Assembly: GCA_964016885.1 (NCBI GenBank)
Contig: CAXHJY010000743.1
Coordinates: 17,400-81,399, forward strand
Direction of reading: 5' to 3'
DNA length: 64,000 nucleotides
From: Eledone cirrhosa
Lineage: Eukaryota
Shown: positions 1 through 64,000 of the stretch, piece after piece
Numbering within the stretch: position 1 is the stretch's first letter
Layout: every line of letters starts with the position of its first letter
The notes under the pieces: generated by a model
Told to the model about the DNA's origin: nothing
Seen by the model: only the letters and a program-made list of their open reading frames with translations
The model's database searches: none
Translations under genes and position numbers: made by a program

Positions 1-8
1 TTCCTTTA

Positions 9-4946
<4,938 letters not shown>

Positions 4947-5170
4947 AGTGAAGGCGTGTGGCTGAGTGGTTAGAGAATTGGATTCGCAATCGTAAGGTTG
5001 TGAGTTCGATTCCTGGACCAGGTGATGCGTTATGTCCTTGAGCAAGACACTTTATTTCACGTTGCTCCTTCTACCTGGAGTTGCGACCGATAGATAGTAT
5101 TAGCTATTGGAAAGACCAACAAAAGCATTGTTCCCTCGGTCCGATTTGACGAAGGTCGATCGTTCCTTTA
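4947..5170 (+). mobile_element. tRNA-derived SINE embedded in the microsatellite
   Basis: A box TGGCTGAGTGG, B box GAGTTCGATTCC, then GTCCTTGAGCAAGACACTT core. Related copies at ~14779 and ~56261. Confidence 0.85.
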
Positions 5171-5850
5171 TATATATGTATATATATATATGTATGTATA
5201 TATATATATATGTATGTATATATATATATGTATATGTATGTATGTATATATATGTATATGTATGTATGTATATATATATATGTATGTATATATATATGTA
5301 TGTATGTATATATATATATGTATATGTATGTATGTATATATATGTATGTATGTATATATATGTATGTATATGTATATATATATGTATGTATATATGTATG
5401 TATGTATATATATGTATGTATGTATATATATGTATGTATATGTATATATATATGTATGTATATATGTATATATATATGTATGTATATATGTATGTATATA
5501 TGTATGTATATGTATATATATATATATGTATGTATGGATGTATATATGTATGTATGGATATATATATATATGTATGTATATATATATATGTAAATATATA
5601 TATGTATGTATATATATATATGTATATATATATATGTATGTATATATATATATATGTATGTATATATATATGTATGTATGTATATATATATATATGTATG
5701 TATATATATATATGTATGTATATATATATATATGTATGTATATATATATATATGTATGTATATATATATATATATATATGTATGTATATGTATATATTTG
5801 TATGTATATGTATATATATATATATGTATGTATATGTATATATATGTATG

Positions 5851-5898
<48 letters not shown>

Positions 5899-6294
5899 TA
5901 TGTATATATATGTATGTATATATATATATGTATGTATATGTATGTATATATATGTACGTATATGTATATATATATATGTATGTATATGTATATATATATA
6001 TGTATGTATATGTATATATATATATGTATGTATATGTATATATATATATGTATGTATATGTATATATATATATATATGTATGTATATGTATATATATATA
6101 TATATGTATGTATATGTATATATATATATATGTATGTATATGTATATATATATATGTATGTATATGTATATATATATATGTATGTATATGTATATATATA
6201 TATATGTATGTATATGTATATATATATATATGTATGTATATGTATATATATATATATGTATGTATATATATATATGTGTATGTATGTATGTATG

Positions 6295-6325
<31 letters not shown>

Positions 6326-6724
6326 ATATATATATATATATGTATGTATATGTATATATATATGTGTATGTATGTATATGTATATATATATGTGTATGTA
6401 TATATATATATATATGTATGTATATATATATATGTATATATATGTATGTATATGTATATATATGTATGTATATGTATATATATATATATGTATATGTATG
6501 TATATGTATATATATATATATGTATATATATGTATGTATATGTATATGTATGTATATGTATATATATGTATGTATATGTATATATATATATATGTATATA
6601 TATGTATGTATATGTATATATATATATATGTATATATATGTATGTATGTATATATATATATATGTATGTACATATATGTATGTATGTATATATATATATA
6701 TGTATGTACATATATGTATGTATG

Positions 6725-6779
<55 letters not shown>

Positions 6780-6780
6780 G

Positions 6781-6839
<59 letters not shown>

Positions 6840-7151
6840 GTATATATATATATATATATTTATATGTATGTATATATATATGTATGTATATATATATATG
6901 TATGTATATGTATGTATATATATATATATGTATATGTATGTATATATATATATATATGTATATGTATGTATATATATATATGTATGTATATGTATATGTA
7001 TGTATATATATATATGTATGTATGTATATATGTATATGTATGTATATATATATGTATGTATATATATATGTATGTATATATATATGTATGTATGTATATA
7101 TATATATATGTATATATATATGTATGTATATATATATGTATGTATGTATGT

Positions 7152-7217
<66 letters not shown>

Positions 7218-7265
7218 GTATATATATGTATGTATGTATATGTATATATATGTATGTATATGTAT

Positions 7266-7306
<41 letters not shown>

Positions 7307-7312
7307 TGTATG

Positions 7313-7346
<34 letters not shown>

Positions 7347-7382
7347 TGTATGTATATGTATGTATATGTATATATATATATG

Positions 7383-7434
<52 letters not shown>

Positions 7435-7702
7435 TGTATGTATGTATATGTATATATATATATGTATGTATATATATATATGTATGTATATGTATATATA
7501 TATGTATGTATATGTATATATATGTATGTATATGTATATTTACATGTATATGTATGTATATGTATATATATATATGTATGTATATGCATATTTACATGTA
7601 TATGTATATATATGTATATGTATATATATGTATGTATATATATATGTATGTATAGATATATATGTATGTATATTTATATATATGTATACGTATATATGTA
7701 TG

Positions 7703-7765
<63 letters not shown>

Positions 7766-7812
7766 ATATCTATATATATATGTATGTATATATATATATA
7801 TATATATGTATG

Positions 7813-7845
<33 letters not shown>

Positions 7846-8502
7846 ATATATGTATATGTATATATGTATGTATATATATATATATATATATGTATGTATA
7901 TATATGTATATGTATATATATGTATATGTATATATGTATGTATATATATGTATATATGTATGTATATATGTATGTATATATATGTATATATGTATGTATA
8001 TATATGTATATATATGTATATGTATATATATATATATGTATGTATATGTATGTATATATATATATATGTATGTATGTATATGTATGTATATGTATGTATA
8101 TATATGTATATGTATATATATATATATGTATGTATATGTATGTATATATATATATATGTATGTATGTATATGTATGTATATGTATGTATATATATATATT
8201 TATGTATGTATATATATATATATATATGTCATCATCAACATCGTTTAACGTCCATCTTGCATGGGTTGTATCTATATGTGTGTATATGTATCTATATGCG
8301 TGTATATATATATGTATCTATATGTGTATATATATATATGTATGTAGTTATATGTGTATATATATGTATTTATGTGTATATGTGTGTCTATATATATGTG
8401 TGTATGTATGTATATGTGTGTATATATATATATATGTATCTATGTGTGTGTATATATATATATATGTATCTATGTGTGTGTATATATATATATATGTATC
8501 TA

Positions 8503-8542
<40 letters not shown>

Positions 8543-8569
8543 GTATGTATGTATGTATATGTGTATATA
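5171..8569. repeat. Compound (TA)n/(TATG)n microsatellite, block 2
   Basis: Same composition as block 1. Contains a ~40 bp RTE 3'-tail remnant (catcatcaacatcgtttaacgtcc, ~8230) and 30-bp tandem units at ~8430-8520. Confidence 0.98.
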
Positions 8570-9829
8570 CAGGGTGCGGACGATATTTGTTCACGAGATT
8601 AATGTCTAGGAAAAAATAACACAGTAGTTTTATTTTTTAAGATATATTCATCAAACTTGGGTCAGTTTCTCTTCATGACTTGTTCTTTCGATCTCACTCG
8701 ATAAACCCGCCATTTGCTTTGATGACTGCCTCAAGGCAGACTCGGAACCAGCTACAAGCCTTCGTCACTGTCCCCCGACTTAGGCCCCTAAAGGCATTTG
8801 AGATCCTGGCCTTCAGATCGTCTTTCCTATTGCAGCTAGATCTGTGGTGTCTTGTTCCACTGCACCCCACACAAAGACGTCGAGGGGGCTGCAGTCAGGC
8901 GAGCTGGAAGGCCAGATGTCGGGTGAAGTGTGGTCAACGAAGTTCTCTGACAGCCAAGCTTGGGTCTTTCGGTTGGTATGGCAGGGCGCTGAGTCTTGCT
9001 GCCATGCGTACGGCCTACCTGCAGCTACCTGGTTGATCCAGGGCTTTACTACCTCGCTCAGAACGCGGATGTAGCCATCGGTGTTCAGCTTGAGGCTCTC
9101 AGGGAAGAAGTAAGGTGGCATGACGTCACCTTGACTGCTGACGACACCTAAGACCAATGTTGTCGCTGGAAACTTTGTCTGCATGACTCTGGGCACATCT
9201 TTGGATGAGACACCGAGCCACCTGTTGTTCTGGTTGTTGATCTTCTGGTCTTGGCAGAAGTTTTTCTCGTCGGAGAAAAACCACAGCATGTCTGGCTCCA
9301 GTGTGTGTTTCAACTTGTTGATCAGCTTCTTTGCGTGCTTCAGTCGCTTTTCTTGCATCGCCTTTGACAGAAATTGTCCTTTCCTCATCTTGTATGAAAC
9401 GTAGCGAATGTCTTGCAATGGCACGCATCGACTTGCTAGGTTCATTGTTGATGATATCCAGAACTTCAGCGATGAACTCTGGGCTTTCTGAAGGCGTCAG
9501 ATCGTCGATCATGTGTTTTCCTCTCTGATGTTGCTTCATAGTCATATCCCGAATCTTCCAATTCCTTTCTGACCTTTTCCACCATTCTCCTGCTGACGCT
9601 GAGAAAGTCTGAAATTTCCTTATTTGTCCTCCCGGCGCGGATTCCTAGAAGAACTCTGTGTCTCTTCCACAAATTTCGAGGTTCAAAATGATTTATAATC
9701 AATTATTCTGAAAATAAATAATGGAAATATAGTCACTGTTTTTATGAAGACAAGAGTGACAACGGAAGTAAAGAAAATTTGCATCAAATTAGCAGTTGAA
9801 AATTGCGAACAAATATCGTCCACACCCTG
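8570..9829 (-). mobile_element. Tc1/mariner superfamily DNA transposon, DD37D (maT) type, frameshifted transposase
   Basis: TIRs CAGGGTGCGGACGATATTTGTTC and GAACAAATATCGTCCACACCCTG, with TA on both flanks. ORF 8813-9445 has WFFSDEKNF and QQDSAPCH...SPDCSPLD with 37 residues between the last two Asp. HTH-like N-terminus lies in other frames (9466-9702). Confidence 0.95.
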
Positions 9830-9855
9830 TATGTATATATATATATCTATATGTG

Positions 9856-9888
<33 letters not shown>

Positions 9889-9924
9889 GTATGTATATGT
9901 GTATATATATATGTATATATATTA

Positions 9925-10533
9925 TGTCAGGTCACCAGTTGGTGCTACTGGTAACATGTATCCCAGTACAACCTGTCTCATGGTCGGGTCGTTGGCGACT
10001 AAACTGGCAACCCCACCAAGGTTTCTTGGTGAGGAGGGTGACTTTGGACATCCTGCAGGACTAAAAACAAAACCTGTCAAAGGGAAAAGGAGCTCTTAAG
10101 AGTCAATGGCCATCCAAAATCACCGGGAGAGATGACCCCTTAGCCTTTGTCAAGGCAGAATTATAGGAGAAGGAAAACTCTGATATAACACCTGCAACCC
10201 TGATGGTATCCAATGATGTTGACTTGTTCTTCTTTTTGGTAAATATCATCTTGGTTAAGAGAGTGGGACTGGCTTTGTGCAGTGCTTTGCTCACAATAAA
10301 AGCTTCACGGCACAGGCATTGCTTTATATCTGGAGATCTCTCTGCACTTGTCCTCACATGGTACCATGGGCCCAGCACTATGTGTCAATAATTGTCACAA
10401 GTGTAGTGTTTGTACCAGAGTTTTCAAGTCGCTGGCTGGACTAAAAAGTCACACTCGTTCAGCGCTTCGGTAGGGGTTCTCCTACATGGATATAAAGTAG
10501 TGGCCGTACTCGAAAACGAGTTGGCAGCCACCA
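9925..10533. mobile_element. Unclassified ~610 bp insertion in TA microsatellite (TG...CA ends; possible solo LTR or retroelement UTR)
   Basis: Complex-sequence island flanked on both sides by TA/TATG repeat. No recognisable protein motif. Confidence 0.4.
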
Positions 10534-10678
10534 TATATATATGTATGTATATGTGTATATATATATGTATGTATGTATATATGTATATGTATGTATATGT
10601 ACATGTATGTATGTGTATGTATATGTGTATTTATATGTATGTATGTATGTATATGTATGTATGTATGTATGTATATGT

Positions 10679-11812
10679 ATCATCATCATCATCATCATCG
10701 TTTAACGTCCGTGTTCCACGCTTGCATGGGTTTGGACGGAGGGTTTTCCCACTTGAGGCAAGAGTGGTTATCTTGCTCGCATAGGACTATCTGGCGGGTT
10801 TTCTACAGCTGGATGCCCTTCCTAACACCAACCACATTTACAGTGTGGGGCTGGGAGGTTTTTACCGTGTTGCCTACACGGCCACATTACAGCGTGAACT
10901 GTGTGTTTTTTTGACGTGACACCTACACGATCTCATTTGTTTCGGCCTGGATGTTGTGGCACCAACATAACTTTACATTGAAAGGGGCGGTGTGGATGGG
11001 GGGGTAATTTTGTTAGAGATGCCTACTGACTGTAGTAGGTTTTACTTTGTATTTAGGTAAGGCGGGTCTTCTCTATTACTGAGTACCGCCAAAGGTCTCG
11101 GTTCAGTGACATTGTCTTGGTGAGGTGTAAGTGTGTGAGGTCGGAATTTATCAGCTCGTCCCAGGTTTTTCTGGGTCTGCCTATTCCTTGGCTACCATCT
11201 ATCTTTATTGCCCTGCACTTTGTTATACAGCTATCGTCCTTCATGCGCATCACGTGACCATACCAACGTAGCCTTCTCTCGAGTAAATAACATCTGATCC
11301 CTCTTATTTCTAGTTTTTTCCTTAGTTCGTTTATGCTTTGCCGTTCACGTATATTACTATTACACATCCAGCGGAGCATGCAAGCTTCGTTTCTCTCTCG
11401 TCTGCATATATCCTCTGCACACAATGCCCAGGTCTCACTGCCATGCAACATTGCTGTTCGAATGCAGGCATCGTACAGCCTGCCTTTCATGTTTAGGGAG
11501 AACCCTTTAGCGGTTAATAGTGGTATAAGCTCTCTGAACTTTTTCCACCCAGTTCTGACTCTAGCTACTGTACTTTTAGAGCACCCTCCCCCACTGCTGA
11601 TTTTGTCACCCAGGTAACGGAAGCTGTCCACTATTTCTATAGAACCCTCTGCGCAGTTGAAAGAGCTAGTATTTTTTGGGCACTTGCTGCTACTTATTGC
11701 CCCAGAACACCGGCCATATGTAAAATCTATGTTCTTAGTTAGCTTACCTGTGATCCCACTACATCTTTTATGCACCCAAACTTTGCATTTGGGACACAAA
11801 ATGGAGTTTCTT
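10679..11812 (-). mobile_element. RTE-clade LINE, 5'-truncated
   Basis: ORF 11053-11799 with FRYLG, MLHGSETW, RRLRWYGHVMRM and GRPRKTW motifs. (GAT)n tail at 10679-10699. Confidence 0.95.
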
Positions 11813-11866
<54 letters not shown>

Positions 11867-11886
11867 TGTATGTATATGTGTGTGTG

Positions 11887-11922
<36 letters not shown>

Positions 11923-11935
11923 GTATGAATATGTA
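11813..11935. repeat. (TA)n/(TG)n microsatellite
   Basis: Simple repeat continuing the host satellite. Confidence 0.9.
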
Positions 11936-12633
11936 TGGTTTTAGGAAAGGCATTCAGCCATAGAAATCATGCCAAAATCTGCATGTGGGCAAGCTGTGAT
12001 GCCTCAACCCATTAGTAAGAGGACAGTCACTGCAATTACAGTTAAGTACTGATTTGGTCTGTGATGACCCATCCAACCCATGCCAACATGGAAAAATGGA
12101 TGCCAAATGTTGATGTATGTATGTCATTTTATGTACCATTGTAATGAACATTGGCATGGCTGGCAGGTTAAGCATTTCTCTTCATGATCAAGAGATTCTT
12201 AGTTTAATTTCAATGCATGGTATCCTGAACAAGTGACTTTTACTACAGCTTTAGGTTGACTAAAGCCTTATAAATGAAATTGGGGAAACTCAGCAGATAG
12301 ATTCTCCCTGTAATTGAAAGGTTTAGCCTGATAATTATGTTAAAGATATGTGTGTGTTTGTTTTCTACCAAAGCCTTATTGGTAGAATTTTGTAGATAGA
12401 GATGGTGTAGAAGCCCTAGTGTGTGTGTTTGTGCATACCAGTATAAATACCTTAAGGTTTTACATCACTAAGGAAGGCAACTCATCAGTGAACTCAATCA
12501 TTCAATAAATAGAATTTTGATATAATTGATTGAAACTCTTGAAGGGTGGCTCCCATCATGATTTATTCAATGACCGAAACCATTAAAAGAGTATAAAATT
12601 GTTTTTTGTTTGGTTTTTTTTTCTTTCATTTAG

Positions 12634-12691
12634 ACCAGAAAATTGGCTTGATGTGTTTTATGTCATGCCTACAGTCTGTTTTTCATATCAG
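12634..12691 (+). CDS. SLC38A7: SLC38A7-like amino acid transporter, internal exon (RPENWLDVFYVMPTVCFSYQ)
   Basis: tttag|A...CAG|gtgag. 58 nt, ends in phase 0 and joins CHVS of the next exon. Matches the recalled SLC38A7 PTICFGFQCH motif. Confidence 0.9.
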
Positions 12692-13584
12692 GTGAGTTCT
12701 ATTTATTTTTATTGTAGTGCACTCATTAGTATTTTCTTGTTATATAATACATCCCCCTACCCCTTTCCAGTCTGAGGATGTACCTGTCAATATCTGTGTG
12801 CTACTTCCAACTTTTCCCCACACCAGTCTCAGTAACCTTGCAGAGGTCATGTATGTTGCTTATTTTCCTCTGGCCAAAAAATGTATGCATACTTCAACAG
12901 CATTCTAATAAATATTGCATGTACAGGTAATCAAAATGTGTATAAATTTTTGTGGACACCCTATATATAATTTATGTAAATTTATTTCATGTTAGAATTT
13001 TTTTTTTAAAGATACACTTGCTACATAATTGACTATTAGTTCCTAAGAGGAATTCAGAGATTTTTTTCTGTCAGAATATTGAAAACACTTTATCTTTCTT
13101 CATTTCCATTCCATACTTTAGTATACATTGGGCTGTCTTTGAATGGCTCCAGTAGTTTGTCAGTTTTTCTATGAGAAGAGGTTACTAGCCCCTTACTCAA
13201 TTCTTTGGCATTTCTAGAGAAAAGGGTACTGTGAACTGTCTCTTGTAACCATTCTCATGGTACAGTTGCAACTGATTCTGAGAGAGACAGTGATGAGAAA
13301 GAGATGTTGTGAACAGTCAGAGAGAAAAAGTGCAAGAAAACACAGAGAAAACACTTAGTTCTATTATAGATATGCAAACATTAGTATTGCTGAAGTCAAT
13401 AGTAGTGAAAACTGAAATTGAAGAGGAAGAAATCTATATTAACGAATGGAAGAATCAGTGCCATGTTATAAATATAACAAGTATTCAAAATTCACTTAAA
13501 AATAAGGTGGAAATAGTTTGTTTTTTTTTTAATATAATTTTCTCTGCAATGTTTCCTATTACTGTTATAAAATCACATCATTAA

Positions 13585-13793
13585 CCCTTTAGCATTTAAA
13601 CCGGCCATATTTCTATCGCCTCTTTCTGTTCAAACCGGCCATAACTGGCCATTCATACTGATGTTAAGGTATTGTTCTCAAAATAAATAACATCAAAATC
13701 TCATAGATTCGATATTATGAAATAATTATGTGAGGTAAAGCCTTTACCATGAAAATATAATAGTAAATATAGAGTAATATAAATCCTAAAGGG
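13585..13793. mobile_element. piggyBac-type MITE
   Basis: TTAA-CCCTTTAG...CTAAAGGG-TTAA. A second, interrupted copy in opposite orientation spans ~17015-19597. Confidence 0.85.
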
Positions 13794-13859
13794 TTAACAT
13801 GTAAAAATTGTTCAAAAGAGGAGGATGGGTAAACTTAGAACAGATTCTTTTGAATGAAA

Positions 13860-14668
13860 TGCATACGAACAGCTGCCTGCATACGAACAACAATGTTGCA
13901 TGGCAGTGAGACCTGGGCATTGTGTGCAGAGGATATACGCAGACTAGAGAGGAACGAAGCTTGCATGCTCCGCTGGATGTGTAATAGTAATATACGTGAA
14001 TGGCAAAGCATAAACGAACTAAGGAAAAAATTAGAAATAAGAGGGATCAGATGTTGTTTACTCGAGAGAAGGCTACGTTGGTATGGTCACATGATGCGCA
14101 TGAAAGACGACAGCTGTATAACAAAGTGCAGGGCAATAAAGATAGACGGTAGCCACGGAGTAGGCAGACCCAGAAAAACCTGGGACGAGCTGATAAATTC
14201 CGACCTCACACACTTACACCTCTCCAAGACAATGTCACTGGACTGAGACCTTTGGCGGTACTCAGTAATAGAGAAGACCCGCCTTACCTAAATACAAAGT
14301 AAAACCTACTACAGTCAGTAGGCATCTCTAACAAAATACACCCCTGTCCCACCACCCCCACCCCATCCACACCGTAAATGTAAAGTTATGTTGGTGCCAC
14401 AACATCCAGGCCAAAACAAATGAGATCGTGTAGGTGTCACGACAAAAATCACACAGTCCACGCTGTAATGTGGCCGTGTAGGCAACACGGTAAAAACCTC
14501 CCAGCCCCACACTGTAAATGTGGTTGGTGTTAGGAAGGGCATCCAGCTGTAGAAAACCCGCCAGACAGTCCTATGCGAGCAAGACAACCACTCTTGCCTC
14601 AAGTGGGAAAACTCCCGTCCAAACCCATGCAAGCGTGGAACATGGACGTTAAACAATGATAATGATGA
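13860..14668 (+). mobile_element. RTE LINE 3' fragment, near-identical inverted partner of 10679-11470
   Basis: MLHGSETW...GRPRKTW ORF 13854-14246, same 3' UTR and GAT tail. Confidence 0.95.
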
Positions 14669-14778
14669 AATCACATGGTTAATTTCTAGATATTGATCGG
14701 AGTGAATTTTTAGTAAAGTGTTAGATTTTGATTTCTTGTTTATTTTGGAGACTTTTTTTTTATTTTGTTTTATTTATG

Positions 14779-15050
14779 ATGGCACATGACCTAGTGGTTA
14801 GGGTGTTGCACTTATGATCATCATGTTGTGGGTTCAATTCCCAGACCGAATGACACTTCGTGTCTTTGAACAAGGTACATCATTTCACATTGTTCGAGTT
14901 TACTCAACTGAAAATCAGTACCAGTAACAGCTGAGGGTTAGCCTTGCAACAGACAGGTATCCTCTTTCAGTAACTTAACACCTAAAAACTGAGATAAGCT
15001 CTGGGCTTTGGCCCAGCCTGTGCAAGCATGAAATAGTAGACATAAAACAA
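14779..15050 (+). mobile_element. tRNA-derived SINE (degenerate)
   Basis: TAGTGGTTAG A box, GGTTCAATTCCC B box, same body as 4947 and 56261. Confidence 0.7.
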
Positions 15051-15484
15051 TAGCTCTCTTATTTGTTTTTTTAATTACATTTTACTAATAATTTTATATT
15101 GTATAAAAAAAATTGTATATTCTCAAGCAAACAGAATAATTTTCATAACATCTTGAAAAGAATTTATTCCATATATTTTTTTTAAATAATTATTGAATCA
15201 TTGGAAATCGTTTATCCATTAGAGGTGTTTATTAGTAAATTTCTTTAAAAACTGCTTCAGGCACAGGATACTAGACTCTCTAATTTGTCATTCAGGTTTA
15301 TAGTGTTACAAGGGGATATGTTGCTTGTGATTTTAAAAGAATTAGGTATAAGTTATATTATATTAAAAAATTACGATCTTTATTAACTACTCATTTCTGA
15401 TATTTTATAATAAATGTTTTTCTTTACATAACCAAAACTATAACATTTCTCACAGATATACCATAATTTTTTTCTTTCTTTCAG

Positions 15485-15747
15485 TGCCATGTTAGTATTA
15501 TACCTATCTACTCTTGTCTAAAACGGAGAACAATATGGGAATTTTCTAAGACGATTGCTGTGGCTATTGCCCTTTGTATAATTACTTACACAGTTATGGC
15601 AACATGTGGATACTTAACATTTGGTTCCAATATCAAAAGTGACATTCTCTTATCTTACAAAAACCCAGATGTATCGATTCTATTAGCTGTACTTTTAATT
15701 GGCTTCAAGACCTATACTTCCTACCCAATTTTACACTTTTGTGGCAG
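15485..15747 (+). CDS. SLC38A7: SLC38A7 exon (CHVSIIPIY...SYPILHFCGR)
   Basis: ttcag|TGC...GGCAG|gtttg. GYLTFG, DILLSY and TSYPILHFCGR motifs of SLC38A7/8. Ends in phase 2. Confidence 0.95.
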
Positions 15748-17031
15748 GTTTGTATGTTTATTTTTTTTAATTTAAATTATTTTAAATATTTTGCAATTTT
15801 ATTGTGACAAATTATATATAGGAAAGCAATTGGTAAACTCTAATATTAGTTATTTAGAGCATTCAATGTGTAAAATAAAAATGCAATGAAATTCCTTGCA
15901 GATCAACAGAAACTCAGAAATTTAAATGTGTTAAATATACAAGCAGTAAGAGTATTTAGCAAGTTTGTGAACAACTCAGACAGCCTGCTATATATAGTTG
16001 GTAGTTGCTTAGACCTGGTGTGTTCCAATTTAGTATACCTATGACCAAAGATATTCCACCTGTGTGTGCATCTAAGACTTCATTATTTAATGTCCTTTTT
16101 ATAAGATGCTAGCAGGTGAAGTGGCTACATAGTTTGTTTGTTGGCTCATGTAGTTGATAGTTTGTTACATTGGTGATCTAATTAGATTTGGAGGTTGTTA
16201 TTGTTAGTGTTACCATACTCAGTATGGGTATTGAATGTGGAAGATCTGGAGAGGCTGGGAGAGAAATAAGGTGAGCATGATCTGTTAGGTGCATAATGTT
16301 TACTTATATGAATGATTGATTAAATGATGTCTGGATTTTAAAGGTATCAGATGATGTATGGTAGGATAGATGACTATATTGCTACGCACATGTGATAGAA
16401 ATAGAAGCAGAGTACTGGAGGAAACGTTCTGTATACTCTCAGTGAAAAGTGATTAAGTAAAAATGCGAAGAAGGGGTTTGGTTTTGATCTCAGATTGCTG
16501 GGTTTCACGTCCAAGACCACGGAGAATTCAAATGAATATTAGTTTACTCTATATCTACTCTCCACTAGATTCTAATATATATTTTTTGTGCCTACCATTA
16601 TCATCATCATTCATCTATTTTTCCATATTGGCATGGATTGGACAGGTCATTACTGACCAAGTCAGCACTTAGAGTTACTGTACTAGTAGATGAGTAGGAG
16701 ATCACATCTTACATGTTTCAGTTTTAGTATGGTTTCTGCAACTGGATGCCCTTCCTAACACCAACTACTTTACACTGTACTGGATGCATTTTATAGTGGT
16801 GCCAGCACTAAAGAGTATCATATCCTTAATGTGACTGGAGAGTCTTCTGAACACATTTTGGCATTGTTTCTACAGCTGGATACTCTTCACTTTAAAGAGT
16901 ATACTGAGCGAAATTTTTCCTACTTCCATCCAACTTATGTCAAATTTATTTACAATTATTAATTTGACTTTATTAGTTTGAATGAGACAGTCTGCAGCTA
17001 TTAGCATCATGAAATCTTTACATTACTCTAT

Positions 17032-17207
17032 TGGCAGTATCGGTAGAGGGTCGGACGCTATGCTTTGACGCATAGAGTTACGGCCCTTGCCATTCTGAGT
17101 TCAAATCCCGCCGAGGTTAGCTTTGCCTTTCATCCTTACGGGGTCGATAAAATAAAGTACCAGTAATGCACTGGGTAATTGCTGGCCTTGTGCCAATAGT
17201 AGAAACA
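17032..17207 (+). mobile_element. SINE with GCCTTTCATCC...GTCGATAAAATAAAGTACC core (MetaSINE-like), 10-bp TSD
   Basis: B box GAGTTCAAATCC. TSD ATTACTCTAT at 17022 and 17208. Family copies at ~55364, 61192-61870 and 62813. Confidence 0.85.
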
Positions 17208-17277
17208 ATTACTCTATATTTACTATTATATTTTTTTGTGGTAAAGGCTTTACCTTACATAATATCAAATCTATAAG

Positions 17278-19480
17278 GAAAACCGTGATATTGTCAGGAA
17301 GAAATGTGTCCATAATGATAACGGTGTACTTGCCCTCACTGATACTGATAAGAAGATAGCCTGGAAGTGTCACTACGAGAGACTATTAAATGAGGAGAAT
17401 AAATGGGAAAAAGATAGGCTGCCCCAAATCAATCCAGCGGTGCAAGTTGAAGATAGTATAATAAATAAGGCAATCAAAGATATGAAGACAGGCAAGGCAG
17501 CTGGGCCTTCGGAGATAGTTGCTGAGATGTTGAAGGCATCTGGAATGGTGGGACATACTATGGTCACCCGTATAGTTAACCAAGTAATACAGAATGAGGT
17601 CATACCAAAAGACTGGCATAGCAGCATCATCATTAACTGCTACAAGGGTGAAGGGGATGCTCTAGATAGGGGAAACTATAGAGGCATTAAGTTAGTTGAC
17701 CAAGTCATGAAAGTCACAGAAAGAGTTATAGCGTAACTAATCAGAAAGCGAATTGATCTAGATGAAATGCAGTTTGGGTTTGTGTCAGGTAAAAGTACCA
17801 CAGACGCTCTTTTCCTTGTACGACAACTACAGGAGAAGTACCTAGCTAAAAGTAAACCCCTCTACTTAGCTTTTGTAGAACTGGAGAAAGCCTTTGACAG
17901 AGTCCCCCGCTCTATTATCTGATAGGCTCTTAGAAAACTAGGTGTAGATGAATGGCTTGTGAGAGCTATACAAGCTATGTATTAACAGTCAGTAAGGTTA
18001 GAATTAACAATGAATATTGTGAAGAATTTAGTGTAAAAGTTGTTCATCAAGGCTCTGTCCTTAGCCCCCTCCTATTTATTATTGCCCTTCAGGCTATAAC
18101 AGAGGAGTTCAAGACCGGCTGCCCATGGAACTCCTATACACAGATGATCATAGCTGAATCAATGGCTGAACTAGAGAAGAAATTCCAAACATGGAAGCAT
18201 GGCTTAGAATCAAAAGGCCTTAAAGTTAACTTGTCTAAGACTAAAGTTCTAGTTTGTAGAAAGGAAAATAGGGCACAGGTGCCCTCAGGGAAATGGCCTT
18301 GCTCAGTGTGAAGGAAAGGAGTAGGCAGAAATTCCATTTTATGTCCCAAATGCAAAGTATGGGTACATAAAAGATGTAGTGGGATCACAAGTAAACTATC
18401 TAAGAACGTAGACTTTATATGTGGCCAATGCTCAGGTGCAATAAGTAGCAAATGTCCACAGGATACTAGCTCCTTCTATTGTCCAGATGGTTCTATAGAA
18501 ATACTGGACACTTTCCGTTACCTGGGTGACAAAATCAGCAGTGGTGGAGGTGGTTCTGAAAGTACAGTAGCTAGAGTCAGAACGGGATGGAAAAAGTTCA
18601 GAGAGCTTATACCACTGTTGGCCACAAAAGGTTTCTCTCTAAAAATGAAAGGCAGATTGTATGATGCCTGTATATGAACAGCAATGCTACATGGCAGTGA
18701 GACATGGGCATTGTGTAGAGAGGACCTGCGCAGACTGGAAAGGAACGAAGCATGCATGCTCCGTTGGATGTGTAATAGTAATATACGTGAACGGCAAAGC
18801 ATAAATGAACTAAGTGAGAAATTAGGAATAAGAGGGATCAGATGCTGTTTACTTGAGAGAAGACTACGTTGGTATAGCCACGTGATGCGCATGAAAGACG
18901 ACAGCTGTATAAAAAAGTGCTGGGCGATCAAAATTGGTGGTAGTTACGGAGTAGGTAGACCCAGAAAAACCTGGGACGATCTGATAAATTCTGACCTTAC
19001 ACACTTGCACATCTCTAAGACAATGTCACTGGACCAGTAATACAGAAGACCCACCTTGCCTATGTACAAAGCGAAACCTACAGTCAGTAGGCACCTCTTA
19101 ACCAAATATACACCCCAATCCACTACCCCTACCCTATCCTCCCACTCCCACCAACACCACCCTCTCTCTATAAAGTTGGTACCACAAGATCCAGTCCCAA
19201 TAAATGATTTAATGAGATCGAGGTGGTGTAGGTATCACGACAAAAAAACACACAGTCCACGCTGTAATGTGACCGTGTAGGTAACACGGTAAAAAGTTCC
19301 CAGTTCCACACTGTAAATGTGGTTGGTGTTAGGAAGGGCATCCAGCCATAGAAAACATGCCAGATAGTCCTATATGAGCGAGACACGGTCACCTGACCAA
19401 CCTTGCCTCAAGTGGGACAACTCCCGTCTAACCCATGCTAGCATGAAAGATGGATGTTAAACGAAGATGATGATGAGATG
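17278..19480 (+). mobile_element. RTE LINE, 5'-truncated with stops/frameshifts
   Basis: GKAAGPSEI, NYRGIKL, QFGF, LEKAFDRV, HQGSVLSPLLF, FRYLG and GSETW motifs. GAT tail. Short TSD ATAAG. Confidence 0.95.
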
Positions 19481-20156
19481 ATAAGATTTTTATATTTATT
19501 TTGAGAACAATAACTTTTCATCAGTGTGAGTGGCCGGTTTGAACAGAGGTGAGAGAATTCCGGCCTGATACAGCCAGTTTAAAGGCTAAAGGGTTAAGTA
19601 GGGAATGATCTCAAAGTGTTTCATCTTCCCTCCTTTAGATCCCATTGCCAATGGACAATATGAGCTTGACGAATGTTCAGTGTCTTGAATAGTTATCTTT
19701 AGATATGTATATTCAAGACTGGGAAATTTGGCTCTTATATTTATCAAATGAAGTGACCATAGTGAGGTATCATCATCATCATCATCATCACTGTGGGTTA
19801 GACGAGTTGTCCCGTTGTGAGACACGTCAGATCAGATGATCACGTCTTTCTCATACACAAATAATTTTGGTTTGGTTTTTACGACTGGATGCCCTTCCTA
19901 ATGCCAAACACATTTACAGTGTGGGCTGGGTGCACCAAAAGGACCACTTTATAGTGTGGGAGGGAGGATTTATCAGGTGAGAGGTGGAGGATAGGGATGT
20001 GGGTGTAGGGAAGATAGAGGAAAGGGGTGCATACTGAATGCATGCTTCAATTTCTGCATAGGAGAAGGCTGGTCTTCTGTATAACTACATAATGCCAGAT
20101 TAGTTTATTTTTGGTTATTCAGGTTGTTTTAATAATTGTAATCCTTCATTTTGCAG

Positions 20157-20356
20157 AGCTGGTGCAGAAAGTTTATGGTGTTATATATTCAATTTGTCTG
20201 CTATAAGTGCAAGTGTGAATGAAAAAAAGCGACGTATCATAATGACTATAGTTTGGTTTGCAACAACCCTTGTTCTTGCTGTGTTAATTCCCAATATTGG
20301 AGTTGTTATTGCATTCCTTGGAACATTAGCAGCTGTCTTCATTTTTATTTTCCCAG
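20157..20356 (+). CDS. SLC38A7: SLC38A7 exon (AGAESLW...IPNIGVVIAFLGTLAAVFIFIFPG)
   Basis: ttgcag|A...CCAG|gtaat. 200 nt, phases compatible with both neighbours. Hydrophobic TM segments. Confidence 0.95.
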
Positions 20357-20898
20357 GTAATTCTTTTATTTTTATTTTCTTTAGAATATTTCCTATTTGT
20401 GAAATTTATTTGAAATGAAATCTTTCTAATTAATTGTAGGGCACATTTCAAACCTTAAAGATTCAGTTTTTATCTCAAACAGAATTTGTATCACAAGATA
20501 TCTAAATACAGTTACTTCCTATTGACAGCATTATAATAAAATAATAGATATTTATAAAAGAATGAAAAAAATATCATCATTATCAGTGTTTTAACTTAAG
20601 CACAGATATGTCATGTGATTAAGAAGTTTGTTTCATAATCAGTAGTTTCAAGATCAATCCCACTTGGGCAAGTATCCTCTAGGAAAATTTAGCTGTTATT
20701 TTTAGCAGGTTAAGCAGCTGTCCCAATGTAATTATTAATGAAAGGAAACTGAAAGATGTTTTCTATTTCTCTTTATATTAAACTCTTGTATTCTACCTCC
20801 TATTCTAAATTAATACCAATGTTTATATTTGTAAAGTCATTTCAAAACAAAAATCCAGATAAATTTATAAATCTTTATTTTTTTTATATATTCTTCAG

Positions 20899-21104
20899 GC
20901 TTATGTATCCTTCAATTAGGTATACATATGGATGATTACCTGGTGTGGAAATCGCGGTTTGCTATAGCCTCTGGAATATTGTTTTTAACTTTAGGTGCTT
21001 TTATTTTTGGTGTCACTTTTACACAAGCCATTCTGAAGAACCTTCATGGGTTTTCTGGGAGTGGATTAGATGATGTCTGTGATAAAAACGTTACATCTAC
21101 CTAA
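20899..21104 (+). CDS. SLC38A7: SLC38A7 terminal coding exon (GLCILQ...LGAFIFG...TST*)
   Basis: ttcag|GC, open to TAA at 21102-21104. GLC..Q and TLGAFIFG match the SLC38A7 C-terminus. Confidence 0.92.
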
Positions 21105-22451
21105 AAAAAGTATATTTAATTAAATATGAATATGAATTGTTAAATTTTAGTGATTTTCATAACATCCATTTCTTTCATGAAGTTGTTATTGTATTCTGTC
21201 AAAGCATCTTAAATGTGGTTCTGTGTTTAAGGATCCTTTGGATCATGTGATGTTTTGTTTGTGCTATTGTAATATGAATTTTATTATTTTCTTGTATGAA
21301 TTTACAAATGAATATTATTTTTCTTGTATAGTGTGTGTTATATAAGGCATGCTAATATCAATTCTTTTTTTCAATTTCAACAAATTTAGTGATATTATTC
21401 AGTATATATTTATTTACAATTTTGTCTATTAATTTTTATGTAAAATTGCTATTTCCCACTGTAGCTCTTACTTTTTGAACCTTTTTATAAGGATCTCTGC
21501 TGCAAATGCTCGACATTGGTTTATGTAGCATTCAGCAGGTGAAAAATAAGTCTCTCCTTATGGGCTTGACCTTTGCAGGCATCTTTTCCTGACAGAAATG
21601 AATTGAACTCAGCATTGCACACTAATGAATAACATATCTGTTGTTGATTAAAATAATAAACTATACTACCTCTGTGGTACTTGCTTACATCTATCATTGA
21701 GAATTTTGTCTCTTTGCCAGACACACAAGACATGAACTGCCAACTTCTGTTAACTGTCCAATGCTGTGTATCAATGTTATCATATATTGTCTCACTTTTC
21801 CACTAAAATCACTCTCTAATTAAAAATATGGTTGATCATGGAACCATCACAAATATATATATATATATAATTTTTTTTTTTTTTTTTTTTTTGATAATTG
21901 AAATATATTCTTAGAGAATTTCATTTTTAAATGTTTTTAAGAATAAAATTTTTTTTACATATTGCTGGAACATTCATTTCTGTGGATGCCCATTCCGCCA
22001 TTAACTACTCAAGTATAAAGTAGGTGTAGAACTTGTTTATCATTCAGGTAAACAGTATCAAACATAGACAATAAGGTACAGTGTTGTGTCTATAGGACTT
22101 ACTCTCTTCTAAGTGAACACAGCCATTGAGAGCCATCTTGATCAAATAGACCATTTCTTTTCTGTTTATTTAACTTGGGATATGTGACAGTATTGGTCAC
22201 TGTCACTAATGATATCTAAAACTCTGTTCCTTTATCTAAAACCCAATAGTGTATGTGTACACACCTTCTCCTTTTTCAACTTTACACCTAGAAAATTACT
22301 GGTTAGACTACAGTAGGAAATGAACTGAAGAGCGTTATTTTTTAAGACAACAACTCTTCCAGTACTCTTATCAACTGAGTCAACGAAGGAGTTGCATTGT
22401 TGTCGCTCAGCATGTTAGAAATAGCAGCCAAATCTCCCTCAAATTATACCC

Positions 22452-23305
22452 CATCATCATCATAATGACTGTTTAATGTCCATTTTCCCATGCTAGCAAG
22501 GTTAGATGAGTTGTCCTGTCGTGAGATAGGCCAGGTGAGGTGACCATGCCCTGCTCATTCAAAACTGATTTGGGCTTGGTTTCTACAGCTGCATGCCCTT
22601 CCTAACACCAACCACATTTACAGTGTGGACTGGGTGCTTTTTGGCGTGACACCTATACAACCACTTTACAGTGTGGGCTAGGGACTTTGGTGGGAAAGGT
22701 GTGTGGGGATTGGAGGGGTGAGTATATGGGTGTGTGTGAAGGGAGTGTTTGGACGTGAAAGGGAGGATGGAAGTGAAAGGGGTGCGTACTAGATATATCC
22801 TTCAGCCAGCGCTCATGGGAGGTGTATGGAAAAGAGTGTGAAGGTGGTGCATATATATGTATGCTTCAACCTGTTCTCATAGGAAGGATGGTCTTCTGTA
22901 TTACTGAATAATGCCAGAGATCTCAGTCCTGTGTCATCTCCTTTGAGAGGTGCAATTGTGCAAGGTCAGCTTTTATTACCTCACTCCAAGTCTTCTTACT
23001 CCATAGCTGCCATTAACTTTGAGCGCTCTGCACCTTTTTATACAGTTGTCATTCTTCATACACATCACATGTCCATACCAATGGAATCTCTTCTCCTGCA
23101 CACTGCATCTGATTCCTCTTATGCCTAGTTTCTTAGTTCGTTCATGTATATTACTATTACACATCCATCAAAATATGTAAGATTCATTTCTTTCCAATCT
23201 TCGCAAGTCCTCTGCACACAGCGTTCAAGCCTCACTACCATGCAAAATTGGTGTTTGTATACATGCATCATACAATCTGCCTTTCATTTTGAGGGAAAAG
23301 CCTTT
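22452..23305 (-). mobile_element. Old RTE LINE 3' fragment
   Basis: (CAT)n tail, conserved 3' UTR (GCCCTTCCTAACACCAACC), GIRGIRC...WYGHVM remnants. Confidence 0.85.
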
Positions 23306-25620
23306 AAAGAAAGGACATTGAATTAGAAGATGGAATTACCATAATTAGAATGCTTTTGAAGATAGGTTCCAAAATTATCCATTAATAAGCAATCAGAATC
23401 AAAACCACCTAAAGCTTTCAGTTTGTGTCAATGTTTGTCTTTGCATTCACTTAATCTTTATTATAACAAACTATTCATTTTTAATTTGAAATGTTGTTTA
23501 GCCTCAGTTCAGTCTTAATCAAGAAGACTTATTATCAAAGATATTTCAACCATAATCGTTCCATTTCATTTAAATCATACTGTACTTTGGGCTACATTAT
23601 CCAATTTATCCTTCCTTTTTTAAGACAGTAGGTTGCAATTTGAGGATGATTTGGTTGCTATTTCTAGCAGCTAGAATGACTACATGGAGGCTGTTATGAA
23701 GGCTTTTTTTTATGTTATGTATGTATGTGTGTGTATGTAAGAGAGATCAATCATACATACATGTGTGTGTGTAAGTTAAATCATGACAAACTCAAAAACA
23801 TTTGAGTGTTTATTATAATAAAAACCTCATTTTAATATTTTATTTTATTATTCCTTATGTTGTTGAATCCATCTTAATTTGATTTGTTAAATCAAGATTG
23901 TGTAAATTGACTGAACTCCAGTTCATTTTAAGAATTATGTGCAATTTGAAATTGAAAAAAAGAATAGGTTTTCTTATCAGATTCATACTATTTTTCTAAA
24001 TAAAATCCTTTAAAGAAAGTCAACAAACATGTCACTGAAATTGTTTTCAGTTTTATTTTGTTTACAGTGCCTCTTAAATACTCACAAAAATTTACCAAAT
24101 ATAAAGGCTAAATATATTTGGGGGCAAAATATTTTTCACTTGAATATATTTGAAAAATTGATTACCACTTTTATAAAGTTTATATTTACACAAAATTGTA
24201 TCTATGTTTATTTTATTTTGTTATATAAATAAATAAGTTTACTGAAATTCTTATTTTCTTTTTGTCTCTTCAATTACATTTCAAATATTATCAGTTTTTG
24301 CTACATCACTATCAGAAAGGAAGGATAAACAATTATATTCCTAGATATTAAAAAGGTAGACAAATTACTTCTTGAATGTCTTTGATATTAGGACTATTCG
24401 ATCAGATGACAATAATGGTTTTCTTACATTAGCACAAGACCACAAATATTTAGAATTATATATCAGATAGATGTAGCTTCATGGTCCCAGCATTACACTG
24501 GGGGATGATGAAGCAGTTGCACTGAAAGAGCCAGTCCAACTTGCAGAGCTTGTTCTCATGGATGGCCATCTCAACCTCAATTGCAGTAAGTAGGGAAGTA
24601 GTTCTGGGACCCAGGATGCAGTCAGTAAATGTCTTGCATGTTTCTCAATATACTATTTCATTTTGTAATTGTTATCCAAGCCTAATTTCTGCATCACACT
24701 ACATTTATAAAATTAACGAACCATACACTACATTTCAAACTGTCAGGGCTTCCAAGACTTGTGTGAAGGAAAACACTAATCAATTTTTTCTTCTCATTAC
24801 AAATGTAGCAATTAACATCAATTAAAAATTATTTTTGTCTTACTACAGTAAGTTTGTTAACCAACACTCAACTCACTTGTAAACGTGCTGACATGACATA
24901 TGGTATGTCTTGGGCATTTTAAACCTGGCAGAGCCCATCCGTTCTCCAGCTGATTTATTCCAGAGAATGATAGAAAGGAAAAGATATAGAAGAAGAATTG
25001 ATCTCAGTATGGGACTAGTACTTTTTATCAAACTCTAAAGGACGAAAGACAAAGTTGACCTCGGCAGGATTTGTACATAAATTCACTCTATTATTGAAGC
25101 TCAGCCTTAGTTCACTGCATTTATCTTTAAAGTTCTTAAAAATATCAATTTCATGTGTCCTGCTTGTAATAGAGCACCCAAGATGTCATTCTTTGTAGCA
25201 ATTAAAATCTTCTATTAGAGTACAAATAAAATATAATACTTGTGCTGAGTCAATTGTAGCAGTTGACTCATCTACAGCTATTAAATATGTTGTTTCCTTT
25301 TTAATTATTATGTGAGTAGTTGTTTTGTAATGCCAAGCACTAATTCACATTACCTTATCAGTTATTGTAACTCTCATCTCTCCCAGAACTCTTTATATTT
25401 TTTAGCTATTATGGGAACATATAAAACAAATAAATAAATGGAAACAAGCAAGCAGACATATAAATGACTACAGCTTGATTAAATTATATCTAAACATAAG
25501 TCATGAGGCAACAAATTTTAAGATGTACCTTAAATTTATAAAAGCAACTTTTTTTTTTTATATGGCAAAGCATATAAAATGCATAATTAGTTGAAAAGGT
25601 AGGCTTTGAATACTGTTATA

Positions 25621-25850
25621 CAGGGTGAGTCATATGTAACAGGGCAGTCCAACATTTATATTCTAAATATTTACTAAAATTCTGGTTATACAGTATGAAA
25701 TTATAAACCAAACAAAAGTAGTTACAAAAATATAAAGAGTTTAAAAAGATAGCTCTGTTCCTCAATACATTTGGAAGCAGATGTTCAAAAAGTTATCTGA
25801 ACCTTGCAATAAAAATGCATTGACTGCCCTGTTATTTATGACTCTCACTG
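25621..25850. mobile_element. Tc1/mariner-type MITE
   Basis: TA-CAGGGTGAGTCATATGTAACAGGGCAGTC ... GACTGCCCTGTTATTTATGACTCTCACTG-TA: imperfect ~29 bp TIRs with TA TSD. Confidence 0.8.
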
Positions 25851-26049
25851 TATAATGGTTTCTGATTTAGGCACAAGACCAACAATCTGGAGGAAGGGGA
25901 AAGTCAATTAAATCAACTCCAGTGTATTACTGGTACTTTATTACATTAACCCTCTAATTCATTCTATCAGAGCACTAATGTTGTCTGTGTTGACTCAGCA
26001 CTTTGCAGTGAGTTCAATTGTGGCAGATGTCTCATCCATTACAGGCTAA

Positions 26050-28110
26050 AGGACTTTTCCACTCCATGTAGTTTCTGATGTCTCACCATATTTACTTTTA
26101 GTCTCAGTGCTTGTACTGCGAGCAGGGCTTTTTATAGCATAGAAAATCTAGTCTTCTGTAATACAGTAAATTGCCAGTCAATTTGATCCTACATCATTCC
26201 CTTCATGAAGTTTAGTTTCTTGAGGTTAGTCTTTACAACTTTGTCCCATGTCTTCCTTGGTCTCCTATTACAGGTTCCATTAACTTCAAACACTCGGGAC
26301 TTCTTCATACAACTCTCATTCTGTTTATACACCACATGATATTAACAACACAATCATCTCTCTTACACACTACATTCAATTCCTCTTATACTCATCTTTT
26401 CTCTCTCAGTTCATTAATGCTGTTGTTCACATAAACTAACAATGCATCCATTCCTTTCTTGATGTAATAAACTGACTTTTTCATGCAAATTTCCGGCCTT
26501 GTGCCTAAATTAGAAATCATTATTGTCCTAAATGTGTTTGACCCTAGTGGCCAATAAACAAAACATCATTATTATTCAGGCATGTGGTTTAGTGGTATTT
26601 GTTAATCCAATTACATCTCTAACTAGTGAGTTTTTTATGTCCTTGGCCAGTCTACATAACATTGTAGTATAAAATACTTCTTTTCACTTCGATCTCAAAA
26701 TTCAATGACTAATTACAAAGGTGTCATACCCAATGACAGGCATAGCATCATCATTATCAACTGCTACAAGATGCATTAGAGATAGGCATAAAATTGTACC
26801 AGGTTATGAAAGTTACAGAGAGTTAGCACTTGATGAGATGCAGGATAATTACTTTGCTAGCTTTCAATGATCTGGTAAAGGCCTTTGATAGAGTTCTACA
26901 CCCTATAATCTGGTGAATACTAAATAAGCTATGTGTAGATAAATGACTTGTACGATCTATACAAGCTATGTACAGAGGTGCAGTCAGCAAGGTGAGAATC
27001 AACAAAGAGTTGAGTAATAAATTTAACATTGCAGGTAGGAATACATCTTGGCCCCCTTCTATTTATTATAGTCCTCTAAACCAAACCAACAAATAAATTT
27101 AAGATTGATTGTCCATGGGAATTCTTGCATACTAATGAAGTATCCTTTGCAGCAAAATAGGATTATGGAAGAAAAACCTTTAATCAAAGGGCTTCAAAGT
27201 AAACTAAATAAAAACTAAATTTTTAGTAAGTAGGAGAGAAAACAGGGAACTGGACATGCTCAATTTGTAGGCAAGTAGGTAGAAAGTCCATATGGCATAC
27301 AATGGACACACAAGAGGTATAGCGAAATCACAGGTATGCTGATGGAGAAAGTAAACTTCATCTGTGGAAGTTGCACAGGAGTAATCAGCAGTACCATTAT
27401 ACACACCATGAATTCCCTCAAATGCTTAGAAGTTTCACTCAAATTCTTTGATAACTTTTACTACATTGCTTACCTAATTAGCAGAGGAAGTAGATATACC
27501 AAAAGCATAACAGCCAGAGTAAGAAATGAGTGAAAACGCTGAGGGGTTGATCCTTCTGCTGGAAACAAGGCTTCTTCCTCAGAATGAAAGACATTGTATG
27601 ATACTTGTGTTTGAACTGCTATGTTGAATGGTAGCATGACATGCCGAGGATTTATAATGACTAGAAAGAAATCAAGCATGCATACTTCTCTGGGTGTGTA
27701 ATGTTAATATGCATGAACAGCTAAGCACAATCTAACAGAAAAGGTGGATATAAAAAGAATCAGATGTAATGTGCAACTGCATCATCATCATTTCATTTTA
27801 CGTCCACTTTTCCCTACTTGCAAGGGTGGGACGGGAACTGATTCTGGCTTGATTTCTACAACTGGATGCCCTTCCTAACACCAACCTCATTTACAGTGAG
27901 TGCTGGGTGCTTTTTTTTGCTGTTGCATGGGTATGAAAATGTGATACATATAGTGAATAACAGTTGCTTAAAGAAGTGCCAAGCATTTGAAGTGGATGGA
28001 AACTGTAGAAAAGGAAAACCAAGGAAGACATAGAGCAAAGTAGTCAAGACTGACCTCAGAGGTATCACAGGACCATGATGACTGGTGAAACAGTGAGCTG
28101 CATAAGTCTT
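26050..28110. mobile_element. Cluster of highly decayed RTE fragments (26050-26460 minus; 26700-28110 plus, interrupted by an inverted RTE tail at ~27780-27915)
   Basis: Recognisable remnants of KAFDRV, PLLFII, GCPWE, the PHD region and GRPRKTW. Confidence 0.7.
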
Positions 28111-31100
28111 GCCCAGTGGGACAAGCATGGTGACACAATCACTGAAATTAATGGCATTGGTGATAGAGATTAAGGTTTATTCACAATCACCTTTTCTTTG
28201 ACTTCATTTTGATACTCATTACACCATGCTGATTAGTAGAAGAGGGAAGGCATCTGATTGGTCCATATCTAATCCCTTGCCAACTCCCACTACTATCCAT
28301 TATATTAAAGTGCCAATATTGGATTGTGTGTGGAGCAAATTGTCAATCACACTGAGGAAAGGGGAAAATAAGATTGTGGGTATGATAGAGCAAGAGAAAA
28401 AGAGCAGTGGTTGTGGTGGAAGCAGCAAATGCTGAAATTTTTTGTTTTAATCTCAAGTCTTATAGAAAGATGGTAAGAGTGTGTGTGTGAGAGAGAAAAT
28501 GAAAAGACATTGCTTTTTAAAACTTTGGTCACACTGTGGAAAGGTATGAGTGTGTGCAAGAGAGAGAAAGAGTGGCACTATATGAAAAATATTGTTTATC
28601 CTCAAACTATGAGTAAAATATTCCATTTTGGGAGTTTTGTCATTTTTTTAGTTTATTGAGTTTTGTATATAATATATTTCAAATGCCATATTGATCTTTA
28701 ATACTTGGTGGTTGTTTCTAATTAAGGCTTGGAATTTCTGCATGGTTATTACTTTTATCACTGATTACCATTAACACTACCACTGCAGTGGTGAAACATT
28801 GAACAGAGGAAATATATGGTAAAGAGGATTCTTTAGCCTTGTCAAGTACAAGACAACCTTTTTAGTACTCGTGCCATAAGAAAATGCACCCAGTACACTC
28901 TGTAAAGTAGCTGACAATCCAATAGACACAACTTTGATCTTGCAAAGGATATAACACCCTATCTAGGAGTGGTACGATGGTAAAATATTCCCAGTACAAC
29001 TGGTAAAGTGATAGCTTTTAGAAAAAGTATCTGGCCATAAAAACCATGCCAAATTTGGAATGTGATGTGGCACCTCAGCCCATCTATGAGGGCAGTGACT
29101 CTAAATAAAAATTGGGACTGTAAGAGCCCATGCCAGCATAGAAAACAGATGTAAAATAATGATGATGATTTCAAGGAGCCATATTAAAAATCTGAAGTCA
29201 TAAAGAGAGCGAGAGAATGAATGAGTGCTTAGGTGGGGGAGGGGGCATAATTCAGCTAAAGAAGACAAAACAAATTGGAAGTTGGTGTGTTGTTTAGACC
29301 CAGTTAAGCCCTAGGACGACCAGACTTGTGATCAAAGGTATTCCAGCAGTGACCATTCTATTTAATTCCGAGGCATAGTACATCCAGGGCTACATTATCT
29401 AATGTGTCATTCTTTTCTAAGATGGTAGTGTATGATAGAGGGAGATTCATCTGCTATTTCTAGCAAGTAGAATGACTGCACAGTCTCCCAAAAAATTTGC
29501 TATGTAGTTTGGTGGTTTACAGTTTCAAGAACAAATCTTCACATTCCTATTATATAAAAAAAAAAAATATCCAATTTCAAAACTAACAAACTATATCATA
29601 GGAATACAACAACGCAGCAAATTATAGACTCACTATATCCGACAAAATTCCCTCAAAACACACACTACCATCTTTAAAAAAGGAAGGACTCATTGGACAC
29701 TGTAGCTACTGATATACAAAAAAAAATGGGCTAATCATGGCTTGACTACCTTTGGTCATAGGTCTGTTGAATCATAATTGAACCCATGTCATTAAAGTCA
29801 AAACAATTATCAATTAAAAAATTCAGAAATATTCTCAGAACAAAATCATTTATTTAACCAATCTAATGGTCTGCTTGAGAAAAATATAAGTGGGGAAAGT
29901 GAACACTTCATTTTCGAAATAACTTTTCATCTCCTGATAGGTAATTTTTCTATCACACAATATTATGAATTTCCTTCTAGTGATGTGGATGTAAGATTAA
30001 CATGTGTTCTATTTATCTTTTCCATCCACTATAAGTGTCATGATCAAGTTCCTGTGATAAAAAAAAAAATCTCCAAGCTCTGATACCCAAGTTCTTGAAG
30101 CCAAGCAATAGCAAAGCAATGTTCAGTGTGGAAATAACAAGATTAAATATACAGATAAAAGGAAGGGCATTTTTAGTTGTTCATATCACACTGCCCAAAT
30201 ATTGCCTTTCAAATTATAGATGTATAGTTGTGTTTTAAAAATGCGTTTAAAAAAAGTAATAATTTTTTAATTGATTTTTTTTTGTTTCATAATAAATATC
30301 CACTGGACTTTCCTAAAATAATAGAAATCTAAAACTAAAAGTTCATTTATAAAATAGTGTTTAAAATGCTTACTGAAATGACATTACTTCCATTCTCATT
30401 CCTTGTCTTTGTTTATTGAGATTAGTTTATCTTAATATAATGTTATCATTGATAAATTGACTAAAATCATAGATTGCCTAAATCTAATATTTGAGCAGAA
30501 CTGTTCACAACTGTGACAATGAATGTTAAAATTTGGGTTTAATTCTTACATCACTATATCTTTATTGAAACACACATTGTTTTTGTTTAAATTAATTTTG
30601 AAAATAAAGACGAATTTAGTAAAATAACTAACAACAGTTTGGAACATAACAGAAGGTCCTTACATGAAAATTTGATATAAGGTTTTTAATTTAGATATGA
30701 ATACTTCAACATGGGGAGGGGGATTATAATAGAACAAGAGATGGTCTGAGATGGGCTAATTATTGCAAATATCCTACATTACTGCAGTTATTAAATCACA
30801 AATTAATATTGTAAGATAAAAGATATATTTCCTCAACTTCAAATAATTATAGGAAATACACATTGCAATTCAGAGAAAAAAAAAACAAAACAACTAAAGC
30901 TATAATATATTTACATGGTTTGTTAAAAAAATTAAACATTTTAAAATTCATTTCTTGTAGAATTATCCTAAATAAAAACAAATCTTCTAAAATATTAATA
31001 AACAGGATAGAAGTGGGGAGGAAGGCATTCTGACAATGAAAATTTAACCAGTGATATATCAGTTGTCTAAATCAGTTCAAATATTCAATATATAGAATCC

Positions 31101-31166
31101 TTGATAAGTGAGTCTTGAATTTTTTTTTTTTTTTTTTTTTTTTTTTCTTTTTCCAATTAAGGCAAT

Positions 31167-32269
31167 TTAGCGAAGTTTCTGAATTAAGCATTGGATCTCA
31201 GGTTTCAAAAATGATTCAGCATTATAACTACTTTCTGGCTGAGTGGCAAGAGAATTAGCTAAATCTTCATCAACAATGAAATTAACCAAAGCAGATGGTG
31301 CAAGGCCAAGTTCAATTAATGTTAAGTCCTCATCAAGTCTCTGTCCTGTTGGATTCACTAAATGGAAAAGTATCCATTCCCATTTTAAATTCTCTCGAAT
31401 AAACTGCTGCAGATCACTTAGTTTTTCTTGAGCCTTAAAGGTTCCTTGCAAGACAATGTTATCAGGAAAACGAACACGTATCATAGTGTAACGATAACGA
31501 CGCAATTCTCGTTTTTCCTCACGTGCTCGCATGGCCTTTGTTCGAAGAATTTCAACCTTCTCCAAGTTTTCATTACGTAATTGTTGCTCTCTTTTGAGTT
31601 CAGATGGAGTCAGATTATAGAAGTCATCAGTCACCTCAAAATTTGGCATGCCATGTTGACGATCATACACCTGCAAGGCTCGGTCAAGCTCAGGTCGAAT
31701 TGGTTCAGCTGTAAGAAGACAGTCTTTCATTTGGCTCAATAACTCAACATTAAGAGCATTTTCTTCTGGAATGATAAAAAACATTTCTTCAGGTTGATCA
31801 TCAACTTTTAGACTTTTCCTCTCAAAACCACATGTAATTAGAAATTCTTCACTGCCTTCGATATGGTTAACCTTTTCTTGAAAAGCTCGGTTATTAATTC
31901 GGATTTTTCTGAATTTTTCCTCACCGGGGTTGTTAATAAGGTTATCTATATATTTTGTTAAGATTTCAACACAAACCTTCACAGCTTCTTTATTCTTATT
32001 CAGAGTATGAATTATCAGTGTTGAGGCCATATGAGGGTGATTTTCAAGCAAACTATATAGGAATTCTCTGATATATTCATGTATTTCATGTTTAGGAAGC
32101 ACTGCAGGCCCAATGTTAGGACATTTAAATAAAAGGAAGGGGCAACTATTTGTGTCACCTTCATCTAATTCCGCTGAATTGACAGATGGGTTTGGAGACT
32201 GTTCCTGACATGTGGAAGCAGCAACATCTTTACTACGAACACAAGTTTTCATAGTAGGTCGTAATCCCC
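31167..32269 (-). CDS. UBXN6: UBX domain protein 6 (PUB + UBX domains), coding exon 2
   Basis: tttacag|GG acceptor in frame with ORF 31167-32252. PUB motif KYIDNLINNPGEEKFRKIRINNRAFQEKV, DDFYNLTPSELKREQ and UBX motif RVRFPD...LQGTF...LGLAPSA. Confidence 0.96.
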
Positions 32270-34527
32270 CTGTAAAAATATAACGACAACATTTAATGTT
32301 TTTAGTTTTAATAATTCATTTCTACTTTATTCTAAAGCATGAACCCAATACACTTTGTAAAAGGTTGGTAATAGGAAGGGCATCCAACCATAGAAAAAAA
32401 TGCTAAACAAAGTGTCTGTAAGACATTATAATCTCTCTAGTGATGTTGGCATGATAAAATGCAATAAGTAGAGCATATGTAAGTGAGATGTAGGCCCCTG
32501 GGCAATTGAGAGATCAGTAGCTCCAAAAGAGTACTGACTTCAACTGTGAAAAAAACAATAATGATGATATATATATATACAATGGACCCTCCTATCAAGA
32601 ACAATATATAAGTATTCAATTGTTTGATGAATTGTACAACTTACTGAATTCGCATGTAAAACTGCTGACATACACTCTTTGACATAATTCTCAAGTTGGA
32701 TCAGCATGACAAGGTTGTACCTTTGAATTACAGGTGAGCCCATCAGATAGACTTCCATCTACTTAACTTCACTAACAAGGTTGGGTCAACCTGAGGCTGT
32801 GGCAGAAGACACCCATGATGCCCTGCAGTCGGACTGAACCTGGGATCTCGTGTCAAGTAAACTTTGTAATCATTCAGCCACACCAAGTATATATATATAT
32901 CATCATAACCTTTTAACATCTATTTTCTACACTAATATGGGTTAAACGAGTTGTCCCATTGTGAGATAAGTCAAATAAAATCTTGCTCATACAAAACTAT
33001 TTCTGGCCTGGTTTCTATGGCTGGATGCCCTTCCTAATGCCAACCACATTTACAACATGGACTAGGTGCTTTTTATGATGGCATAGGATAACCAAGCCTT
33101 TTTTTTCCTCCTTTACAAAATAGTTTTCCTATGGTCAGATGCTCTTCTTTCTGCTAATACATATTTTATTTTCATGTATAGTGTATACCATAGCTCTTCA
33201 CCCATTGAATTGCTAAGCAGCATAAAGTATTGTTTATGCAGGATGTAAACAAACACCAGTGCTTGCTTTAAACGGTATTGCTATGAAGATGCACAGAAGC
33301 AGACACATACAGACACATATTTGTATCACTGTCATCCTAGCCTGGCCAACAATACAAATGCCATAGTGTTGAAATACGGTTGTGTTGATTCCACAATAAA
33401 ATGCACCTAGTCTATGTTGTGTGGTAGTGGTGGTGCCACAAGAAAATGAATCCAGTACACACTGTGAAATGGTTGCCAAAATGGAATGTATGAGCAAGAC
33501 TGTCATCTGACCTGTATGTCTAGCCACAGAATGTAACAATCCATCTAACCAATGCAAGCATGAAAAACAGACATAAAACGTTGATGGTGATGATAATGAT
33601 ATATGATGGGTATCCTCACAGAAAAAGAGAAACAAGCTCACTGATGAGACATGAACTATCTATCAATCACTTGCTAAGCAACTGTATAACTGGTTATACT
33701 AGAATGCCTGCCATTCCATTGATACCTCTCTATGTTGCACATTAGTAAAATAGCCTATTCTGACAATGCTAAATGACTGACAAATTATCTGTGAAACATG
33801 AGAGATGGAAGTGCAGAAAATATCTTTATAGTAGGTAACATCATCACCCTCATCATCATCGGTTGGACAAGTTTGAGAAAAAGGAACAATTGTTGTGTAT
33901 TATAGTCAGTAATGTAGTTGCTTGGCAAACAATAGATACAATGCCTGAGTGCTAGTGGTGCACCTATTGCATCTGTTCCATCTCATATTGGTGCTAATGT
34001 TCAATATCGTTTAAATAGTAACTATTTATTGTCTGCCTTGAACAAATTGACACTTTGTAGAAGCATAAAGACTCTTTAGTTTTGGGGAACACAAGGTAGC
34101 CTTCATAGTGCTTGGTGCCACAATAAAATTCACCTAGTATACTCTGTAAATTGGTTGACGAACAAACAGAGACAATGCAGGATCAAAAATACTTTTTAGT
34201 CTGGCCAAGGACAAGACAATCTCTCTACTGTTGATGCTATGATAAAATACATGCAGAACACATTGTAAAGTGGTTGGTATTATGAAAGGCAACCCACCTA
34301 GAAGAACAATAGTTCCCAAGAGAACTGATTTGGACCGTGATAGCCTGGTCAACTCCTGCCAGCATGGAAAGTGGACATAAAATGTTGATATTTAAACAAT
34401 AAGTTATTGGTTAAGAAAATATATGAAATTAAAAGTGAGGTAGGAAAGAAAAAAGAGAATCCTCATAATTTAGTTTTAAAGAAAAATAAAGATATAGAAA
34501 TTATGCCTTAGAATAAAAAATATATAC

Positions 34528-34741
34528 CTGATTTAGATTGATTGAACCGTGCAATTGCAGCAGCTGCAGCTCTCTGTTCAGATTCTGTTTTAGGGGCTGA
34601 CTGTGATGATGAAGAGCGAGCACATAAAGTGGAATGCGAAGTTCTCGGAGAATTTTCTTTTTCGCCAGTTAATTTATGACCAGGACCAGCTTTCTTAAAG
34701 AAGTGATCTAGTTTAATCTTATCAAAAAAGTTATTTGGCAT
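34528..34741 (-). CDS. UBXN6: UBXN6 coding exon 1
   Basis: MPNNFFDKIKLDHFFKKAGPGHKL matches the recalled UBXN6 N-terminus. VIM-like RAAAAAIAR. Phase-1 donor TCAG|gtatat compatible with exon 2. Total 438 aa. Confidence 0.93.
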
Positions 34742-34839
34742 CGTGATTTGCTTGATGAGTGGAAATATTAAAATAAAAGATTAATAATTTAGACAATTGA
34801 ATTTTTCAATTTTTAACTTTTAATCCCATGAAATTTAAT

Positions 34840-34934
34840 TTATTTGTTAGAAGTTTCAAAGTTTGTGTTGAATGATGTCTTTTCACTATAGCTAGCTTTG
34901 TTAGAAGGTTGCTGACCTTGTGGCTGGTGGATTC
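34840..34934 (-). CDS. Putative second exon of small membrane protein (GIHQPQGQQPSNKASYSEKTSFNTNFETSNK*)
   Basis: Acceptor ctttacag|GA. In frame with the phase-1 donor at 42125 and open for 31 codons to TAA at 34842-34840. Confidence 0.6.
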
Positions 34935-35454
34935 CTGTAAAGATTGGAATTTTAAAAATTGCCATTTTAAAAACAAATCACATATTCAGTATTCTTGTTA
35001 TAAAATAAATGAGTGATAATATTAATGAGTGTTTTAAACAAAAATGTTTCAAATATCCAAATAATTTGATGGAATAACTATATCATACAAAAGTGTCAAA
35101 TAAAAAGAGATTCAACTTTCTTTTTGCCATGGAAAATACCAAGAATCAAATGTAAATTAACTACCAAAATATAAAAGCTAGTGTAAATTGTTTCTAATAT
35201 AGGCATAAAGCCTATTGTGGGAGAGGATAGTGGATTATATTGACTCATGTACTAGACTGGTATTTTATTTTATCAACCCTGAAAGGATGAGAAACAAAAC
35301 TGACGACAGCTGGATTTGAACTCAAAATGTAAAGAACAAAAACAAATATCACAAGATATTTTGTCCAATCCTTTAACAATTCTAGCAATCCAAAAACATA
35401 ATCAATTAAGAAATAAAAACTTAAGTTAATCAAAAGAATAGACTCAGTACTACT

Positions 35455-35750
35455 GTACCAATGATTTCTATATGCCCTGCCAGACTGGTGAAATTGTGTG
35501 GTTGATGCGCAGCTTGAACATTTGTAGGTCAATGTCTGCAGGAAATGCATAGCTGGGGAAGCAATTGGAAAAAGTTGTAGTCCTGGGAGAAATGTTTAGT
35601 GTTGTGAAGGGAGAAGATGAGACACTGTGAAGATGATGACAGGAGAAATATGTAGGTCCAGTGAGCCTAAGAGAGTTCAGAAGAGCAGACATAGTTTTAG
35701 TAGCAACAAAAGAGGCAAACTGCTTTTGTTTTGATGAGTTCATTATAAAA
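35455..35750 (-). mobile_element. CR1-group/L2-like LINE 3' remnant
   Basis: Resembles the 36950-37620 fragment (FPADIDLQMFKLRINH). Confidence 0.45.
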
Positions 35751-36944
35751 CCACATTTCTTTACACGATTGATGCTCTACTATGCCTGTACCATTTATAA
35801 TTAGTAACATAGCATTTTATCTGAGACAATGCTTTTTAAAATTGTACTATAAGCTCCTCCTTTGTGTTTATATTTTGGCTTCAGCCTTTGACATGTTCAT
35901 AAATCACATGTTGCTAAAATATTTACAATTATTACCATTTATCAAAGTCCTGTATGTGTGTGTATATATATATCAGAGAGAAAAAAAGAGAGAGAGACTA
36001 TTTATAACTTAAAAATCGCCTTGCTAACTAGTGTAAAGCTGAAAATACTTAGTTACCTGCTTAAGGACTAAGCTGGTCATCATTTTGTTTTTTGCCAAGG
36101 TCCCAGTTTTCCAGTGATGTGAGGTGGGATTTGAACTTAGAATATACAAAGCTATAATAGATACTGTAAGGTAACCCATCTGATGTGCTAACAATTCGTC
36201 TAATCCACCTCCCTGGATTGGTATTTTATCAACCCCAAAAGGCTGAAAAGTAATGCTGGTCTCAGTAAAATTTGAATTCTGGGCATAAACAGCTAAACAA
36301 ATAATTACAAGGCATTCTATCGAATGATTTTGCCAATTTACTGTCTATTACAGTAATACCTTCTTCGTGTTACCCTATTGAGCACTGATTTGTAATAACA
36401 CTCTTTCCTGGAAATTAATATTTTCACCTTATCATAAACATTCATATAAAAAAATCTGACCATTTTGTCTTGCAACTAACTCTTTCTTCATTTTTTAGAG
36501 TGGGAGAGAAAGATGATGATGATAAAATAAAACAGAGAAAAGAAAAAGATGTTGAAAAATGAACATACTATCAAAGTGGGAATGAGAAAGAGTGTAAACA
36601 GGCATTTGAGGTAAAAAAAAAAAAAAAAAAGGTCATTTTCTTGTGCTCTACTGTCTGTCCTTTTACTCTCCCCTTTTTTCTCTGCCTCACACTATTCCTT
36701 CCTCTCCCTTTCTCTGTACTTTGGAGCATTTTTTTTTTACTCTGCATGTACATCAAAAATTATTTCATTGAAAAAAAGAAACAATATGTATATGTACATA
36801 CATATGTATGTAAATATGTTTGTGTGGAGGCGATGCATGTGTGATTGCAAACATTCTTACTTGTATGCATACACACACACAAATACATATATACACACAT
36901 TAAACGGTATACATTTCGTAGAATTTTTTTTTTTTTATGCCTGG

Positions 36945-37620
36945 AGGCGCTCTTAAATTGAGGAGATTGAATCTGTTGATATTCAGTTTAAATTGATGCA
37001 AGTTGACTTCTACAAGAAAGGCATGTACAGGGAAAGAATAATAGAGGGATAACATTCTGGGGAGGAAAGACTGGGCATAGTGGTTAGAGAAAGACCTGGA
37101 TGACTTAACAAAATATAGATGAGAGGAGGGGCAAGTGAGGTTGGTATGTCTAAGTGAAAGTTGTTGGAAGTCAGCCATATTCAAGGAGCAGAGGCCACTG
37201 TAGTATAATTAGAAAAAGTAGCAAGAGGAGAAAGAACATCCGTAAGCCAGAAGCAGGACTGTGTCTGTTAGTGACTATGCCAATCAGACAAGTGACCTTT
37301 TTCTGGATGCATTCTAGGATGATTGTGTGTGGCAGCAGCTCCATCCCAGATGAGGGAACAGTACTCCATTATGGGTGTTACCTGAGCTTTGCAAAGGATC
37401 AGAGGTTGTTAAGGGCTGAAGTAATTTTCTGGTTTTAAAAAGAAGAGTCTTTCTGATACACATGCTAGTTATGTTTAGGATGTGCATTTGCGATGAAAGA
37501 TCCTTAGTGAAAGCAAGGCTGAACATTTGAAGTGAATGTGCGAGCTCTAATTGCATGCTGTTCATGTTTAATGGTGATGAAGTGCGATGCAGTTTTAGTT
37601 CTATATACATACAATCAAAA
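36945..37620 (-). mobile_element. CR1-group (L2/Crack-like) LINE fragment
   Basis: Minus-strand MEYCSLIWDGAAA motif, LSLRH...LYF and FPVH..VNLHQFKLNINR C-terminus. Confidence 0.7.
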
Positions 37621-38984
37621 AGCAAATGAACAATAACAAAATGAATCAGATCTTTCACTGATTTGGTTTCAGTCATTCAACTGGAGTGCTGTCATACTTG
37701 CGAACGTCTTAATGAGTTTCAGACATCATATTGATCCCAGTACTCGTTTCAATCTGTTGCTCATTTTATCGAACTACTATGTTATGGGACAAAAGCAAGA
37801 ACATAGACATGGATACACGCATTGAATACAAGTGCTGATTTTCAAATAATATATTTGTACAGAGTTGCAATTAATTTCCAAAGAATTAGCCAACTGAACC
37901 AAAGAATTACTAAGCAACTTCAAGTACGCATTTTAGAGGTTTGCCAAAAATTGCAATTGGTTATTATGGCAGAAACTCACTTGCACAAAAACTCAAGCTA
38001 CAGCTTTTCTTTTAACCTGCCACCCCTATTCCATCTGCATCATACTACTTTTATAATAACTATCACAATCACAACTATTTTCTTAAACACTATCCATTAA
38101 AATGCGCGGATAGCATCAAGGAATAACCTAAGACCTGGCTCGCAATAAAGATGGATGGAGTAAAGGAAGTGATACACTGCTCTACCATGCTGTAATCCCA
38201 CGACGCTGGGAGGAAAATGCATGTTTTTGACAAAATAAATTATCACCAACCAACAGTACATAAGGCGAGGGTGGGAAAACAAAGGAGTTTCTACAGTGGC
38301 AGACAATTCTTCCACTGATCACATATTATTGTCTTTAAAAAAAGACACGTTTGGATAGTCCTATATATACAGAAAGACGGTATGGTGACGAATACTTTTG
38401 ATCTTAGGTTTGTTCAATCAGAGTTGACCTGATGCTAAACAATAACTTTAGCTATTATTATTCTGTCATGCTACTTATGATACATGCTCAATTCATTCTT
38501 ATTTACAGAATGTTCAAATTGTACAACAGCAGTTTGATAATTCACCAGTTACTAGCTAATGCCTATTTATTATTGTTGTTTTTTTTTCAGTAACTTGATC
38601 GGAGGAAGAAGGGTAGCGCGTATGACACTTTTCAAAGTCCCTGGGTATGGAAAAAATTGCAAGTGTGGACTCCGCTAAAGGCACCAATTAGTGGTGTTAA
38701 AATGATTAAATCGGCTAGTTAGGAACAGTAACAGTCCGACGGGCTTACACCCAGTTTCCACCTACTAAATTTCACTCACAAGGCTACCGCAGAAGACACT
38801 TGCCCAGAGTAATGTGTAGGGAGGATAAATACTAAACCATGCTGTTACGGAGTCAACTTCTTGACCGTAACAGCTATGTCTGCGCATAGGCCTAATGCGT
38901 AATCATAAGCATCGAGCTTAGGATTACAGCCTATCCTTTATAGAGAAGCATGCTCCCAAAATACATTTACTTCATTATAATTTC

Positions 38985-39440
38985 CTGGAAACGTTCGGTG
39001 GATTTGGGCTACTGACAGCGAAGTTCTTGTCTTCACTGGCAGCTCGCCTTACTGAGGTGTCAGGTAATGCCCGTGAGGGTGCCTGGTTATTTCAGAGCCT
39101 TAGCCTCGCCATCACCTGTGGTAATGCTGCGAGCATGTTGGCTTGCCTGAAAGTGTACAATTAACCCCCAAGGTGTGAGGTGTTGCCGCTTGTCGCACTT
39201 GGTGAATTGCCTCCTCCTTTCTTTTCTTCTTTTTCCTTCTTTCTTACCTTTATCATTTTTGTTCATGATTTTATATGTTATGTTATTTATGTATATATTT
39301 AAAACATATTTGCAACGTTATTCTACTGTAAATTTATACAACTGTAATAAAATATGTGACCAATTAAGTTAACGGAATAAAGAATACACATCATAAACAC
39401 ACACACACATCATAAACGCACACGCACATCATAAACGCAA
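38985..39440 (+). mobile_element. 3' end of a CRE-like (restriction-like endonuclease) non-LTR retrotransposon
   Basis: 38985-39164 translates LETFGGFGLLTAKFLSSLAARLTEVSGNAREGAWLFQSLSLAITCGNAASMLACLKVYN*. Followed by AATAAA and an (ACACATCATAAAC)x3 tail. Confidence 0.7.
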
Positions 39441-41194
39441 ATTAGTTTCAAGTAAATGAATCTACCGTTGTTGTTATTTAGTCACAGGTTAGCCCTTTTA
39501 GAGCAGGCACAACTATGATCAAAGACTATTCCAGTTATGACCAGATCGTATGTTCTTCCATACACCGAACAAGTTTACTCCTTCGACAATACGGTAGAGC
39601 GTGGTTTGAAGAAAAATTGGCTGCTGTTTCTAACGTGTCAAGCGACCGTGTAGAGGCTTCATCAGCGGATCACACAGAAGATATTTCATTCCATGATAAC
39701 ATAAAAAGCAGATCACAGTCTTCTTTATGCTTTCATGGGCGAAGTAATATAATTCTGTAGCTGCGTAAATGTTATTGTAATAGACATTACAATAAATACG
39801 TAGTAATTAGAGTTGAGAGATAACCGCTATGACTAAATATAATTGAGTGTTGCTGCTGTTGTGTAAAACCCATGTCAGCTTTCATCGAGCAGGCATATGG
39901 TCCTGTCGTCATAAATTGCCGCGTTATTGTATTATTTTAAGTGTATGCATAAAATATTTTCTAATACATACATATCTGTGTCTGAAAGATGAGGGGAAGA
40001 GGGGAAATTTGTGCATAGACAACATATCGACTACTGTTTGCTTCTTTTTTTTTTTTTTTTAAACTGTTTTAGGGTTTCCTTAAACGGTTAACACGTGGAA
40101 CAAGTTCAAGACGCAAATTACTACCAATAACTCACTGAAATAATTTAAATAACCTGATTGTTATTGTGTACCAGTCATATGACATGATTTGATCAGGTGA
40201 GACACCAGTTGAAACAAATAAGCTGGAGTCATTATATGTAATCCATGCTGTTATTAGGATATTGACAGAAACTCATTTAAATACATTCGGTTCACTGCAT
40301 AGTGTAAATTGGTAAAAGTGAATTCAAATATATACAAATGTCTAATATATATATTTATTATACACTAATCTCCGCGTACTACTTTATAAATATCTAACTA
40401 TGTAACATATTTTCGATTTTTATTTTCTTACAAAATGTGTAAATATTTCAGTGTACGACACTAAAATAATGATTTTGACTAAGTTCGCTTAAAAGCAGAT
40501 TTTATAGAACATATCACCTTAGATATATCAACATCTGACCGGTATAGATTTTATTTACTTCTGATGACTACTTTTTTTTCGCATGGCTATTAACTTCCTA
40601 AGTGTATCGAATGTCAAGAAAAATGAGTTAGATCGATTAACACAAAATAGAGCCAATACAATTACTTTTCTGCAAAATTCAACAGTGGCGTTATGCCTTT
40701 AAATAAAGTATCCAAGGATATCGGAGACGACTATACCTTGTCATAAATAATGGATTACTTACGTGTACTATTTATATGAAAAAGAAATTATAACATTTTA
40801 ACCTTTCGCCAAAAAAAGACTCTTCTCAGTCTTTCGTTTTTCACTTTCCGACATGGGGGGGGGGGGGGGAAATCACCGGATTTTTATTATAGTTTCATAC
40901 ACTGAAAAATTGAGACCATCTAATTACACACTACACTAGAACATTTCTGTTATTTATATATATATATATAATTCAAAGTAAAAGATATATGTGTATATAT
41001 ATATCCAAGAGAATACACAATATATTGTATATATACAAAGCACATATTTCAGATGGAAACAATATTGTTTCTTTCTCTCTCTCTATATATATATTTATTT
41101 TAAAGAGTTAAACAAGATTCAATGAGTACATCAAAGAATGAGTTTTACAGTAGATTGAAAGCACTCTACAGTATGATATTTTCCAGAGTTATTA

Positions 41195-41463
41195 ATATTA
41201 AATTCAAATATTAATAAAATAGATGTTATTGTGATTAATTAAATTTTATTATACATATTTCAGAGGTACTTGAATCAAGTTCAATAGTACGTCCTCATCA
41301 CTACCTTGATTAAATCTTAACCATTTAACATGTCAGGGTATATCATTTTATTTTATCTGACGAGGACGTACTATTGAACTTGATTTAAGTACCTCTGAAA
41401 TATGTATAATAAAATTTAATTGATCACAAGAACATCCATTTTATTAATATTTGAATTTAATAT
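41195..41463. repeat. ~106-bp inverted repeat (Penelope-like/retrozyme-type terminal repeat)
   Basis: Arms 41195-41300 and 41358-41463 are reverse complements with a few mismatches. 57-nt spacer. Confidence 0.9.
41350..41415 (+). ncRNA. Type I hammerhead ribozyme motif
   Basis: Stem I ATTTTAT/ATAAAAT; CTGACGA core 41357-41363; stem II GGACGTAC/GTACCTCT; GAAA 41397-41400; quasi-palindromic minimal stem III ATATGTAT; UA cleavage site at 41407-41408. Confidence 0.65.
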
Positions 41464-41641
41464 ACACACATATCTTTTACTTTTGAATTATTATAGCTCT
41501 GGACTAAGTCTATTGAGCTTTTTTATTGAGAAGCACAAAAATCAAACATATTTTATGTTTTGATACCTCACATTTTGTATATTTCCGTGTACTAGTTTAT
41601 AAATACCTACTTTCATTTTTTTTCTTGCGACGTGTGGTATG

Positions 41642-42027
41642 TAATTATCTACTCTAAATATTTTCGCGGATGACAGTAAAATAATGATTTTGACCAGAGA
41701 TTATATCGTCTTATTCAATATATTTGACTGGTATAGGTTTTATTTACATCAGAACAGACTGTGACGATTATTTTAGAGGCAGTCCTGAAACTGAAACGGA
41801 ATTTCCAAAGTGAATGTCTTTAACTTTGCAAATTAAAAGTTGTTTACATATATATATATATATATACACACATTCACTAATCGTCGGTCTATTGTGGGTT
41901 AAATAAAACATATACCAGTCATATATGTTGAGTAAAGCGATATGTTCTATATAATCTTTCTTTGAGCGAACCTGGTCAAAATCATTATTTTACTGTCATA
42001 CGCAGAAATATTTAGAGCAGATAATTA
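41642..42027. repeat. Inverted repeat pair (41642-41746 / 41900-42027); third direct copy at ~40370-40557
   Basis: Shared AATAATGATTTTGAC and GACTGGTATAGGTTTTATTT motifs. Confidence 0.7.
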
Positions 42028-42124
42028 GACAACACACACATATATATATATGTGTATGTATATAAATAGGATAGTAATGGCGGAGGGGAATGATTGTTGA
42101 TAATTCATAATTTCCAGAACTTAC

Positions 42125-42434
42125 CTGATCGTACGAACAGGTCGTTTATGTTAAATCCGTACACAAGCCATGCCAAATGGATGAGAACGATAGTTATGAA
42201 GAAATAAGCAAGCAATCCAAGCAAAACCCTCACTTGAACAGGACTGTTCACAAAGCACAGCCGACCAGGTCCATATGTTGTGTCGCTACTAGCCAAGGGG
42301 GTGTCGCCCTGGTCTGAGTTTGAGATCCCAACAACCGATTGCAATACACCTTCAGCACACGATATAATACGTTCTGGTTTTAGGTAGTCGTATATAATAC
42401 GGTAATAAGTGTTCAACTGATTCCAGTTAGACAT
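42125..42434 (-). CDS. First coding exon of an unidentified single-pass membrane protein
   Basis: 103-codon ORF, GC-richer than its flanks, TM helix VLLGLLAYFFITIVLIHLAWLVYG. Consensus donor CAG|GTAAGT. CCAAT-like motif ~90 bp upstream. Confidence 0.72.
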
Positions 42435-42826
42435 ACCAGGGAAAACTTGGTTGTAACTTAAATAAAAATTACGTACTAGGAGTAAACATGCAAAACCCGA
42501 TTAGTTTTAATAGCGGAGATGCGATTGGTGGGAATGTTTGGCAACCTTAGTTATCGACCTTCTTACAATTACCTCCCTTCCACAAGTCTTCCATCAGTAA
42601 TTTTACAAAAACATTAATGGAATTATTATTTTGTGTAAGAGTTATAATAGACATTTAAAATACATGTATATCATTACAATTTTGCTTTATTTTGTAATTA
42701 TGCTATACTGTTTTGTTGTACATCTACGATCTGGTTACTGACACAATTTCACTGCAAGAAAGATGTAGATAAATTACGTGATAGATGAACAACAAAATCT
42801 CTTGACACTTTATATTATATGTTGAT

Positions 42827-42900
42827 ATGTGTAGGAGATTAAATATGAAATCATCACCATATTATGTGTAGGAGATTAAATATGAAATCATCACCATATT
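42827..42900. repeat. Perfect 37-bp tandem duplication
   Basis: ATGTGTAGGAGATTAAATATGAAATCATCACCATATT x2. Confidence 0.95.
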
Positions 42901-43374
42901 GTTTTCTTTTTGAATCCATTACTCTTTCAGAACAATGAATCTACACCAAGAAAGTCTTGCTTCAGTCCCGTTAGCAAAGCAATGTTAGCAGAGGCCAAGC
43001 ATAGGAGTAACAGTTCTATCTGCAGTGACTGTGTTTGAAGGCAGTCTGCCAGTTTTATCTTGGTGCTGTTTTTGATTGAGTATGCTTCTCTTCAACAACA
43101 AACATCAGCTTCTTCTATTACCTTGTTAAACTCTTGTCTAATTCTAACCTCTAGTGAAAGCCATCACTTGCAATATCAAGAGGAGACTGACAGAAAAATA
43201 TTGCTTTACTTTCTGCAGCTGGGTGCCATTTCTAACACCCACTTTACAGAGTGTGCTGTGTGTATTTTATATCGTGACACCAGCACCAGAGAGGTTATGA
43301 CCTCGGCAAAAGTAAGGAATCATTTCTCCATTCATTTGCCAACTGCTTTAAAGAGTGCACTGGGTACATTTTAG

Positions 43375-46300
43375 CATCACCGTTTAACATTCATTTTCCG
43401 CACGATGGCCTGATTTAGACGAGTTGTCCCGTTGTGAGACAAGTCAGATCAAATAACCATGTCTTGTTCACACACTGTTACTGGCTTGGTTTCTACAGTT
43501 AGACGCCCTTCCTAATGTCAACCCCATTTACAGCATGGACTGGGTGCTTTTTATCGTGGCACCAAAACTACCAACTGACTGGATGCTTTTTTGTCATGTC
43601 ACCAACACGACCACTTTACAAAGTGGGCTGAGTGCTTTTCTCGTGCCACCAACACGACCACTTTACAGGGTAGACTGGATGCTTTTTGTTGTGTCACTAA
43701 TAGGACCACCTTGCAGTGTGGGTTGGGTGCTCTTTCACTAGCATGAATACCTATGATGGACTAGGGTCCTTTGTTGCGTAACCAACATGACCACCTTTTC
43801 GGTGGATAGACTGAAAAGGGCACACAATGACGCTCATACACCCGAGCCACAAATACCCCAATCTTTCTCTCTTGTGCATACACCTGCTCCTTCTGCCCCA
43901 CCTTCACCTACATACAAGATTACGACCCGTTCCGGTCGGAGAGTCCACTGGCCCAAAAAGTTCTGCCAAACTATTTTTATGTGAACTGGCCACTGGAGCC
44001 TTTTTTTTTTTTTTGCTGTTCTTGTTATTTATTGATTTATTGTATTACAATGTACCTCTCATTACCATTTCACTGGATGTATATATATGTTTTTCGTTTC
44101 CTTTTACAACGAACATTTTAAAAGAAATTTGATTTTTTTTTACACATTTCGACACAAACACTTCTTTTCGCTGTATCTCAACTATTGCTTATTCTTTCCA
44201 CCAAGCTATATTCTTCTATTTGCCGGTTTAAAAATTTACCACGTAAATTTGCCGTTGAAAACTGCGCATTTATTCAGAATGCTTATTTCTCTGGTCGCTG
44301 GCCTCTTGACCCTTCCAGGTCAACGCATTCACAACATCAACAACAACACAGCTTCATCAACAACCAAAACCAGCAGAACAAGCCAGAGAATTTATTTCTG
44401 CAGCACTCTTCCTGTGAGAAATTCTCTTCGGAAGTTGGAAATTTCACGTTATACCACAGACCAGAAACCACCTGCATTCATTCTCTGGAACACATTCTTT
44501 CCTGCTGTCATGTGATTGCACACATGTGAACTGTATTTTGAACTTTGACCTCTTCTCTTCCTTTGATTACATTGTATCATAATTTTCATGCCTCTTACAT
44601 GCTCGCCATCTTACTCCATGCATGCTTCATTCGATTTTTATGTTTTAAAAATCTGGCGGGAGATAATGTAGCAAGAGTTGCCTCCCTTATGATAATCTCA
44701 TCACCGCTCTCTAGACAGGAAGTAGCTGGAGTTGCTTCCCTTTGGGGGTGACAGACTCCCTGTTGGTCACTTCCGGTCAGACCCTATAAAAGGAACAGGT
44801 TAGGACGATATCTCTCTCTCTCGCCTCCTGAATTCCAAAGTGGTAACACCTGCGACCATAGCATGAGATGATTCCTTTCTCATAATCCTTCGCCACCAAG
44901 AAGAATGCAACCGGCAGCCTAAGAGCCTAAGAAGATGTTAACACCTCCTAGAGAAGATCTCTGTTCTTCTCTACACACTTCAGCCTAGGAGTTGTGATCC
45001 ACGGGTAATGATTCATTTATATTAATCCCTTTGACTTCTGTGAAGTAAAAACATTGTCACAACACACACCGGCATTTATTGTCTTTTGTAATAATTTTAT
45101 ATGTACACCGATACCAATCTCCTAAACCTATGATGGACTAGGGTCCTTTGTTGTGTCACCAACATGACCACCTTATAGAGTGGGTTGGGAGCTTTTAGCT
45201 ATTTCAGAAGCATTGTGGGGGAGCATGTCTAACTTTCCGTTTCTTGGGTTAGACGAGAGAGGTGTATCAAATGTGGAAGGTGAGGGGGAGGTATGGTGCA
45301 TGTATGCAGGATGGGGATTGAAGAGGTAGATCTAAGGTGGGGTACTTAGCTGGTGATGGGTGGAGTTTTAAGATGTGGGAAGTGTTGACAAAGTGCTTTT
45401 TGTTATGGGAGCGGGGAGCAGATTTGGACCATATTTTACTTTCCACACTTGTAGGTAGGGGTTGATTGTGATCAGAGAGGTATTATGGGAGCGTCTATCG
45501 TGGGGAGGGGAAGGAGTATGCAAGTTGGACATGAATGAGGGGAGTGGGGTATTTTGTTGATGAGGGCAAGGATATTAAGACTAGGGAAAGTGAATGGGGA
45601 GAGGATGGAAACGCTAGTTGCAGGCTAGTACCCTGTATATGGTTGTTTTACCCTATGCATATGAAGGCAGGTCTTCTGCAGTACAGCATAAGGCCAGAGA
45701 AGTCGTTCCTTTGAGAGATTTAATTGTGCACGGTCAGCTTTTATCACTTCATCCCAAGCTTTTCTAGGTCTTCCTCTTCCATAGCTACCATCAACATTGT
45801 ACGCACTGTACCTTTTATACATCTGTCATCTTTCATATACATCACATATCCATACCACCTTAATCTCCTTTCCTGCACACTATCTAATCCCCCATATGCC
45901 CAGTTTCTCTTTGTTCATTTATGCTTTGTCCTTCATGCATACTACTATTACACATCCATTGAAGCATGGAAGCTTCATTTCTTTCCAATCTTCGTAGTTC
46001 CTCTGCACACAGTGTCCAGGTTTCACTTCCATGCAACATTGTTGTTTGTACACAAGCATCATACAATCTGCCTTTCATTTTGAGGGGAAAACCCTTTGTA
46101 GTTAGCAGTAGATGGTAGCTCTCTGGACTTTTCCTCCTGTTCTCACTCTGGCTACAGTACTTTCAGAACACCCACCTCCACTGCTAATTTGGTCACCCAA
46201 GTAACAGAAGCTGTCGACTACTTCTACGGAGTCCTCTGAACATTTAATAGAGCTTGTTTCTTGTAAGCTCATGCTGCTTATTGCTCCTGTGCCTCTACAA

Positions 46301-47520
46301 CATATAAAACCTACATTCTTTGCTAGCCTGCCTGAGATCCCCCTACATCTTTTGTATACCCATAGTGTGCATTTGAGACATAAGATGGAATTTCTACTCA
46401 CTCCTTTCCTGCACACAGAGTATGGTTATTTTCCTGAAAGAATCAAGGTCCTGTTTTCTTTCTACTCAATAGAACTTTAGTCTAAACTATGCTTCTAGGT
46501 CAGGAATTGCTAACAACAGATCTCTAATCCCCCCCCCCCTGCACTCTAAATTCCTCACTATAATCATTGTTAATTCTAAACTTGCTGACTGCTCCTCTTT
46601 ACAAGGCTTGAACAGCACTCACAAGCTACTCATCTACACCTAGTCTTCTAAAAGCCCACTAGAGTGAGAGATTTTTTCAAAAGCTTTCTCCAGGTCAACA
46701 AACAACAAGTAGTGGGGCTTATTTTTAGTTAGGTATTTTTAGTAAGGAAGAGGGCATCAGTGGTACTTTTACCTGGCACAAATCCAAACTTTATCTCATC
46801 TAGATTAATTCAGTCCCTAATCAGCTGTGCAATAATTCTGTAACTTTCATGATCTGGCCCGTCAACTTGATGCCTCTATAGTTTCTTCTGCCCTTGTAGT
46901 AATTGACAATGCTGCTGCTATGCCAGTCATTGGGTATGACAACATTTTGTAATACCTGGTTTACAATACGAGTAGTTATCCATCCCAGATGCTTTCAGCA
47001 TCTCAGCAACTACTCCTGATGGTTCAGCTGATTTACCTATTGTCATATCCTTAATTGCCTAACTTACTAGACTGCTGCTAACTTGCATGGCTAGTCCCTC
47101 TATTGGGTTGACTTGGGGCAAGCTATCTTTCTCACATGCATTTTCCTCATTCAGCAGTCTCTCATAATGGTACATCCATGCTACTTTCTTTTCAGTGTTA
47201 GTGAGGGAAAGTGCACCATTGTCGTTTTAGACACACTTCTCTCCAACAACATCACAGTTTTCCTTGCAATCTTGAACACCTCATGTCACAAAATATGCTT
47301 AAATTTTCTATTTTCATCTTGCTAAGTATCCTTGCTAAGTATACTTGTCGCTTACCTTCTTTCCTGATAAGCTTCTCTGCTCCCCCTCATTTTGCCATTC
47401 TTTTTATGCTTGTTTGTTTTTACTTAATTGCCTCATCCACCCTACTATTCCACCACCAAGTTACTCTTCTTCTCCCTGGAGCTTTGCTCCAGCCACAGAT
47501 CTCGTTTGCCTTTAGCAGAT
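43375..47520 (-). mobile_element. Long decayed RTE LINE, interrupted in its 3' UTR by a Gypsy fragment
   Basis: Tail at 43375, ~45-bp UTR minisatellite 43520-43800, GRPRKAW, MLHGSETW, PHD-like segment (46102-46416), DLEKAF, GKSAEPSG. Confidence 0.9.
43798..45125 (+). mobile_element. Gypsy/Ty3 LTR retrotransposon 3' fragment (integrase tail, PPT, 3' LTR)
   Basis: SVDRLKRAH...TTRSGRRVHWP integrase C-terminus. Purine tract GGCGGGAGATAA, then TGTAGC LTR start at 44667. TATAAAA at ~44785. Confidence 0.8.
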
Positions 47521-48027
47521 TATATATATAAATGGACATAAAATGATAATAATGGTGATGTACCATCGTGAATTGAATTTATGATCATGAGCAGAGCACC
47601 CCAACTACTAAGCCATGCACTTTCATATACTTACACACACACACATATATATGATCAATTTTCTAGGTGCCGCTTACTTTCTACCAATGTTTGTGTGTCT
47701 GAGATGTCGCAGTGAAAGGTCCCTCAACTTTACAGGCCTAAATGACATGTCATGCCGCCTGAATACTAGTCGTTTCACCCACCACATCAGGCTAAACCTG
47801 ATCATTAAATGGGTCCTAGCTCGAGTGAATATCCTCAAATGGTAAATCTTTCAATGCTCTCCATTTTAGTGAAGTGAGGGAATGCTTCAGTGGTCTAAGT
47901 GAAGTACTTTGACCCAATCATGAATGGGAACCGGATTACATGCTTGTTTTATAATATTCGTCCTGAATGCATGCTTCTCTATTCAGATCGATAATTTATG
48001 GTGACGGATGTATTCTATGCTTAGACA

Positions 48028-48967
48028 TCTATATATATAAAACTGAGGATGTCTGTCTGTGTGTGTGTGAGTTTGAATTCCTAAAACTCGAGAACCACCC
48101 AACCGACTCTTTTCAAACTTTACACATATAATACCTATGTTTCAGGGAGTGTTCTGAGCAAAAAAAGATTTCAAATTTTCAATACCCTAGGGACCGCATT
48201 AGGCGATTTAGCGATCTCTCTCTATAATTCTTAGTCTTTCTCTTTTTAGATAGATACATAGATATAACGTCGCGCCTTTATAATATCTGTCTGTATGTCT
48301 GGCTGTCTGCATTACGTCACTTCCCTGAGGATGTTTGTCTGTGTGTGTGTGTGTGTGTGTCTGTGAGTTTGAATCCCTAAATCTCGAGAAGTACCCAACC
48401 GACTTTTTTCAAACTTTACATGTGTATTACTTATTTTTCAGAGAGTGTTATGCACATAAAAAAAAATTCAACTTTTTTTTATCTCCTAGGACCCGCATTA
48501 GGTGAAAAAGTGCGTTTTTTCAGGTTTTTAGGGGTCTTTTGAGTCGTTACGTCAGACTGATTTCCTTGAAATTGTAACTATGTATTAGTCAGTCTCTTCT
48601 TCATACCGTGAACAAAGAAAATCCAACTTTTTTATGATCTAGGGCCCGCATTAGGTGAAAAACTTCATTTTTTCAGCTTTTTAGGGCTTTTTTTGAGGCG
48701 TTATGTCCAGCCGATTTTCCCGAAATTTCAAGGCATATTATGCACATAAAAAAATTCATTTTCTTGATCCCCTAGGGGCCGCATTAGGTGAAAACCTGCA
48801 TTTTTCCTGCTTCATCGTGGAAAATCTTAAAGATTATCCAGCCATCAGAGTATTCGGTTTATTTTCTTTACATATTGTGCAGGCATGCATTTTTTCCACG
48901 ATTAGGTCTGTTGGCGGCCCGCGTTCCAAAATACCTTATCCCATGCAACGCCGGGTACCACTGCTAG
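48028..48967 (+). mobile_element. Non-autonomous Helitron
   Basis: A|TCTATATATATAAAA start. Subterminal hairpin CCCATGCAACGCCGGG then CTAG|T end. No TSD. Internal duplications including four CCGCATTAGG modules. Confidence 0.88.
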
Positions 48968-49539
48968 TTATCAATAAATAGGGAAGTGCAAAAGAGATAT
49001 GCAACATCCAGCTCGGTGACACGGTATGGCAACTAGTCACCCTCCCTGCAAGATACCTTAAACGTTGTTTGGGAGCAGCTGCTTTTCCATCGCAACATGA
49101 GAAAAACCCTAAACTGTGATGCGACCTGCAGCGACACTTTCTCCAACAGCAAAAATTGACAAATTCGTGTACATGATGCAAAGAAAGGTTGATTTTTACG
49201 TCTCAAAAAAAAAGTGGGGCATATATTGAAAGAAAAATAGTATTTTAAATAAAATGACAAGATCTCAAAAAGATAATCAGTGTAATTGAAGCTCAGCTAA
49301 CGTCGGTATAGATTTATTAGTTAATTCTGACAGTTGTCAAACTACACCAGTCTATTTCGTTGTGGGAGATAACTCTTAAAAAAATGGCAGACAAGGTGAA
49401 ATTTCTGCCATAGATATTTTAAAGAAACTTCTATGCTGTGGTAAACTTTCGTATATAAATATTTGTGAGCTAGCCTTCACTTACCATCAAATGTGAGTCA
49501 TTTGCTTCACAGAAAATATATTGAAATATAATTCTTTCT

Positions 49540-49835
49540 ATTAGAAATTAGAATAGCTTTCACCGTATTTTTGACTAAAGGAATTTTAGCCTGATAATGG
49601 GGTTTAGAACCCTCAGATAAATGGAAAAAGATGAGTATTGACGTACATGGGAGTCGAACCCACATCTTTGGTTATCGCGACCACTGTGCTACCATTACAC
49701 CAAAACATCACATGGGTTCGACTCCCATGTACGTCAATACTCATCTTTTTCCATTTATCTGAGGGTTCTAAACCCCATTATCAGGCTAAAATTCCTTTAG
49801 TCAAAAATACGGTGAAAGCTATTCTAATTTCTAAT
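49540..49835. repeat. Perfect 123-bp-arm palindrome with 50-nt spacer
   Basis: 49540-49662 is the exact reverse complement of 49713-49835. Confidence 0.97.
49639..49709 (-). pseudogene. tRNA-like cloverleaf (atypical anticodon loop CGCGATA); tRNA pseudogene or SINE head
   Basis: GATGTTT TG GTGT-AATGGTA-GCAC A GTGGT-CGCGATA-ACCAA AGAT GTGGG-TTCGACT-CCCAT GTACGTC A. T5 run about 10 nt downstream. Lacks U33. Confidence 0.7.
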
Positions 49836-52371
49836 TTCAAACCTGCTCACTGTTTCAAAATATACTTATTTATAATTCTTTCTATTTTGGCCTAATGTTC
49901 TTCCATGAGACTGTATCATGACGAATATTTTTCATTCAGCATATAGGTAACCAAACTATAAATCGCTTTCTTCAGAATTTAGCAGAAAATTGATGCAACT
50001 ACGAAGAGGTGCCACTAAATAGATTTTATACTATTCTCCAGTATAGTGATGAAAATGAAAAGGAAGATTTTACCAAGAGAGGTAACTTGTAGTTGCAGCA
50101 GTTTCTGATCTATCTCACGACAAACTAACGTCTTCTAGCAACTGAATGGTTAAAAAATAAAATAGAATCAGAAACCAAAATATAATAATAACACGAATAT
50201 CATAATTGTTTCCAAAGAAACAAACAATAATGTGTCAAATATGTATTTTTGCAATATAAACCAAACTCAAATTTCTCTCTCAAAAGATGCACTTTGGATG
50301 AAATTACCTTAAGGTTCACAAACAAGCTACTTACAGACTTTGAGAAACTGACCAGTAGTGCAAGAGAAACATCATACTAATTCTTGAATTGGGCAAAATG
50401 TTGTGGGGAAACTACAGAGAAATAGCACTCACTTCTTTAGCTATCAAACTGATAAACAAAATTTTAGAATCGAATTTAATCTGTATTCAATTTCCATTTG
50501 AGACCAAGCCAAAATGGTTTTAGGGCAAGCTGGTGAACAGCATAATAATTACTATTCTAATGGTGTGAAAATAGTTTTAATTCGTTTGAAAGTATGTCTA
50601 ACCCAGGCCCCGTCTAACCCATACTAGTGTGGGAAATAGATGTTAAACGATATGATGATGATATTAAATAAAATATTTTCTTTTCCACTTGATCTTTTTT
50701 TTCTTTTTTACTGTTTAGTTAAGGATACTTTTCAGGAACAAGTAATGATCTTAATTCGTTCTTGAAGGCCGTTCATCAACCAAAACTATTTCCCCCGTAT
50801 GAAATGTTGAGAGAGAAACTGTGTGAAAGACAGATACATATCCCTATAGTAACTAACTACACAACAAGTGACGCTTTCCTGTTGATATTCTCAACTTGTC
50901 AGCAACCGTTGTGTTCATTACTCGAGAAACTGTTTGTCAACTGAGATGTTTTATGTTTGGAAAAAATTGTTCATGAACCGAGGTTCCACTATATGAAAAA
51001 CTGAATAAATAAAAGATATAGTGAAAAAGAAAGAATACTCCTGCTGACCCAATCGAGGGACCAACTATCAAAATTGACAATTATAAAGTTAAAGAAGCAA
51101 TTAAGGAGATGAAAAATGGTAATGCCACTGGTTCATCAGAGATAGTCTCAGAGATACTGAAATATTCTGGGGAAGTAGAAGCTAAGTTAGTCACTCACAT
51201 AATCAATCAGGTAACATGTGATATGATTATACCCAATACTGGCATAATGGTATACTCATTAATTGTTACAAGGGAAATATTGATACAGCTTGTGAGCAAG
51301 ATATAGAAAACTGAATAAATCAGAGATATAGGGAAAAAGAGAGAAAGCAAGAGACGGAAAGTATTTGAACAAGCACTATTTCACATTTACAGATTATCTA
51401 GTGTGTGTAAGTTCACAAATGTGTATGTATCTAGTATATGCAAATATGATATGCATACACAAGCTAACCATTAACTGTTGAGTATAATAGCCAGAAAACA
51501 GAAATAAAATACAGATTTTAGAAAGCAATAACAATCTCAAAAATTTAATATTTTTGGCCGATTTCAAAAATTCTGATTTAGACAATCAAACAAACAAAAT
51601 AAATTCTTTAAAAATTAATTTTTGTCAAAACAAGTCAGGACTTTATGCATATATTAATACTTACTGCCCATGGATATTGCTTTCCTGCTCAGATTGCTGC
51701 AGCCTTACAGATATGTAATCAGAGAAGTCAGCTTCACCGTTCTTTCCGGTTCCTTTCCTTTAAATACAGACAATGCAACCAATCTCCAGACTTCAGTCAG
51801 ATATGTCCATCTGCTCTTCAGTCCACTTTGTCCTTCCAAGTTTGGCAATCACAATATATGGCACTTCCTTTAGATCCCCTTCAATCTTCTCTACATCCTG
51901 CTGATTAGGTTTGCCATTTCTAGAAAAAGTGTCAATGCATTTCCCTACAAATTAGGGTTGCTAATTTAAGCTAGTTTTTACTGCATCTAGCTAAATAACA
52001 GATAGAAATCTGTGATTATTCTGCTTCATTATAATCATAAATAAAACTTGCACTCATATCCTTTACAAACTACATTTTCTTACCAAACCTTAATGTTCCT
52101 AACACATTAAAAACACAACTTTGAGATGAATCTTTAGCAGTTCAGCATGGTATTTCATCCACTTCACCAAATGTCCTTCAGGAGTCCATGAAAGAACTGG
52201 ACAAAAACCCCACCCCTACTAGATGCTTTCAGCATCTCAGCAACTATTCTCGATGGCCTCGCTGCTTTGTCTTACTACACTGCTACTGACTTGTACCGCT
52301 GGTCCCTCTATAGAGTCCACCTGGGGCAGGCTATCTTCTTACATATTCTCCTCATAATTGTTTCTGATTTA

Positions 52372-54056
52372 TAATATAATAATTAAATTATTGTGTACAG
52401 TGCTCAGGTGCACTACAACTTGTCAAAGGTGCATGTATAGTACATAGAAAATGTCAGGGAAGTGAATAGTGTATGAGTCATGATATACATGTGTGCGGGT
52501 GTATGGAGGGGGAATATTAGGTGTAGTGTTGGCGAATCTCAGGAAGCATGGAGGTTTTAAAGGATGCAGTGTCTCGACAGCTAATAACTGATGCAGGTAG
52601 TTTGTTCCATGCTTCAGCAACTCTGAGTGTGAAAAAATGTTTCTGAAAGTCATGAGATCTGTGCTGTTTTCTGACTTTGTGGGTATGCCCACGTGTGTTA
52701 GACACATGGAAATCAAAAAGGTACTCAGGGTTGTTGTTGGCAACATGGTTAATAATTTTGTGGGTGTTTACCAAGTCAGTTGCCAGACGTCGGAGCTTCA
52801 ATGTAAGTAAGGTGTTCAGAGTATGGTAGATGCCTGATGGAGGTATTCGCTTGGTTGCACGTCTCTGAACAGTTTCCAGGCGGTCAATGTTCTGAGCAAG
52901 ATAGGGGTTCCAGACTGGTGATGCAAATTCTAAGTGTGGCCGCACCATAGCTATATACAGCTTTAAATAGATAGCTGGAGAGTGGCTGACAAAGGTCTTT
53001 CTGAGTGATGTTAAGACACCCTCGGCCTTCTTGACAATTTTAGAGACGTGCCTCGTCCAACGCAAATCGCTGCTGACCGTAATGCCCAGGTCACGTTCAC
53101 AAGAAGACTTCTTGATATTAGTGTTGTGGAGGGAGTATGTGGACGCTGGGTTTTTACTCCCAAAATTCATAGTGGTGCACTTGTCCACAGCTACCTTGAG
53201 TTGCCAATCTGTGATCCATTGTTGCATTGTGTCCAGGTCAGATTGCAGGCAAGATCTATAGTGTTCAGGATCTGTCCTTTTTATCTCAAGGTACAGCTTG
53301 ATGACATCTGCATATTTCAGTACTGTGGCATTCTTTAAGTTGGCATCTATGTCATTAATATATGCCACAAACAAAAGGGGGCCAAGAACAGATCCCTGTG
53401 GTACACCAGATGACATCTCATATGGTGAGGAATGCTGTCCTAGAACCATGACTACCTCTCTTCAACTGAGAATGAAGGACTTCAACCAGTTAAAAAGATC
53501 ATCCTTCACACCCATTGCAGAGAGTTTTGCCATAAGTCTTTTGTGTGGCACAGACTTGAAAGTTTAGCAAAGTCAAGGTTAACAACATCCACTCATGAGC
53601 CGCCATCAGTGATCCGGGTGATGTCTTCAAGAAACTCGATAAGTTGATCACAGCAGCTGGAGTTAGGGATAAATCCAAATTGCGAAGGCTGGATAAGACT
53701 GTGAGAGTTCCAGAAGTTCCAAAGCGTTTCTCTGACACAGGATTCCATCAGTTTGCAATGCAGCTAGTAAGACTGACTGGACGATAGTTCACAGGTGATG
53801 TGCGGTCACCCTTTTTGAACAGAGGAATGACACTGGCAGTTTTCCACTGTTCTGGAGTAGCACCGTTGTTCAAAAAGAATTGGAAGAAGCGTGATAACTG
53901 GTGCAGAAGGAGGTACCCACCACGTTTGAGAAGCAGGTACGTAACACCATCAAGACCAGGAGAGGCATGGTTGCATTTATGTTTAAGCATTGCAGGTGTA
54001 TATTCCATAGTTGAAAAGTGAAGCATGTTGAGGTTAACAGTTGAACACGTGACCAC
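52372..54056 (-). mobile_element. CR1-clade LINE, 5'-truncated
   Basis: NYRPVSLTS, SGVPQGSVLGPLLF, YAD(V), ERDLG, VRPHLEFASPVWNP and TRGH..K motifs. AT-rich tail at ~52372. Confidence 0.95.
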
Positions 54057-54235
54057 CAGTTTCCTAGTCTAGTACGCTAGCCAATGACCCCCAACAATTT
54101 TAGGGGAGAGGAATGTCGATTAAATTGACCCCAGTGCATTACTGGTGCTTTATTTTATCGGCCCCTGTAAGGATGAAAGGCAAAATTATACTTCCATGCT
54201 GCCTTCTGTTTGGTTTCAGTCAAGGCAAGTGCACA

Positions 54236-54403
<168 letters not shown>

Positions 54404-55033
54404 AGTTTTAAAAATAATACAAGTGACAGCATGAAGGATGCTGAAAACTTGGAGATGGACTTGCAAACAGGAATTTGTCAATTCTATTTTGAATATACCT
54501 CTATTCTAAAAAAAATTGAAAGAGAAAAACAATGGAGTTTTCTTTATAATTCTAAATAATACATTTTAAAAATGTATTATTTCTTTTTGTTCAAAATTCT
54601 GTTGACAGGTAATAGCCAATGTCATACATTAGGAAGTTTCTGGAATCTAGATGGTGAATTGCTTGCAACTGTCTGACAGATTGGTAGTAAAAAAAAAATT
54701 TATGTGACTGCATCATTTTAAGTTTTTGAAGTTATCTTCCAGAAAATATATTGAATTCTTTTTTAATAATTCCATAGAGGTTTCTTCAAATAATCAAAAG
54801 AAATCATTAATATTACTAAAACATATCAATTTGATTGTTTTAATAGTTAATTATTAGTAGTTTTAATATACTGCTGGAAATGTTAGCTCATATAGTCACC
54901 CAATACCATGACAAGAGTTATGATTGTTATAAATAGTAGAATACCAGAATAAATGTTTACAATATATAATTTTGTCACTCTGTTCTGAGTTCGAATTTTA
55001 CTGGTGTAAACTTTACTTTACATCCCTCTAGAA

Positions 55034-55324
55034 CAGTGGTTCTTAACCTGGGGTAAAAGAACCCCCAAGGAGTGCGAGATTCAGTTCTTTGGGGCTCAGA
55101 AAAGCAAGAACAGAAGTCGCATTAAAGATTAAAATATTTTGATTGGATATTTTCTGTTATTTTCAAAAATTTGTATTTATTAATCGAAGTAGTTAATTAA
55201 TTAAATAGTAACAGCTAAGTAGCTGATAATTTAACCTGAAAATTCAAGTTCTTTTGTCTTAGATGCGGGATGGAATTTCAAAATTTCCAGGGGTGCCACA
55301 ATAGGAAAAGGTTAAGAACCACTG
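55034..55324. mobile_element. hAT (Charlie-like) MITE inserted in an older SINE
   Basis: TIRs CAGTGGTTCTTAACCT / AGGTTAAGAACCACTG. 8-bp TSD CTCTAGAA / CTCTAGAG. Confidence 0.92.
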
Positions 55325-55363
55325 CTCTAGAGTGATTGAAAAAGGTACCATTATAAATACAGG

Positions 55364-55581
55364 TAGGGTGGTGGATTGGAAGTATTCATAGAACGTCAGA
55401 CAACATGCTTCGCAGCATAGAGTTACGGCCATTTGCGTTCTAAGTTCAAATCCTGCCGAGGTTAGCCTTGCCTTTCATCCTTACAAGGTTGATAAAATAA
55501 AGCACCAGTAATGCACTGGGATTGATTTAATCGATTTTCCCTTCCCCCAAAATTGCTGCCTTTGTGCCTAAAGTAGAAACA
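55364..55581 (+). mobile_element. Full-length MetaSINE-like SINE with 14-bp TSD
   Basis: TSD ATTATAAATACAGG on both sides. Same body as 17032. Confidence 0.88.
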
Positions 55582-56260
55582 ATTATAAATACAGGCAATG
55601 TACTTTAGTTAATTTTATTGAATATACTCTTCTCTAACATTTATCGTCCTGATACCTTATCAAAGAAATCTATACGTATTATATTTGCAAATAAAAATTA
55701 TCTCAGGGTTTCAAATCTGCTATTTTTTTCTTAATTCATTTAATTTTTTACTATTATATATCATCAGCATTATAGCATAATAGTTGTTGACTGATATAGT
55801 GTTGTAATTAATTTTTGATGGCTGAGATAGTAACTAATGCTCAATGACCTACATAGCATTGTAGTTCAATGTAGAAAAAAAATGAGATCAAAGTCCAAAG
55901 TGAAGTGAATTGTACTATAAATTCTAAATATAATATTGACCCCTTTTAGTGTTGCGAATATTTCTAAATAAGGTTTTTAATTGATTGAATTGACCCAGGT
56001 ATATAACTAGTATTTATTTTATTGACTATATAAGTAAAGGTAAAATGTGGATGAAATAAAAATTCAGGATGTAGACAGATAATTCTAAATAGAGTGTTTA
56101 ATGGGAAATGGAAGAGAATCAAAGACAAAAAGGACAAATATGAAATGATACATATTATAAAACATCTGAAATAGTTATATTAATCAATAATTATTTTATC
56201 ATGTAGCTAACCAAGCATTTGACACAGTCTTTGATAATTTATTTCAGTAAGTTATATATG

Positions 56261-56530
56261 TGGAGACGTGTGGCTTAGTGGTAAGTGTTTTGGACTTACG
56301 ATCATAATGTCATGGTTTGATTCCTGGGCTGAGTTGCGTGTTATGTTCTTGAGCAAAACACTTCATTTTATGTTGCTCCAGTATACTCAGCTGAAATGAG
56401 TAGCAGCAATAGCTGGGGGTTTAACCCTGCGATGGACTGGCATCCTGTCCAGAGGAAAGTCTTGTACTCTCAGTCACTTCACGCCATGAAACCGGGATAA
56501 GTACCAGCCTAACAAGCCTTCTGGCTTAGA
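56261..56530 (+). mobile_element. tRNA-derived SINE
   Basis: TGGCTTAGTGG A box, GGTTTGATTCC B box, TTCTTGAGCAAAACACTT core. Confidence 0.8.
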
Positions 56531-57443
56531 AGTATATTTACATTCTAATTTGCATATTCATTATAAAGTACTACTTTTATTGGCCTTGTTGACATGACAA
56601 AACCCACTTTGCAAGATTTGAACTCTATATTGTAAGATATTGAACAAATTATTAATACAGTTTTGTAATGAACTATTGAACCATTCTACATTAAATACTA
56701 TATGGACCACACTATATTAATCAATTATCTTTAAAACTATGTCTATTACATCAATGCTGGTATATAGCCTTGTGAACAAAGACTTTGAGAGCTTGTAGGT
56801 TGTGAATACAAAAAAGTATCTTTTGGTTTCTTGTTAGTCATCTTTCAGAAATTACAATGATGAGTAAACACCACTTTATAGGCAGTGGTAATCATGGAAG
56901 GTGACTTTCTATGAGTATTTTAGGTTATATTCTACTTCTGTACTGCTAAAGCTCGAAAGCAAGTGAGCCACTTAAGAATTTTTTAGTTCTGATCTTTAAT
57001 TGTGTAAGGGATAACAGGGTAACTATCTAGGAAAATAGCTTCAGTCACCCACATGACTGTCTCCATTGGTACAAAGATGGAATACATTTGCAGCCAAGAG
57101 TAGTTGACATAGAACTGGACCAGTGAATCAACCTGAGAGATTCAGATCCTCCATGAAATGTAGATGATTGATCTTAGGTTCTCTGTTTTTCATCTGATAA
57201 CCAATATCTTTATCCTGTAAGACCATTGATAGTGGAATCATGGCAATCACAAAAAAAAACAATGGTGAGAAGAAATCTCCTTGAAATATTCTTCTTACTG
57301 AAAACATGCAAACTTAACAACAAAGAATCTATACATACATTCTTGGGAAGGAATCCACAACTGGCCAGAGGGATAGAACAACCGTCCTTCCCCCAAAGAC
57401 TAAGGTAAGTGATCCTTCTACTATTTCACCTTCTTCATTGACC

Positions 57444-58222
57444 ATGGCCTCTCTCAGGATAGGCAGTGTAAATGCATGTGGCCTGGAGTCGTCTTGGAAG
57501 CAGGCCTGCTCAGGTCACTAAACACAGATGTAGTGACAATCAGCTAGACCAGAATTTCCGACGCACAAACTTTTGCACCCATTTTGGTGGCTATGAGGTG
57601 TACACATCTCCAAACTGTCATGGATCTAGGGGCGGAGTCACTGTGTTCTTTCAGAAAGGCCTGGAAATCACGATATGAATCATCTTCTTAGATTCAAAAG
57701 GTAAGTTGGTGGTGCTGGACATGACTAACAGTGAAGAGCATGCCTTCAGACTTGTTGCCATCTATGCCCCCTACAGAGGCACGATGGCCTGAATTCTTCG
57801 GGGGTCTTGAGACCTTTCTAGGAATTTCCTGCTCTTTAATGTTAGTGGATAACTGGAATGGTATCTTGGATGCTCGTTGGGACTGTGTGGGACCAGCAGA
57901 TAGGGGAGGAGGGTGTAAAAGCCTCGCAAACCTGCTCAGACATTGCCAACTGCCTGACAGGTACCGACTGGATTTCCCAAATATGTCAATGTGGACATGG
58001 ACAAACTGCATCAGGTCATCCAGATCATATGTAGATAGGGTATTCTGTAGGGAAATAGATAAGACTAGTAGAAATTTTTCATAATTCAAAGTATTTGATT
58101 TCACAGACCACAAATTTGTGATTTGTGTAGTCAGTCAACCTAGATAGGCTTCACGGACAGGGACCTGGTTACTGGAAGCTGAACTTGTCATTCCTAGTGC
58201 ACAAAGGTTACAAAGACCAGAT
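57444..58222 (+). mobile_element. L1/Tx1-clade LINE ORF2 AP-endonuclease fragment (frameshifted)
   Basis: MASLRIGSVNACGL, FRLVAIYAP, DNWNGILD, WTWTN...SYVDRVF, TDHKFV and GPGYWKLN motifs. Confidence 0.85.
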
Positions 58223-58394
58223 TAAATCACCCTATCTCTTATCACTAAAGATCATGTGGTGTGGGGTTTGACAGCTTGGTCCAGCCCTCACTAGAACCCT
58301 AGTCTTATAATGTAAGCCCACAATTACAATTCATATAATAAATATATCCCAGTACTATGATTACCATATTTATTAGTTTTGAAATCTATTAATT

Positions 58395-58704
58395 ATAACG
58401 GAATGTCATTTGTATCTGGAGCAGATACAAACTATGTGGAAATGCCTAAACAGACTAAGATCTGGTGTTGGACGTGCAAAAGACACTCTCGCAAAATAAG
58501 GATATTTAAAGGATGGGGTTGTTGTGTGTGATTGCGGCATCAAACCACAGACTATGCAGCACCTCCTGATATGCCCCCCACTGGAACACCTCTGTACAGC
58601 AGTGGACTTGACAGAGTTTAATGAAAAAGGACAGCAATGTGTTCAGCTGTGGCAGAACATCTAGCCAAGCTTTGTAACTGGACACTCTTGTGGACACAAG
58701 AAGA
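58395..58704 (+). mobile_element. Vingi/Ingi-like LINE 3' end (CCHC knuckle)
   Basis: WKCLNRLRSGVGRAKDTLAK*GY...CDCGIKPQTMQHLLICP...QLWQNI*. Ends GGACACAAGAAGA. Confidence 0.75.
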
Positions 58705-59256
58705 TTTGTGTCATTTGGTTTATAGTGAATCAACAATGACAATGTTTCAAACAGCATTTGTAGGTAGGCACAAGTACCAGCTGTTAGCAGTCAATTTAGT
58801 TATTCAACTGACAACAGCTCACTATAATACTACTAAATAATACTACTATAATACTACTATGGCAAAAAACCAAAGAAGACAGATATACTTCATCAATTAC
58901 AATCTGTGATGCATTGTTGAATATTTCAATCAACATAGATGCTGAGCAACAATATGAGCCACCAACTGAGAAAACGACTTATGAAGGAGAAAACAGAAAG
59001 AGATATTAAAGGAAATAGGAATGAAAAATATCGACTTCATTATAAAGAAATAAAACCCCACAACTGGAGGAAAATTATGGGTACACAATTAACAAAGTAT
59101 GGAAATACAGTCTCAACAAAGAGAGGCAAGGAGATTGGTACAAAAAGAGAAATATATCAGATGAATTTGTTGGATGTTTGGTGGTATTGTTAATCCTTCA
59201 CCATTTTTTGGGATCAAGTCAATCAGAGACCAGTATTTTCTCAGCTATTTTAGCTA

Positions 59257-59665
59257 TCATCATCATTATCATCATCACCATTTAATGTCCATTTTTCCAT
59301 GCTAGTATGGGTTAGACGAGTTGTCCTGTTGTGAGCAATGCCAGGTCTAGTGACCATGTCTTGCTCATACAGAACTGATTTTGGCTTGGTTACTACAGCT
59401 GAATGCCCTTCCTAATGCCAACCTCATTTACAGTGAGTACTGGGTGCTTTTTGTTGTGATACTTACACGACTACTTTACAGTGTGGGCTGGGTGCTGTTT
59501 GTCATGACACCTACACAACCACCTTACAGTGTGGGTTGGAGGCTTCACTGGATGTAAGCTTCAGCTTGTCCTCATAGGAGATGCATGGGAAGGTGGAGTG
59601 GTGCATATTATATAAATGCTTTCGGCCTGTGCCTGTGGGAAGGCGAGTCTTCTGTATTACTGCAT
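59257..59665 (-). mobile_element. RTE 3' UTR fragment (similar short copies at ~16598, 19768, 32900, 63163)
   Basis: (CAT)n tail plus conserved GCCCTTCCTAA...CCAACC core. Confidence 0.8.
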
Positions 59666-61191
59666 ATAAAATGAAACACAAAAGAATTTCTCTTTTGACT
59701 TCACTCAGCAGAATGTAGCTGTAGCAGCTGTCCACTTTTCTTTTTCTGTGAACATCAGTATCACAGGAATCAACAGAATTTTTTCTTCCTTGTATGAAAA
59801 CATCAGTTAAGCAGAACTTAAATAAAAGACACTGCTCTGGCCTTGTGATACTAAAATTCAGAGCAGTTAAACAGCAATGTTGATGAAGCATGGGCTGGAA
59901 TTAGAAAGCAATGCATACAGAGAAAAATAACAAGTTTCAAATTATTACAACAAAAGAAAGGTTTGCATTAATGTACTGTAAAAAGCCAGTGTGGTATTTA
60001 TGTCTCTGAAAGGGTATAACTCAATAGGTGAACTTAGCTATTCGATAAATAGAGATTAAAGAATGTGAGGAGCATAACAAATACTAAGAACAATATAATT
60101 GACTAAAGATCTTTGAAGGTGATGCCCAAACATGGCTGCAGTCCATGCTTGGTTGTGGTTAAGACGTTTGCTTCACAATTGCATGAGTTCAAATTCAACA
60201 TCGCTGTGCAACACTTTAGGCAAGTGTTTTCTGCCAAAGCCTCAGGGTGAACAATGTCTTGTAAGAGGATATTTGGTAAACAGAACTTGAGTGGAAGCCT
60301 GTTAGAGGAAGGGGTTTTTTTTTGTTGTTGGGTAGTAAACTTGCACTATGTTGCAAGTGTGTTGGTTTGCTTCCCAAAAATATTTAGAAACTTCAGCATA
60401 CCTTGTTGTGACGTATGAGTGTGCGGGTCTCTCCCACTATTATTTTTAATTTTTGTAGATTTTATGTGAATTTCGATCTTTGGAGCCAAGTGAACACTGA
60501 CCTTAACTATTAATATGGACTATGGACTGCAGCCATGTTGGGGCATCACCTTCAAATATCTTTAGTAAAACAAAATTGCATAGTTTTTATATTAGTTTGG
60601 AGGCCACAGGGCTAATACTTAACTTTTAAATGATGTGAAAATATGACTCTCATAGCTATTTTCAGTGACTGTAAAGTAAAACTGAACTAACGTTTGGATT
60701 GGCCCGGTGACAAAAAAGTTCTTGTCACTGTTGGCGTGAGAGTGCTTGGTTAATCCATAACCTTAGCCTCACTATCACCTGCCTCAAAACGTATTAGACG
60801 GTAGTTCCAGCACCCTTTGTAGTGCGTATTCCTTCTCGCTTTTTAAAAAATACTGTTTCAAAATGACCTCCTTAGCAGTAAACTCAAGAGTGAATATATT
60901 TCCAAATGTAAATATTACAATGTGATAATTTGTATATTTGGTGAGAAATAAAAATTCATACATGGAGCTCCATAATGTATGAATAACAAATATTAAAATG
61001 TGTTTTGTATTGATTATTTTATCAATTACATTGTTAAAATGATTCATATAATTAGCTGATTAAAATGTGTTTTGTAGTGTATAATTATTCCACACCCTTT
61101 TTTTACTTCTGTTCCTTTCTTTTGTGCCTTTTTATGTGTTCATCGACATTTTATTTGTAATGTTCTTCTGAACGAATTGCGAGCAATTTAT

Positions 61192-61870
61192 AATTGTTTC
61201 TACTTTAAGCACAAGGTCAGCAATTACTCAGTGCATTACTGGTACTTTATTTTATCGACCCCGTAAGGATGAAAGGCAAAGTCAACCTTAGCGGGATTTG
61301 AACTCAGATCGTAAAGGGACGTAACTATGCTGGAAAGCATGGCGTCCGACCCTCTACTGATACTGTCAATAATTGTCTCTACTTTAGGCACAAGGCCAGC
61401 AAAAACCCAGTGCATTACTGGTACTTTATTTTATCGACCCTGTAAGGATGAAAGGCAAAGTCAACCTCGGCGGGATTTGAACTCAGATCGTAAAGGGACG
61501 TAACTATGCGTGATACTGCCAATAATTGTTTCTACTTTTTGGCACAAGGCCAGCAATTACCCAGTATATTACTGGTACTTTATTTTATCGACCTCGTAAG
61601 GATGAAAGGCAAAGTTAACCTCGGCGGGATTTGAATTCAGATCGTAAAGGGACGTAACTATGCGTGATACTGCCAATAATTGTTTCTACTTTTGGCACAA
61701 GGCCATCAATTATCCCAGTGCATTACTGGTACTTTATTTTATCGACCTCGTAAGGATGAAAGGCAAAGTCAACCTCGGCGGGATTTGAACTCAGATCGTA
61801 AAGGGACGTAACTATGCTGGAAAGCATGGTGTCTGACCCTCCACCGATACTGCCAATCCACCATGCCAAT
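61192..61870 (-). mobile_element. Head-to-tail tandem array of four SINE copies
   Basis: Units start at 61192, 61371, 61524 and 61678. Reverse complement of the 17032/55364 family. Confidence 0.93.
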
Positions 61871-62454
61871 AATGTTACTTAGACAACTGTGAATAAAATC
61901 TTTATTATTTCAAACAGTGAAAGTGTGAGAACTTTGTAAATACGAAACTAAATTAAAGTACGGCTTTATATTTTCTGTAGGTAATTTTATTTGTTTGATA
62001 TTTTTATTTTATATTCATTTTTCGCCCTCTAATATCGTCTGATCATATCTGTTTGTTATATTTCTATTTTATCGCATTTTACTCACAATCGTTCCCTTGT
62101 GTTGTGTAATTGGATATGTAAGGTTTCTCCCCCACTTCCTTTTTAATTCTTTTGTTTATTATTAGACCTATATACCTACATAGTCGTATTCATACTGATC
62201 AAGAGTATAAATATCTTCTTTTAATGTTAAACCAAAGAAGCAACGTCTTATTTTTTTTTTGCGAATGAATCTAAGATTATACCAATATTTTTGCATGGAA
62301 GATGTATCAATATTTGCTGTATACAGCTGTTTATTTGACAACGTACCTTATCTTTTGAATGATTTTGCTTTTATTTGTTCTACGCTTCATGAACGTACGC
62401 ATGATATATATCCAGCTCCCCTAACCGATAGAACTTACACCAATCTTCTTTAAA

Positions 62455-62702
62455 ATGTTGACAGTTCGAGTTTTAACAAAAACATTTAATCGTTTGTTCA
62501 TATCGCTTGAAAATAGCAATAGTTATGCATCTAGTACTTTCTTAAAATGTATTAATTCAGCCGATTCACGAAACTATTCTTCAGCTGTAAAAGAAATTGA
62601 CTATTCAAACCCCATAAAATTCATGGAATCACTAGGAGTTGAACCTGGAAAATATATTGATTATGCACTGGGAGTAACGAGCGTGAAACCCGGCGTCTTC
62701 AG
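62455..62702 (+). CDS. Probable first coding exon of a gene with a mitochondrial-presequence-like N-terminus (identity unknown)
   Basis: aaaATG start, 82 open codons, R/S/T-rich and acid-poor N-terminus ending RNYSS, donor CAG|gtaaaa. Confidence 0.6.
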
Positions 62703-62812
62703 GTAAAATTTTACTTCTTATTGGTTGTTAAGAAAAGATTTACAAAGGATATTGTAATTATAGCTTGAAGTTAGTACAGAGCTATTAATTTGTGGCAATA
62801 ACATCTTAATAA

Positions 62813-62985
62813 TAATTGTTTCTACTTTTGGCACAAGGCCAGCAATTACCCAGTGTATTACTGGTACTTTATTTTATCGACCCCGTAAGGATGAAAGGCA
62901 AAGTCAACCTCGGCAGGATTTGAACTCAGAATGGCAAGGGCCGTAACTCTATGCGTCAAAGCATGGCGTTCGACCCTCTACCGTC
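62813..62985 (-). mobile_element. MetaSINE-like SINE copy
   Basis: Reverse complement closely matches 17032-17207. Confidence 0.88.
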
Positions 62986-64000
62986 TTAATAATAATGAAT
63001 GCTCAGGTGCACCACAACTCGTCAATATAGTACATAGAATAATACACATCTTGTGATGGTGCTGCTTTTCCTGAAGGTTATTTCACTCTGATTTTGCATT
63101 TAGTGAAAGATACCCCAGCATAACTAACTCGTCTTTTCTTTTTGCATACTATACTTATGAATCATCATCATCACCGTTTTACGCCCGTTCTTCCACGCTA
63201 GCATGGGTTAGACGGGTTGTCCTGTTGTGAGCAGTGTCCGGTCGGCTGGCCTTGTCTTGCTCATACGGGAACTGATTCTGTCTTGATTTCTACAGCTGGA
63301 TGCCCTTCCTAACACCAACCTCATTTACAGTGAGTGCTGGGTGCTTTTTTTCCGTGGCGCCTACACGTCCACTTTACAGTGTGGGTTGGGTGCTTTTTTG
63401 CCGTGGCACCTCCACGACCACTTTGCAGTGGGAGCGTGTGGGTGCATATTGTCTATATGCTTCATCTTCGGCTTGTACCCGTGGGGGGTCGGGTCAAATA
63501 GATTACTCAATATTTTAAAGATAGAAGGGCGCTGTTTGAAGAAGATTCGGCTTTCATTTCTATCAGGTCAAGTGATCATGTAGGGAGTCCCTGGGTGACT
63601 GCGCCTCACTCCAATATCATTAGGGCAATTTTTTACATTTTCACCTATCTCACATTAGAGGTGAAATTTGCCGATGGTTTATAATGTGTTTTGAACGAAT
63701 CTGACCTTTAAAATCGCCGGACAACATTCGTGGTTTTTAGTTAACCCGGGGGTGGGGGAGCACTAACCAATAGATTTGAAGAGAAACACAACTGGTACAT
63801 GTTATTGACAGTATGATCTTCCCAAAGTACAACAATATCTGTTTCAACACAATTTCACATTAATAATTTTGCAAAACAAATACAAAAAATGATATAATGA
63901 TAATACGATGAGAACCTATTTTATATTTGAAAGACCATTAGTATAAAATATATATATATTGGTCACTTGTATTTAAGATGATGGTTTGTTTGCTATTTGA

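What the first reader, a model, noticed from the sequence alone, without database searches (positions are those of the whole stretch)
31167..42434. Candidate bicistronic mRNA: unannotated 134-aa membrane protein upstream of UBXN6
Seen: minus-strand ORF 42434-42125 (103 codons, one TM helix) ends at a consensus phase-1 donor. The strong acceptor just upstream of UBXN6 (34934) continues this frame for 31 stop-free codons to TAA at 34840. The UBXN6 ATG (34741) follows 98 nt later with no AATAAA and no obvious donor in between; a 7-codon mini-ORF (MGLKVKN*) lies in the gap. Known: UBXN6/UBXD1 is a p97/VCP cofactor acting at endolysosomal and mitochondrial membranes and has no TM segment. Inference: one transcript encodes both proteins, with UBXN6 translated by reinitiation or leaky scanning. 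The small protein could be a co-expressed membrane partner (speculative).
Basis: partly seen in the sequence, partly recalled or inferred. Interest (0 to 1): 0.8.

Follow-up and report, generated by a model that had tools for sequence, protein, structure and literature searches.

The report
Ancient TCTA-UBXN6 two-protein messenger RNA
In this octopus a small membrane protein of the TCTA family is encoded just ahead of the protein-recycling cofactor UBXN6, likely on one messenger RNA; flies have a catalogued two-protein mRNA with what appears to be the same pair, so the arrangement likely dates from the common ancestor of insects and molluscs.

Summary
The 134-aa protein is not an orphan. It is the cephalopod TCTA: 6 of 6 orthologues tested pass Pfam PF15128, and it lies next to UBXN6 in Octopus vulgaris and Argonauta. 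In run X4, one spliced contig carries the TCTA C-terminal codons, its stop, the 98-nt spacer and the whole UBXN6 CDS. The exon 1-2 junction was not seen directly. ATG is the most depleted of 64 triplets between the two start codons (3 against 9.0 expected), a leaky-scanning signature. Drosophila UBXN6 (Gint3/armless) is a FlyBase dicistronic gene with CG42306, whose peptide matches the octopus membrane segment by eye (13 of 37 identical, ungapped). Best reading: a bicistronic TCTA-UBXN6 mRNA inherited from the protostome ancestor; human TCTA instead sits beside RHOA. The kind is known. The molluscan case, the TCTA identity and the age were not found in print. A physical TCTA-UBXN6 partnership is untested.

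The parts
42125..42434 (-). Coding part of exon 1: TCTA-family ORF, codons 1-103 plus one base; phase-1 donor CAG|GTAAGT
   Evidence: Pfam PF15128 E 4.3e-5, 23.7 bits, below the cut-off of 27 on this piece; orthologues pass
42159..42233 (-). Predicted single transmembrane helix (residues 68-92), followed by the conserved W-x-x-Y-G-x-x-I-x-[DE]-x-F-[VI]-R block
   Evidence: hydropathy; invariant columns; low-confidence model of the O. vulgaris orthologue has helix 65-103
42248..42274 (-). Out-of-frame short ORF inside the TCTA CDS (8 codons), stop 316 nt before the UBXN6 ATG in the spliced model
42151..42171 (-). Out-of-frame short ORF inside the TCTA CDS (6 codons, strong context GGC ATG G), stop 219 nt before the UBXN6 ATG
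34935..42124 (-). Intron 1 (7190 nt, GT-AG), inferred; junction not observed directly in this species
   Evidence: orthologous spliced proteins P0001, P0002, P0005, P0008; contig start at 34937 fits an upstream exon ending in non-A + CAG
34528..34934 (-). Shared exon 2: TCTA C-terminus, stop, spacer and UBXN6 N-terminus
   Evidence: X4 record 9 covers 34937-34527 without gap or other letter
34840..34934 (-). TCTA codons 104-134 and TAA stop (poorly conserved polar tail)
34839..34844 (-). AATAAA overlapping the TCTA stop; possible poly(A) signal for a TCTA-only mRNA (ATTAAA also at 34839 and 34824)
   Evidence: use not tested
34742..34839 (-). 98-nt AU-rich intercistronic spacer
34806..34829 (-). 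7-codon mini-ORF in the spacer, stop 64 nt before the UBXN6 ATG
34528..34741 (-). UBXN6 coding part 1 (ATG in ACG ATG C context)
   Evidence: matches the N-termini of P0011 and P0132
32270..34527 (-). Intron 2 (2258 nt, GT-AG), the only intron in the UBXN6 CDS
   Evidence: joint present in X4, absent in X1
31167..32269 (-). UBXN6 coding part 2 (PUB and UBX domains) to TAA
   Evidence: single match in G000; tree
31120..31152 (-). 33-nt genomic A-run 14 nt after the UBXN6 stop

Best explanation
The locus encodes a TCTA-family membrane protein (134 aa) whose last coding exon also holds the start of the p97 cofactor UBXN6 (438 aa), so both are likely made from one three-exon mRNA, likely inherited from the common ancestor of molluscs and insects. 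Shown: the two ORFs, the shared exon, the exon 2-3 splice, the TCTA family match of the orthologues, adjacency in other cephalopods, and ATG depletion between the starts. Taken from print: the fly UBXN6 orthologue is dicistronic with an upstream 121-aa membrane peptide. Inferred: the exon 1-2 splice in this species; homology of the fly peptide (by-eye alignment); and the mechanism. In that mechanism most scanning ribosomes start at the TCTA ATG. A fraction leak past it through an ATG-poor path, are at most briefly caught by three 6-8-codon ORFs that allow reinitiation, and start UBXN6. TCTA thus acts both as a protein and as a dampener that sets UBXN6 at a lower, fixed ratio.
For: (1) X4 record 9 (1556 nt) runs 34937-34527, splices GT-AG to 32268 and continues to 31161 with no other letters or gaps; the joint is absent from X1. 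(2) The contig begins exactly 3 nt into the intron, the length of the suffix (CAG) shared by exon 1 and the intron; the 42125 donor was the only match to my donor pattern in 34935-46000. (3) 3 ATGs in the 500 nt between the starts, against 8.9-9.0 in dinucleotide shuffles (P 0.007); ATG is the most depleted of 64 triplets; 0 of 220 500-nt blocks of the window have 3 or fewer; the UBXN6 CDS is not depleted (28 against 29.3). Such depletion before ORF2 marks algal leaky-scanning bicistrons (PMC11892635, passages). (4) Consecutive accessions in O. vulgaris (CAI9716141/142) and in both Argonauta copies (GAB1597387/388; GAB1600917/916). (5) Spliced TCTA P0008 and spliced UBXN6 P0134 both have a longest contig of 4034 nt (1 of 56 pairs, rough chance 2%). 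(6) Gint3 is 'all di/polycistronic' with CG42306, 5 nt stop to start (PMC4528330 File S1). The uORF-mORF association is seen in ESTs out to Aedes, Ka/Ks 0.10 (PMC2276209). Gint3/armless is the UBXN6 orthologue (PMC4219662). (7) By eye, the fly peptide aligns ungapped to octopus residues 67-103 with 13 of 37 identities; Q, W, Y, G, I and F are invariant at the same spacing in 6 of 6 dipteran and 9 of 9 cephalopod sequences; rough chance 6e-5 to 8e-3.
Against: The exon 1-2 junction was not seen in this species. X4 is not on record as RNA; I infer it from the splice. A contig is not a molecule, and the tool warns that a contig across two genes shows no single transcript. AATAAA overlaps the TCTA stop, so a TCTA-only mRNA is possible. 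The TCTA ATG has a purine at -3 (GGT ATG T), so it is not plainly weak, and one internal ATG has a strong context. The ATG shortage inside TCTA comes from having no Met and from NAC-over-NAT codon choice (20:6, against 18:49 in UBXN6). Given those codons there is no further depletion (codon shuffle P 0.52; synonymous resampling P 0.057), so first-exon composition could contribute. The fly peptide was not scored by any aligner or against Pfam. No TCTA sequence or locus from other molluscs, annelids or non-dipteran arthropods was obtained, so continuity between flies and cephalopods is inferred from two end points. FlyBase authors state that most fly dicistronic pairs do not meet the requirements of scanning.
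Confidence: 0.65

Rival explanations
1. One bicistronic mRNA, but UBXN6 is reached mainly by reinitiation after TCTA termination or by internal entry in the AU-rich spacer, not by leaky scanning.
For: The spacer is short (98 nt here, 5 nt in the fly) and AU-rich. The TCTA ATG has -3 G. FlyBase authors favour non-scanning routes for most pairs. ATG scarcity near a stop is also expected under reinitiation (PMC11892635).
Against: The ATG shortage extends over the whole 400-nt TCTA CDS, far from the stop (2 ATGs). Internal Met is nearly absent from cephalopod TCTA (2 of 702 residues in 5 sequences against 43 of 2171 in 5 UBXN6) and absent by eye from 6 of 6 dipteran peptides. Reinitiation after a 134-codon ORF is generally inefficient (own knowledge).
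Confidence: 0.17
2. Two separate, overlapping transcripts: a TCTA mRNA ending at the AATAAA over its stop, and a UBXN6 mRNA from its own start site within exon 2 or another first exon.
For: AATAAA at 34844 and two ATTAAA. Contigs cannot show starts or ends. O. bimaculoides has a modelled UBXN6 isoform with a different N-terminus joined to the large exon (P0131).
Against: The contig is unbranched through exon 2, with no listed joint at the AAG near 34750. ATG depletion across TCTA has no purpose if ribosomes never scan it to reach UBXN6. All fly transcripts are annotated dicistronic. A minor TCTA-only isoform is compatible with the best explanation.
Confidence: 0.11
3. The octopus mRNA is bicistronic, but it arose independently of the fly's: the upstream peptides are unrelated membrane proteins, or the genes became neighbours twice.
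For: The fly-octopus similarity is short, lies largely in a hydrophobic segment and was not scored. The C-terminal tails differ (conserved in Diptera, variable in cephalopods). Cephalopod queries retrieved no insect protein.
Against: Six invariant residues share exact spacing, including W, Y and G. The same partner gene and order by chance is improbable. The Atlas places a 117-aa arthropod cluster between two chordate TCTA clusters (scores 0.83-0.84, a lead only).
Confidence: 0.07

Closest known systems
Drosophila CG42306-Gint3/armless (CG5469) dicistronic locus (FlyBase, PMC4528330 File S1; Hayden and Bosco 2008, PMC2276209)
   Same: Small single-pass membrane ORF upstream of the UBXN6 orthologue, same order, non-overlapping; same W-x-x-Y-G-x-x-I-x-[DE]-x-F block by eye; no internal Met in the upstream ORF.
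   Different: Spacer 98 nt with a mini-ORF, against 5 nt; a 7.2-kb intron splits the octopus upstream ORF (the whole fly locus spans 3.1 kb); conserved dipteran C-terminal tail absent; published conservation reached only Diptera; the passages read do not identify the fly peptide as TCTA.
Human TCTA (T-cell leukemia translocation-altered; Pfam PF15128)
   Same: Family match of the membrane segment and following residues; small membrane protein of unclear function (PMC4439957, whole text; PMC11905932, passages).
   Different: Human TCTA is head-to-head with RHOA (PMC5765235, passage), not upstream of UBXN6 (on another chromosome; recalled). The cephalopod protein has a longer N-terminus with two predicted amphipathic helices.
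Green-algal leaky-scanning bicistrons (PMC11892635)
   Same: AUG depletion before ORF2; short inter-ORF; ORF2 start with -3 A.
   Different: There the mechanism was shown by mutation and Ribo-seq; here it is inferred, and ORF1's context is not clearly weak.
STREMI-SLC35A4 'gene symbiosis' bicistron (PMC13303939)
   Same: Conserved membrane microprotein upstream of an intron-poor main ORF; both genes exist independently elsewhere.
   Different: UBXN6 keeps one intron here. In that case the two proteins lack direct functional interdependence, a caution for the partner idea. The main text has no occurrence of TCTA or UBXN6.
MOCS2A/MOCS2B bicistron
   Same: Bicistronic mRNA conserved across distant animals: the only one of 44 fly pairs traced to 'Coelomata' in PMC2276209 Table 1.
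   Different: MOCS2 encodes two subunits of one enzyme and stays bicistronic in vertebrates; no shared complex is known for TCTA and UBXN6, which are separate in humans.

Membership tests
TCTA (Pfam PF15128) | Score at or above Pfam's gathering cut-off (27 bits): window protein | tested here: inconclusive
   The exon-1 piece alone (103 aa) scores 23.7 bits, E 4.3e-5, the only family hit; the spliced 134-aa form was not scanned.
TCTA (Pfam PF15128) | Score at or above the cut-off: orthologues | tested here: met
   6 of 6 cephalopod orthologues scanned score 27.7-33 bits; the closest two are 86% and 80% identical to the window protein.
TCTA (Pfam PF15128) | Small protein with a membrane helix | tested here: met
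   Hydropathy peak 2.54; helix 65-103 in a low-confidence model (mean pLDDT 50.9).
UBXN6/UBXD1 | PUB plus C-terminal UBX domain | tested here: met
   PF09409 87 bits, PF00789 24 bits, both above cut-off.
UBXN6/UBXD1 | Orthology to named UBXN6 proteins | tested here: met
   Groups with Octopus and Argonauta UBXN6 (100/99) in a 30-row tree that broadly follows animal phylogeny; single match in G000.
FlyBase-type dicistronic locus (CG42306-Gint3) | Both complete ORFs on one processed mRNA | tested here: inconclusive
FlyBase-type dicistronic locus (CG42306-Gint3) | Stop-to-start distance within the range of obligate fly polycistrons (-34 to 319 nt) | tested here: met
   98 nt; range from PMC4528330.
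FlyBase-type dicistronic locus (CG42306-Gint3) | Upstream ORF homologous to the fly peptide | tested here: inconclusive
   By-eye ungapped match, 13 of 37 identical, six shared invariant positions; no scored alignment.
FlyBase-type dicistronic locus (CG42306-Gint3) | No monocistronic alternative; both ORFs translated | not testable with these tools
   Needs long reads, CAGE, 3'-end sequencing and Ribo-seq; protein conservation implies TCTA translation.
Leaky-scanning bicistron (green-algal type) | AUG depletion before ORF2 | tested here: met
   3 against 9.0, rank 1 of 64 triplets, 0 of 220 control blocks as low; not beyond codon choice (P 0.52).
Leaky-scanning bicistron (green-algal type) | Weaker start context at ORF1 than at ORF2 | tested here: inconclusive
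   CCTGGT ATG T against ATCACG ATG C; no octopus Kozak matrix was built.
Retroposition-derived bicistron (STREMI-SLC35A4 type) | Intronless downstream ORF | tested here: not met
   One intron at codon 72; the remaining 367 codons lie in one exon, apparently also in other spiralians.

The most novel reading that the evidence does not exclude
TCTA is an unrecognised membrane partner that recruits or regulates UBXN6-p97 at endolysosomal or mitochondrial membranes. The two have been co-translated from one mRNA for the whole history of protostomes, and the separated human genes still work together, which would give the orphan human TCTA a function in p97-dependent membrane protein turnover.
Probability: 0.2. 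Interest if true: 0.78.

Novelty: new member of a known kind. Interest (0 to 1): 0.5.

Why it matters
Bicistronic mRNAs shared between animal phyla are rare: in the fly survey only 1 of 44 pairs was traced beyond arthropods (PMC2276209 Table 1). A TCTA-UBXN6 mRNA in both flies and cephalopods would be another such case, and one that is split in humans. It gives a concrete guilt-by-association lead for TCTA, a human gene of unclear function, towards the p97-UBXN6 pathway linked to multisystem proteinopathy (PMC6098094, passages). It also flags a hidden gene in invertebrate annotations. And it means that RNAi against invertebrate UBXN6 would knock down both proteins.

Tried and rejected
Run search: no RNA holder listed; 4 runs of unrecorded kind, 1 study. 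Read laying covered only 30300-39000, so exon 1 and its junction are uncovered. AlphaFold model of the O. vulgaris orthologue was poor (pLDDT 50.9, pTM 0.22), so no fold search was run. PDB sequence search: 4 matches, all E 0.52 or worse. Atlas: no hit for the window piece; leads under 0.9 for P0001. Homologue searches reached cephalopods only; P0006 is a repetitive false hit. Metagenome scan: 1 locus of 111 candidate stretches (L003), rejected as a chance match with no membrane segment and no UBXN6 on the contig. Fused TCTA-UBXN6 gene models: none among the 140 proteins then held; lengths above 634 aa were not searched. A second copy or processed parent gene: one match each in G000. Recent retroposition of UBXN6: not supported, since the single large exon appears widespread and one intron is present. 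The bacterial promoter scan does not apply. EndoMAP paper: 'TCTA' occurs only inside a guide sequence, 0 in the supplementary files searched. Literature: TCTA with UBXN6 gave 0 papers; CG42306 gave 2.


Full report
1. Observation. The minus-strand ORF starts at 42434, runs 103 codons plus one base to CAG|GTAAGT at 42125, and joined to the acceptor at 34934 gives 134 aa ending at TAA 34842-34840. It has one strongly hydrophobic segment, about residues 68-92. The UBXN6 ATG is at 34741, 98 nt later, with a 7-codon ORF at 34829-34806 in between. UBXN6 is 438 aa from exons 34741-34528 and 32269-31167, with PUB and UBX domains above Pfam's cut-offs. One claim fails: AATAAA is present at 34844-34839, overlapping the stop, with ATTAAA at 34839 and 34824. 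A 30-row UBXN6 tree places the window with Octopus and Argonauta (100/99). G000 gave one match for each protein.

2. The small protein is TCTA. The exon-1 piece hits only PF15128 (T-cell leukemia translocation-altered), at E 4.3e-5 and 23.7 bits, under the cut-off of 27. Orthologues exist in O. vulgaris (86%), Argonauta hians (80%) and unnamed squid-like records (45-56%). All 6 of the orthologues scanned (of 11 held) pass the cut-off, at 27.7-33 bits. Across 9 aligned sequences 38 columns are invariant: 16 of residues 1-36, 0 of 37-58 and 22 of 59-103. The spliced orthologues continue past RSG into a polar tail like the one exon 2 encodes here, which supports the exon 1-2 splice. The searches reached no non-cephalopod homologue. 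The Atlas offers two chordate TCTA clusters and a 117-aa arthropod cluster at 0.83-0.84, a lead only.

3. Transcript evidence. Runs X4 and X1 (2 of the 4 listed; kinds not on record) were laid on 30300-39000. X4 holds one 1556-nt contig covering 34937-34527, spliced over 2258 nt (GT-AG) to 32268-31161, with no other letters. Its depth is 91.7, against 3.3-8.8 for the listed intronic contigs. X1 lacks this joint. I infer that X4 is RNA. The contig therefore carries TCTA's last 31 codons, its stop, the spacer and the entire UBXN6 CDS. It starts 3 nt before the acceptor, exactly the suffix (CAG) that exon 1 shares with the intron, and the 42125 donor was the only match to my donor pattern in 34935-46000. 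No joint at the weak AAG near 34750 is among those listed (53 not shown).

4. Linkage in other cephalopods. TCTA and UBXN6 have consecutive accessions in O. vulgaris (CAI9716141/142) and in both Argonauta copies (GAB1597387/388, GAB1600917/916). In the unnamed squid-like records, spliced TCTA P0008 and full-length UBXN6 P0134 both have a longest contig of 4034 nt. That is 1 exact match among 56 pairs, rough chance 2%: suggestive of one transcript contig, not proof.

5. Translation signature. The 500 nt between the two ATGs hold 3 ATGs. Dinucleotide shuffles give 8.9-9.0 (P 0.007), and ATG is the most depleted of 64 triplets (z -2.6). The UBXN6 CDS is not depleted (28 against 29.3). Of 220 500-nt blocks of the window, 0 have 3 or fewer; of 132 GC-matched blocks, 0. 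Internal Met is 2 of 702 residues in five cephalopod TCTAs, counted from the conserved start (the upstream extensions of P0008 and P0140 were dropped), against 43 of 2171 in five UBXN6 proteins; these sequences are related, so the counts are not independent. The three remaining ATGs each open a 6-8-codon ORF ending 316, 219 and 64 nt before the UBXN6 ATG. Against: inside TCTA the shortage follows from no Met and NAC-over-NAT usage (20:6 against 18:49); codon shuffling shows nothing further (P 0.52) and synonymous resampling is borderline (P 0.057). The TCTA ATG has -3 G, and one internal ATG has a strong context.

6. The fly locus. FlyBase's list (PMC4528330; passages and part 1 of 6 of File S1 read) gives Gint3 and CG42306 as 'all di/polycistronic', unrelated, 5 nt stop to start. 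Hayden and Bosco (PMC2276209; passages, part 1 of section 5, parts of supplements 1-2) report a 121-aa conserved uORF of CG5469/Gint3, Ka/Ks 0.10, linked to the main ORF in ESTs out to Aedes. I take this uORF to be CG42306 from the shared locus. CG5469/armless is the functional orthologue of human UBXN6 and binds Ter94/p97 (PMC4219662; passages; its Text S1 was not read and may discuss CG42306). By eye, the fly peptide aligns without gaps to octopus residues 67-103 at 13 of 37 identities. The pattern Q-x21-W-x2-Y-G-x2-I-x-[DE]-x-F-[VI]-[RK] holds in 6 of 6 dipteran and 9 of 9 cephalopod sequences. A binomial estimate over 85 offsets gives 6e-5 to 8e-3. No scored alignment or Pfam scan of the fly peptide was run. 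None of the six dipteran peptides shows an internal Met (by eye; two are partial). An earlier, unchecked AI note reports the same pair 57 nt apart in a springtail (e1-7496371); I did not test the springtail claim and do not count it as support.

7. How it likely works. One promoter upstream of 42434 (start not mapped) gives a three-exon mRNA. Most ribosomes make TCTA. Some leak past its ATG, traverse the ATG-poor CDS, may translate a 6-8-codon ORF and reinitiate, and start UBXN6 at ACG ATG C. The result would be co-expression with UBXN6 held lower; in flies mild armless overexpression is dominant-negative, so a dampener is plausible. A TCTA-only isoform using the AATAAA may coexist. Shown: ORFs, shared exon, second splice, family, adjacency, ATG depletion. 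Inferred: first splice here, single molecule, scanning route, common ancestry. Odds: bicistronic about 0.87; same origin as the fly locus about 0.85; leaky scanning dominant about 0.7 if bicistronic.

8. Is TCTA a partner of UBXN6? Untested. For: long retention on one mRNA, and UBXN6 acts at lysosomal and mitochondrial membranes (PMC6098094; passages) without a membrane segment of its own. Against: RNAi on the fly mRNA should deplete both proteins, yet Armless or human UBXN6 alone largely or fully rescued and CG42306 did not. FlyBase says only a few unrelated pairs are known to be functionally linked. STREMI and SLC35A4 share an mRNA without direct interdependence (PMC13303939; passages). Human TCTA is head-to-head with RHOA (PMC5765235; one passage) and its function is unclear (PMC4439957, whole text; PMC11905932, passages).

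9. Novelty. Animal dicistronic mRNAs, and this pair in Diptera, are known. In ten searches of the held library I saw no paper joining TCTA with UBXN6 (0) and none on a molluscan case; only the top 12-30 listings were seen for the broad searches, subscription journals are missing, and databases such as FlyBase may already list CG42306 as the TCTA orthologue. Verdict: real; a new member of a known kind, with an unreported family identity and a likely protostome-wide age. Interest 0.5.

Noticed in passing
window 34840-34528 (-): The TCTA stop lies 312 nt upstream of the exon 2-3 junction, which by the exon-junction rule (own knowledge) would look like a premature stop; UBXN6 translation clearing the junction complex could protect the mRNA.
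   Followed up: no
window 34850-34806 (-) against P0001: The O. vulgaris TCTA C-terminus (ending NFMD) resembles a different reading frame of this window (NFMG), so the stop position has shifted and the mini-ORF's ATG would be TCTA's last in-frame Met there; the mini-ORF is probably not a conserved element.
   Followed up: partly
P0001 cluster and P0011 cluster: RefSeq UBXN6 proteins of O. sinensis and O. bimaculoides cluster with O. vulgaris UBXN6, but the O. vulgaris TCTA cluster has 1 member: TCTA may be hidden in their annotated 5' leaders.
   Followed up: no
P0004, P0007, P0008, P0009, P0139, P0140: Six unnamed squid-like TCTA gene calls begin 29-55 codons upstream of the conserved start; three of them end in an unspliced read-through tail, like the window's open frame past the donor.
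   Followed up: partly
14 ENA proteins from contigs over 20 kb: All 14 align as one ORF from UBXN6 residue 68-158 to 418-437, with bivalve-, gastropod-, annelid- or cephalopod-like best hits, which suggests that the single large exon is old; the selection favours intron-poor genes.
   Followed up: partly
window 31120-31152: 33-nt A-run just after the UBXN6 stop, where the X4 contig ends; the nearest downstream AATAAA is at 30566.
   Followed up: no
window 15467-15772 and 20104-20415 (+): Exons of an amino-acid transporter (Pfam Aa_trans) converge on the UBXN6 3' end.
   Followed up: no
window 1-8500: Over 8 kb of (TA)/(TG)-type microsatellite, GC about 13%.
   Followed up: no
window 8813-9644, 11053-11940, 13854-14246, 17263-19040, 45884-46425, 52517-54068: Transposon fragments: LINE-like reverse-transcriptase pieces (RVT_1 hit at 52520-53461) and a DDE-transposase-like piece (by eye; no Pfam hit).
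   Followed up: no
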